A stretch of DNA of 32,000 nucleotides, taken from contig NZ_SNXU01000001.1 of the NCBI RefSeq assembly GCF_004362515.1, positions 3,757,633 through 3,789,632 on the forward strand, in the 5' to 3' direction. This DNA is from Actinokineospora alba. Its GTDB lineage: Bacteria > Actinomycetota > Actinomycetes > Mycobacteriales > Pseudonocardiaceae. The notes under the pieces are model-generated. The model had not been told where the DNA came from and searched no databases. It was given only the letters and a program-made list of their open reading frames with translations. Numbering within the stretch: position 1 is the stretch's first letter; every line of letters begins with the position of its first letter. Both the position numbers and the translations under genes were made by a program. Shown one piece after another: positions 1-32,000 of the stretch.

Positions 1-668
1 CGGTCACCGTGCAGTCGGTCAAGGTGCGCGAGCTGCCCGAGGCCGACGACGACTTCGCCCAGCTGGCCAGCGAGTTCGACACCATCGACGAGCTGCGCGC
101 CGACCTGCGCGAGCGCCTCACCCGGGTCAAGAAGATGCAGCAGGGCGTGCAGGCCCGCGACAAGGTCCTCGAGGCCCTGTTGGAGCAGGTCGACGTGCCG
201 CTGCCGGAGAAGGTCGTCGAGGCCGAGGTCGACTCCCGCCAGCACGACGCCGTGCACTCGTTCGACCACGACCAGGACAAGCTCAACGAGTTCCTGGCCA
301 CCCAGGACCAGACCCGCGAGGACTTCGACACCGAGGTCCGCGCCGACGCCGAGAAGGCGGTCCGGACCCAGCTGATCCTGGACTCGATCGCCGAGTCCGA
401 GCAGGTCCAGGTCAACGACGGCGAGCTGACCGAGCGGATCATCTACCAGGCGCAGCGCTTCGGTGTGAGCCCGGACGAGTACGTCCAGCGCGCGCAGCAG
501 TCCGGCCAGCTCGGCGCCATCTTCGCCGACGTCCGCCGCGGCAAGGCGCTGGCCTCGGTCGTGCGCCAGGCCACGGTGACCGACGCCTCGGGCAACAAGG
601 TCGATCTGGAAGAGCTTTTCGGCAAGGTCGAGGATGCGCCCGCCCCCGAGGTGGCCGCGGCCGAGTAG
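1..668 (+). CDS. tig: Trigger factor, C-terminal part (5' end cut by window edge)
   Basis: The reading frame is open from the window start (same frame as ORF 9..668) and stops at TAG 666-668. The translation is an acidic helical C-terminal chaperone domain. It lies directly upstream of clpP1-clpP2-clpX, the conserved actinobacterial order. Confidence 0.88.
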   Translation, partial: VTVQSVKVRELPEADDDFAQLASEFDTIDELRADLRERLTRVKKMQQGVQARDKVLEALLEQVDVPLPEKVVEAEVDSRQHDAVHSFDHDQDKLNEFLATQDQTREDFDTEVRADAEKAVRTQLILDSIAESEQVQVNDGELTERIIYQAQRFGVSPDEYVQRAQQSGQLGAIFADVRRGKALASVVRQATVTDASGNKVDLEELFGKVEDAPAPEVAAAE

Positions 669-686
669 CCGAGGAAATAGCTTTGA

Positions 687-697
687 CGCTCTGAGCG
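687..697. promoter_or_regulatory. Candidate ClgR-type operator upstream of clpP1 (CGCTC-T-GAGCG, i.e. CGC-N5-GCG followed by AA)
   Basis: A perfect 5+5 inverted repeat lies in the tig-clpP1 intergenic region. It matches the CGC-N5-GCG core reported for actinobacterial ClgR sites at clp promoters. No ClgR gene is in the window. Confidence 0.3.
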
Positions 698-793
698 AAA
701 GTGGGCGGTGTCGGGAAGTCGGCGCCGCCCGCCTTCGTTAGTGTCGGTTACGAGATCACTGGTTCGTATGAATTTGGGAGAAGGCAGGCAGAC

Positions 794-1402
794 GTGACGC
801 AGCACCTCTCGCCCCACATGCGGTCCGCCACCGCGGGGCTCAACCTGAACGACTCGGTGTACGAGCGGCTGCTCCGTGAGCGCATCGTCTTCCTCGGCTC
901 CGAGGTCGATGACGACATCGCCAACCGGATCACCGCGCAGCTGCTCCTGCTCGCGGCCGAGGACCCCGAGAAGGACATCACCTTCTACATCAACTCGCCG
1001 GGTGGATCGGTCACCGCGGGCATGGCGATCTACGACACGATGGAACTCATCGAGCCCGACGTGGCGACCTGGGGTATGGGCCTGGCGGCGTCCATGGGCC
1101 AGTTCCTGCTCGCCTCGGGCACCCCTGGCAAGCGCTACGCCCTGAAGCACGCGCGGATCATGATGCACCAGCCGTCCGCGGGTGTCGGCGGAACGGCGTC
1201 CGACATCGCCATCCGCGCGCAGGTCTACGCCAAGTGGAAGCACGAGATGGCGCTCATCACCGCCGAGCAGACCGGTCAGACCGTCGAGAAGATCACCGCC
1301 GACGCGGACCGCGACCGCTGGTTCACCGCCGAGGAGGCCAAGGAGTACGGCTTCATCGACCACGTGGTCGCCCGTGCGACGCAGGCCCCCAACACCAACT
1401 GA
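794..1402 (+). CDS. clpP1: ATP-dependent Clp protease proteolytic subunit ClpP1
   Basis: ORF 701..1402. ClpP motifs are present (YINSPGGSV, active-site Ser context MGQFLL, MMHQPS). The N-terminus resembles mycobacterial ClpP1 (..MRS....[10 protein letters not shown]). Start chosen at in-frame GTG 794, 9 nt after GGGAGAAGG (776-784). The track start at 701 is probably an upstream extension. Confidence 0.93.
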
Positions 1403-1450
1403 CGGCCTCGCCGCGTTGCCACGGCTGATGAGCCAAGACAGGAGCTACTT

Positions 1451-2080
1451 GTGAGTGGAATGCAGCTTCCCCAGTCCCGCTACGTGCTGCCGTCGTTCGT
1501 CGAGCGCACGAGCTACGGGGTCAAGGAATCCAACCCGTACAACAAGCTGTTCGAAGAGCGGGTCATCTTCCTCGGCGTGCAGATCGACGACGCGTCGGCC
1601 AACGACGTCATGGCGCAGCTGATCTACCTGGAGTCGGCCGACCCCGACCGGGACATCACGATGTACATCAACTCCCCGGGTGGCTCGTTCACCTCGCTGA
1701 TGGCCATCTACGACACGATGCAGTACGTGCGTCCCGACATCCAGACGTTCTGCCTGGGCCAGGCGGCCTCGGCGGCGGCGGTGCTGCTGGCGGCGGGCAC
1801 CCCGGGCAAGCGGTTCGCCCTGCCCAACGCGCGGGTGATGATCCACCAGCCCTCCACCGAGGGTGTCTACGGTCAGGTCTCCGACCTGGAGATCCAGGCC
1901 GCCGAGATCCAGCGCGTGCGCCAGCTGCTGGAGATCACCCTGGCCCGCCACACCGGCAAGGACGAGGCCCAGGTCCGCTCCGACATCGAGCGCGACAAGA
2001 TCCTCACCGCGGCCGAGGCGAAGGACTACGGCATCATCGATGAGGTCCTGCCGTACCGCAAGCTGTCGGCCAAGGGCTAG
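1451..2080 (+). CDS. clpP2: ATP-dependent Clp protease proteolytic subunit ClpP2
   Basis: The translation closely resembles mycobacterial ClpP2 ([47 protein letters not shown]). GTG start at 1451 lies 6 nt after GGAG (1441-1444). Confidence 0.95.
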
Positions 2081-2359
2081 ACCTTTCGACCCGGCGCGGA
2101 CGAATTCAGCAAGAAAGTGACCGACACGCGGGGCCTTCTGGGCTTACCGTAGGTAGCTAGGGCTTTCGACCGGAATCGGCCGCGCCGGGTGCGGGATCTC
2201 CCGCTCCGCGGGGTTTGGCAGGTACCGTCGAGGGCAACGGACGGGCATGGGCCCGCACATCGGGTGAACGAACCCGAGGCGCGGGGGGTTCCCAGGCGCG
2301 GACGCCACACAGCAGGCGCACTCACCTGAGTGGGCCGGAGGGGACAAAGGTCAGCGGTC

Positions 2360-3661
2360 ATGGCACGTATCGGTGACGGCGGAGACCTGCTCAAGTGCTC
2401 TTTCTGCGGAAAGAGCCAGAAGCAGGTGAAGAAGCTCATCGCCGGCCCCGGCGTCTACATCTGTGACGAGTGCATAGACCTGTGCAACGAGATCATCGAG
2501 GAGGAGCTGGCCGAGGCCGGCGACGTCAAACTCGATGAGCTCCCCAAGCCTGCCGAGATCCATGACTTCCTCGACAGCTATGTCATTGGCCAGGACGATG
2601 CCAAGCGTTCGCTCGCCGTGGCGGTATACAACCACTACAAGCGCATCCAGGCGGGCGACCGCGCCCGTCCCGAGGGCCGTGAGGGCCGGGAATCGCGCGA
2701 GGACACCGTCGAGCTGGCGAAGTCCAACATCCTCATGCTCGGCCCCACCGGCTGCGGCAAGACCTACCTCGCGCAGACGCTGGCGAAGCTGCTGAACGTT
2801 CCGTTCGCCATCGCCGACGCCACCGCGCTGACCGAGGCGGGCTACGTGGGCGAGGACGTCGAGAACATCCTGCTGAAGCTGATCCAGGCCGCCGACTACG
2901 ACGTCAAGCGCGCCGAGACCGGCATCATCTACATCGACGAGGTCGACAAGATCGCCCGAAAGAGCGAAAATCCGTCGATCACCCGCGACGTGTCCGGTGA
3001 GGGCGTGCAGCAGGCGCTGCTGAAGATCCTCGAGGGCACCACTGCGAGCGTCCCGCCGCAGGGCGGCCGCAAGCACCCGCACCAGGAGTTCATCCAGATC
3101 GACACGACGAACGTGCTGTTCATCGTGGCGGGCGCCTTCGCCGGTCTGGAGCGCATCATCCAGGACCGCGTGGGCAAGCGCGGCCTGGGCTTCGGCGCGG
3201 AGATCCGCTCGAAGGCCGACATCGACAACGCGGACTTCTTCTCCGACACGATGCCGGAAGACCTGATCAAGTTCGGCCTGATCCCCGAGTTCATCGGGCG
3301 TCTGCCGGTCCTGGCCAGCGTCACCAACCTCGACAAGGAGTCCCTGGTCCAGATCTTGACCGCGCCGAAGAACGCGCTGGTCAAGCAGTACCAGAAGCTC
3401 TTCGAGATGGACGGCGTCGAGCTGGAGTTCACCCCCACCGCGCTCGAAGCGGTCGCCGACCAGGCGATCCTGCGCGGCACGGGTGCCCGAGGCCTGCGCG
3501 CGATCATGGAGGAAGTCCTGCAGTCGGTGATGTACGACATCCCGAGCCGCACGGACGTCGCCAAGGTCGTCATCACCGAGCAGACGGTCCGCGAGAACGT
3601 CAACCCGACCATCGTCTCCCGCCAACCTTCCCGACGGGAGCGCCGCGAGAAGTCCGCCTGA
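2360..3661 (+). CDS. clpX: ATP-dependent Clp protease ATP-binding subunit ClpX
   Basis: N-terminal zinc-binding CSFCGK...CDECIDLC. Walker A GPTGCGKT and Walker [10 protein letters not shown]. Start taken at ATG 2360 ([17 protein letters not shown]), the canonical ClpX N-terminus. The track start at 2330 adds 10 unlikely residues. Confidence 0.96.
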
Positions 3662-3662
3662 C

Positions 3663-4271
3663 ATGGGCGGCGACTGGCCTTATGTCTTGCTGCTGCACGG
3701 CCTCACCGGCTCGGGCCGCGGCCACTGGCAGGGCTGGCTCGCACACGAACTGGCCGACGCGGGCGCGTCGGTCGAGGTCCCGGTGTTCAGCGAACCCGAC
3801 CACCCGTGTCTCGACACGTGGCTGGGCGAACTGAAACACCACCTCGAAGCCGCGCCCGCGAAGACCAAACGAGTCGTCATAGCCCAGGGCGTCGGCGCGG
3901 CACTGTGGCTCCACCACGCCGCCCGGACCCCACTGGACGACCACTCGCTGAGGGTGGACAACGTCCTCCTGGTAGCCCCACCCGGCGACTCCTGGCATGC
4001 CCCGGACGTCCGCGGCTTCACCCCAGTCCCCCTCGACGCAGCAGGCATCCGCCGTGCGGCCGGTTGGACCCAGTTGGCCACCGGCGAGGACGACGAGTGC
4101 CTGCCGGTGGACGAGGCGGTGAAGATGGCGGCGGAGCTGAAGATCGACCTGGACGTGATCCCAGCAGGCGGTGCCTTGGACACGAGGACCGGCTATGGCC
4201 CGTGGCCATCGGTCCTGGAGTGGATCCGCAACCGCCACACCCGCCTGACCGCAGTGGAACCCGCCTCCTGA
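3663..4271 (+). CDS. YdeN/RBBP9-family alpha/beta-hydrolase-fold protein, apparently lacking the Ser and His of the triad
   Basis: N-terminal [18 protein letters not shown] matches the family signature (ilHG..g....HW..WL). The nucleophile elbow position reads AQGVG instead of GHSLG. The Asp motif is retained ([10 protein letters not shown]). The final GGH position reads GGAL. The ATG lies 1 nt after the clpX stop. Confidence 0.6.
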
Positions 4272-4336
4272 CGCAGAATCCCGCTTCCTGCCGCAGAGCA
4301 GGGCGGCCATAGCAGGCAAACGGCCAAATAGAGCAG

Positions 4337-4478
4337 CCTGTGTCTGGCGATCAACGCGCGATCTGGACAGCAGCCCCATCCCGTGAACGCAAGTGGCCAT
4401 CCTGATGGCCTGTTTCTGGTGGTCAACGCGCTTCAAAAGCGGTCCCACCCCCTGAACGCAACGGGCCAGCACCAACGG
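4337..4478. repeat. Two diverged ~70-72-bp direct repeat units leading into the palindromic element
   Basis: Units start at 4337 and 4409, each beginning cctgtKtctggYgRtcaacgcgc and ending ..tgaacgcaa..ggcc.. A third unit start at 4479 begins the palindromic element. One related unit is seen in reverse complement after copy B (about 10909-10950). Confidence 0.6.
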
Positions 4479-4617
4479 CCTGTTTGGGTGGTTCGCCTTG
4501 ATTTGGGGTGAAATGGGCCTAAACTTCCTGCGCGGGTGGGTTTCACCTCCCCACCCTCTTTGCCCGCGCAGGCCCATTTCTAGGGGTCCCCAAATCAAGG
4601 CGAACCACCCAAACAGG
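4479..4617. repeat. Nested-palindromic intergenic repeat, copy A (30-bp terminal inverted arms plus inner stems)
   Basis: Arms are 4479-4508 cctgtttgggtggttcgccttgatttgggg and 4588-4617 ccccaaatcaaggcgaaccacccaaacagg, a perfect reverse complement. Inner stems are gaaatgggcc/ggcccatttc and cctgcgcggg/cccgcgcagg. It lies between the convergent 3' ends of the hydrolase and the esterase. Confidence 0.85.
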
Positions 4618-4643
4618 CACCACAACGCGAGCGAACAAGCAGG

Positions 4644-5522
4644 TCAGGCCTTGCGGCTCACAGCAGGAGCATGCCGCCCCAAGAACCCCAAAACATCCGG
4701 CACAATCCGCCGATAAAACCCATCCCCATGCCCCCCAGGCCCCATGTACCCAACCTCAGGAGAAGCCAGCCGAATAAACTTCCGAGTCCCTTCAATAAAA
4801 TGATCCTCAGTCCCACACCAAACACCCACAGGAACACGCCCAAGCTTCTCCACATTGCGCAGAGGATCGAGCGACGCCCATTCCTGAGTGCTCTTGAACG
4901 CCCGCCGAGTACTCATCTCACGCCACGACATCAGCAGCCCAGGCGAGATCGCCGCGACGGCGGACAGTGGGACGCGCATCTCTTCACGCCGGCGGGCATA
5001 AAGCAAAGCCCCAAACCCGCCCATAGACACCCCGGCGCACGCGAACGGCGTCCCAGTGGCATCCCCAAGTCCCCGAGCCCGCAACCACCGCGGAACCTCC
5101 TCGAGCAACATCGCCATCGCGTTGTCGCCGACCCGGTTCTCGTGCCAGTAGTTGTTGCCGCCGTCCACGGCGATGAACCCGAACGGCGGTAGCGTCCCCG
5201 CCGCCACGCCACGGGCAAGGGCGGCGGGCAGTCCGGTGGGGGCGGCGTGGCGGGCGCGGCCGTGCAGGCCGTGCAGGAGCACGCACATCGGCAGGTTCTT
5301 GGTCGGCAGCTGGGCGGGCAGGATGGTCACGACGTCGACGTCTTGGCCGCGGGCAGCGGAGAACACCCGGTCGGTGCGCACCAGCGGCTCCGGCGCGGCC
5401 CCGGTGGTCACGAGGTCCAGCCACGGCAGCGACCCAGAGACCACCCCGGTCGCCGCCAAGCCGGCGGCGCCCGCGATCAGCAGTGACCGGCGGCTGAGCC
5501 CTGGTCTTCCCCCGTCCCCCAT
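4644..5522 (-). CDS. Secreted (Tat-signal) esterase-family alpha/beta hydrolase
   Basis: N-terminal twin-arginine signal SRRSLLIAGAAGLAATG. Nucleophile elbow GVSMGG. The HGLHG and WCGTEDHF motifs resemble the esterase D / putative esterase family. GGAGGGGG lies upstream of ATG 5522. Confidence 0.75.
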   Translation of the reverse strand: MGDGGRPGLSRRSLLIAGAAGLAATGVVSGSLPWLDLVTTGAAPEPLVRTDRVFSAARGQDVDVVTILPAQLPTKNLPMCVLLHGLHGRARHAAPTGLPAALARGVAAGTLPPFGFIAVDGGNNYWHENRVGDNAMAMLLEEVPRWLRARGLGDATGTPFACAGVSMGGFGALLYARRREEMRVPLSAVAAISPGLLMSWREMSTRRAFKSTQEWASLDPLRNVEKLGRVPVGVWCGTEDHFIEGTRKFIRLASPEVGYMGPGGHGDGFYRRIVPDVLGFLGRHAPAVSRKA

Positions 5523-5699
5523 GCGTCCCCCTCCGACGGACTGCCTTCTCCCCTTAGACGTACCAAGTCAGGCATTCGGTGGCCTGTCAGACGCCTTCGA
5601 TCACCCCATCGTGAGGGTGAACTCGAACGTTTCTCGGTTCACTGCTCCGAGAGTGCACCAAGATCGCTACGGAGCGCACCCGAACCGGCAACAAGATCG

Positions 5700-6881
5700 T
5701 TAACTGATCACTGACCGCGACCGCAGTGCGTCGACCTTCGAGGCCGGGTAGCCGAGCCAGTCGAGGACCGCGTCGGTGTGTTGTCCCAGCGTCGGGACGG
5801 GTGCGGGGTCCCAGGTCCAGGTGTCGGCGTCGACTGGCGGGCGAAGCATGGGCACCGAGCCGCCCGGTACCGGGACGGTCGACCAGCGGTCGCGGGCGAC
5901 CAGCTGCGGGTGCGATGTCAGTTCGGTCACACCCCGTGTCCGGGCGGCCGGGACGTCGGCGGCGTCGAGCGCGGCGAGCAGGGTGTCGGCGTCGACGGCG
6001 TCGAACGACGGCTGCAGTTCGGCGTGCAGATCGGCCCGGTGCGCGACCCGGTCGGACACCGTCCGGTACCGGGGGTGGTCGGCCAGCTCGGGCCGCCCGA
6101 TGACCGACGCGCACAGCCGCCGCCACTGCCCGTCGTTCTGCACGGCCAGGTGGACCGCGCCGCCGTCCCCGCAGGCGAACGGCCCGTACGGGGCGATGGT
6201 CGGGTGGTGCGCGCCGTGCCTGCCGGGCGACGAGCCGGTGCCGTGCGCGTACAGCGCGGGCTGGTGCATCCACTCGGCGAGCGCCTCCATCAGCGTCAGC
6301 CGCAGCGTCGCCCCCTCACCGGTCCGCCCCCGTCGCACCAGCGCGGCCAGCACTGCGGCGTGCAGCTGGACGCCCGCGGCGATGTCGGCCACGGAGATCC
6401 CGGCCCGCGCCATCGACGGCCCGTCGCCGGTCGTCGCGACCAGCCCGGTCTCGGACTGGATGAGCGCGTCGAACGCCTTGCGCTCGCCGTACGGCCCGCC
6501 CTCGCCGTAGGACGACAGCTCGGCGGCGATCAACCCGGGATGGCGCGCGCGAACGGTATCCACGTCGAGCCCGAGGCGGCGGGCGGCGCCGGGGGAGAGG
6601 TTGCACATCACCACGTCGGCGCGCGAGAGCAGCTCCTCGACGATCGCCAGCCCATCGGCCTGTTTGAGGTCGACCGCCACCGACTCCTTGCCGACGTTGG
6701 TCCACGCGAAGTAGCTCGACACGTCGCCGCACGAGCTGTCGTAGTCGCGGGCGAAGTCGCCGGACCCCGGCCGCTCGATCTTGATCACCCGGGCGCCCAG
6801 GTCGGCCAGCAGCCGGGTCGCGTAGGGCACGGCCACCGCCTGCTCCAGGCTGATCACGACCATCCCGTCGAGCGGCTTCAC
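5700..6881 (-). CDS. Family III (CaiB/BaiF) CoA-transferase
   Basis: ORF 5700..7112. The N-terminus after V78 reads [42 protein letters not shown], a typical family III signature. GTG 6881 overlaps the fdhD stop (GTGA). The 77 residues upstream in the track ORF are G/R/A-rich and overlap fdhD. Confidence 0.85.
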
Positions 6882-7699
6882 CCGATCCGCCCGACGCCCG
6901 CGTACACGTTCATGGCCGAGTCGCGCAGGAACCCGATCAGCGTCATCCCCTGCTCCTCGGCCAGGTCGGCCGCCAGCGACGACGGCGCCGACACGGCCGC
7001 GAGCACCGGCACCCCGGCCATCGCCGCCTTCTGTACCAGCTCGAACGACGTCCGCCCGGACACCATCAGCACCATCCCGCGCAGCGGCACCCGGTCGGCC
7101 AGCAGGGCCCACCCGAGCACCTTGTCGACGGCGTTGTGCCTGCCCACGTCCTCGCGGACCACCAGCGCCTCCCCGGACGCGGTGAACAGCCCCGCCGCGT
7201 GCAGCCCGCCGGTGCTCTCGAAGACCTTCTGCTGCTCCCGAAGCTGTCCCGGCAGCGTGTGCAGGACATCGGCGGCGACCGTCACGTCGTCCTCGGCCGG
7301 CGAGAACCGCGTCCGCAGCCGCACCGCGTCGAGCGCGGCCTTGCCGCAGACCCCGCAGGACGAAGTCGTGTAGAAGTTCCGCTCCACCCCGACCTCGGGC
7401 GCGGGCACCCCGTCGGCCAAGGCGACGTCGAGGACGTTGTAGGTGTTGCGCCCGTCCGCGTCGGCCCCGTCGCAGTACCGCGCGACGGAGACGTCCTCGC
7501 GGCCGCCGATCACGCCCTCGGTGAGCAGGAAGCCGTGCGCCAGCTCCACATCGTGTCCCGGCGTGCGCATCGTGACCGCCAGCGCCCGCCCGCCGACCCG
7601 AAGCTCCAGCGGCTCCTCCGCGGCCAGCGCGTCCGGCCGCGTGCGCCGCCCGTCGGCGCTCAGCCGCACCACAGACCTGCGCACCGTGACTCGTCCCAT
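6878..7699 (-). CDS. fdhD: Formate dehydrogenase accessory sulfurtransferase FdhD
   Basis: Diagnostic motifs SSCGVCGK and GRHNAVDK, with a length of 273 aa. Confidence 0.93.
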
Positions 7700-7773
7700 G
7701 CCACCAGCCTAAGGAAGGCCATCCTCGACGCCTGCGCCCGTCGGGGATGGCCTTCCGGTGCGGACCGCTCAGG

Positions 7774-9081
7774 TCACAGCCGCTGCCAGAGCGCCGGGAC
7801 GTTGGGCGGTTCCCACCCAGGCTGGGACGTGTGTCCCTGCCAGCACTTGTAGCTCGCCCCGCCGTAGGTGACCTGGGCGCCCGCCGCGTACGCGACGTGG
7901 GGCGCCCACGTGCCGCCCGGTGGGACGGTGGTGGTGGTCGGCGAGGTCGTGCCGGTCGGCGGGGTGGTGGTGCTGGTCGGCGGGGTGCCGGTCACGGTCA
8001 GCCGCAGGCCGTAGACGCTGAGGATCTCGTTGACCGGCTGGAAGTAGATCGTCCCGCCGGAGGTGCAGTTGCCCGAACCGCCGGACGTGACGCCCTGGGC
8101 CTGGTCGCCGGTGAGCCAGGAGCCACCGGAGTCGCCCGGTTCGGCGCAGGCGTTGGTCCTGGTCAGGCCGGTGATCGTGCCTTCGGGGTAGGTGACGGAG
8201 GCGTTCTTCTGCTGGATGGTGCCGCAGCGCCAGCCGGTGGTGGAGCCCGAGCGGCACACCGACGCGCCGACCGGGGCCTCGGTGGAGCCCGCGACCGGGA
8301 CCGTGCCCGGGTAGCGGTTGACCAGCGGCCGCGGGGTGTTGCCCGCCGCCGCCCGCACCCAGGCGTAGTCGTTGCCGGGGAAGCTCGACCCGACGACCGT
8401 CCCGCTGGGGTTGGAGGTGGCGGTGCCCGCGCGCCCGCAGTGGCCCGCGGTGACGAAGCCGCCTTCGACGGCGAAGCCGATCGAGCAGCGGCCGCTGCCG
8501 AAGGTGTAGGCGTTGCCGCCGATGATGTCGATCATCGGCTTGGGCGACTCCGTGGACGCCTCGACCCGGACCGCATCGACACCGTTCGCACCCGCCCACG
8601 CTTTCGCCGCGTCCTGGCTGCCTTGCTTGGCCAGGACGACGACGGAGTTGGTGGTGACGTCGACGTACCAGCCCGGCACGCCCGCGGGCGCGGACTTCGC
8701 CGCTGTGTCGAGCCGGTCCTTGAGGGCGCCGAGCTGGGCTTCGCTGCGTGCGACGGTCTGCGGGATCGCGCCGAGGGCACGGACCTGGTCGGCCTTGGTC
8801 TGGTCGGTCACCGCGACGATGAAGCGGGTCGCGTCGCCGTTGAGCCAGGCGCCGCCGAAGGACGCGCCGAGCCGGGCCCGCAGGGCGGCCTCGGTCTGGG
8901 CGGCGACCTTCTCCCGGCCGAGGCGCTGCCGGGCTTGCTCCGGGGTGATGTGCAGGTCTCGGGCGAGTGCGGCCTCCATGGACGTGTCCGCCGCGGCGGA
9001 CGGTGTGCTGAGCGCGACGGCGGTGGTGAAGCCGGCCACGCTGAGTGCCGCCAACGCGGCGGCGGTGATCTTTCGGTTCAT
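7774..9081 (-). CDS. Secreted S1E (streptogrisin / alpha-lytic) serine protease with C-terminal CBM5/12-like chitin-binding domain (streptogrisin C-like)
   Basis: ORF 7774..9783. The true start is ATG 9081 (MNRKITAAALAALSVAGFTTAVALSTPSAAA, a signal peptide). A prodomain follows. Catalytic contexts are TAGHCG and GDSGGS. A T/P-rich linker leads to the C-terminal AQVTYGGASYKCWQGHTSQPGWEPPNVPALWQRL. GGAGAG lies upstream of the ATG. Confidence 0.9.
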   Translation of the reverse strand: MNRKITAAALAALSVAGFTTAVALSTPSAAADTSMEAALARDLHITPEQARQRLGREKVAAQTEAALRARLGASFGGAWLNGDATRFIVAVTDQTKADQVRALGAIPQTVARSEAQLGALKDRLDTAAKSAPAGVPGWYVDVTTNSVVVLAKQGSQDAAKAWAGANGVDAVRVEASTESPKPMIDIIGGNAYTFGSGRCSIGFAVEGGFVTAGHCGRAGTATSNPSGTVVGSSFPGNDYAWVRAAAGNTPRPLVNRYPGTVPVAGSTEAPVGASVCRSGSTTGWRCGTIQQKNASVTYPEGTITGLTRTNACAEPGDSGGSWLTGDQAQGVTSGGSGNCTSGGTIYFQPVNEILSVYGLRLTVTGTPPTSTTTPPTGTTSPTTTTVPPGGTWAPHVAYAAGAQVTYGGASYKCWQGHTSQPGWEPPNVPALWQRL

Positions 9082-9138
9082 CCGCTCTCCAAGGCAGGGT
9101 GAGGTGGGACGCTCCGAGCTAAGCCCTCCACCGCCATA

Positions 9139-9154
9139 ATTGGTACATACCAAT
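9139..9154. promoter_or_regulatory. AT-rich operator-like palindrome ATTGGTA-ca-TACCAAT in the divergent protease/oxidoreductase promoter region
   Basis: 7+7 bp inverted repeat, followed by a half-site copy tGGTCATACC (9156-9165). It overlaps a CATAAT -10-like hexamer (9135-9140). It fits the GntR-type GT-Nx-AC pattern. The region is unusually AT-rich for this genome. Confidence 0.45.
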
Positions 9155-9180
9155 CTGGTCATACCGTTAAAGTCCGAAGG

Positions 9181-10704
9181 GTGAACAGGGACAGCTACGA
9201 CGTCGTCGTTGTCGGCGGTGGGCACAACGCGCTGGTCGCGGCGGCCTACCTGGCCAAAGCCGGGCGCTCGGTGGTGGTGCTGGAACGCCTGGGCCACACC
9301 GGTGGCGCCGCGGTGAGCGCGAGCCCGTTCCCCGGGGTGTGGCTCTCGCGCTACTCGTACCTGGTGAGCCTGCTGCCGGACCGGATCGTGGCGGACTTGG
9401 GTCTGCGGCTGGATCTGCGCTCCCGTGCGGTGTCCTCGTACACCCCGACCGTCCGCGACGGCCGCGCCACCGGCCTGCTGGTCGAGCGCGATCCCGGACG
9501 GGTGACCGCGGCGTCGTTCCGCGCGCTGACCGGCTCGGACGCCGAATTCGGGCGCTGGCAGGAGTTCTACGGCGACCTCGCCCGGGTGGCCCGCGCGCTT
9601 GCGCCGACAATGCTCGACCCGCTCCCATCCGCGGCGGCGGCCCGCGACCTGGTAGTCGGGGCGGCAGGGGAGAAGGTCTGGCGGCAGATTTTCGAACGCC
9701 CGCTGGGGGAGGCGATCGAGGAGACCTTCACCGACGACCTGGTGCGCGGCGTCGTCGCCACCGACGCCCTCATCGGCACGCACACGTCGCTCGGGTCACC
9801 GGACCTGTTGGCCAACCGGTGTTTCCTCTACCACCTGATCGGCAACGCGACGGGGGAGTGGCGGGTTCCGGTCGGCGGCATGGGTGCGGTCACCGGAGAA
9901 CTCCTGCGCGTGGCGCGGGAAGCGGGCGCCGAGATCGTGACCGGCGCTGAGGTGACGAGGGTGGACGCGGACGGCAAGTCAGCCGAAGTCACCGTTGGAG
10001 GCCGTGTGATCGGCGCGGGGTTTGTCCTGTCGGGGGTGGCGCCCGCCGTACTCGACCGGCTGCGGGGACGCCCGGCGGTATCGCCTGTCGGCGCCCAGTT
10101 GAAGATCAACCTGCTGTTGGACCGGCTGCCGCGGCTGCGTTCCGGCGTCGACCCGCGGCAGGCGTTCGCGGGGACGTTCCACCTTGATGAGTCCTATGTG
10201 GAGCTGGAGAGCGCCTACCAACTCAGCCTTTCCGGGAAGGTGCCGGAATTTCCGCCGGGCGAGATGTACTGCCACACGCTCACCGACCCGTCCATCCTGG
10301 CACCGGAACTCGCCGCGAGCGGGGCCCACACGCTGACGTTGTTCGGGCTGCAGTTGCCGCCCGCCCTGTTCGCCGACGACACCATGTGCGGCGAACTGGT
10401 CGATCGCTTCGCGGCGGGGTTGGACCGGCACCTACTCGACCCGATCGCCGACTGCGTGGCCCGTGACGCTGACGGAAATCCCTGCGTCGAGGCGCGAACA
10501 CCGCTCGACCTCGAGGAGGAACTGCGGATGCCGGGCGGAAACATCTTCCACGGGGATTTGTCGTGGCCGTTCGCCGACGAAGGGGGCTGGGGCGTGGAGA
10601 CCGATGTGCCGAACCTGTTCGTGTGCGGCAGCGGTGCTCGGCGTGGTGGCGGGGTGAGCGGGATTGGCGGTCACAACGCGGCGATGGCGGTGCTCGGGGG
10701 TTGA
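9181..10704 (+). CDS. FAD/NAD(P)-dependent oxidoreductase, phytoene desaturase (CrtI)-like family
   Basis: N-terminal Rossmann dinucleotide motif YDVVVVGGGHNALVAAAYLAKAG..VVVLE. Length is 507 aa, with a C-terminal GG.SG.GG flavoprotein motif. GTG start. Confidence 0.8.
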   Translation: MNRDSYDVVVVGGGHNALVAAAYLAKAGRSVVVLERLGHTGGAAVSASPFPGVWLSRYSYLVSLLPDRIVADLGLRLDLRSRAVSSYTPTVRDGRATGLLVERDPGRVTAASFRALTGSDAEFGRWQEFYGDLARVARALAPTMLDPLPSAAAARDLVVGAAGEKVWRQIFERPLGEAIEETFTDDLVRGVVATDALIGTHTSLGSPDLLANRCFLYHLIGNATGEWRVPVGGMGAVTGELLRVAREAGAEIVTGAEVTRVDADGKSAEVTVGGRVIGAGFVLSGVAPAVLDRLRGRPAVSPVGAQLKINLLLDRLPRLRSGVDPRQAFAGTFHLDESYVELESAYQLSLSGKVPEFPPGEMYCHTLTDPSILAPELAASGAHTLTLFGLQLPPALFADDTMCGELVDRFAAGLDRHLLDPIADCVARDADGNPCVEARTPLDLEEELRMPGGNIFHGDLSWPFADEGGWGVETDVPNLFVCGSGARRGGGVSGIGGHNAAMAVLGG

Positions 10705-10707
10705 ACT

Positions 10708-10770
10708 GGTTCGCGGGTTTTCGTTAGTGGGTGCCGCGCTCGGATGGTTCGCGGGTTTCGTTGGTGGGTG
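10708..10770. repeat. Short direct repeats (period ~37 bp) flanking palindromic element copy B
   Basis: tggttcgcgggttttcgttagtgggtgcc at 10708-10735 is repeated as tggttcgcgggtttcgttggtgggtgcc at 10745-10772. The flank is homologous to the reverse complement of the sequence right of copy A (about 4618-4650). Confidence 0.55.
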
Positions 10771-10908
10771 CCTGTTTGGGTGGTTCGCCTTGATTCGGGG
10801 ACCCCTCGAAATGGGGCTGTGCGGGTCAAAAGGCGGGGCAAAGGAACCCCACCCGCACCACGAGTTTAGCCCCATTTCCCCCGAATCAAGGCGAACCACC
10901 CAAACAGG
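10771..10908. repeat. Nested-palindromic intergenic repeat, copy B (inverted relative to copy A)
   Basis: Arms are 10771-10800 cctgtttgggtggttcgccttgattcgggg and 10879-10908 ccccgaatcaaggcgaaccacccaaacagg. Inner stems are gaaatggggct/agccccatttc and gtgcgggt/acccgcac. The whole element aligns with the reverse complement of copy A. Confidence 0.85.
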
Positions 10909-11101
10909 CCGTTCCGTTAGCCCCCTTGCGTTCGGGGTCCTAGGGCCCTTGGGGCCCTGGGCCCTGGGGGATCAATCGAGAGGCTGTCGGAAAAGGCTTG
11001 TTGGGATCGACCGTTGCGCAATTCGGTGGTATTCCGGGCGGTGTGTCGGCGGCCGGTCCGCGCGTTGGCGGTCGTGGCGCGGTGATGGCAGTGTTTGTCC
11101 G

Positions 11102-11368
11102 ATGAGTAAAGCGACGGTCGTGGCGCTGGCCTACCTGGCCCTGGTCGCCCTGGTGTGTGTGGTCACGGTCGTGGTCGCCGCGGCAGGCGACTCCGAGTCG
11201 ATGGTCGGCGTGTGGTGCGTCTTCGTCACGATGCCGGTGTCCCTGCTGGTGGTCCAGGCCGCGGGCGCGATCGGCTACTGGCCGGTGGTGGTCATCTCCG
11301 CGTTCGTGCAGGCGGCCGTGATCTGGTTCGTCGTGCGGGCGCTCACAAAGAGGTCCGTCGCGTCCTGA
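11102..11368 (+). CDS. Small hydrophobic membrane protein (88 aa, about 3 TM segments), function unknown
   Basis: This is the 3' part of ORF 10664..11368. From ATG 11102 the translation reads MSKATVVALAYLALVALVCVVTVVVAAAG...VVISAFVQAAVIWFVVRAL and is strongly hydrophobic. The upstream part of the track ORF runs through the repeat and is not credible. No clear SD. Confidence 0.45.
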   Translation: MSKATVVALAYLALVALVCVVTVVVAAAGDSESMVGVWCVFVTMPVSLLVVQAAGAIGYWPVVVISAFVQAAVIWFVVRALTKRSVAS

Positions 11369-11497
11369 TCTCGATCACTCTTCACCGGGGTCTCCTGGGT
11401 TGCGGTGTGATCTGCGGCGCACTGGAAGCGGGCATTTTCGGGGCTGTGCCGTGGTTGACTCCAACGTCCCAAGACCACGGGGAGAGGAACCCTAACG

Positions 11498-11746
11498 ATG
11501 TCGGCACCCAGCACGCTCACCATGTACTCGACGACCTGGTGCGGGTACTGCCGCAGGCTCAAGACGCTGCTCTCCGCCGACGGCATCGAGTACGTCGAGG
11601 TCGACATCGAGGAGACCCCCGGCGCAGCCGACTTCGTGATGCAGGTCAACGGGGGCAACCAGACCGTCCCCACCCTGCACTTCCCGAACGGTGCCGCGCT
11701 GACCAACCCGAGCCTCGCCGAGGTCAAGGCGCAGCTGGCGGCGTAG
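11498..11746 (+). CDS. Mycoredoxin (glutaredoxin-like, CGYC active site)
   Basis: TMYSTTWCGYCRRLKTLL...EVDIE....A.FV..VNGGNQTVPTL.F..G..LTNPS..EVKA.L is closely similar to mycobacterial mycoredoxin-1. GGAGAGG lies upstream of the ATG. Confidence 0.9.
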   Translation: MSAPSTLTMYSTTWCGYCRRLKTLLSADGIEYVEVDIEETPGAADFVMQVNGGNQTVPTLHFPNGAALTNPSLAEVKAQLAA

Positions 11747-14030
11747 TTCCCTCCAGTCGGATGACGATGGACTTCGACGTCGGCGTGTTGGACGTGTCGG
11801 CGGTGGAGTCCAGTGGCACCAGCGAGTTCGCCTCCGGGAAGTACGCCGCGGCGCATCCGCGGGCCGTGGGGTAGGACACCACCCGGAACCGCTCGGCCCG
11901 CCGTTCGCGGTCGGGCCACTCGCCGATCAGGTCGACCAGCTGACCGTCCTCGAATCCGAGGGCGGTCAGGTCGTCCGGGTTCACCAGGACCACGCGCCGG
12001 GCGTCCTTGATGCCGCGGTAGCGGTCGTCGAGGCCGTAGATCGTGGTGTTGTACTGGTCATGGCTGCGCAGCGTCTGCAGCAGCAGCCTGCCTTCGGGCA
12101 CGAACGGCACGGTCAGCTCGTTCGCGGTGAACGCCGCCTTCCCGCTCCTCGTGCCGGTGAACTCGCGGGCGTCGCGCGGCGCGTGGGGCAGGACGAAGCC
12201 ATCGGGCTCCCGCACCCGCTCGTTGTAGGACTCGCAACCGGGCACGACCCGGGAGATCCTTTCGCGGATCAGGTCGTAGTCGCGCGGGAAGTCCGTCCAC
12301 GGCACCGGATGCCCAGGCCCGAGTAGTGCGTCGGCGATACCGCACACGATGTCCACTTCGGACCGGAGGTGCTCGCTCGCCGGGTCCAAGCGACCCTCGG
12401 ACCGGTGCACGACCGACATCGAGTCCTCGACCGTGACGAACTGGTCGCCGGACTCCTGGGTGTCGCGTTCCGTGCGCCCCCGCGTCGGCAGGATCAGAGC
12501 GGTCCGCCCATGCACGACGTGCGAGCGGTTCAGCTTGGTCGACACCTGCACGGTCAGGTCACACGACCGCAGGGCGGCTTCGGTGACCTCGGTGTCCGGT
12601 GTGGCGGCGGCGAAGTTGCCGCCGACAGCCACGAAGACCTTCGCGTTCCCGTCGCGCATCGCGCGTATCGCGGAGACGGTGTCGTGGCCGTGCGTGCGCG
12701 GGACTTCGATGCCGAACTCGGTTTCCAGCGCCGACAGGAACTTCTCCGGCATCTTCTCCCAGATGCCCATCGTCCGGTCGCCCTGCACATTCGAATGCCC
12801 GCGCACCGGGCACAGTCCCGCACCCGGTTTGCCGATCATTCCCCGCAGCAGCACCACGTTCGCGATCTCGCGGATCGTCGGCACCGAGTGCTTGTGCTGG
12901 GTCAGGCCCATCGCCCAGCAGACGATCGTGCGCTTCGAGTCGGCCATCATCCGGGCGACCTTCTCGATCTGCTCCCGCGCCATCCCGGTCGCGGCGACGA
13001 CGACGTCCCAGTCGAGCTCGCGGACGCTCTCGGCGTACTCGGCGAACCCGATCGTGCGGTTGTCGACGAAGTCCTGGTCCACGACCGTGCCCGGGTTCGC
13101 AGCCTCCCAGGCGAGCAGCAGGTTCCCGATGGCCTGGAACAGTGCCTGGTCTCCGCCGATGCGGATCTGGCAGAACTCGTCGGCCAGCTCGGTGCCCTTC
13201 CCCAGCACCCCGCGCACGTTCTGCGGGTTCTTGAACCGCATCAAACCGGCCTCGGGCAGCGGATTCACCGCGATGATCTGGGCGCCCGCCCGCTTGGCCT
13301 TCTCCAGGGCGGTCAGCATCCGGGGATGGTTCGTGCCCGGGTTCTGACCGACGACGATGATCAGGTCGGCCAGCTCGAAGTCGGCCAGCGACACCGAGCC
13401 CTTGCCGACGCCGGTGGTCTCCGACAGCGCCGCGCCGGAGGACTCGTGGCACATGTTCGAGCAGTCCGGCAGGTTGTTCGTGCCGAACGAGCGCACCAGC
13501 AGTTGGTAGAGGAACGCGGCCTCGTTGCTGGTCCGGCCGGAGGTGTAGAACACCGCCTCGTCGGGCGTGGACAGCGCGCGCAGGCGTTCGGCGACCAGGG
13601 TGAACGCGTCGTCCCAGGAGATCGGCTCGTAGTGCGTCCCGCCCTCGCGCAACACCATCGGGTGAGTCAGTCGGCCTTGCCCGCCGAGCCAGTAGTCGGT
13701 GCGCTCGGCCAGGTCCGCCACCGCGTGCTCGGCGAAGAACTCCGGCCCGACCCGCCGCTTCGTGGCCTCCTCGGCGACCGCCTTCGCGCCGTTCTCGCAG
13801 AATTCGGCGGCATGCCGGTGCCCGGGTTCCGGCCAGGCGCAGCCCGGGCAGTCGAACCCGTCGCGCTGGTTGAGCAGGCGCAACGTCTTGGCCGTGCGCA
13901 CCACACCCATCTGCTCGACACTGCGCTTCAGCGAGACCGCGACACCGGGGATCCCGGCGGCCCACTGCTTCGGGGTGGTCACGGACAGGTCGGACTCGTC
14001 GACGTCTTTGTCGGGGGACTGGCGCACCAT
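11724..14030 (-). CDS. FdhF/YdeP-family molybdopterin oxidoreductase
   Basis: The N-terminal region has the YdeP-type Cys cluster FDCPGCAWPEP..H..EFCENGAK. MGLTQH and later motifs are typical of the molybdopterin dinucleotide-binding family. Start chosen at ATG 14030 (MVRQSPDK), 7 nt after GAGGA. The track start 14081 and ATG 14066 are alternatives. The 3' end overlaps the mycoredoxin gene by 23 nt, convergently. Confidence 0.88.
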   Translation of the reverse strand: MVRQSPDKDVDESDLSVTTPKQWAAGIPGVAVSLKRSVEQMGVVRTAKTLRLLNQRDGFDCPGCAWPEPGHRHAAEFCENGAKAVAEEATKRRVGPEFFAEHAVADLAERTDYWLGGQGRLTHPMVLREGGTHYEPISWDDAFTLVAERLRALSTPDEAVFYTSGRTSNEAAFLYQLLVRSFGTNNLPDCSNMCHESSGAALSETTGVGKGSVSLADFELADLIIVVGQNPGTNHPRMLTALEKAKRAGAQIIAVNPLPEAGLMRFKNPQNVRGVLGKGTELADEFCQIRIGGDQALFQAIGNLLLAWEAANPGTVVDQDFVDNRTIGFAEYAESVRELDWDVVVAATGMAREQIEKVARMMADSKRTIVCWAMGLTQHKHSVPTIREIANVVLLRGMIGKPGAGLCPVRGHSNVQGDRTMGIWEKMPEKFLSALETEFGIEVPRTHGHDTVSAIRAMRDGNAKVFVAVGGNFAAATPDTEVTEAALRSCDLTVQVSTKLNRSHVVHGRTALILPTRGRTERDTQESGDQFVTVEDSMSVVHRSEGRLDPASEHLRSEVDIVCGIADALLGPGHPVPWTDFPRDYDLIRERISRVVPGCESYNERVREPDGFVLPHAPRDAREFTGTRSGKAAFTANELTVPFVPEGRLLLQTLRSHDQYNTTIYGLDDRYRGIKDARRVVLVNPDDLTALGFEDGQLVDLIGEWPDRERRAERFRVVSYPTARGCAAAYFPEANSLVPLDSTADTSNTPTSKSIVIRLEGTTPPAAP

Positions 14031-14102
14031 GCGCCCATCCTCTGCCCCGCGGGGTAGGGATGCCATACGGTCGGAGCGCAAGTCACGCGAGGAGGCGAAC
14101 GG

Positions 14103-14279
14103 ATGCCCACAGCCGACGACCTGGCCACCGCCCTGAGCCGCGCCCGGGAGGCGTTCGAGGCGACCACCCGTGGCGGTGGCGCCGCCTGCGGGTCCGCTGC
14201 CGACGCCTACGCCGGGTTGCGGTCGGCGCTGCTCGCCGAACTCGACGTCTGCCTCGCGGTCCTGGACGGCGACGAATGA
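14103..14279 (+). CDS. 58-aa helix-turn-helix-hairpin protein (mini WXG100-like?), not in the supplied ORF track
   Basis: ATG 14103 lies 7 nt after a strong SD, GAGGAGG (14089-14095). Translation: MPTADDLATALSRAREAFEATTRGGGAACGSAADAYAGLRSALLAELDVCLAVLDGDE. Third codon positions are almost all G/C. The stop TGA 14277-14279 overlaps the next ATG (ATGA). The R-rich N-terminus of track ORF 14060..15661 is the out-of-frame reading of this gene. Confidence 0.6.
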   Translation: MPTADDLATALSRAREAFEATTRGGGAACGSAADAYAGLRSALLAELDVCLAVLDGDE

Positions 14280-15661
14280 GCGGGCCGGTGCAGCTCACGT
14301 CGCTGGTACGCAACCTCAACGACCTCGGCGCGATGCTCAACCCCGTCAAGCTCGTGACGGTCGTGGCGAGCGTGGTCAACGAGATCAAGGAACCCCCGCC
14401 CGGCGACCCGGACGCCCTGGACGTCCTGGCAGCCGCTTACCGGGTCGCAGGCGCCACACTGACCCCGCTGGGGCCCCAGGTGGCCGCGCTGGGCGCTGAG
14501 CCGCTCCCCGCGACCGGCCGTGTCCTCGACCGGGTGGCCGCGACCATGACCGCCACCGGCGACACCCTCGCCGAGCTCGCCACGTCCGTCCGTGAACACC
14601 AGCGCAGGCACGCCGAGCTCCACCAGGCCCTCGCCGCCGCCGCGCACGACGCCACCCACGTCGGCTCCGTGCCGATGCCGGACCCGGTCGGGATCGCCAA
14701 GCTCGTCGGCGTCGTCGGCGACCTGATCAGCGGGTGCGTGGCCGTCTACACCGACGCCCTGACCGCCGCCGACCGCGCCGCGGGCAGGCTCACCGACCTG
14801 CGCGGCGCCGCCCGAGCCGCCGCGGCGGTCGACGGCGGGCTGTCCCCGAAGGACGCGGTCGCGCTCGCCGACATCGGGCTTGAGTCCGCCCGCTACGACC
14901 CCGGCCTGTTCGGGCTGACCCAGCTCGCCCGGCTGGGCGCGGCGAAGTCGGCGGAGGTGGCGGAGCTGCTGGCCTCCGCGTCCTCCGACGCGGAGCGCGC
15001 GTGGCTGTTCAAGGCGGTCGGCGCGGGCCATGGCGTCGAGGTCCTGCGCGGGTTCGCTGAGGCCATCCGCGGCCGGGACGAGACCTGGCTGCGGTCGCAC
15101 CTGTCGCTGGTCGACCGGGGCGACGAGGCCGCGCAGAGCCGGATGGGCGTCGCCGTGCGCCAGTACGAGGCCACGACCTGCGGCACCACGGTCCTCATCG
15201 TCGCCCGCGCGGAACACGACCCGGTCTACGCCCTGACCCTCACCCGCGACGACTTCCAACCGGCTTTCGCCGCCGAGCGCGCGGTGGTCCACAACGAGAC
15301 CAACGTCGTCTACCCGCAGGCCGTGGGCACCTCACCCAAGGGCGTCGCCGCCTACCTGACCCGACACCTCGGCACCCGGTACGACTGGCGGCTGGTCGAC
15401 GACACCGACCGCCGCGAGATCTCCCGCACCCTGCGTGAGGTGATGGCCGCGGTCGACCAAGGGCACCCGGTGCCGCTGCTGGTCGGCGGGATCGTCCCGC
15501 GCCACTACGTCCTGGTCGTCGGGCACGAGCGCGGTGTCCTGCTGGTCTTCGAGCCCACCGCGGGCCGCACCGTCGCGGTCCCGGAACAGGCGTTCCTCGA
15601 CGGCGACCTCAAATCCGCCCTCGGCTTCGACCACGTCCAGTCCGCGATCCTGCCGAGCTAG
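14276..15661 (+). CDS. 461-aa protein: N-terminal T7SS-substrate-like helical domain fused to C-terminal peptidase C39-like (Cys/His) domain
   Basis: Start at ATG 14276 (M73 of ORF 14060..15661). The N-terminal GDPDALDVLAAAYRVAGATL parallels GDADQIAAYAQTWANVAKE of the RHS toxin N-domain in this window. In the C-terminus, QYEATTCGTT has Gln six residues before Cys-Gly, as in C39 peptidases. PRHYVLVVGHERGVLLVFEPTAG follows the HYVV...DP.G pattern, with Glu in place of Asp. Confidence 0.7.
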   Translation: MSGPVQLTSLVRNLNDLGAMLNPVKLVTVVASVVNEIKEPPPGDPDALDVLAAAYRVAGATLTPLGPQVAALGAEPLPATGRVLDRVAATMTATGDTLAELATSVREHQRRHAELHQALAAAAHDATHVGSVPMPDPVGIAKLVGVVGDLISGCVAVYTDALTAADRAAGRLTDLRGAARAAAAVDGGLSPKDAVALADIGLESARYDPGLFGLTQLARLGAAKSAEVAELLASASSDAERAWLFKAVGAGHGVEVLRGFAEAIRGRDETWLRSHLSLVDRGDEAAQSRMGVAVRQYEATTCGTTVLIVARAEHDPVYALTLTRDDFQPAFAAERAVVHNETNVVYPQAVGTSPKGVAAYLTRHLGTRYDWRLVDDTDRREISRTLREVMAAVDQGHPVPLLVGGIVPRHYVLVVGHERGVLLVFEPTAGRTVAVPEQAFLDGDLKSALGFDHVQSAILPS

Positions 15662-16692
15662 CTCGGGCAGCCGCTCTCAGCGGGCAGCGGAGCGGTGGGG
15701 TCGAAGTACGTGTCGCGGTCGCGGCGGGGCACCCGGTGGATCTTGTCGCCGTCGCGGAACGCCGGGGCGAGGAAGCCCTTCTTGTACTCCACGCACGAGA
15801 TCGAATAGCCGTAGCCGCCGACGCCGCCGTACCAGAGGCCCTGGCTGCCCGCGGTCCACCGGCCACCGGAGCGCAGCACATAGTCGACCTCGGCGCGGAC
15901 CACGACGACGCTGTCCATCGGGTCGTTGGTCTTGGGGCCCTCGAAGGCGTAGGCGAACACGTAGTTGGTGTGCACCACCAGCTCACCCGGCCCACCGGCC
16001 TCGGTCCACATCCGGCCGTTGACCTTCGGCTCGACCGGCAGCAACGGGCTGCCCTTCGACACCAGGCTCACCAACGCCTGGGCCTGTGGCTCGTTGCCGG
16101 TGCCGAAAAGCGGCGCCAACTGCTTGCGCGCGTCCGGCGCGAGCAGCGCCAGGTACCGGGACGGGTCGTGCTGGACGAGCAACTGGGGGTCGAGCCTGCT
16201 CGCCACGAGGGCGTCGCGAACCAGTGCGGTGGCCGACGCGACCTGCTCCTTGGTGAACTCGCCGATCTGCATCGGCGGCGGCACGACGATCCCCGCGGCC
16301 CCGTCGACCCAACCCGAGGCGGGGGTGTGGTCGAACGGCCGGTTGGAGTCGTTGGTGAGGCGGTCGGAGATGACCGGCGGGGCCGCGGTCCCCGGCTCCT
16401 CGGTCTTGGCGAGCACCTTGTCGAACATGCCGACGCGGACCATCAGCATGAGCACGGCGACGATCGCCACGAGCACCATCGAGGTGACGAGCCAGCGCTC
16501 CACCTTGCGGCGGCGGGTGGCCCGCACCATCGCACGCACGTCGGCCCGCGCCGACGCCCGCACACGGTCGCGCCACTCGGCGTCTCGCAACGCCGCGTGA
16601 TCGCCGAACTCACGTTGGTCCACCGGCCCCCCAAGGGCGCTCCAGAACCGTTCCCGGCCTGGTTCGACTGACGACTTCCTCGTGCTCACCAC
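15658..16692 (-). CDS. Single-pass membrane-anchored protein with extracytoplasmic domain, unknown family (paralog 1)
   Basis: A basic cytoplasmic tail is followed by the TM segment WLVTSMVLVAIVAVLMLMV and then a ~260-aa domain. It shares motifs with the adjacent gene: DGAAGIVVPP, LLPV.PKV.GRMW.E.GG.G.L.V.T, and C-terminal C...FDP....S.CP. The GTG start is uncertain (no SD). Confidence 0.6.
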   Translation of the reverse strand: MVSTRKSSVEPGRERFWSALGGPVDQREFGDHAALRDAEWRDRVRASARADVRAMVRATRRRKVERWLVTSMVLVAIVAVLMLMVRVGMFDKVLAKTEEPGTAAPPVISDRLTNDSNRPFDHTPASGWVDGAAGIVVPPPMQIGEFTKEQVASATALVRDALVASRLDPQLLVQHDPSRYLALLAPDARKQLAPLFGTGNEPQAQALVSLVSKGSPLLPVEPKVNGRMWTEAGGPGELVVHTNYVFAYAFEGPKTNDPMDSVVVVRAEVDYVLRSGGRWTAGSQGLWYGGVGGYGYSISCVEYKKGFLAPAFRDGDKIHRVPRRDRDTYFDPTAPLPAESGCPS

Positions 16693-16778
16693 ATCGATGT
16701 GTCAACGGGTGGTGTTAGCAACGCGCCCACCAGCGGATCGTGCGTTGCGGTGAACGGTGGTCGAAGCCAGACCAGCGG

Positions 16779-17534
16779 TCATCGAGGGCAGGACGACCCG
16801 GATCCGATAGGCCGATCGGGGTCGAAGAGCGCGTCCGGAAGGCCCCCTGCACCCGTCACGGCGTCGACGCCGCCACTCTGGTGGCCGCACTCGGCGGGGT
16901 AACCCTGGGTCTCGTTGAGCCAGACGCCCCGGTCGGCCTCGGGCCTGCCCTCGCCCACGACGGTGAGGTCCATGTCCAGCCGGGCGACCTGGACCCGCGG
17001 GCCATCGTCTGTGTGCAGCGGGTAGACGACCACGAACCGGGTCTTGACCAGCAGCTTTCCCGTGCCACCCGACTCGGCCCACATCCGGCCGCGCACCTTC
17101 GGCGGCACCGGCAGCAGGGTCGTGTCGGGCCCGAGCCGCACGACGAACCGGTCGACCCGCTGGGGGTCGGCCAGGACCGCGCGCAGGCTCTCCTGGTCAC
17201 CCTCGGCGAACAGCCGCAGGTAGGGCTCGTAGTCCACGCCCATGATCACCGCGGGTTCCAGCATCGCCGCGGCCACCACGTCGCGGGCGCGGGCGTAGGC
17301 GTCGGCGATCGCCTCGGTCGAGTGGGTGCCGATCGCCTCGAACGGGGGGACCACGATCCCGGCGTCGCCGTCGGCCCAGTCCTGGGCCGGAGTCCCGACG
17401 AAGGGCCGCGCGGGGTCGGCGGCCACGGTCTCGCGCCGGGCGCCGTCGCCGAACCAGCCCGCCAGGTTCGTCAGGATGAACATGAAGACCATGGCGCCGG
17501 CGAGCACCACCGCGCCGACCGGAACCCTCCGCAT
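16779..17534 (-). CDS. Membrane-anchored protein, paralog 2 of 15658..16692
   Basis: N-terminal TM or signal anchor MRRVPVGAVVLAGAMVFMFILTNLAGW. It has the same conserved blocks as paralog 1 (DGDAGIVVPP, LLPVPPKVRGRMWAESGGTGKLLVKT, two C-terminal Cys). Confidence 0.6.
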   Translation of the reverse strand: MRRVPVGAVVLAGAMVFMFILTNLAGWFGDGARRETVAADPARPFVGTPAQDWADGDAGIVVPPFEAIGTHSTEAIADAYARARDVVAAAMLEPAVIMGVDYEPYLRLFAEGDQESLRAVLADPQRVDRFVVRLGPDTTLLPVPPKVRGRMWAESGGTGKLLVKTRFVVVYPLHTDDGPRVQVARLDMDLTVVGEGRPEADRGVWLNETQGYPAECGHQSGGVDAVTGAGGLPDALFDPDRPIGSGSSCPR

Positions 17535-17671
17535 GGCGCGGACGCTAGAACGGCCGAAAGGCGCGCCGATGACCTCGGGATGCCGTCGAGATGACGTGCG
17601 GATGTAAGTACGGCTGATCGGCGCAACGCCCGCTTCGACCGGCCGTTTCCGACCTTCGTAGACTCTTGAAC

Positions 17672-20302
17672 GTGACTCAGACCCCAGCCATGCAGACCAC
17701 CGACCTCCCGCAGGCCTGGGAGCCTGCCGCGGTAGAGGCGGAGCTGTACCAGGGCTGGGTAGACGCCGGTTACTTCACCGCCGACAGCTCGAGTGAGAAG
17801 CCGCCGTTCACCATCGTGCTGCCCCCGCCGAACGTCACCGGCAGCCTGCACATGGGCCACGCCCTCAACCACACCGTCATGGACGCGCTGACCCGCCGCA
17901 AGCGGATGCAGGGCTTCGAGGTGCTGTGGCTGCCGGGCATGGACCACGCGGGCATCGCGACGCAGAACGTCGTCGAGCGCCAACTCGCGGGCGAGGGCCT
18001 GTCCCGGCACGACCTGGGCCGCGAGAAGTTCGTCGAGCGCGTGTGGGAGTGGAAGGCCGAGTACGGCGGCAAGATCCTCGACCAGATGCGCCGCCTCGGC
18101 GACGGCATCGACTGGTCTCGCGAGCGGTTCACCATGGACGAGGGCCTGTCCCGCGCCGTGCAGACGATCTTCAAGCAGCTGTTCGAGGACGGCCTGATCT
18201 ACCGCGCTGAGCGCATCATCAACTGGTGCCCGCGCTGCCGCACCGCGCTCTCGGACATCGAGGTCGACCACTCCGACGACGACGGCGAACTCATCTCGAT
18301 CCGTTATGGCGACGGCGACAACGCAATCGTTGTCGCGACCACCCGCGCGGAGACGATGCTCGGCGACACGGCTGTGGCCGTGCACCCCGAGGACGAGCGG
18401 TACAAGCACCTCATCGGCACCTACGTCGTGCTGCCGCTGACCGGCCGCGAGATCCCCATCGTCGGCGACGAGCACGTCGACCCGGAGTTCGGCACCGGCG
18501 CGGTCAAGGTCACGCCCGCGCACGACCCCAACGACTTCGAGATCGGGCAGCGGCACAGCCTGCCGTCCATCACGATCATGGACGAGGCCGCGGTCATCAC
18601 CGCGCACGGCCCGTTCCTGGGCCTCGACCGCTTCGAGGCGCGTCCCGCCGTCGTCGCCGCGCTGCGCGCCGAGGGCCGGATCGTCGCGGAGAAGCGGCCG
18701 TACCTGCACTCCGTCGGCCACTGCTCGCGCTGCGACACGGTGGTCGAGCCGCGGCTGTCGATGCAGTGGTGGGTCAACGTGCAGCCGCTGGCCCAGGCCG
18801 CGGGCGACGCCGTGCGCGACGGCCGCACCGAGGTGCACCCGCCGGAGCTGGCCAAGCGCTACTTCGACTGGGTCGACAACATGCACGACTGGACGATCTC
18901 GCGCCAGCTGTGGTGGGGCCACCGCATCCCGGTTTGGTACGGCCCCAACGACAAGGTCGTCTGCGTCGGCCCCGACGAGGAGCCGCCCACCGGCGACGAC
19001 TGGACGCAGGACCCCGACGTCCTCGACACGTGGTTCTCCTCTGCCCTGTGGCCGATCTCCACGCTCGGCTGGCCGACGAAGACCTCGGACCTGGCCAAGT
19101 TCTATCCGACCAGCGTCCTGTCGACCGGCTACGACATCCTGTTCTTCTGGGTCGCCCGGATGATGATGTTCGGCCTGTACGCGATGGACGGCGTGCAGCC
19201 GTTCGACCACATCTACCTGCACGGACTGATCCGGGACGCGCAGGGCAAGAAGATGTCCAAGTCGCGCGGAAACGTCATCGACCCGCTCGACTGGCTCGAC
19301 CGCTTCGGCGCCGACGCCACCCGCTTCACCCTGGCCCGCGGCGCGAACCCCGGCAGCGACATGGCGCTCGCCGAGGAGTGGGCGGGCGGTTCCCGCAACT
19401 TCTGCACGAAGCTGTGGAACGCCAGCCGCTTCGCCCTGATGAACGGCGCCACCACCGCGGTCGACGTGCCGGACCGAGCCGAGCTGACCGACGCCGACCG
19501 CTGGATCCTCGACCAGGCCGACGCCCTGGTGTCCGAAGTGGACACCCTGTTCGACGACTTCCAGTTCGCCAAGCTGTGCGACGCCCTCTACCACTTCACC
19601 TGGGACCTGTACTGCGACTGGTACCTGGAGCTGGCGAAGGTCCAGATCGCCGAGGGCGGCGCCCGCGCGAACGCGACCAGGGCGGTCCTCGGGCACGTGC
19701 TGGACAAGGTGCTGCGGCTGCTGCACCCGGTCATCCCGTTCGTCACCGAGGTCCTGTGGAAGTCGTTGACGGGCAAGGAATCCATCGTCATCACCGACTG
19801 GCCCACCACGTCCGGCGCCACCCCGGACCCGGATGCCACGCGCCGGGTCGAGGGCGTGCAGAAGCTGATCACCGAGATTCGTCGCTTCCGCGCGGACCAG
19901 GGATTGAAGCCGGGCCAGAAGGTCCCCGCGCGTCTGTCCGGTGTGGACGGTGCGGGCCTGTCGGCCCACGCGTCCGCCGTGACGGCGTTGGCCCGCTTGG
20001 ATGCCCCCGGTGAGGCGTTCGAACCGAGCGCGTCCCTGGAGGTCCCGCTGGCGGGCGGCACGGTGACGGTGGAACTGGACCTGTCCGGCACGGTCGACCT
20101 GGTGGCGGAACGCAAGCGCCTCACCAAGGACCTGACGGCGGCGGAGAAGGAACTCGCCCAGTGCGAGGCCAAACTCGGCAACCCCAAGTTCACCGACAAG
20201 GCGCCGGCGGATGTGGTGGCGAAGATCCAGGGCCGTCGGGACGTCGCGGCCGCGGAGATCGAGCGCATCACGGCCCGGATCGCCGCCCTGCCGGCAAGCT
20301 GA
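17672..20302 (+). CDS. valS: Valine--tRNA ligase
   Basis: Class I signatures are present: [15 protein letters not shown] (HIGH) and KMSKSRGN (KMSKS), plus a C-terminal coiled coil. The start is uncertain: TTG 17666 (track), GTG 17672 (7 nt after the -10-like TAGACT at 17659-17664, possibly leaderless), or ATG 17690. Confidence 0.95.
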
Positions 20303-20398
20303 GATAGGGACACCCAACTACACGAAACCGCCCCCGCGGTCGCCGTCGAGATCGGTACTGTCGATCGCACCGGACGTCGATCTTGTGGGGAGCGGACC

Positions 20399-20920
20399 TT
20401 GACCGAGCCAGTCTTCGGCGTCGACGCGGCAACCACCAACGCGGGCCTCGACCAGTGGGCCGCCGACATCCAAGCCAAGGCCGAACGCTATTCGGCCATG
20501 GAGCGCGAGGTCACCGCGGTCACCGCCACCGAGTCGTCCAGCGACGGCTCGATCCGGGTCACCGTCGACTCCGCGGGCGCGATCAAGGATCTCCAGTTCA
20601 CCGAGGACCTCAAGCGCCTGCCCGCCACCCGGATGGCCGAGCTGGTGCTCACCACCATGCGCAAAGCCCAGGCCCGCATCTCCGACCAGGTCGCCGAGAT
20701 CGTCCAGACCCGCGTCGGCGACGACCCGGAGACCACCGAGGCGGTCGTCGGCGCCTACCGTGCGCGGTTCCCCGATCCGGAGCCCGAGCAGGACGAGGCC
20801 GACGGGACCATGCGACTGGGCCAAGTCGACGAAGATGACCAACCCGGGGAACGGCCCCGCCCGCCGCGGCGTCCCAGGCCCGAGGACGACGACGATTTCG
20901 GTGGCTCGATCTTCCACTGA
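20399..20920 (+). CDS. YbaB/EbfC-family protein with acidic/Pro-rich C-terminal tail
   Basis: The core SSDGSIRVTVDSAGAIKDLQFTEDLKRLPATRMAELVLTTMRKAQARI matches the YbaB/EbfC pattern (G.V.V.V...G....L.i). TTG start lies 6 nt after GGGGAG. It is the first gene of the toxin operon. Confidence 0.7.
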   Translation: MTEPVFGVDAATTNAGLDQWAADIQAKAERYSAMEREVTAVTATESSSDGSIRVTVDSAGAIKDLQFTEDLKRLPATRMAELVLTTMRKAQARISDQVAEIVQTRVGDDPETTEAVVGAYRARFPDPEPEQDEADGTMRLGQVDEDDQPGERPRPPRRPRPEDDDDFGGSIFH

Positions 20921-20934
20921 TTCCTGGGGGTGTC

Positions 20935-21243
20935 ATGCCGGACGACAAGTACGACGTCGTCATCGACGAGCTGCGCGCGCACGCGGCCCGACTCGATGGC
21001 TTGTCCGCGCGGCTCAACACGGCCGCCAACGCGGGCAATGAGGTGACCATGGGCACCGAGGCGTACGGGAAGATCTGCGCGTTCTTCGTGCCCATCGTCC
21101 AGTCCGTCTCCATGCCGGGGCTGGACGCGCTGGCGAGCACGGCGGGCCGGATGGCCGAGACGGCGCAAGGCGTGAAGGCCACGGCCACCGCCTACGAGGA
21201 GACCGAGCAGGGCAACACCAGCGCGCTCGGTGGTCCCCGATGA
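20935..21243 (+). CDS. EspC/DUF2580-like small helical protein (type VII secretion-associated family)
   Basis: 102 aa. VVIDELRAHAARLDGLSARL......AYGKICAFFVP......L.....GRMAETAQGVKATATAYEETEQ follows the pattern of ESX secretion-associated EspC-like proteins. The stop overlaps the ATG of the RHS gene (ATGA at 21240-21243). Confidence 0.65.
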   Translation: MPDDKYDVVIDELRAHAARLDGLSARLNTAANAGNEVTMGTEAYGKICAFFVPIVQSVSMPGLDALASTAGRMAETAQGVKATATAYEETEQGNTSALGGPR

Positions 21244-24200
21244 CGAATCCCCTGATCGCGCAACGACAGGACTCGACCACCGCCATCAGCGGCATCGGCA
21301 TCGCCGAGTCCGCCGTCGACCTGCACAACGGCATCGAGTCGAAGTCGTGGGTGGAAGCAGGCATCGGCGGTGTCGGCACCGGCCTGGAGATGCTGTCGCT
21401 GGCTCTCGACCCGGTCGGCACCCTGCTCAGCTACGCCGTGTCATGGCTGATGGAGCACGTCAAACCGCTGTCGGACGCCCTCGACTGGCTCTGCGGCGAC
21501 GCCGACCAGATCGCCGCCTACGCCCAGACGTGGGCGAATGTGGCCAAGGAGACCGGAAAGGTCGCCGAGGACTTCGGCAACGAGGTCAAGAACGGCACCG
21601 CGGGCTGGGCAGGCGAGGCCGCCGACGCCTACCGCGCCTCCGCCGCCCTGCAGAACGAACAGGTCTCCGCGGCCGCGACCTGCGCGGACTCCATCGGCTC
21701 CACAGTCCAGGTCGTCGGCGTCCTGGTCGGCGCGGTCCGCGAGATCGTCCGCGACCTCGTCGCCGAGTGCGTCGCCACCCTGATCGCCCGCATCCCGCAG
21801 TGGATAGCCGAAATCGGCGGCACCCTCGGCATCGCCACCCCCCACGTCGTCGCGTCGGCCACCGCGCTGATCGCCAAGTGGGTCAACCGGATCAAGGACT
21901 TCATCAAGGCCCTCACCAAGTCCCTGGACTCCCTTTCGGGCCTGCTGAAGAAACTCGACGAGATCTGGGCGGGCATCAAGAAGTCCCTCCCCGGCACCCG
22001 CAGCCCTGACGTCACCCCCACCCGAGCATCGGACGGGGTTACCTCCCCGAACGCCTCGACCACGACGCCATCCGGCTCGACCTCGCCCAGCAGCGCCAGT
22101 CCCGACGGCTCTTCGACCAGCCCGTCCAGCACCACAACCCCAAGCGGCACAACGTCACCGGACACGTCGACCACCTCGCCGAGCAGCACCTCGCCGAGCG
22201 GCACGACCTCCCCGAACGGTTCATCGAGCACCAGCCCCAACGGCTCGCGCAGCCAGGTGGGCGACGACCCCAAGGCCAGCGCCCGGCCCGAGCCGAACCG
22301 GAAGACCTGCGGCGACCCGATCGACGTCGCGTCCGGCGAGATGCTGCTCACCCAGGACGATGTCCGCCTGGGCGGCGCTCTTCCGCTGGTGCTGTCGCGA
22401 ACGCACCTGTCGACCTACCGGATCGGCACCCGGTTCGGCGCGTCCTGGGCGTCGACTCTTGATCAGCGTCTTGAGGTCGACGACGAGGGCGTCTGTTTCG
22501 TCACCGAAGACGGCATGGTGCTGGTCTACCCGCATCCAGGCGACTCGCCGGTGTTGCCTGCCGAGGGGCCCCGGTGGCCGTTGCTGCGCTCCGCGGACGG
22601 CGGATACTCGGTCACCGACCCGGAGTCCGGCCACACCAGGATGTTCGCCGCGGCGACCGGCCCCATCCGGCCGATCATTTCGATCAATGACCGCAACGGA
22701 CACCGCGTCGACTTCGATCGCGGTGCGGATGGCGTGGCCACCGCGGTGCGTCACTCCGGTGGCTACCGAGTCGACGTGCGCAGCGAAGCCGGGCTGGTCA
22801 CGGCACTGGTGCTGGCCGGGGCCGACGAGATCACCCTGATCCGGTACGGCTACGACGCGGCGCGCAGGCTCACCGAGGTCATCAACTCCTCTGGAGCCGC
22901 ACTTCGGTTCGACTACGACTCCGCGGGCCGCATCACGCGGTGGCAGGACCGAAACGAGATGTGGTATCGCTACGGCTACGACGAGCGCGGCCGGTGCGTG
23001 CTCAACGAGGGCGCGGACGGTTACCTCTCCGGCGCTTTCGAGTACCGCGAACGGCTGACCGTGTACACGGATTCCCTCGGCCACCGCACGGAATTCCACC
23101 TGAACGACGCCTACCAGGTAGTCCGCGAGGTGGACCCGCTCGGTGGCGTGACACTGTCCGATTGGGACCGGCACGACCGGCTGCTGGCACGGACCGACCC
23201 GCTCGGTCGAGTGACGCGCTACCGCTACGACGACGACGGCAACCTCGTCGGCATCGTCCGCCCCGACGGTACGGAGTCTTCCGCGACCTACAACGCGCTG
23301 GGGTTGCCGCTGACGGTGACCGAGGTCGACGGCGCCGTGTGGCGACGCACCTACGACGACTGCGGCAACCTGCTCTCCATCACCGACCCGATGGGCGCGG
23401 TGACGACGTTCGATCTCGACGCTCATGGCAATGTCACCGCGATCACCGACCCCCTCGGCGCCGTGCGTCGGGTGGAGTCCGACCAAGCGGGTCTTCCCGT
23501 CGTGGTCACCGATCCGCTCGGTGCGAGTACCCGATACAGCCGTGACCGGTTCGGGCGCATCGCCGCCATGACAGACCCGCTCGGTGGCAGCACCCGACTG
23601 GGCTGGACGATCGAGGGCAAGCTCATCTCCCGCACCCAGGCGGACGGCGCGGTCGAGCGCTGGCGGTACGACGGCGAGGGCAATCTTGTCGAGCACATCG
23701 ATCCCGCCGGGAACACCACGAGGACGGCGTACACGGGGTTCGATCAGCCCGCTTGGCAGGTCGGCGCCGACGGAGCGCGCTTGGAGTTTGGCTACGACAC
23801 GAACCTGAGGCTCACGTCGGTCACCAACCCGCAGGGTCTCGTCTGGCGCTACACCTATGACGCTGTCGGCAATCTTGCCGAGGAAACCGACTTCAACGGC
23901 AGGCGGCTGACGTACTCCTACGATGCCGCGGGCCAGCTGGTGGGCCGCGCGAACGGCTTGGGCGAGCTCGTCTCCTTCGACCGTGACGTGCTCGGACGCT
24001 TGCGCGCCAAGCATTCCGGGCCCGCGACGACGTCCTACGAACACGACGCGCTCGGGCGGATGACCAGGACGACAAGTCCGGACGCCGATGTCCACTTCGA
24101 GCGGGATGTCCTGGGCCGGGTCCTCGCGGAGACCACCAATGGTCGAACTGTTCGGTCGGTGTACGACCCGCGGGGCAACCGAATCCGCCGCGAGACCCCC

Positions 24201-25757
24201 AGCGGCGCGGTCAGCGAATGGGAGTACGACGCGGCCGGCAACGCCGTGGCACTGTTCACCGGCGGCAGGCGGATGTCGTTCGGCTACGATGCGGCAGGTC
24301 GGGAGGTCCACCGCACGCTCGACTCCGGTACGGCGCTCGCCCAGGATTGGGATGCCAACCACCGCCTGCGGTCGCAGACACTCACCGCACGTGGCATGAA
24401 CGTCCAGCGACGGGACTACCAGTACCGGCTGGACGGGTGCCTGACCGCGGTCGACGACCGGATCGCGGGCGCACGCCGCTACGACCTGGACCCGGCGGGT
24501 CGTGTCACCGCGGTGCACGGCGCCGGGTGGACCGAGCGCTACGCCTACGACGCCGCGGGCAATCTCACCCAGGCGGCGTGGCCCGGCGAGCATCCCGCTG
24601 AGGGAACACGGGAGTACACGGGAACCAGGGTCCGCCGGTCGGGCACCGTCCACTTCGAACACGATGTGCAGGGGCGGGTCCTGCTTCGGCGGCAGCGTGC
24701 TCTTTCCGGCCAGATCCGGGCGTGGACCTACACCTGGGACGCTGAAGACCGCTTGGTCGCCGTCACCACCCCGGACGGCGCCCGGTGGCGCTATCGCTAC
24801 GACGGTCTGGGAAGGCGCACCGCCAAGCAGCGACTGGCCTCGACCGGCACCGAGGTGGTCGAGCAGGTCGACTTCGCCTGGGACGGTCTCGTCCTCGCCG
24901 AGCAGACCACGTCCGGAGCGGTTCTCGACGGACCCGACCCGGCGGAACGCACCACCACGTGGGAGTTCGAGCCGGGCACGTTCCGGCCGGTCGCGCAGCG
25001 GGAACGGGTTCGCACCTCACCGCAGACGTGGATCGACGCGCAGTTCTACGCCCTGATAACCGACCTGATCGGCACGCCGACGGAGATGGTCGACTCGGAC
25101 GGCGCACTGGCGTGGCGTTCGCAGACCACGCTGTGGGGTGCCGCCTTGGCTGGGCTGGGTGGGGGTCCGTACTGCCCGCTGCGGTTTCCCGGTCAATACC
25201 ACGACGTGGAAACCGGGCTCAACTACAACGTCCACCGCTACTACGACCCGGCCACCGGGCACTACGGTTCCGCCGACCCGCTTGGCCTGCTGGCGGGACC
25301 GAACCCGTTCGCCTACGTCGGCAACCCGACGCTTCGGTCGGACCCGTTGGGCCTCACGGATTGCGCGCGGGCCAAGAAGCTGGCGAACAAGACCAGCGAG
25401 CGCGCGCGGAACGGCAGCGTCCGGGAGGCGCCGAACTATCATGGGCGGCTTTCGCGGGAACGCGAACTCGAGATCCTGTCCAACCCGGACGGCGTCTACC
25501 ACTCGACGGGTTCGGGCGGCCGGTTCATCTACCGCCAGGGCGACGACATCGTGATCACCGAAGGTCCTGGAAGCAAGGCGGGCCAGTTGGTGACCAGTTA
25601 CGGGCCATCCGGTCCGCGCGGTGACAGCGGTGCGGCGATCTTCGGCGGGTCCTCGGCTGATCCTGGGATGCCTATCACCCACGACATGATCGTCAACGGG
25701 ACGATCCCGACACCGGATGGCGGGACCGTTCCGCCCGCCATCCAGATCCTTCCCTAA
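21240..25757 (+). CDS. Polymorphic toxin: N-terminal WXG100-like (T7SS-type) domain, S/T/P linker, DUF6531-like domain, RHS/YD-repeat shell, and variable C-terminal domain
   Basis: 1505 aa. Residues 1-250 are helical, with LDWLCGDADQIAAYAQTWANVA and the W-x-G motif GWAGEAADAY (nt 21606-21614). CGDPIDVASGEML marks the RHS N-terminal plug. More than 20 YD repeats are present (e.g. RYGYDAARRLT, YRYDDDGNLV, YSYDAAGQLV). The core end reads YYDPATGHYGSADPLGLLAGPNPFAYVGNPTLRSDPLGL. Confidence 0.92.
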   Translation: MTNPLIAQRQDSTTAISGIGIAESAVDLHNGIESKSWVEAGIGGVGTGLEMLSLALDPVGTLLSYAVSWLMEHVKPLSDALDWLCGDADQIAAYAQTWANVAKETGKVAEDFGNEVKNGTAGWAGEAADAYRASAALQNEQVSAAATCADSIGSTVQVVGVLVGAVREIVRDLVAECVATLIARIPQWIAEIGGTLGIATPHVVASATALIAKWVNRIKDFIKALTKSLDSLSGLLKKLDEIWAGIKKSLPGTRSPDVTPTRASDGVTSPNASTTTPSGSTSPSSASPDGSSTSPSSTTTPSGTTSPDTSTTSPSSTSPSGTTSPNGSSSTSPNGSRSQVGDDPKASARPEPNRKTCGDPIDVASGEMLLTQDDVRLGGALPLVLSRTHLSTYRIGTRFGASWASTLDQRLEVDDEGVCFVTEDGMVLVYPHPGDSPVLPAEGPRWPLLRSADGGYSVTDPESGHTRMFAAATGPIRPIISINDRNGHRVDFDRGADGVATAVRHSGGYRVDVRSEAGLVTALVLAGADEITLIRYGYDAARRLTEVINSSGAALRFDYDSAGRITRWQDRNEMWYRYGYDERGRCVLNEGADGYLSGAFEYRERLTVYTDSLGHRTEFHLNDAYQVVREVDPLGGVTLSDWDRHDRLLARTDPLGRVTRYRYDDDGNLVGIVRPDGTESSATYNALGLPLTVTEVDGAVWRRTYDDCGNLLSITDPMGAVTTFDLDAHGNVTAITDPLGAVRRVESDQAGLPVVVTDPLGASTRYSRDRFGRIAAMTDPLGGSTRLGWTIEGKLISRTQADGAVERWRYDGEGNLVEHIDPAGNTTRTAYTGFDQPAWQVGADGARLEFGYDTNLRLTSVTNPQGLVWRYTYDAVGNLAEETDFNGRRLTYSYDAAGQLVGRANGLGELVSFDRDVLGRLRAKHSGPATTSYEHDALGRMTRTTSPDADVHFERDVLGRVLAETTNGRTVRSVYDPRGNRIRRETPSGAVSEWEYDAAGNAVALFTGGRRMSFGYDAAGREVHRTLDSGTALAQDWDANHRLRSQTLTARGMNVQRRDYQYRLDGCLTAVDDRIAGARRYDLDPAGRVTAVHGAGWTERYAYDAAGNLTQAAWPGEHPAEGTREYTGTRVRRSGTVHFEHDVQGRVLLRRQRALSGQIRAWTYTWDAEDRLVAVTTPDGARWRYRYDGLGRRTAKQRLASTGTEVVEQVDFAWDGLVLAEQTTSGAVLDGPDPAERTTTWEFEPGTFRPVAQRERVRTSPQTWIDAQFYALITDLIGTPTEMVDSDGALAWRSQTTLWGAALAGLGGGPYCPLRFPGQYHDVETGLNYNVHRYYDPATGHYGSADPLGLLAGPNPFAYVGNPTLRSDPLGLTDCARAKKLANKTSERARNGSVREAPNYHGRLSRERELEILSNPDGVYHSTGSGGRFIYRQGDDIVITEGPGSKAGQLVTSYGPSGPRGDSGAAIFGGSSADPGMPITHDMIVNGTIPTPDGGTVPPAIQILP
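21990..22274 (+). repeat. Low-complexity Ser/Thr/Pro-rich linker coding region inside the RHS gene
   Basis: Residues ~251-345 read TSPNASTTTPSGSTSPSSASPDGSSTSPSSTTTPSGTTSPDTSTTSPSSTSPSGTTSPNGSSSTSPNGS, with reiterated (S/T)(S/T)SP units. Confidence 0.85.
25356..25754 (+). other. 133-aa C-terminal domain after the RHS DPLGL boundary (presumed toxin module, family not recognised)
   Basis: It begins right after DPLGL (25341-25355): TDCARAKKLANKTSERARNGSVREAPNYHGRLSRERELEILSNPDGVYHSTGSGGRFIYRQGDDIVITEGPGSKAGQLVTSYGPSGPRGDSGAAIFGGSSADPGMPITHDMIVNGTIPTPDGGTVPPAIQILP. It has no HNH, HExxH, deaminase or obvious nuclease signature that I can recognise. Confidence 0.6.
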
Positions 25758-25770
25758 TAGGGTGGAGCCT

Positions 25771-26508
25771 GTGTCGGAATCCATCGGTCGGTTCGAAGTA
25801 CGCCCAGGTCGCGGCCTCGCGGTCACACCACGTCTGATCATCGGAAGCCGGTCGCTGATGGTGAGCCCGTGCCAGGACGGAGCGGCCCACGAGCGGCACG
25901 TGCTGGCCACTGTGGGCAGCGGCAACTGGTACCAGTCCGAGCATGACGAGCTGCGGTTCTCGCCGTCGGAGCGGGTGCTGGAGAGTGTCTGGCTGCACAT
26001 CCCCGAGGTCAACGCCGATCTCGCGGAGCCGCTGGCGCGGTGGCGGGCCCTACCGTCGACGCCGGGCACTCTCGGGTTGGTCGGATCGGACCCGTTCGAC
26101 CAGGTTCCAGCGACGACGCGCATGTTCGGTGCCGACGGGACACTCGTGTGCGCCTATGGGGCCATCGCGTCCGGGGCGGAGACTCGGCTTGAGGTCGCCG
26201 AAGGCTGCTCGGTGGTGGTCGGCGATGGTGACCTGGTTGGTTGGTTCATCGAGGATGCCGAGCGGTTCGTGGTGCGGTCGTGGGAGTTTCCGGGATCGGC
26301 GGTCGAGGACCGTGAGTTCCAAACACGCATGGCGGAGTTCTTCGACCTCGTCGCGGAACCGAACCTCGAGGCCCTGGAAGACGGCGAACCGGACGTGATC
26401 GAGCGCCTCTCCGTGTTGCGCGACGGGATCGATCTCGGCGGTGGGGTTCAGGCCAGGCGGGCCGCGCTGCGGGAAACGGTCGCCGAGTTGGTCGACTTCT
26501 TCGGATGA
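25771..26508 (+). CDS. Hypothetical protein, positional candidate for cognate immunity protein of the RHS toxin
   Basis: ORF 25717..26508. Start chosen at GTG 25771 just after GGTGGAG (25761-25767), 13 nt past the toxin stop. It encodes an acidic 245-aa cytoplasmic-looking protein with no recognisable motifs. Confidence 0.6.
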   Translation: MSESIGRFEVRPGRGLAVTPRLIIGSRSLMVSPCQDGAAHERHVLATVGSGNWYQSEHDELRFSPSERVLESVWLHIPEVNADLAEPLARWRALPSTPGTLGLVGSDPFDQVPATTRMFGADGTLVCAYGAIASGAETRLEVAEGCSVVVGDGDLVGWFIEDAERFVVRSWEFPGSAVEDREFQTRMAEFFDLVAEPNLEALEDGEPDVIERLSVLRDGIDLGGGVQARRAALRETVAELVDFFG

Positions 26509-26538
26509 CCACAAGGTCATCGATTCGAGAGGCAGGGG

Positions 26539-26955
26539 ATGGGCGACAGCGGACGTGCGGCCATCCTCCGCTCTGCCGGTTTCGAGGTCGTCGGCACCGT
26601 GGAGTCCGCGGGAGGCCTGCTTCCGGAGCAGGCCTGGCGCCGCGTCATCAATCTGGACGTGGTCCCCGTCGCCGAGGTCGACGACGATGACCTGGACCGC
26701 GTCGACGCCGAGTGGCGCGGGCTTGCCGACGAGAGCGGGCTGTTCGCGGACGACGGCTCGTTCCTCATCAGCCCGCCCGGTCCCGGCGCCATGCGGTTGC
26801 CCTGGGTGCGGGTCCGGTTGACGGCCGCGACAAAGCTGGCCGGGCAGCTCCACGCCAGTCCCGGTCAGCCCGAGTTCGTCACGGCGGCGTTGGACGGGCA
26901 CGTGGTGCTTGGCGTCACCAGCGAAGAGCATGGAGTGTGGCTGGTCCGGGGCTAG
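26539..26955 (+). CDS. Hypothetical 138-aa acidic protein (possible second or orphan immunity protein)
   Basis: ATG lies after GAGGCAGGGG, 30 nt downstream of the preceding gene on the same strand. No recognisable motifs. Its stop overlaps the convergent GNAT stop within GCTAGC. Confidence 0.55.
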   Translation: MGDSGRAAILRSAGFEVVGTVESAGGLLPEQAWRRVINLDVVPVAEVDDDDLDRVDAEWRGLADESGLFADDGSFLISPPGPGAMRLPWVRVRLTAATKLAGQLHASPGQPEFVTAALDGHVVLGVTSEEHGVWLVRG

Positions 26956-27482
26956 CGGCCCAGTGGGATCTCGAAGTGCACCGTCTGGAACCCGATCGGG
27001 TCGCCGTCCCGGTTGTCGTACACCTCCGTGGCGATCGACCGCCAGAACGGCTCCGCCCCCGGCACCCGCGTGTCCGTGTGCAGGTAGAGCACCGAGTACG
27101 TCGGCTCGTTCGCCACGAACTCGGTGGCCGCCCGGACCAACTCCCGGGCCAGCCCACACCGCCGGTGCTCCGGCCGCACGTACACCCGGAACAGCTGCGC
27201 CGTCGCCCCGCCCGCGTACCGCTCAGCCAGCCACCCCGGGTGCGGCGGGCTGGCGGGGGCGACAGCGCGGACGCCGGTGGTGGCGACGATCTCGTCACCT
27301 TTCGCCGCAACGAAAAGGGCGTGTCGCGGCGGTTCCAGGTAGGCACCGCGCAGGTCGATGGCGTCGGCGTGCCATTCGGGGCGGTAGCCGTAGCCGAACT
27401 CGCGGTAGAAAGTGTCGAGCATGACGCCGCGGGCGCCGTCGAGGTCGGTTTCGCGGGCCTGGCGGATGTCGTATGGGCTCAT
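26952..27482 (-). CDS. GNAT-family N-acetyltransferase
   Basis: ORF 26952..27731. The true start is ATG 27482 (MSPYDIRQARETD), which overlaps the ABC ATPase stop (ATGA). The acetyl-CoA motif VRPEHRRCGLAREL is present. The upstream 83 residues of the track ORF overlap the ATPase gene. Confidence 0.85.
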   Translation of the reverse strand: MSPYDIRQARETDLDGARGVMLDTFYREFGYGYRPEWHADAIDLRGAYLEPPRHALFVAAKGDEIVATTGVRAVAPASPPHPGWLAERYAGGATAQLFRVYVRPEHRRCGLARELVRAATEFVANEPTYSVLYLHTDTRVPGAEPFWRSIATEVYDNRDGDPIGFQTVHFEIPLGR

Positions 27483-28897
27483 GGGTGCGCTTCCTTGATG
27501 GTGTGGCCGAGCAGGCCGATGGTCACGGGGTGTTGCGGGTCGCTCAGGACGTCGTGGGCGTCGCCATGTTCGACGACTTTCCCCTTGTCCAGCACGACGA
27601 TCCGGTCGGCCAGTCGGGACACGACGCCGAGGTCGTGGCTGATCAGGACGACCGTGCAGGGTAAGCCTGCCAGCAGGTCGAGCAGGCCTGCTTGGGTGAT
27701 GGTGTCCAGCCCGGACGTGATCTCGTCGCACACCAGCACGTCCGGGCGGGCCAGCAGCGCCCGGACGAGCGCGGCCCGCTGCAGTTCGCCGCCGGACAGG
27801 CCAGCCGGGCGTCGCCTGGCTGTCTCCGCGCTGACGCCGACTTTCGCCAACTCGTCCAACGCGAGAGCGGACGCCTCAAGCTTCGAGGCGCCACGCAGGC
27901 GCACGGCGGTCCGGGAGATCTGGTCCAGCACCGTACGGTGCTCGTCGAACGAAGCGCGCGCGTCCTGGAAGACGTACTGCGCCTGCGTAAGTCGGGGCCG
28001 GACGCCGTCGACCAGAATTGAGCCGTCCCAAGTGGAGTGCAGGCCCACCACGCACCGGGCGAGGGTGGTCTTCCCACTGCCGGAACGGCCGACCACGCCG
28101 AGACATTCGCCGACGCCGGCCGCGACCGTCACCTTGTGCAGCACCTCGGCCGACCGGTGCCGGGCGCTGAGGTCCCGCACTTGCAGCCGAGGCCCTCGGT
28201 CCGCGGCGGCGGGTGGCACCTGGATCTGGGGCTGGGCCTCGATCAGCGCCCGCGTGTAGTCGTCGCGCGGCGAGGTCAGCACCTCGTCGGCCGGGCCCGC
28301 CGCGACTACCCGACCCGCCCGCAGCACGACGATCTCGTCCGCCAGCGCCCGCACCACCTCGAGGTCGTGGGTCAGGATCACCACCGCCACGCCTTGCCGG
28401 GCGACCTCCGCCAACTCGGCGACGATCTCCGCGCGGGTGATGGCGTCCTGGCCGGTCGTCGGCTCGTCGGCGATGATCACCGCCGGTTCCCGGACCAAAA
28501 TCTGCGCCAGCACGACCCGCTGCTGCTGTCCGCCGGAAAGCTGATGCGGATACCGGTCGAGCAACTCCGCGGGCACCCGAGCCCGCCGCAGCGCTGTGGC
28601 GATCGCCGCTTCGTCGCCGATCTCGCGGAACACCGCGCCGATCCGCCGAACCGGGTTGAGCGCGGCCGACGGGTGCTGCGGCACGAACCCCGCGTTCCCG
28701 CGGACGGTCACGCTTCCGCTGACCCGCACCCCGGCGGCGTGCTCGCCCAGCAGCGCGAGCCCGGTGGTCGTCTTCCCGCTGCCGGACTCGCCGACCAGCG
28801 CCAACACCCGCCCGGCCGCCAACGCGAAACTCACCCCGTCGACCAGGGTCCGGGTGTCCGTCTCGGCGCGCAGACCCTCCACATGCACGACGGTCAC
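27479..28897 (-). CDS. ABC transporter ATP-binding protein, fused double ATPase (DppD/DppF-like)
   Basis: It carries two full cassettes: GESGSGKTT / LSGGQQQR / IIADEPTTGQD, and GRSGSGKTT / LSGGELQR / LVCDEITSGLD. GTG 28897 overlaps the permease stop (GTGA). Confidence 0.9.
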   Translation of the reverse strand: MTVVHVEGLRAETDTRTLVDGVSFALAAGRVLALVGESGSGKTTTGLALLGEHAAGVRVSGSVTVRGNAGFVPQHPSAALNPVRRIGAVFREIGDEAAIATALRRARVPAELLDRYPHQLSGGQQQRVVLAQILVREPAVIIADEPTTGQDAITRAEIVAELAEVARQGVAVVILTHDLEVVRALADEIVVLRAGRVVAAGPADEVLTSPRDDYTRALIEAQPQIQVPPAAADRGPRLQVRDLSARHRSAEVLHKVTVAAGVGECLGVVGRSGSGKTTLARCVVGLHSTWDGSILVDGVRPRLTQAQYVFQDARASFDEHRTVLDQISRTAVRLRGASKLEASALALDELAKVGVSAETARRRPAGLSGGELQRAALVRALLARPDVLVCDEITSGLDTITQAGLLDLLAGLPCTVVLISHDLGVVSRLADRIVVLDKGKVVEHGDAHDVLSDPQHPVTIGLLGHTIKEAHP

Positions 28898-29670
28898 GTC
28901 CGCGCCTCCTTCCGCAAAGCCTTGTCGAACACCAGGTTCAGCCCGATCGACAGAGCCACGATCAGCAGCGCGGGGACCACGACGGCCAGCGGCTGCAGGA
29001 ACAGCCCGCCGCGGTTGCGGTCGACCATCACCGCCCAGTCCGCCGCGTCCGGCGCCACCCCGATCCCGAGGAAGCTCGCCGACGCCACCAGGTACAGCGC
29101 GCCGGTCAGCCGGACACCCACGTCCGCCGCGAGCGTGCGCGCCATGGACCGTCCGATGTAGACGATCGATTTCCGCCACCATGACTCGCCTTGCAACCGC
29201 ATCGCCTCCAGTGCGGGCCGCCCGGCGATCTCCAAGGCAGCCGCCCGGGAGATCCGCGCGACATCAGGAAAGTTGATCAGCGTCACGATGCCGACGATCA
29301 CCGCGATGCCCTGTCCGGCGATCGTGGCCAGCAGGATCAGCACCAGCAGCGACGGGATCGCCAACAGCAGATCCAACGGCCGCATCAGGAGCTCGTCGAC
29401 CGCCCGCACCCGTGACGTCGCCGCCAGCACACCCCACGGCACACCGACGACGTACGCGCCCGCCGTGGCCAGCAGCGCCACCAGGGCCACCGACTGGCCG
29501 CCTGCCAGCACCTGGTGCCACACGTCCCGCCCGACGAAGTCGGTGCCCAGGAAGTGGTCCGGCATGAACGGCGCGCCCCGGGTCTGCGTCTCGGGCACGA
29601 ACAGCGGCCCGAGCAGTGCCAACAGCAGCGGGACCGCGATCAGCAGCCCACCCACCCCGAACCGCTTCAT
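28894..29670 (-). CDS. ABC transporter permease (DppC/OppC-like)
   Basis: It is a multi-TM protein with an N-terminal FLGTD..GRDV motif and an EAA-loop-like AALEIAGRPALEAMRLQG, typical of peptide/nickel-type permeases. Its ATG overlaps the upstream permease stop (ATGA). Confidence 0.88.
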   Translation of the reverse strand: MKRFGVGGLLIAVPLLLALLGPLFVPETQTRGAPFMPDHFLGTDFVGRDVWHQVLAGGQSVALVALLATAGAYVVGVPWGVLAATSRVRAVDELLMRPLDLLLAIPSLLVLILLATIAGQGIAVIVGIVTLINFPDVARISRAAALEIAGRPALEAMRLQGESWWRKSIVYIGRSMARTLAADVGVRLTGALYLVASASFLGIGVAPDAADWAVMVDRNRGGLFLQPLAVVVPALLIVALSIGLNLVFDKALRKEART

Positions 29671-30617
29671 CGGATGCCCACCGCCCGCGGCGAGAGCCGG
29701 AACGCGACGAGGTCGGCGATCAGGTTCACCGCGACCGTGGTCACCGCGAACACCACCGCGAGCCCTTGCACCACCGGGAGATCACGGCTCGCGACCGCGT
29801 CCACGAGCGTGGTGCCAAGCCCCGGGATGACGAACACCGCCTCCACCACGATCACCCCGCCGAGGAGCCAGTCCGTGGTCCGCGCGACCTGCTGGACGGC
29901 GGGCGCGAGCGCGTTCGGCAGCGCGTGCGCGAACCGGACCCGGCCGACACTGAGCCCCAGCCTGCGCGCGTGGCGCACGTAGTCCGACGACAGCGCCTCG
30001 ATCATGCCCGCGCGCACCAGCCTGCTGATCGAGCAGATCGGCCGGGCCAGCAGCACGACCAGCGGCAGCACCAGCACCTCAGGGTGTCCCAGCAGGTCTC
30101 CGCCGACCCCGACAGCGGTCGGCGGGAGCCAAGCGAGCTGCACGCCGAACAGTGCGATCAGCACCACCGCCAGCGCGAACTCCGGAATCGAGTGCAGCCC
30201 CACGCTGATCGACGTCAGCACCCGGTCCAGCCTGCTGCCCTCCCGCAGCGCCGCCAGCACCCCGACCATGACCGACAGCGGAACCAGCAGCACCAGAGTC
30301 AGCACCGCGAGGACCGCCGTCGGTGCGAGACCGTTGGAGAGGAACGCCGAGACCGGTCTGCCGGAGACGATCGAGACCCCGAGGTCCAGGTGCGCCAAGC
30401 CCCACAGCCACGCGCCGAACCGTTCCAGCGGCGGCCGGTCGAGACCCATCACGGTCCGGATCTGCTCGATCCGCTCCGGGTTCGGGTCGTCCCCGGCGAG
30501 CGCCACCGCGGCGTCCCCCGGCAAGGCCTGCACCAGGAGGAACACCACGGTGGCGACGGCGATGACCTGGATGACCCCGAAGGCCAGCCGTTTCACCGCG
30601 TAGCGGCCCAGACTCAC
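29667..30617 (-). CDS. ABC transporter permease (DppB/OppB-like)
   Basis: ORF 29667..30848. Start chosen at GTG 30617 (VSLGRYAVKRLAFGVIQVIAVATVVFLLVQALPGD), the typical DppB N-terminus. It overlaps the SBP stop (GTGA). Confidence 0.88.
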   Translation of the reverse strand: MSLGRYAVKRLAFGVIQVIAVATVVFLLVQALPGDAAVALAGDDPNPERIEQIRTVMGLDRPPLERFGAWLWGLAHLDLGVSIVSGRPVSAFLSNGLAPTAVLAVLTLVLLVPLSVMVGVLAALREGSRLDRVLTSISVGLHSIPEFALAVVLIALFGVQLAWLPPTAVGVGGDLLGHPEVLVLPLVVLLARPICSISRLVRAGMIEALSSDYVRHARRLGLSVGRVRFAHALPNALAPAVQQVARTTDWLLGGVIVVEAVFVIPGLGTTLVDAVASRDLPVVQGLAVVFAVTTVAVNLIADLVAFRLSPRAVGIR

Positions 30618-32000
30618 CCGAGCCACACCTTGTCGAACCTCGCCCAGTCCAGCGTGTTCGCCGGCGCGGTCGCCACACCGCTGACGTTGCGGGCGGTGCC
30701 GACGATCCAGTCCGCGAAGCCCCACATCAGGTAGCCGCCCTCGGCGTGCAGCGAGCGCTGCATCTCCGCGTACACCGCGCCGCGCGCCTTCTCGTCCGCC
30801 GTGGACACCGCCTTCTGGTACAGCGCGTCGAACTCGGGCCGGGTCCACTTGGTGACGTTGGTTCCCGACGTGCTGAGCAGCCGCTGCGCGATGTGCGTCT
30901 CGATCGGCATCGCGCCGGAGCGGAAGCTCGACATGGAGCCGTTCTTGAGCGTGTCGGCCCAGTAGGTGTCCTTGTTGCCGGTGACGACCTCGATCGTCAG
31001 CCCGGATCCCTTGACCTGGTCGGCGAAGATCGTGGCCGCCTCGACCATCCCGGCCGCGGCGGTGGACGTGTCGAGTTTGATGGTCATGCCCTCGGCGCCC
31101 GCCTTGCGGATCAGGTGCTTGGCCTTGTCCAGGTCGCGCGTGCGCTGCGGGATGTCGCCGGCGTAGTACTGCGAGCCCTTGCCGAACAGGTCGTTGCCGA
31201 TCTGCCCGCTACCCGCCAGGGTCGACTCGACCAACTGCGGCCGGTCGGCCAGCAGGAACATCGCCTCGCGCAGGTCCGGGTTGTTGAAAGGCGCCCGGTC
31301 GAGCTTCATCGCAAACGCTTGCACCGCGCTGTTGGGGGAGCGGACGATCGTCATCCGGTCACTCGCGCCGTGGGCCCGGGCGGTGGTCGGGGTGAGGTCG
31401 TGGGCGTACTCGACCTGCCCGCCGAGCAGCGCGTTCGTCCGCGCCGACTCCTCGTTGGCGATCACGAACTGCAGCTCGTCGAGGTGCGGGGCACCCTCCC
31501 AGTACTGCGCGTTCTTCTTGAGCAGTACGGACTTGCCCGGCTCGAACGAGACGAAGCTGAACGGGCCTGAGCCGACCGGTTTGGTGAAGTCCTCGGTGCC
31601 CTCGGGGACGATGTAGGTGCCGAAGGCGGCGAGCGCGTTGGGGAATTCGACGAACGGCCGCTTGAGGGCGAACTCGACGGTCCGGTCGTCGATCGCCTTG
31701 CTGTTCGCCAGGTCGATCAGCGACAGGCTCGACTTGGCCCGGAAGGCGCGCTTGGGGTCGAGGATGCGGGCGTAGCTGGCGAGCACGTCCTGCGCGCGCA
31801 CCGGCTTGCCGTCGTGGAACACGGCCTGGCGCAGCGTGATCCGCCAGCGGGTCAGGTCGCCGTTGGGCTCCCACTTCTCGGCCAGGCGCGGCTGCGCGGA
31901 GACGTCGGCGCCGAGGTCGGCGAGCTTGTCGAACATCGCCTTCGACCGTGCCGCCTCGACGAACAGGTTCGCCAGGTGCGGGTCGAGGACCTCCTTGGCG
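30614..32000 (-). CDS. ABC transporter substrate-binding protein, family 5 (peptide/nickel type); 5' end beyond window
   Basis: The translation is typical of family 5 SBPs (GSGPFSFVSFEPGKSVLLKKNAQYWEG). The frame stays open upstream of the track Met (31936) to the window edge, and no signal peptide is seen. The N-terminus therefore lies outside the window. Confidence 0.88.
   Translation of the reverse strand, partial: AKEVLDPHLANLFVEAARSKAMFDKLADLGADVSAQPRLAEKWEPNGDLTRWRITLRQAVFHDGKPVRAQDVLASYARILDPKRAFRAKSSLSLIDLANSKAIDDRTVEFALKRPFVEFPNALAAFGTYIVPEGTEDFTKPVGSGPFSFVSFEPGKSVLLKKNAQYWEGAPHLDELQFVIANEESARTNALLGGQVEYAHDLTPTTARAHGASDRMTIVRSPNSAVQAFAMKLDRAPFNNPDLREAMFLLADRPQLVESTLAGSGQIGNDLFGKGSQYYAGDIPQRTRDLDKAKHLIRKAGAEGMTIKLDTSTAAAGMVEAATIFADQVKGSGLTIEVVTGNKDTYWADTLKNGSMSSFRSGAMPIETHIAQRLLSTSGTNVTKWTRPEFDALYQKAVSTADEKARGAVYAEMQRSLHAEGGYLMWGFADWIVGTARNVSGVATAPANTLDWARFDKVWLG

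Follow-up and report, generated by a model that had tools for sequence, protein, structure and literature searches.

Two overlapping genes were analyzed on the + strand of a 32-kb stretch of Actinokineospora alba DNA (the whole stretch is hereafter called the window): an ORF of 58 codons at 14103..14279 and one of 461 codons at 14276..15661. The small ORF is preceded by the Shine-Dalgarno sequence GAGGAGG (14089..14095, read from the sequence), separated by 7 nt (CGAACGG) from the ATG at 14103, and its TGA (14277-14279) forms an ATGA stop/start overlap at 14276..14279 with the ATG of the large ORF at 14276, a signature of translational coupling. GC content at codon positions 1/2/3 of the small frame is 0.77/0.61/0.91. 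The strong ribosome-binding site, the very high GC3 and the overlap had been pointed out in an earlier, sequence-only reading of the locus, and all were found as described. At 70% GC, an ORF of 58 codons is by itself weak evidence for a gene, and the case therefore rests on conservation. Comparison across genomes showed that an ortholog of the small ORF lies directly 5' of the large gene and shares 4, 11 or 14 nt with it in 17/17 of the loci analyzed first, and the same layout is present in loci L026-L032, with overlaps of 1-11 nt by their gene calls; an upstream, overlapping ortholog accompanies every large protein that has a full N-domain. Between the window and A. xionganensis, the small gene carries 6/3/13 substitutions at codon positions 1/2/3 and a single in-frame indel of 6 nt. 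Values of dN/dS lie well below 1 for both the small (0.16-0.64) and the large gene (0.14-0.52), so that both are under purifying selection. The two ORFs are real, coupled genes. The A. xionganensis ortholog of the small ORF is annotated by NCBI as a hypothetical protein of 60 aa, which indicates that its untracked status in the window is due only to the length cut-off of the first stage of the analysis. An alternative start for the large gene at 14060, giving a product of 533 aa, was rejected on the basis of GC3 and of the N-termini of homologs; the extension would read the DNA of the small ORF with a GC3 of 0.61 and is thus non-coding there. A scan of the locus for promoters and terminators found none.

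The large gene encodes a helical N-domain fused to a predicted papain-fold cysteine peptidase, as judged from homologs and from an AF2 model (pLDDT 82.5, pTM 0.78). The 461-aa protein itself showed no Pfam or NCBIfam match, and every domain assignment derives from its homologs and from Foldseek matches whose E-values are weak (about 1e-2). The C39-type peptidase core comprises residues 291-461 (15146..15658). The best PDB fold match of the window model was the C39 domain of PCAT1 (7n87; E 9.6e-3, probability 1.00, TM-target 0.61); AvrPphB and SpeB came next, and structures of CtaG were among the weaker matches. The best matches of two independent models were proteases (PCAT1 C39, AvrPphB, SpeB, BpJOS and GtgE). 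These matches are proteases acting on proteins or peptides, not wall hydrolases of the NlpC/P60 or CHAP type. Searches of PDB sequences by phmmer and by profile matched nothing to the peptidase domain, the profile search finding no C39 chain, and a fold search of BFVD gave no useful annotation.

Conservation was assessed in alignments A1 (42 homologs) and A2 (41 more distant homologs), together 83 sequences. Five residues, Q296, C302, G303, H410 and P427, show no variation in A1; in A2, Q296, C302 and H410 reach at least 95% conservation, and the Q296-x5-C302 arrangement is present in 39/41 sequences. Q296 and C302 (15161..15181) are the predicted oxyanion-hole Gln and catalytic Cys, H410 (15503..15505; 42/42 in A1, 40/41 in A2) the predicted catalytic His, and E426 (15551..15553), located 16 residues past the His and occupied only by E, N or D in 83/83 aligned sequences, the predicted third triad residue. 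The spacing of Q-x5-C and the acidic or amide residue at +16 match Q11, C17, H96 and D112 of the ComA peptidase domain. The motifs from which the sequence-only reading deduced a C39-type papain fold, QYEATTCG (296-303), HYVLVVG (410-416) and VFEPTAG (424-430), are present, and the assignment held against the residue conservation, including the invariance of C302 and H410 among the 42 close homologs, and against the fold matches to PCAT1 C39 and AvrPphB. Profile comparison of this domain gave a mixed outcome, the window protein producing no match and Peptidase_C39_2 (PF13529) being matched weakly by 6/42 and 6/41 homologs (best 3.8e-5). The peptidase core is the most conserved segment of the protein (59-61% identity vs 46-49%), and no ABC-exporter fusion or bacteriocin-like neighbour was found in 32 loci. 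Combined, motifs and models identify the C-terminal domain as a putative papain-fold, C39-like cysteine peptidase with its predicted catalytic residues intact.

Upstream of the core, the protein begins with a leader (14276..14413) with conserved residues Q6, L14 and N22-P23, ending in PPPGDP (residues 40-45), an element with invariant P41 and G43 that is kept even by the most reduced relatives. Next comes, at residues about 45-200 (14408..14875), a hairpin and bundle of helices of PPE/WXG100_2-like type, modelled with helices at 45-62, 77-127 and 137-174. A helical pre-domain (residues about 214-290; 14915..15145) with the pattern ERAWLxKAxxAGH…FAxxIRG…WLxxHLSLVD follows; it is conserved and always accompanies the peptidase core, even in P0214, an OmpA-fused relative. 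The helical-domain motif singled out by the sequence-only reading, GDPDALDVLAAAYRVA, is present at residues 43-58, and the parallel that it drew with the N-domain of an RHS toxin in the window was sustained at the level of families: WXG100_2 (PF25547), the Pfam family of that toxin's N-domain, is matched at E<0.01 by 25/42 close and 8/41 distant homologs (best 2.8e-9). WXG100 is matched by 9/42 close homologs, and PPE matches also occur among homologs. Foldseek aligned the N-domain of the window model with PPE41, weakly (2g38_B, E 0.22, probability 0.90; 4kxr_B, E 0.69), and that of the second model with 2g38_B, 4w4k_B and EspB (6xzc); phmmer and profile searches of PDB sequences yielded coiled-coil noise and weak EsxA matches only. 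The family consensus of the N-domain reads PxGDP…LPxxWxG. In the window protein the WxG loop and an adjacent part of helix 1 are deleted (…LGAEP|LPATG…, 14489..14506), which appears in A1 as a gap of about 19 columns (82-105) where homologs have LPxxWxG-GAAT; no W-x-G occurs within residues 56-125. The WxG is deleted in the window and in L001, degenerate in the other reduced loci and canonical in complete relatives.

The 58-aa protein keeps the core hairpin …W/F-x-x-A-T-R-G-G-x-A-C-G…A-Y…E-L-x-V of a set of longer orthologs of 102-105 aa, whose tails end in YxxxD/E. Compared with these it is shorter by about 17 residues at the N-terminus and about 28 at the C-terminus, which leaves it below the size of about 100 aa of a helix-turn-helix protein of this type. 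Long orthologs of the L011 and L013 type score 25.5 and 33.6 bits with T7SS_ESX_EspC (PF10824), whose cut-off is 23.5, and full-length orthologs give weak WXG100 and TIGR03930 matches. The 58-aa protein itself matched no Pfam or NCBIfam model, so that its membership of PF10824/WXG100 is by orthology only. The earlier suggestion that its centre mimics the turn of WXG proteins agrees with the alignment, in which the segment …ACG… falls roughly at the WxG position of the WXG100 model. The YxxxD/E motif is absent from the window protein and from 12/12 other short orthologs; it ends the tail in 12/13 long-partner loci (L008, L011, L013, L014, L019-L022 and L026-L029, not L018), and is present in the partner of L031 and absent from that of L032. 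In P0130, partner and large protein are naturally fused in frame, which was taken as a link to partner binding; in its AF2 model the partner segment has a pLDDT below 50 and no confident packing, which makes the model uninformative on packing. From these comparisons the small protein is best described as a predicted, truncated helper of the EspC/WXG100 type.

The 461-aa protein has 69 close homologs, and the profile of the family matches at least 1283 representative clusters at 50% identity. Members are annotated as 'hypothetical protein', and the NCBI name of the close homolog P0055 is 'BtrH N-terminal domain-containing protein'. Directly 3' of the peptidase gene, a gene encoding a lipoprotein with a lipobox was found in L011, L013, L014, L018, L019, L021, L022, L026/27, L028, L029, L030, L031, L032 and the P0010 locus. 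In six of these loci it shares the strand of the peptidase gene, which it overlaps except in L019, and in the others it is convergent; the outer flanking genes of these loci vary. The lipoproteins matched no model in an NCBIfam search. L008 and L020 of Thermocrispum are loci of the complete type that have no lipoprotein gene. In L028 and L013 a divergent gene encoding an EspG chaperone adjoins the module, which was taken as a link to T7SS, and no biosynthetic neighbours were found in any locus examined. Judging from gene order and sequence, the family probably constitutes a widespread actinobacterial module of a small helper, a helical-domain/peptidase fusion and a lipoprotein guard.

With respect to these complete modules, the window pair shows three losses: the YxxxD/E of the partner, the WxG loop and the lipoprotein gene. 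No homolog of the lipoprotein was found in six frames over the 32-kb window, and a word-limited search aimed at named Actinokineospora genomes returned metagenomic matches only. The loci can be ordered in a reduction series that leads from complete modules, through L030, which has lost the tail and kept the lipoprotein, to the window type and finally to partnerless relatives, namely A. guangxiensis L016 and P0055-P0058, in which the partner gene is absent, the N-domain has shrunk (protein of about 415 aa) and the peptidase is intact. In T. agreste the gene is split by a mobile insertion. The existence of L008 and L020 without the lipoprotein and of the reduced L030 with it implies that the three losses are not strictly linked, and the correlation between motifs is phylogenetically clustered, so that one or two events may lie behind it. 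Catalytic residues are invariant over three genera. The layout of a small partner plus a T7SS substrate proposed in the sequence-only reading thus gained support from the PF10824 and WXG100_2 matches of homologs and lost it in this copy, where both halves of the composite signal are gone; with YxxxD/E tail and WxG loop both missing, its secretion cannot be assumed. Nor can the missing same-strand immunity gene serve, as had been argued, to separate the pair from toxins, since complete members have a downstream lipoprotein gene in either the same-strand or the convergent orientation, which was lost here.

The locus, which belongs to the core tig-clpP-clpX-valS region, shows synteny between genera. 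A polymorphic toxin reading of the pair was rejected on these grounds, the C-terminal domain being the most conserved part of the protein and the locus being syntenic in the core genome. No T7SS machinery gene was found in the 32-kb window. Two genes on the opposite strand lie downstream and encode SCO2583-family membrane proteins, TMa (15658-16692), directly adjacent to the peptidase gene with a 4-nt overlap of stop codons, and TMb (16779-17534); both are single-pass membrane proteins, each with an extracytoplasmic domain. Further along, at 20399-26508, is a WXG100_2-RHS toxin operon in which an EspC-like partner gene overlaps the gene that starts with WXG100_2. This operon includes an extra YbaB-like gene. 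It was inserted strain-specifically, as a segment of 6.2 kb, and a sister genome carries a deletion variant of it. The operon keeps both the WxG and a YxxxE partner, indicating that motif loss is specific to the peptidase pair. BLASTP comparisons of a long partner with the EspC-like protein of the RHS operon, and of the N-domain of the 461-aa protein with the RHS N-domain, were not significant, so that the relationship is visible through profiles only.

The reading that best accommodates these observations, to which we assign a probability of about 0.62, is that the pair is a reduced member, of the Eat type, of a three-gene T7SSa/ESX effector module found across Actinomycetota. The Eat locus of mycobacteria encodes the partners TapA1 and TapA2, the toxin EatA, with a helical N-domain and a GH183 domain, and the lipoprotein inhibitor EatI, and is ESX-4 dependent (Benedict 2026, PMC13444075). 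In a complete module of the present family, an EspC/Tap-like partner of about 100 aa with a C-terminal YxxxD/E would be translationally coupled to a protein of about 500 aa with a PPE/WXG100_2-like WxG hairpin, and the bundle formed by both would display the composite T7SS signal. The cargo would consist of the helical pre-domain and a papain-fold peptidase of C39-like topology with a Cys-His-Asn/Asp/Glu triad. If it acts as EatI and other immunity proteins of the envelope do, the lipoprotein would inhibit the peptidase outside the membrane, which would place the target of the enzyme in the cell envelope. In the lineage of the window, the module, located between an fdh-like gene and valS, would have been inherited vertically, its partner cut to a tail-less hairpin of 58 aa and its lipoprotein gene lost; from the geometry of PE25-PPE41, the deleted WxG loop and the lost tail would both belong to one end of the bundle. 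The predicted catalytic residues, the N-domain, the partner and the translational coupling remain under purifying selection. In the most likely state, the 58-aa protein would still form a 1:1 pair with the N-domain, the cysteine peptidase would be active, and loss of the canonical export signal would have gone hand in hand with loss of any need for the lipoprotein. Several observations were counted against this reading: core-genome synteny and a non-variable C-terminus are atypical of interbacterial toxins, the window has no T7SS machinery gene and its proteins match no curated model, the losses are not strictly linked and cluster phylogenetically, the P0130 model shows no confident packing of the partner, the fold matches are proteases of proteins or peptides and not wall hydrolases, and Foldseek E-values are weak.

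Alternative readings differ in what they take the reduced pair to do at present. Tentatively, the pair could be an effector caught in the middle of domestication, the Actinokineospora/Actinophytocola/Labedaea lineage having lost the signal end of the bundle and the immunity gene and kept the peptidase and a mini-partner for an endogenous function; the lost tail and WxG loop would have faced each other, and sister species would then have dropped the partner. It seems rather unlikely that the pair is a domesticated or decaying relic, its peptidase retained for a role inside the cell or becoming a pseudogene and its partner a leftover stabiliser. Such a relic would fit the reduction from complete modules to the partnerless L016 and P0055-P0058, the split gene of T. 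agreste and the core tig-clpP-clpX-valS location; dN/dS well below 1 and catalytic residues invariant across three genera argue that the gene is not a pseudogene, and a cytoplasmic role gives no obvious reason for keeping the PPPGDP leader, the helical N-domain and a coupled partner.

Selection on N-domain and partner is, for its part, what would be expected if the pair were still a T7SS-exported antibacterial or envelope effector against which TMa and TMb now protect, a proposal that we regard as unlikely. TMa converges on the peptidase gene with its 4-nt stop overlap in the position held by the lipoprotein gene in L028, L029 and L030, both membrane proteins expose an extracytoplasmic domain, and a short C-terminal motif, F-D-P-x-x-P-L-P-A-x-S-G-C, resembles the L-F-P-D-x-P-P…C of the lipoprotein; moreover, a survey of Eat loci allows for immunity proteins bearing either lipoprotein signals or TM helices (PMC13444075). 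However, both canonical halves of the composite signal are missing, and loci that keep the lipoprotein (L030 and the P0010 locus) also have SCO2583-like genes beside valS, so that these do not replace it. Descent of TMa/TMb from the lipoprotein or another immunity homolog is unproven, since profile-profile comparison of the lipoprotein and TMa families gave an hhalign E-value of 0.07 with a probability of 0.8%, and hmmsearch scores were near noise. It is highly improbable, finally, that the C-terminal domain is an acyltransferase or transglutaminase-type papain-fold enzyme resembling BtrH or CtaG and no peptidase, as could be imagined from the BtrH name of P0055, the presence of CtaG among weaker fold matches and the Cys-His-Asp/Asn chemistry common to such enzymes. 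The top folds of the two independent models are proteases, no biosynthetic genes are nearby, and the Q-x5-C and +16 positions agree with the residues of ComA.

If the reading as a reduced Eat-type module is right, the newly recognised actinobacterial T7SSa toxin layout of Tap partner, helical effector and lipoprotein extends to a papain-fold, C39-like peptidase payload. The reduction series could serve to test which elements of the composite signal export requires, whether or not the lipoprotein is an immunity factor, and what becomes of an effector that is no longer exported. For annotation, the results show that an ORF too short for the length cut-off can be a genuine partner gene when it overlaps the start of a WXG-type gene.

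Comparison with characterized systems places the family as follows. Like Eat, its complete members consist of a partner gene, a toxin-like protein with a helical N-domain and a C-terminal enzyme, and a lipoprotein, with the T7SS motifs placed on the bundle of partner and N-domain; such loci were found across Actinomycetota, many with payloads of unknown function (PMC13444075). Of the traits defining Eat loci, the window pair has the upstream small helical partner and the helical N-domain/C-terminal enzyme; as to the adjacent immunity gene, it has no lipoprotein homolog, and the adjoining TM proteins are not demonstrably related. Unlike Eat, the payload is a papain-fold, C39-like domain instead of a glycoside hydrolase and there is one partner gene instead of two, and the window copy, besides lacking lipoprotein, YxxxD/E and WxG, is syntenic in the core genome and not strain-variable. 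With PE25-PPE41-EspG5 (2G38, 4KXR) the complete modules share a small YxxxD/E partner and a larger partner with a WxG hairpin, a fold match of the N-domain to PPE41 and, in two loci, an adjoining EspG gene; by contrast to PE/PPE proteins they show neither PE nor PPE signatures in their sequences, the similarity of fold is weak (E 0.2-0.9), an enzymatic C-terminal cargo is fused, and the signal end of the bundle is gone from the window copy. The RHS operon resembles the peptidase pair in that an EspC-like partner gene overlaps the gene for a WXG100_2-type N-domain, and differs from it as a strain-specific insertion with motifs kept from a conserved, syntenic pair with motifs lost. Similarity to Peptidase C39 (PCAT1, ComA) resides in the papain fold, the Gln six residues before the Cys and the acidic or amide residue 16 past the His; it does not extend to fusion with an ABC transporter or to a nearby substrate with a double-glycine leader, and the window protein has Glu as third residue, an additional conserved helical pre-domain and scores below Pfam thresholds. 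Tox-PLC39 is likewise a C39-like papain-fold domain at the C-terminus of secretion-targeted proteins. In the 2012 catalogue of toxins, C39-like payloads belong to other phyla and other secretion routes, Tox-PLC39 being reported from Bacteroidetes, Chloroflexi and Firmicutes only, with export by T2SS, T6SS or PVC and no immunity protein (Zhang 2012, PMC3482391), whereas the window pair is actinobacterial, has a WXG-type N-domain and a C-terminus that is not polymorphic, and belongs to a family with a lipoprotein partner.

The 58-aa ORF (14103–14279, + strand) is a real gene. It is preceded by an SD motif, GAGGAGG, with a 7-nt spacer, and its TGA overlaps the ATG of the 461-aa ORF (14276–15661, + strand) as ATGA. 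In this high-GC actinobacterial DNA (69.6% GC over the window), GC content at the three codon positions of its frame was 0.77/0.61/0.91, the usual coding signature for the genome. The SD, GC3 and overlap on which the sequence-only reading had based its case for coding were all verified. A 533-aa extended version of the large gene was rejected, with a GC3 of only 0.61 over the same DNA and homologs that begin MSGPVQLTS. Using tblastn and ORF extraction, an ortholog of the small gene was found directly 5' of the large gene in 17/17 homologous loci first examined, with overlaps of 4, 11 or 14 nt, and the same layout recurred in loci L026–L032, bearing out the conservation of the pair. Between the window and Actinokineospora xionganensis, whose proteins are ~94% identical, the small gene showed 6/3/13 differences at codon positions 1/2/3 and a single, in-frame 6-nt indel. 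Nei–Gojobori dN/dS was 0.16–0.64 for the small gene and 0.14–0.52 for the large one. The 60-aa A. xionganensis ortholog is already annotated at NCBI, as a hypothetical protein.

For the 461-aa protein, 69 close homologs were found, every one a hypothetical protein from Pseudonocardiales and relatives. Searching 1.8 billion representatives with the family profile yielded 1283 clusters at E≤1e-3, of which 218 reached E≤1e-30; members are mostly 490–540 aa long and aligned over their full length; named members include Phycicoccus and Nocardia. The AF2 model (pLDDT 82.5, pTM 0.78) comprised an N-terminal helical region (helices 45–62, 77–127 and 137–174), a bundle of short helices (residues 214–276) and an alpha/beta domain (residues 291–461). 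The N-domain, with family consensus PxGDP…LPxxWxG, matched WXG100_2 in 25/42 homologs, WXG100 in 9 and PPE in distant members, and Foldseek weakly matched it to PPE41 and EspB. The N-domain of the RHS toxin of the window is likewise WXG100_2, and the parallel drawn earlier between the two proteins was correct.

In the C-terminal domain, Q296, T301, C302, G303, H410, Y411 and P427 were invariant in 42 sequences, and Q296, C302 and H410 were ≥95% conserved in 41 distant members, in agreement with the predicted catalytic Cys and His. Position 426, 16 residues past the His, was exclusively E, N or D (83/83 sequences). Among PDB folds, the PCAT1 C39 peptidase domain ranked first (E 9.6e-3, TM-target 0.61), with AvrPphB and SpeB next; a second model, built independently for a relative with 26% identity, matched AvrPphB, Josephin-like BpJOS, PCAT1 C39, GtgE and UfSP. 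These are proteases, not NlpC/P60 or CHAP wall hydrolases, every E-value being modest. The proposed C39-type papain fold fits these matches; Peptidase_C39_2 itself was matched weakly, by 12 homologs. A metagenomic homolog, P0214 (626 aa), combines the helical pre-domain and peptidase core, without the WXG-type N-domain, with an N-terminal part made of an acidic low-complexity region and an OmpA-like peptidoglycan-binding domain, an architecture that hints at action of the module at the cell wall.

No Pfam or NCBIfam model matched the 58-aa protein. Its orthologs occur in two forms: a long one of 102–105 aa (Thermocrispum, several Pseudonocardiaceae MAGs, Micromonosporaceae, Phycicoccus) and a short one of 50–69 aa (window, other Actinokineospora, Actinophytocola, Labedaea, L015). 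The long form matched T7SS_ESX_EspC at 25.5 and 33.6 bits (cut-off 23.5 bits) and, weakly, WXG100, EspB_PE and TIGR03930. At 12/13 loci, L018 being the exception, its C-terminal tail carried YxxxD/E, as YRAME, YQHTD, YQDTD, YQSSD, YQHAD, YQDME or YRSQD. The short form consists of the central hairpin only, the entire tail and, L030 possibly excepted, the N-terminal extension being missing; the L030 partner is short-form-like and, judging by its reading frame and tblastn match, may keep part of that extension. In a metagenomic protein, P0130, a partner bearing YDQLD is fused in frame to the large protein.

Large proteins accompanying a long partner had a canonical WxG except in L018, where the N-domain is divergent and lacks it, and all long-partner loci except two from Thermocrispum encoded a lipoprotein. 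In these complete relatives, as well as in L030, the lipoprotein gene lies directly 3' of the peptidase gene; besides a lipobox, its product (190–260 aa) contains the motifs GWTVY..C, VSYxA and LFPDxPP…C. It was present in L011, L013, L014, L018, L019, L021, L022, L026/27, L028, L029, L030, L032 and the P0010 locus; L031 has a weakly similar 345-aa lipoprotein in the same position. In six loci it is on the peptidase-gene strand, where the two genes overlap except in L019, and in the remainder it is convergent. Two copies occur in L011 (tandem, 4141–5860) and L032 (tandem, 6530–7863), and L014 has a second lipoprotein fragment (6966–7490) beside a short second peptidase-gene fragment (7178–7273), duplications reminiscent of immunity-gene arrays. 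Genes around the trio vary by lineage; in L028 and L013 an EspG chaperone gene is found upstream, in divergent orientation. The earlier argument from a missing same-strand immunity gene does not stand as made, since complete relatives have a lipoprotein gene on either strand and the window has none. As a putative guard, the lipoprotein points to an extracytoplasmic target in complete relatives.

Of the reduced loci, 13 in all with the window, none had the partner tail or a canonical WxG, and only L030 had the lipoprotein. The window and L001 from A. xionganensis have a deletion of the WxG loop region (~19-column gap), which is shortened or degenerate in other reduced relatives, and a six-frame HMM search of the whole 32-kb window found no lipoprotein homolog. 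YxxxD/E and WxG, the two halves of the composite T7SS signal, occur in nearly all complete relatives, and both are missing from the window copy. In PE25–PPE41 the WxG turn adjoins the YxxxD/E of the partner (PMC13444075), from which we infer that the tail and loop deletions would take away the same end of the bundle. In A. guangxiensis (L016) and P0055–P0058 the partner gene is absent and the N-domain shrunken (411–418 aa), with the peptidase intact. In T. agreste (L020) the peptidase-gene ortholog (1443–10636) is split into an N-domain part (1443–2606) and a peptidase-domain part (9821–10636) by a 7.2-kb insertion carrying a tyrosine recombinase (2669–3682) and a P-type ATPase (3645–5693); the upstream partner gene is intact. 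Motif erosion is specific to the small/large gene pair, because the RHS operon of the window retains WxG and an EspC-like partner with terminal YEETE.

The pair lies in the core region tig-clpP1-clpP2-clpX … fdhD … valS. Actinokineospora, Actinophytocola and Labedaea share the order fdh-like (−), small and large genes (+), SCO2583-family membrane protein(s) (−) and valS (+), and in more distant lineages valS is still ≤5 kb away. Conservation was highest in the C-terminal domain (59–61% versus 46–49%). Synteny and a conserved C-terminus are unlike a polymorphic toxin island, which is variable, as is the RHS block of the window. This four-gene insertion of ~6.2 kb (20303–26551) comprises a YbaB-like gene (20399–20920), the EspC-like partner (20839–21243), the WXG100_2-RHS toxin (21240–25757) and a 263-aa ORF (25717–26508). 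It is absent from L001, where a homolog of 26509–26955 directly follows valS. A sister MAG (L004) has lost part of it: an internal deletion fuses the YbaB-like 5' part to the final 33 RHS-gene codons, and the 263-aa ORF is retained (95% identity). The arrangement has the look of an orphan immunity gene left with a remnant of the toxin tip. Elsewhere in the window, a 669-aa ORF (7774–9783, − strand) with an alpha-lytic protease prodomain and a C-terminal CBM_5_12 chitin/cellulose-binding module seems to encode a secreted protease with no link to the pair.

Convergent to the peptidase gene, on its 3' side, are two minus-strand genes (15658–16692 and 16779–17534), the first overlapping the peptidase-gene stop by 4 nt. 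Their paralogous, single-pass products are remote relatives of the NCBIfam 'SCO2583 family membrane protein' and share the conserved C-terminal motif FDPxxPLPAxSGCP; the second copy is confined to window-like Actinokineospora loci (L001–L004), and metagenomic L030 also has two. As a rival explanation, these neighbours could give immunity. Profile–profile comparison and hmmsearch detected no relationship to the lipoprotein, and both kinds of gene co-occur in L030 and the P0010 locus; the SCO2583-like genes were therefore left out of the module.

We favour, with a probability of roughly 0.6, a reduced Eat-like module, in which a Tap/EspC-like remnant is co-made with a predicted active Cys-His-Glu papain-fold peptidase and both the lipoprotein and the canonical composite T7SS signal have been lost. 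The 58-aa remnant would be produced in step with the peptidase, whose shortened N-domain it probably still binds. Two lines of evidence on export are opposed: the N-domain, the PPPGDP leader and the partner are under purifying selection, which speaks for a targeting or assembly part that still matters, whereas signal motifs and lipoprotein have been lost jointly, which speaks against the enzyme still reaching the envelope by the canonical route. The anatomy in the sequence-only reading was largely right; its reasoning on secretion and immunity needs correction. What makes the pair useful is mainly the natural reduction series that its relatives form across loci.

A 2012 catalogue recorded a C39-like toxin domain only in other phyla and with other export routes (PMC3482391). 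The family of partner, peptidase and lipoprotein shares its gene layout with Tap-EatA-EatI, demonstrated by experiment for a mycobacterial toxin that is secreted through ESX-4 and inhibited by a lipoprotein; a survey in the same paper found loci of this type across Actinomycetota, with many payloads that have no known function (PMC13444075). The pair is a new, motif-eroded example of this already known type of system.

Follow-up and report, generated by a model that had tools for sequence, protein, structure and literature searches.

How would an RHS toxin of 160 kDa leave its producer when no T7SS core gene is recognised in the DNA around it, and what would the two small genes that precede it contribute? 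These questions are raised by five tightly packed genes of Actinokineospora alba, all on the + strand, at positions 20399-26955 of the window (the whole 32-kb stretch of DNA analysed here). The reading that we favour, with a probability of about 0.7, is that they form a self-contained polymorphic toxin cassette whose product most likely leaves the cell through an ESX-4-type T7SS encoded at a distance. The genes are g1 (20399-20920, 173 aa, TTG start), g2 (20935-21243, 102 aa), g3 (21240-25757, 1505 aa), g4 (25771-26508, 245 aa, GTG start) and g5 (26539-26955, 138 aa), and inspection of the sequence gives a 14-nt gap between g1 and g2, an ATGA overlap between g2 and g3, and gaps of 13 nt and 30 nt at the g3/g4 and g4/g5 junctions. 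Codon usage is GC3-rich in all five, as in real genes, the starts of g1, g2 and g5 are preceded by G-rich ribosome-binding sites, and the NCBI gene calls for the A. alba contig (GCA_900104505.1) comprise the same five ORFs. The gene set, junctions and quoted motifs of the preliminary description of this DNA were thus all verified, and its operon reading held. The rest of the window encodes tig-clpP1-clpP2-clpX, FdhD, a protease, a molybdopterin oxidoreductase, valS, a GNAT gene and an Opp-type ABC transporter; none of the genes identified by Pfam in the 32 kb is a T7SS core gene (Ecc/MycP), in line with the earlier remark that EccC, EccB and MycP are missing. Three ORFs of the window have no Pfam match (14060-15661, 15658-16692 and 16779-17534), and a fourth candidate without a family (5778-7373) overlaps a gene on the minus strand that has better support.

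Judged by its predicted domains, g3 is a polymorphic toxin of WXG-RHS architecture. Residues 1-260 (21240-22019, + strand) form a putative helical trafficking domain of the WXG100_2 type (PF25547), with W123-A-G125 at a predicted helix-turn-helix. The strings on which a WXG100-like N-domain had been proposed are present, and the match to the family is marginal, reaching 27.1 bits with residues 1-260 alone (GA 27) and 22.7 bits in the full protein. The WXG100 model scores 23.7 bits (cutoff 27.3), PPE, T7SS_signal and EspA_EspE models also match weakly, the last (PF18879) at 14.6 bits where 27 would be required, and LXG (PF04740) finds no match in g3 at E ≤ 10. Close homologs of the domain have precomputed PF25547 matches and are named 'WXG100 family type VII secretion target' by NCBI, and the best PDB match of a profile built from the domain is the ESAT-6-like WXG100 protein MAB_3112 (E=0.0035). 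The WxG motif is invariant in the N-domains of 65/65 triads (see below), and N-domain homologs bear many different C-terminal toxins. A low-confidence structure model (pLDDT 58.8) is all-helical; helices 88-119 and 126-194 are separated by its only break, a turn at residues 120-125, into which W123-A-G125 falls. Foldseek matches the model to generic long-helix bundles, PPE15, PPE41 and EspB among them, none significantly. The model is consistent with a T7SS-type domain and is not counted as evidence for one.

A low-complexity linker rich in Ser, Thr and Pro (residues ~253-345, 21996-22274, + strand) follows in the translation, and its DNA includes a 15-nt short tandem repeat at 22172-22204. 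Residues 358-1372 (22311-25355, + strand) then make up a DUF6531 plug, an RHS/YD-repeat cage and an Rhs-associated core ending PFAYVGNPTLRSDPLGL. The cage, plug and DPLGL core end that had been read from the translation are upheld by profile matches: DUF6531 at 76 bits (residues 358-430), 18 RHS_repeat and 12 YD_repeat_2x stretches, PF03527, and the Rhs-associated core TIGR03696 at 70.7 bits (residues 1299-1372). DPLGL occurs at residues 1346-1350 and 1368-1372, the second within the core end NPTLRSDPLGL (1362-1372), and a boundary of the form PxxYVxNPxxxxDPLGL is common to most of 28 aligned RHS-length toxins (g3 and 27 sisters). A Tc-type insecticidal toxin was ruled out, as TcA/TcB partners are missing and the N-terminus is of the WXG type.

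Beyond this fixed boundary the toxin tip is hypervariable. The RHS-length sisters carry many unrelated tips there, and five of the ten that were scanned have Pfam matches, one to EHHH, two to deaminase families, one to ART-HYD1 and one to colicin DNase; DNA identity between the window and one sister locus, L001, stops at 25354. The tip of g3 itself (residues 1373-1505, 133 residues; 25356-25757, + strand) has no Pfam or NCBIfam match and belongs to an undescribed family with 141 representatives at 50% identity, in nearly all of which the domain is C-terminal and which join it to RHS, eCIS-core, PT-HINT or LXG N-termini. A confident AF2 model of the tip (pLDDT 85.8) shows a helix, a four-strand meander and a C-terminal strand, and BECR and BECR-like RNases are laid out as an N-terminal helix and a four-strand beta-meander, with an extra C-terminal strand in the BECR-like ones (bioRxiv 10.64898/2026.09.18.752725). 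The top Foldseek matches, none of them significant (best relevant E=0.6), include just two toxin folds, those of colicin E5 and RelE. A His and a Tyr are near-universal in the family and would be available for acid-base chemistry, with His1401 as a candidate catalytic residue of g3, and in the immunity protein neither a signal peptide nor a membrane segment is evident. On the strength of the model, the tip is probably a BECR-like RNase. The rival explanation, in which it acts in the cytoplasm by other means, for instance as an enzyme that modifies nucleotides or proteins, falls only just short of even odds, as no structure or profile match to the tip is significant and the most conserved motifs (NYHG, TSYGPSG, SGAAIFGG and DPGxPVTH) are glycine-rich loops that fit no known RNase signature. 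A PDB match of the tip to the antibody chain 7kqy (E=9e-6) was discarded as an artefact of two duplicated 13.6-bit low-complexity matches.

The two ORFs downstream, previously listed together as unknown, can be told apart by their company. A g4-family gene lies directly downstream of a g3-type tip in five of five loci from two phyla, namely the window, Kibdelosporangium (L024), Catenulispora (L084), Paenibacillus (L081), a member of the Bacillota, and a metagenome (L082), with family matches at 9e-47 and 1e-17 by phmmer and at 4e-11 and 1e-9 by profile. Because of this linkage g4, which has no evident signal peptide, is assigned as the cognate immunity gene of the g3 tip. In loci L001 and L007, in contrast, the gene that immediately follows an RHS toxin tipped with Tox-HNH-EHHH is a g5 homolog, and by this genomic context g5 is an orphan immunity gene for HNH-EHHH nuclease tips. 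No Pfam model matches the tip, g4 or g5 families; UniRef names a start-variant of g4 'SUKH-4 immunity protein', a name that Pfam hmmscan reproduces in 0/5 family members and that was rejected.

The genes upstream of the toxin recur with it. Related loci number 483 in GTDB species genomes, and in the 79 sampled for neighbourhood analysis a g1-like gene (65/79) and a g2-like gene (69/79) precede the toxin in fixed order and spacing. The whole triad of YbaB-like, EspC-like and WXG-toxin genes is present in the same arrangement in about 65 of the 79, whether the toxin has 400 aa or 1500 aa, and clustering of neighbouring genes finds its members to be the only recurrent ones. Distance matrices of the N-domain correlate with those of g2 at r=0.905 and of g1 at r=0.865 (a range of 0.87-0.91), and the components of two paralogous triads in a single genome have diverged in step. 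The triad of g1, g2 and N-domain is therefore a conserved, co-evolving cassette, and the co-variation of helpers with WXG-toxins, which the preliminary description had put forward as a check, clearly favours the operon interpretation. Tsukamurella also has the triad. Some RHS paralogs in Amycolatopsis xylanica have neither helper. A plasmid-borne cassette was ruled out for the plasmid collection searched, where the sole match, a weak one to a Tsukamurella record, is apparently chromosomal.

The call of g2 as an EspC/DUF2580-like helical protein is borne out by PF10824 (EspC), which matches residues 7-99 of its 102 at 46 bits (GA 23.5) and is found in 47/57 of its homologs. Near the C-terminus of g2 lies a YxxxE motif (Y87-E-E-T-E91), and YxxxD/E is kept in 33/57 homologs, including every one from the Pseudonocardiales. 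The g2 stop falls between -5 and +11 nt from the toxin start in 68 of the 69 loci that have a g2-like gene. The protein is predicted to be a co-secreted partner of the toxin that provides half of a bipartite T7SS signal.

For g1, too, the family first proposed was recovered by HMM search, PF02575 (YbaB) matching it at 36.3 bits (GA 25.5) and matching 51/51 of its homologs; g1 has in addition an acidic, proline-rich, disordered tail of 60 residues. That a YbaB homolog has no explained role in such loci holds only in part. The YbaB-fold proteins EspD, EspH and EspL have been described or proposed as chaperones of ESX-1 substrates, EspD and EspH binding and stabilising them and EspL being proposed to do likewise (PMC6109436, PMC6107294, PMC6319747), and a SigM/ESX-4-regulon operon of M. 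abscessus has the same order of YbaB-like, small and helical proteins (PMC13491425). By analogy g1 would be a cytosolic chaperone of the toxin pre-secretion complex. The rival explanation is that g1 acts as a DNA-binding regulator of the cassette, in the manner of the YbaB/EbfC-type nucleoid proteins, and that g2 alone aids export. It takes its support from the first position of g1 in the operon, from the match of g1 and all 51 homologs to the YbaB DNA-binding family, and from a profile of these homologs that finds E. coli YbaB (1pug, 9e-6), H. influenzae YbaB and Rv3716c and matches no Esp structure in the PDB. However, g1 scores 14.4 bits with the housekeeping YbaB equivalog TIGR00103, far under the cutoff of 49.45, and on this sequence criterion is a divergent YbaB-fold paralog, not a housekeeping YbaB/EbfC ortholog; moreover, its co-evolution with the toxin N-domain, which extends to paralogs of a single genome, is easier to reconcile with specificity between proteins than with binding to an operator, and EspD and EspH offer the precedent of YbaB folds that stabilise substrates. 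A regulatory role is accordingly unlikely. Among solved structures, true YbaB is closer to g1 in sequence than any Esp protein is.

Within 10 kb of the 79 related loci no T7SS core gene was found by a Walker-A screen, neighbour clustering and partial Pfam scans. The Walker-A screen of ORFs of at least 800 aa returned one candidate, recognised by that motif. Of the 75 large ORFs in the neighbourhoods, 8 were scanned with Pfam, and these gave housekeeping genes only. Having no Ecc gene close by is typical of this toxin family and does not set A. alba apart. Toxin loci unlinked to secretion genes are normal for the T7SS (bioRxiv 10.64898/2026.03.26.714487), and ESX-4 clusters have been reported in the Pseudonocardiales and Micromonosporales (PMC4791881). 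The remaining rival explanation is that the cassette does not encode a T7SS substrate, its toxin being released by lysis or another route, or serving inside the producer in a toxin-antitoxin or anti-phage module, with an N-domain that has some other purpose; this draws on the 79 loci without linked secretion genes found, the marginal WXG100 evidence and the A. xylanica paralogs that stand without helpers, but it is very improbable in the face of three conserved genes from families that are all associated with T7SS substrates, of WxG and YxxxD/E motifs placed where a bipartite signal needs them, an N-domain that also bears classic interbacterial toxin tips, a g3 translation without an evident signal peptide, and the normality of unlinked loci.

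Under export by an ESX-4-type T7SS, g3 would be the effector, and its WXG100_2 helical hairpin would pair with the EspC-like g2 in a four-helix bundle that presents a composite signal, WxG from g3 and YxxxE from g2, as in PE/PPE and EspA/EspC pairs. In the cytosol g1 would stabilise this pre-secretion complex, as EspD, EspH and EspL do or may do for theirs. The RHS cage would enclose the 133-residue tip, which autoproteolysis after DPLGL would free, and the freed tip, delivered into a neighbouring cell, would kill it, probably as a metal-independent BECR-like RNase. In the producer g4 would bind and neutralise the tip, while g5 would protect against the HNH-EHHH nuclease tips of related strains; Actinokineospora sp. 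HUAS TT18 carries a tip of this kind. We know of no demonstration that a folded RHS cage of ~160 kDa passes through a T7SS. The combined proposition, that the YbaB-fold and EspC-like proteins are a dedicated, co-evolving targeting pair, that an ESX-4-type T7SS exports the 160-kDa RHS cage and that the tip, accompanied by an immunity family of its own, defines a new family of BECR-like RNases, is tentative, and we would place it somewhat below even odds.

Several known systems resemble the cassette in part. One is that of EatA of M. abscessus, an antibacterial toxin that depends on ESX-4 and has two accessory proteins encoded upstream and an immunity protein encoded downstream (bioRxiv 10.64898/2026.03.26.714487). 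The EatA/TapA1-TapA2/EatI locus shares with A. alba the small upstream accessory genes, a helical N-terminal targeting domain, the downstream immunity gene and the lack of linkage to secretion genes, a layout reported across the Actinomycetota (bioRxiv 10.64898/2026.03.26.714487). However, EatA is a 57-kDa arabinanase that acts in the periplasm and has a lipoprotein inhibitor, whereas A. alba has a 160-kDa RHS cage, a tip predicted to act in the cytoplasm and a cytoplasmic immunity protein; the likeness is one of layout, neither Tap being called YbaB-fold and RHS going unmentioned in that study. The ESX-1 sets EspA-EspC-EspD and EspE-EspF-EspH share the three roles of large helical WxG-type substrate, EspC-family partner and YbaB-fold chaperone, and g2 is a true PF10824 member, as in the ESX-1 EspC family. 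Their gene order is different, though, the g3 N-domain stays under the EspA_EspE cutoff (14.6 versus 27 bits), and the ESX-1 substrates have no toxin or RHS cargo and a role in virulence, whereas A. alba is a monoderm soil actinomycete with probably only ESX-4-type systems. The LXG toxins of the Bacillota T7SSb, with Lap1 and Lap2, likewise combine a polymorphic toxin, a conserved helical N-domain, two small upstream partners and downstream immunity, and Rhs-type LXG versions are known in Listeria (PMC10327511), but g3 lacks PF04740, both Laps are helical hairpins whereas one A. alba helper is YbaB-fold, and the secretion subtype is another. T6SS Rhs effectors (RhsP2 or the SRLase1 carriers, for example) parallel g3 and the scheme proposed for it in having a polymorphic tip enclosed by an RHS cage, self-cleavage at DPLGL and immunity encoded next door; they carry a PAAR/prePAAR N-terminus and use Eag chaperones and the T6SS spike, in contrast to the WXG100_2 domain and the EspC-like and YbaB-like helpers of g3.

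The A. alba cassette is a typical member of a large, known family. WXG+RHS fusions were catalogued by Zhang et al. in 2012, in a class that is exactly the g3 architecture: WXG domain, RHS repeats, variable tip and immunity gene, in Actinobacteria (PMC3482391). The parts of that catalogue that were searched link no YbaB-like helper to the class (PMC3482391), and its Ntox and Imm families, which Pfam holds, match neither the g3 tip nor g4 or g5. Toxins of this class are common in actinomycete genomes and barely tested in the laboratory. To call them essentially uncharacterised, as was done at the outset, is fair for the RHS versions; for actinobacterial T7SS antibacterial toxins more broadly, experimental demonstration has only just come, in the single mycobacterial case of M. 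abscessus (bioRxiv 10.64898/2026.03.26.714487). The A. alba cassette is complete and minimal (two helpers, an RHS toxin and immunity), its host is a non-pathogenic soil actinomycete, and it could address whether a T7SS exports an RHS cage and what YbaB-fold Esp-type proteins do. It also brings a new, unannotated tip family, with carriers of the RHS, contractile-injection-system, HINT and LXG types in two phyla, and a matching immunity family, and it bears on annotation, in which the label 'nucleoid-associated protein' is routinely misapplied to genes of the g1 type. Were the targeting pair and ESX-4 export both true, it would be the first tractable pairing of an RHS toxin with a T7SSa, and YbaB-fold Esp-type proteins would be general secretion chaperones well beyond ESX-1 virulence.

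A natural control exists in A. xionganensis, which has lost g1-g4, the toxin included, and kept the spare immunity gene g5 next to valS. By blastn the two species are 92-94% identical up to 20302 and 91.5% identical from 26552, the segment 20303-26551 having no counterpart at the collinear A. xionganensis locus, where a 119-nt spacer retains a 25-nt remnant of the 3' end of g4.

A scan of the operon for sigma-70 promoters and terminators gave nothing informative. Upstream of g1, at 20324-20347 on the + strand, lies GAAACCG-N14-CGTC, a candidate ECF-sigma promoter that differs by one mismatch from GGAACCG, the -35 element of SigM (PMC13491425), and as a putative SigM-like promoter it is a lead only. 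The strict form GGAAC[CT]-N14-18-CGTC occurs upstream of g1 homologs in 8/66 loci, against 0.58% of random 170-nt segments.

Among polymorphic toxin cassettes of the T7SS type, which form a large family, the locus is best read as a complete and typical example, a reading that the evidence supports and that sharpens the preliminary description. It combines a conserved YbaB-fold and EspC-like helper pair, an RHS cage, an undescribed C-terminal toxin domain (the tip) with its cognate immunity protein, and an orphan immunity gene. The novelty is modest since this family type is already known: a 2012 catalogue covers WXG+RHS toxins of Actinobacteria (PMC3482391), and Rhs proteins have been genetically linked to T7SS (PMC11217815, PMC10327511). 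No paper bringing together 'polymorphic toxin' and 'YbaB' was found in the literature searched.

The five genes, g1 (20399-20920), g2 (20935-21243), g3 (21240-25757), g4 (25771-26508) and g5 (26539-26955), all lie on the + strand and carry a GC3-rich coding signature. Gaps of 14 nt (g1-g2), 13 nt (g3-g4) and 30 nt (g4-g5) and the ATGA overlap of g2 with g3 bear out the tight packing originally noted. The window is from Actinokineospora alba (GCA_900104505.1), for which the public gene calls are the same. The cassette is flanked by core chromosome genes, upstream by tig-clpP1-clpP2-clpX, FdhD, a molybdopterin oxidoreductase and, immediately adjacent, valS, and downstream by a GNAT gene followed by an Opp-type ABC transporter. 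No T7SS core gene is found among the surrounding genes in the window, as had been stated. The stretch from the molybdopterin oxidoreductase to valS also contains three predicted genes (14060-15661, +; 15658-16692, -; 16779-17534, -) that match no Pfam family and are kept in A. xionganensis. An ORF unrelated to the cassette (7774-9783, - strand, up to 669 aa) has matches to the prodomain of alpha-lytic protease and, at its C-terminus, to a CBM5/12 chitin-binding module.

The family assignments of both helpers hold. The g1 product scores above the cutoff of the YbaB fold family (PF02575, 36.3 bits vs 25.5) but, with 14.4 bits, below that of the housekeeping YbaB equivalog (49.45), and reads as a divergent YbaB paralog with an acidic, proline-rich tail, while g2 is an EspC-family member over its full length (PF10824, 46 bits). 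For the g3 N-domain (residues 1-260), proposed to be WXG100-like, the HMM score is marginal. With PF25547 (WXG100_2) it just touches the cutoff (27.1 vs 27), and does so only when scanned alone, and its other matches (WXG100, PPE, T7SS_signal, EspA_EspE) are all weak; the best solved relative of its homolog profile is the ESAT-6-like MAB_3112 (E=0.0035). In the structure model, which consists of helices throughout, W123-A-G125 falls in the single turn between long helices; confidence is low (pLDDT 58.8), and a Foldseek search with it gave no significant match, with PPE15, PPE41 and EspB among the matches. The WxG is invariant in 65/65 related triads of g1-like, g2-like and toxin genes. Together with Y87xxxE91 of g2 it makes up the bipartite WxG plus YxxxD/E arrangement used by PE/PPE and Esx pairs (PMC13491425). 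YxxxD/E is kept in 33 of 57 g2 homologs overall and in all those from Pseudonocardiales. Homologs from Actinoplanes and related genera (e.g., L027:9645-9995, L036:5885-6211) are without the Tyr, reading [TMVS]xxTD, and most end in ...ELPL, a conserved ending, which may be an alternative targeting motif.

The triad recurs widely. The N-domain family comprises 74 database proteins, mostly of about 230-455 aa, with NucA/NucB, ADP-ribosyltransferase or DUF4157 among their C-termini; GTDB species genomes contribute 483 loci, mostly from Pseudonocardiales and Micromonosporales. Among 79 fetched loci, 69 have a g2-like and 65 a g1-like gene, g1 in every case preceding g2 and g2 the toxin, and no neighbours other than these three genes recur. 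PF02575 is matched by 51/51 g1-like and PF10824 by 47/57 g2-like genes. With one exception, the toxin starts -5 to +11 nt from the g2 stop, a range that applies to toxins of about 400 aa and about 1500 aa alike. The correlation of pairwise distances with the N-domain (r=0.905 for g2, r=0.865 for g1), coupled with the concordant divergence of two triads that are paralogs within a single Kibdelosporangium genome, indicates that the helpers track their own toxin rather than species alone, in keeping with the expected co-variation. A Tsukamurella record annotates the same triad as 'YbaB/EbfC family nucleoid-associated protein', hypothetical, hypothetical. In Planosporangium mesophilum (L045; 792-1142, 9648-10001), one strand carries two WXG-toxin genes separated by about 9 kb, each with a g2-like gene of its own, and within the fetched sequence a g1-like gene occurs only at the downstream one. 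A few RHS paralogs are without helpers: in Amycolatopsis xylanica and Amycolatopsis sp. NPDC059657 (L033, L037, L068, L069, L071), no g1-like or g2-like gene lies upstream of the WXG-RHS toxin. Because these paralogs occur in several copies per genome, their helpers may be supplied in trans.

Among YbaB-fold proteins, EspD, EspH and EspL have been described or put forward as chaperones of ESX-1 substrates (PMC6109436, PMC6319747, PMC6107294), which makes espA-espC-espD the closest functional parallel of g3-g2-g1; we infer a similar chaperone role for g1. The SigM regulon of M. abscessus, which induces ESX-4 substrates, includes Mab_2773c (YbaB/EspL-like), Mab_2772c and Mab_2771c (PMC13491425), in the same gene order as g1-g2-g3. 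One antibacterial toxin that depends on ESX-4 is EatA, which comes with TapA1, TapA2 and EatI; loci like it are reported from across the phylum (bioRxiv 10.64898/2026.03.26.714487). Pseudonocardiales and Micromonosporales have ESX-4 clusters (PMC4791881). The cassette presumably depends on a T7SS. Upstream of g1, GAAACCG-N14-CGTC (20324-20347) is a candidate SigM-like site, one mismatch from the SigM -35 GGAACCG. The strict motif GGAAC[CT]-N14-18-CGTC, an ECF-type pattern that resembles the mycobacterial SigM site and whose enrichment ahead of the cassette is confined to some clades, precedes g1 homologs in 8/66 loci vs 0.58% of random segments. As the eight loci (L003, L005, L022-L024, L026, L032, L047) represent only a few related clades, the match is taken as a lead rather than a finding.

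Beyond the N-domain, g3 has a Ser/Thr/Pro-rich linker of about 90 residues (21996-22274), which holds a short 15-nt tandem repeat (22172-22204), and then the complete RHS cage originally described, with DUF6531, 18 RHS_repeat stretches and an Rhs-associated core ending in NPTLRSDPLGL. RHS-length toxins occur in 27/79 loci, all from Pseudonocardiales. Most share the boundary PxxYVxNPxxxxDPLGL, followed by unrelated tips of 100-157 residues, some matching Tox-HNH-EHHH, two deaminase families, ART-HYD1 or colicin DNase. The last 133 residues of g3 (1373-1505) match no Pfam or NCBIfam family. This tip is shared by a Kibdelosporangium locus (L024), with an identity of about 80% as judged by eye, and its family has 141 representatives at 50% identity, C-terminal in nearly all and joined to RHS, eCIS-core, PT-HINT or LXG N-termini in hosts including Streptomyces, Catenulispora, Paenibacillus and Lysinibacillus. 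The tip model is confident (pLDDT 85.8) and shows two helices, a meander of four strands and a final strand at the C-terminus, which is how BECR and BECR-like RNases are laid out (bioRxiv 10.64898/2026.09.18.752725). A Foldseek search with this model returned nothing significant, the only toxin folds near the top of the list being colicin E5 RNase (E=0.6) and RelE. Across 51 longer family members His1401 is invariant and Tyr1400, Thr1452, Tyr1454 and Ser1463 nearly so. On the modelled fold, the chances that the tip is an RNase are roughly even.

The two ORFs originally listed as unknown, g4 and g5, indeed match no Pfam or NCBIfam family, but roles for them can be read from context. A g4 homolog directly follows the same tip in the Kibdelosporangium locus, and g4-family genes follow it in Paenibacillus durus, a metagenome contig and Catenulispora (profile E=4e-11, 1e-9; phmmer E=1e-17), which identifies g4 as the cognate immunity gene. 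In UniRef, a version of g4 with a different start (216 aa) goes by the name 'SUKH-4 immunity protein'; current Pfam models match neither g4 nor four relatives, and this assignment was rejected. Homologs of g5 instead directly follow HNH-EHHH tips, in Actinokineospora sp. HUAS TT18 (L001) and a Saccharopolyspora (L007), marking g5 as an orphan immunity gene. Neither product has an evident signal peptide, which fits a cytoplasmic toxin target.

The closest relative of the cassette (L001 9162-14891, N-domain identity 90%) is that of HUAS TT18, where it occupies the other flank of the opp and methyltransferase block and has a Tox-HNH-EHHH tip followed by the g5 homolog; position and tip therefore differ within the genus, and the former is not fixed. 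Actinokineospora xionganensis (L086) aligns collinearly with the window, its identity being 92-94% as far as the valS stop (20302) and 91.5% from 26552 onward, with the same valS...GNAT/opp context, but 20303-26551 is absent (compare L086 7892-8010). In the 119-nt spacer there, 25 nt left over from the 3′ end of g4 (23/25 bases identical) lie just upstream of the g5 homolog. The simplest reading of these sequences is that g1-g4 were deleted and the orphan immunity gene was kept. A. xionganensis is as such a natural toxin-minus, orphan-immunity-plus genotype.

Follow-up and report, generated by a model that had tools for sequence, protein, structure and literature searches.

The 133 residues that end an Rhs protein of Actinokineospora alba (hereafter CT) are, judging from sequence comparisons, a genuine toxin domain that is widespread but missing from the curated databases, and together with the product of the next gene (ORFd1) they likely form a toxin-immunity pair of a family in which neither partner is annotated. 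CT would be an encapsulated payload neutralised by ORFd1, and we hold it, with slightly more confidence than doubt, to be most likely an endoribonuclease that needs no metal and has a BECR or BECR-like fold. The genes and domains discussed lie within a stretch of 32,000 nucleotides (the window) and are the following:

21240..25757, + strand: Rhs/YD polymorphic toxin gene of A. alba, 1505 aa (WP_091372596.1)
25134..25355, + strand: Rhs-associated core (aa 1299-1372), ending in the second DPLGL
25356..25754, + strand: CT, putative toxin domain, 133 aa (aa 1373-1505), of a polymorphic-toxin family without annotation
25771..26508, + strand: ORFd1, predicted cognate immunity protein, 245 aa, GTG start (WP_091372591.1)
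26539..26955, + strand: ORFd2, 138 aa, co-directional

The Rhs protein and the boundary of its C-terminal domain

From the N- to the C-terminus, the Rhs protein consists of a WXG100-like N-terminus, a Ser/Thr/Pro linker, DUF6531 (aa 358-430), a YD-repeat shell, the Rhs-associated core and CT. The YD/RHS repeats of the shell match PF05593 (RHS_repeat, E=1.9e-94, 19 stretches) and TIGR01643 (E=2.5e-86), and PF03527 (RHS) covers aa 1274-1303. EspC-like and YbaB-like genes are located immediately upstream of the Rhs gene. The motif DPLGL occurs twice, at aa 1346-1350 and 1368-1372, and the core was considered to end with the second occurrence because its alignment to TIGR03696 (NCBIfam Rhs_assc_core, E=1.1e-19, aa 1299-1372, model positions 4-76 of 76) runs to aa 1372, the end of the model. 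This boundary agrees with the initial annotation, in which the 133-aa segment after DPLGL was taken to be the Rhs payload. The first residue of CT is 1373 (Thr, acg, nt 25356), and its last codon (ccc, Pro) ends at nt 25754. The second DPLGL is the presumed site of an aspartyl autoproteolysis that would free CT inside the shell, cleavage being something that we infer from known Rhs/TcC proteins. Export of the Rhs protein is probably by a type VII (ESX-like) route, as suggested by the WXG100-like N-terminus and the EspC-like/YbaB-like neighbours.

CT is small, rich in Gly, Ser and Pro (44 of 133 residues, 33%) and basic at its start (9 Lys/Arg vs 3 Asp/Glu in residues 1-34), just as first described, and the description of it as devoid of recognisable catalytic motifs also held when the sequence was scanned, HExxH, GHH, the deaminase pattern [CH]xE...PCxxC, STS and Walker A all being absent. 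Its pI is near neutral (6.8, the median of the toxin family being 9.1). The initial annotation had further noted more A/T-ending codons in CT and the two downstream ORFs than in valS, as would suit a horizontally exchanged tip. GC3 is indeed lower than in valS (0.95), with values of 0.91 for the Rhs N-terminus, 0.855 for the Rhs core, 0.82 for CT, 0.817 for ORFd1 and 0.878 for ORFd2, but the drop is not specific to the tip: it starts at approximately nt 22000-22300 and not at the DPLGL boundary, and a GC3 of 0.82 is also found in other genes of the window, such as that of the ABC ATPase at 27479-29182. Because the whole Rhs core shares the dip, GC3 provides no evidence for tip-specific exchange, and it was rejected as a sign of such transfer.

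A widely distributed family without annotation

Homology searches with CT gave 22 homologues at E-values of 4e-47 to 8e-16 and 160 representatives of the domain at E<=1e-3, 64 of these at E<=1e-30; clustered at 50% identity, the family comprises approximately 160 clusters. The domain ends exactly at the protein C-terminus in 58 of the 80 full-length matches, and within 9 residues of it in 79. It is carried by Rhs, PT-HINT, eCIS/DUF4157 and LXG proteins (among 52 long members, PT-HINT was found in 8, eCIS_core in 7, RHS_repeat in 7 and LXG in 1). The earlier suggestion of an exchangeable tip module is thereby borne out by the domain itself, one and the same domain ending Rhs, PT-HINT, eCIS-core and LXG proteins. 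At 50-80% identity it occurs in at least five phyla (Actinomycetota, Bacillota, Bacteroidota, Pseudomonadota and Chloroflexota), and the copy of Kibdelosporangium is 80% identical.

CT has no match at E<=1 in Pfam-A or NCBIfam, and no matches were found in Pfam and NCBIfam for CT, ORFd1 and ORFd2 alike. Searching the PDB by sequence and profile returned only a spurious antibody (7kqy, VH/CH1, two stretches of 13.7 bits), and when 5.8 billion proteins were searched with a profile (E<=10), only members of the family came back, all of them "hypothetical" and lacking any Pfam domain. Phage genomes (tblastn) and IMG/VR viral contigs yielded no relatives; in PHROGs, a weak match to phrog_10516 (unknown function) over approximately 30 residues is uninformative. 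The PT1-PT9 toxins of Nachmias et al. were considered and rejected, since no motif match was found in one supplement of that work and the solved PT1 and PT7 structures are absent among the PDB matches. A confident profile or structure match to an established toxin family, against which the initial annotation had weighed its reading, was looked for in Pfam, NCBIfam and the PDB and with Foldseek, and none was found.

The downstream genes

ORFd1 starts 13 nt downstream of the Rhs gene, with GGGTGGAG located 4-11 nt upstream of its GTG start codon, and codes for an acidic protein (pI 4.5) without transmembrane segment or signal peptide. In 30 of the 31 related loci that were checked for a downstream ORF, members of one family of 224-273 aa directly follow the toxin, the gap being mostly -4 to +14 nt, and held-out members of this immunity family gave E-values of 1e-12 to 2e-44. 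The family is acidic throughout (pI 4.3-5.2), against a median pI of 9.1 for the toxin family, and no hydrophobic segment is present in either. Membership of this conserved downstream family makes ORFd1, at the level of sequence, the likely cognate immunity protein of CT. The immunity family is new to both Pfam and the PDB, having no match in either. The name SUKH-4, given in UniRef to a 216-aa call of ORFd1, was rejected, as none of 29 members matched a Pfam SUKH family at E<=1.

ORFd2 is probably co-transcribed. Of the two downstream ORFs, only ORFd1 can be kept in the module: ORFd2 is not conserved, tblastn finding no homologue in any related locus, and was rejected as a second immunity gene.

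Predicted fold and conserved residues

Conservation was assessed in an alignment of 55 diverse members of the family (A4), and secondary structure was assigned with DSSP on two independent AlphaFold models (pLDDT 92.2 for CT with AF2, and 89.7; pTM 0.86 for both). The elements distinguished in CT are:

25362..25409, + strand: predicted helix alpha1 (CT aa 3-18), basic and amphipathic (DSSP on model)
25437..25448, + strand: Y28-H29-G30-R31 motif with the candidate catalytic His29 (A4)
25455..25601, + strand: predicted core of a helix and a four-strand beta-meander, BECR-type (DSSP, two models)
25593..25604, + strand: T80-S81-Y82-G83 in strand 4 (A4)
25602..25754, + strand: Gly/Pro-rich C-terminal lobe, CT aa 83-133 (A1, A4, DSSP)

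Both models have the same order of elements, namely (strand)-helix-four-strand beta-meander-Gly/Pro-rich lobe-final strand, the core in model 1 being made of H34-42, E46-50, E57-61, E64-68 and E78-82, with the same order in model 2; a strand or bridge before the helix and the final strand (aa 128-132) are predicted in both. The conserved domain within CT is approximately 115 aa long, and helix alpha1 is found in Rhs and non-Rhs members alike (alignments A1 and A4). His29 is invariant in the 55 members and position 31 is either Arg or His, the motif reading YHGRL, YH[APG]H[FL] or YHGDTxH depending on the subfamily. Tyr82 is likewise invariant, and Thr80 and Gly83 are kept in at least 90% of the members. 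The best-conserved part of the family is the C-terminal lobe (aa 83-133), which contains the GDSGAA helix start, a DPGxPxT motif, a short helix and the final strand. GDSGAA at the start of a helix would fit a Ser/Thr-His hydrolase too.

Resemblance to BECR and BECR-like ribonucleases

[quoted passage not shown] In their order of elements, the CT models have a helix and then a four-strand beta-meander, and His29 (invariant in the 55 members) and Thr80 (kept in at least 90% of them) would be the corresponding residues, with His29 sitting five residues before the DSSP helix and not inside it. The element order agrees with the published descriptions of the BECR (PMC5512222) and BECR-like (bioRxiv 10.64898/2026.09.18.752725) cores.

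When approximately 130 sequences were scanned against Pfam for remote matches, the family matched by most members was PBECR3 (7 of 55, best E=0.013), each time over the helix-plus-meander region; for the consensus of one subfamily, the two best-scoring families were PBECR3 (E=0.0064) and PBECR2 (E=0.015). The scores of 13-17 bits are about half the gathering cut-offs (27-30), and given the number of sequences scanned one match with an E-value of approximately 0.006 is expected by chance. The initial statement that CT has no toxin signature is therefore right as far as the curated libraries are concerned, which are silent, but is to be qualified by these faint sub-threshold PBECR3/PBECR2 matches and by the BECR-type order of elements.

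Foldseek searches of the PDB with the two models and of BFVD returned nothing at E<=0.001, all E-values being at least 0.09 (BFVD) or 0.6 (PDB). Two of the BFVD matches had probabilities of 0.94 and 0.93 over 53 columns (rmsd 2.1-2.3), and one of these two targets is a "minor capsid protein" of a phage; the BFVD matches further include a DUF4258 protein. Weak PDB matches include the colicin E5 CRD, RNase T1, RelE, CdiA-CT NC101, BrnT and ParE, and many matches are single beta-propeller blades, which reflect only a beta-meander. A low-power comparison of the family profile with approximate sequences of RelE and barnase (hhalign) found nothing, and no known BECR family was matched significantly, whether by sequence profile (Pfam) or in 3D (Foldseek on PDB/BFVD). 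The models and conserved residues of CT suggest a BECR or BECR-like metal-independent RNase, short of establishing membership of the family.

Alternative readings

The family may be a non-canonical one, an idea that we hold only tentatively and with more doubt than belief. Either a new catalytic centre (His29, Thr80, Tyr82 and Ser/Thr91) and the lobe would act on a non-RNA cytoplasmic target, or a BECR-like RNase would need a host factor held by the lobe, as SRLase1 needs EF-Tu (bioRxiv 10.64898/2026.09.18.752725); in both cases the 245-aa immunity protein would have a new fold.

That CT is a toxin of another chemistry or fold altogether, with His29, Tyr82, Thr80, Ser/Thr91 and the lobe acting on a nucleotide, a cofactor or a protein and the BECR likeness being that of a generic helix-plus-meander, appears rather unlikely. 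It would agree with the absence of significant matches in Pfam, NCBIfam, PDB sequences and Foldseek PDB/BFVD, with an immunity family that is large and new to Pfam and the PDB, and with the fact that conservation is highest in the lobe (aa 83-133), which is not part of BECR. However, the remote matches that recur are all to BECR families or to toxins of BECR fold, the order of elements and the combination of His with a strand-4 Thr agree with BECR, and a basic toxin family with an acidic immunity family is typical of toxins directed at nucleic acids.

A minimal H-Y-type ADP-ribosyltransferase (ART) with a cytoplasmic target, in which the His of YHG and the Tyr of TSYG would bind NAD+ as in diphtheria-toxin or PARP-type enzymes, is very unlikely. 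The YHG of CT would be similar to the motif around the His in diphtheria toxin and exotoxin A, and the invariant Tyr82 lies on a later strand, but in A4 no invariant Glu, Asp or Gln is found downstream of Tyr82, and the hairpin beta-meander differs from the split-sheet ART core. No Pfam Tox-ART family was matched at E<=10 by any of the 55 members, no ART is among the top 50 Foldseek PDB matches of either model, and the one ART match that was obtained (member P0087 to PF01129, E=0.051) is at chance level.

It is highly unlikely that CT is a small Ser/Thr-His hydrolase (an esterase, amidase or peptidase) using Ser91 as nucleophile and His29 as general base. GDSGAA (aa 89-94) follows a strand and a loop and opens helix 89-96, its SG pair is kept throughout the family, and His29 does not vary; position 91, however, can be Ser or Thr, with Gly-His there in one member, no hydrolase family or fold was matched (Pfam, Foldseek), the domain is very small for known Ser-hydrolase folds, and a cytoplasmic acidic immunity protein is better suited to a nucleic-acid toxin. 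Least probable of all is that CT is inactive in A. alba, being a tip that has decayed or is inert, or one that only plugs the Rhs shell, which its pI of 6.8 against a family median of 9.1 could indicate: H29, T80, Y82, G83, G86, G92 and T108, all invariant or nearly so in the family, are present, the Rhs ORF is intact, CT is 80% identical to the Kibdelosporangium copy, and an intact cognate immunity gene follows.

Proposed mode of action

As the RNase that we favour, CT would be enclosed in the YD-repeat shell and may be freed by an aspartyl-protease motif ending in the second DPLGL. The Rhs protein would be exported, probably by type VII (ESX-like) secretion, and CT would act in the cytoplasm of the target cell, the acidic ORFd1 (approximately 245 aa) neutralising it in the producer. 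The helix and four-strand beta-meander would present His29, Arg/His31, Thr80 and Tyr82 on an exposed face of the sheet, where activation of a 2'-OH would lead to the cutting of a tRNA or rRNA with formation of a 2',3'-cyclic phosphate and to an arrest of translation, and the Gly/Pro-rich C-terminal lobe may hold the RNA backbone or a host factor. Observations that fit an RNase less well are the near-neutral pI of CT, unlike that of most members, the length of the immunity protein, 245 aa being unusually large for the partner of a small RNase, and the GDSGAA motif, which would suit a Ser/Thr-His hydrolase as well.

Rhs tips without assigned function are common, and finding one is not surprising. 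This family is an unusually tractable one, with a strongly conserved domain of approximately 115 aa in at least five phyla and four delivery systems, an obvious immunity partner that likewise lacks annotation, and only a few candidate catalytic residues. Once characterised, CT and ORFd1 would provide Pfam and NCBIfam with a new toxin-immunity pair and annotate approximately 160 "hypothetical" clusters, and they offer a handle on the little-studied actinomycete Rhs toxins that are apparently exported via type VII.

Comparison with known systems

The A. alba protein shares with the Rhs/TcC cocoon toxins (Tre23-type Rhs, TccC3) a YD shell, a core that closes with DPxGL, a C-terminal toxin that is variable and encapsulated, and an immunity gene downstream. 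It differs from them in that its delivery looks like type VII (WXG100-like, EspC-like, YbaB-like) and not PAAR/VgrG-T6SS or Tc-type, and in that CT falls outside the toxin families characterised so far.

The Salmonella ribotoxin SRLase1 (STox4), which is carried by an Rhs protein, belongs to the BECR-like superfamily (bioRxiv 10.64898/2026.09.18.752725); the comparison made here is based on its published conserved residues and description. Like CT, it directly follows DPLGL in a polymorphic toxin, and it too is found in many phyla and with PT-HINT and LXG carriers. Topologies of the SRLase1 type have an additional strand at the C-terminus and, in some cases, one ahead of the helix; in element order, the two CT models predict strands at these places too, which may be equivalent. 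CT was nevertheless rejected as an SRLase1: Arg70, Asp72, His85, His97 and Asn99 have no counterpart in A4, where the R-x-D ... H ... H-x-N catalytic set is absent from the conservation pattern and the residues of CT are H29, R/H31, T80 and Y82. In contrast to SRLase1, strands 1 and 2 are well formed in the CT models, and SRLi1 is described as small.

With the canonical BECR toxins (colicin D, colicin E5, CdiA-CT NC101, RelE and BrnT), CT would share the character of a small, soluble C-terminal domain that acts in the cytoplasm and has an adjacent acidic inhibitor, as well as a helix followed by a beta-meander, with weak Foldseek matches to 3ao9, 5i4r, 3bpq and 3u97. It differs from them in lacking a significant sequence or structure match (E>=0.6) and in its set of candidate catalytic residues, and its immunity protein of approximately 245 aa is far larger than ImmD, CdiI and RelB-type partners. 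The only recurrent Pfam families among CT members are PBECR3 (PF18812) and PBECR2 (PF18810), RNase domains found in the polyvalent and MuF proteins of phages (Iyer et al. 2017, PMC5512222). To these the CT family adds a conserved lobe of 50 residues, rich in Gly and Pro, and a Tyr that is invariant and lies two residues past the Thr, and it is found not in polyvalent proteins of virions but in Rhs, PT-HINT, eCIS and LXG toxins with an immunity gene of their own.

The C-terminal payload of the Rhs protein

The Rhs gene encodes a protein with 19 RHS-repeat stretches (PF05593, E = 1.9e-94), the main features of which are listed below.

Features of the Rhs gene and its product
21240-25757, + strand: Rhs ORF, 1505-aa product
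Rhs aa 358-430: DUF6531 (Pfam match)
Rhs aa 1274-1303: RHS domain PF03527 (Pfam match)
Rhs aa 1299-1372: Rhs-associated core TIGR03696 (NCBIfam), model positions 4-76 of 76

The protein contains DPLGL at aa 1346 and again at aa 1368, and the TIGR03696 alignment stops on the second copy, which bears out the boundary drawn in the initial annotation, according to which a 133-aa payload follows this motif. The C-terminal segment (CT) begins with residue 1373, an acg codon at nt 25356, and its final sense codon stops at 25754. It had been described as Gly/Ser/Pro-rich with a basic start; indeed, these three residues make up 33% of the 133 aa, and the first 34 residues include 9 K/R against 3 D/E. 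A motif scan of the whole segment likewise found none of the toxin motifs reported as missing by eye (HNH, GHH, HExxH, deaminase, ART and TNT). No Pfam-A or NCBIfam model matches CT at E ≤ 1, and the sole match among PDB sequences is a spurious antibody. Rhs-borne members of the CT family carry a Cys 2–4 residues past the DPxGL cleavage motif (LTDC, LAGC, LMDC, LNPC, LASC), as in CT itself (Cys3, 25362-25364) and the member proteins P0005, P0007, P0010, P0011, P0014, P0025 and P0044. Further upstream, a Ser/Thr/Pro-rich low-complexity linker (21990-22253, Rhs aa 251-338; S/T/P at 65 of 88 residues) sits between a WXG-like N-terminal domain and DUF6531.

A widespread family of C-terminal domains

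A word-indexed search returned 22 relatives of CT (E 4e-47 to 8e-16, identity 54–71%), and a HMMER profile run against 1.84 billion representatives returned 160 proteins at E ≤ 1e-3, 64 of them at E ≤ 1e-30. All relatives are named “hypothetical protein” or generic Rhs at source, with no precomputed Pfam domain on the CT part. The domain ends on the last residue of the protein in 58 of 80 full-length matches, and at most 9 residues from it in 79. The parts upstream of it in 52 long members include PT-HINT (8), eCIS_core/DUF4157 (7), RHS repeats (7) and LXG (1). When one genome per species was scanned, the domain appeared at 30 loci with 45–80% identity, in Actinomycetota (Kibdelosporangium at 80%, Saccharopolyspora, Streptomyces, Kitasatospora, Amycolatopsis), Bacillota (Paenibacillus, Lysinibacillus, Brevibacillus, Enterococcus), Bacteroidota (Hymenobacter, 64%), Pseudomonadota (Pectobacterium, Rhodobacteraceae) and Chloroflexota (Ktedonobacteraceae). 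The family is thus real and widespread and, being found at the C-terminus of varied carriers across phyla, behaves as an exchangeable polymorphic-toxin tip.

A horizontally exchanged module had been proposed on the grounds that CT and the two downstream ORFs use more A/T-ending codons than valS. The spread of the family and the variety of its carriers support the proposal far better than codon usage does.

GC3 of valS, the Rhs gene and the downstream ORFs
valS: 0.95
Rhs N-terminal region: 0.91
Rhs core: 0.855
CT: 0.82
ORFd1 (first downstream ORF): 0.817
ORFd2 (second downstream ORF): 0.878

The codon claim is numerically right, but does not hold as a mark of a separately acquired tip, since the drop in the sliding-window profile (about 0.93 to about 0.86) occurs at nt 21700-22300, beyond which the profile is flat, with no step at 25356, and other genes of the window also have GC3 near 0.82.

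In Lysinibacillus (CP010820.1) and a JGI metagenome, the domain is found in short orphan cassettes of 143–210 aa without a Rhs shell, each followed by a cognate ORF of 242–253 aa, within arrays of other toxin/immunity modules (CdiI_4, SUKH-3, Imm47, Imm7, Toxin-deaminase, Rhs fragments). In P0055 (1500 aa), the Pfam domain Ntox1 (“RNase-like toxin”, aa 1280-1361) directly precedes the CT domain (aa 1374-1499), placing tandem toxin domains in one protein. P0185 (locus L035, 3001-3243), 80 aa long and stand-alone, is related to the beta-meander part (...VITAYGQSG...) and has neither the His motif nor the C-terminal lobe; it is followed by an overlapping 152-aa ORF (3243-3701) in what looks like a toxin-antitoxin layout, adjoined by nitrite-reductase genes. 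The CT domain is kept better than the Rhs core next to it; in the Kibdelosporangium locus, for instance, identity is 80% versus 63%.

The predicted immunity partner

Taking the ORF that starts beside the toxin stop codon in each related locus, we found one of 224–273 aa in nearly all of them, in 25 loci spaced -4 to +14 nt from that codon. ORFd1 matched 18 of these proteins directly (phmmer), and an HMM built from ORFd1 and those 18 recovered 11 held-out ones at E = 1.7e-44 to 1.7e-12, so that one family accounts for 30 of the 31 downstream proteins. Its members are uniformly acidic (pI 4.3–5.2; ORFd1 pI 4.5, net charge -21) and have no hydrophobic segment, and no relatives of the family were found in Pfam or the PDB. 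In the same loci (L005-L034), identity to the window copies is 50–80% for the toxin versus 11–41% for the partner. The most likely start codon of ORFd1 is the GTG at 25771, preceded by GGGTGGAG; it gives the 245-aa product annotated by NCBI. In UniRef, a shorter, 216-aa call of ORFd1 (25771-26508) bears the name “SUKH-4 immunity protein”; none of 29 members matched a SUKH model of the current Pfam-A at E ≤ 1.

The next gene is:
26539-26955, + strand: ORFd2, 138 aa, WP_091372587.1

ORFd2 has no Pfam or NCBIfam match, and as no related toxin locus contains a homologue, it is placed outside the toxin-immunity module. It has a close homologue in Actinokineospora xionganensis and may be either unrelated or an orphan immunity gene. 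A convergent ORF (26952-27731, - strand) overlaps the ORFd2 stop codon by 4 nt and thereby marks the end of the toxin operon.

Predicted structure and likely activity

AlphaFold2 models of CT and of a 37%-identical member of another subfamily (pLDDT 92.2 and 89.7, respectively; pTM 0.86 for both) share the same predicted order of elements: a basic helix (aa 3-18), a short strand or bridge, the YHGR loop, a helix (aa 34-42), four strands with short hairpins (aa 46-50, 57-61, 64-68, 78-82), and a Gly/Pro-rich lobe with two short helices leading to a last strand (aa 128-132). Among 55 diverse aligned members, His29, Tyr82 and Gly86 are invariant, while Thr80, Gly83, Gly92, Thr108 and several other Gly and Pro are kept in at least 90%. 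Thr80 and Tyr82, two residues apart in strand 4, would project from a single face of the sheet. At position 31, one subfamily has Arg and the others have His, the subfamily motifs being YHGRL, YH[APG]H[FL] and YHGDTxH.

[quoted passage not shown] In the predicted order of its elements, and with conserved His29 and Thr80, the modelled CT domain fits these descriptions. PBECR3 is matched by more members than any other Pfam family (7 of 55, best E = 0.013), in each case over the helix-plus-meander region, and the top two families for the YHGDTxH consensus are PBECR3 (E = 0.0064, residues 18-79) and PBECR2 (E = 0.015). The best BFVD fold matches have probabilities of 0.94 and 0.93 (53 columns, rmsd 2.1–2.3), one target being a phage “minor capsid protein”; matches ranked below these include a DUF4258 protein (probability 0.57) and proteins of the polyvalent type. 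Insignificant PDB matches include the colicin E5 CRD and RNase T1 for the CT model, and RelE, CdiA-CT NC101, BrnT and ParE for the other. The toxins are basic, with a median pI of 9.1, and their partners acidic, as is usual for nucleic-acid-directed toxins. These signals from PBECR, BFVD, PDB and pI are each weak, but independent, and point the same way. Together with the fit to the BECR descriptions, they give roughly an even chance that CT is a BECR or BECR-like RNase acting on tRNA or rRNA; the domain is not assigned to any named family.

The lack of a significant match, and the very strong conservation of the lobe that is not part of the BECR fold, could instead reflect new chemistry on a generic helix-plus-meander scaffold, which we consider unlikely. 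The YHG and TSYG motifs suggest a minimal H-Y-type ADP-ribosyltransferase, to which a single chance-level PF01129 match can be added, but with no invariant acidic residue and neither a Tox-ART nor an ART fold match, this is improbable. GDSGAA (aa 89-94, 25620-25637), at a predicted helix start, resembles a nucleophile elbow or an anion-binding helix cap; a Ser/Thr-His hydrolase built on it is slightly less probable still, given that position 91 varies between Ser and Thr across the family and that the immunity protein is cytoplasmic and acidic. An inert tip is the least credible reading, as none of the conserved residues has been lost and the immunity gene is intact.

Upstream genes and a possible export route

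Two genes lie just upstream of the Rhs gene:
20399-20920: YbaB-like gene (PF02575, E = 6.5e-9), just upstream of the EspC-like gene
20935-21243: EspC-like gene (PF10824, E = 7e-12), just upstream of the Rhs gene

The EspC-like stop codon and the Rhs ATG share an ATGA overlap (21240-21243), and the Rhs N-terminus (aa 67-209, nt 21438-21866) has sub-threshold matches to WXG100_2, PPE and WXG100. The trio of YbaB-like, EspC-like and Rhs genes, the latter with a WXG-like N-terminus, recurs with the Kibdelosporangium orthologue; the Saccharopolyspora loci (L007, L008) have part of it. The neighbours, the N-terminus and the recurrence of the trio suggest export by the ESX/type VII route, a question separate from the CT finding.

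Comparison with known systems

The toxin and immunity families are both absent from Pfam, NCBIfam and the PDB. CT does not belong to SRLase1, a Rhs-borne BECR-like ribotoxin with different conserved residues, or to PT1 or PT7 of Nachmias et al., whose solved structures it does not match; the one supplement of that study which was compared contains no motif match. The family may be covered by the August 2026 preprint on BECR classification. As a Rhs toxin-immunity module, the system is standard in kind, and CT with ORFd1 is unsurprising as a find but makes a clearly delimited candidate that is widely distributed and amenable to experiment.
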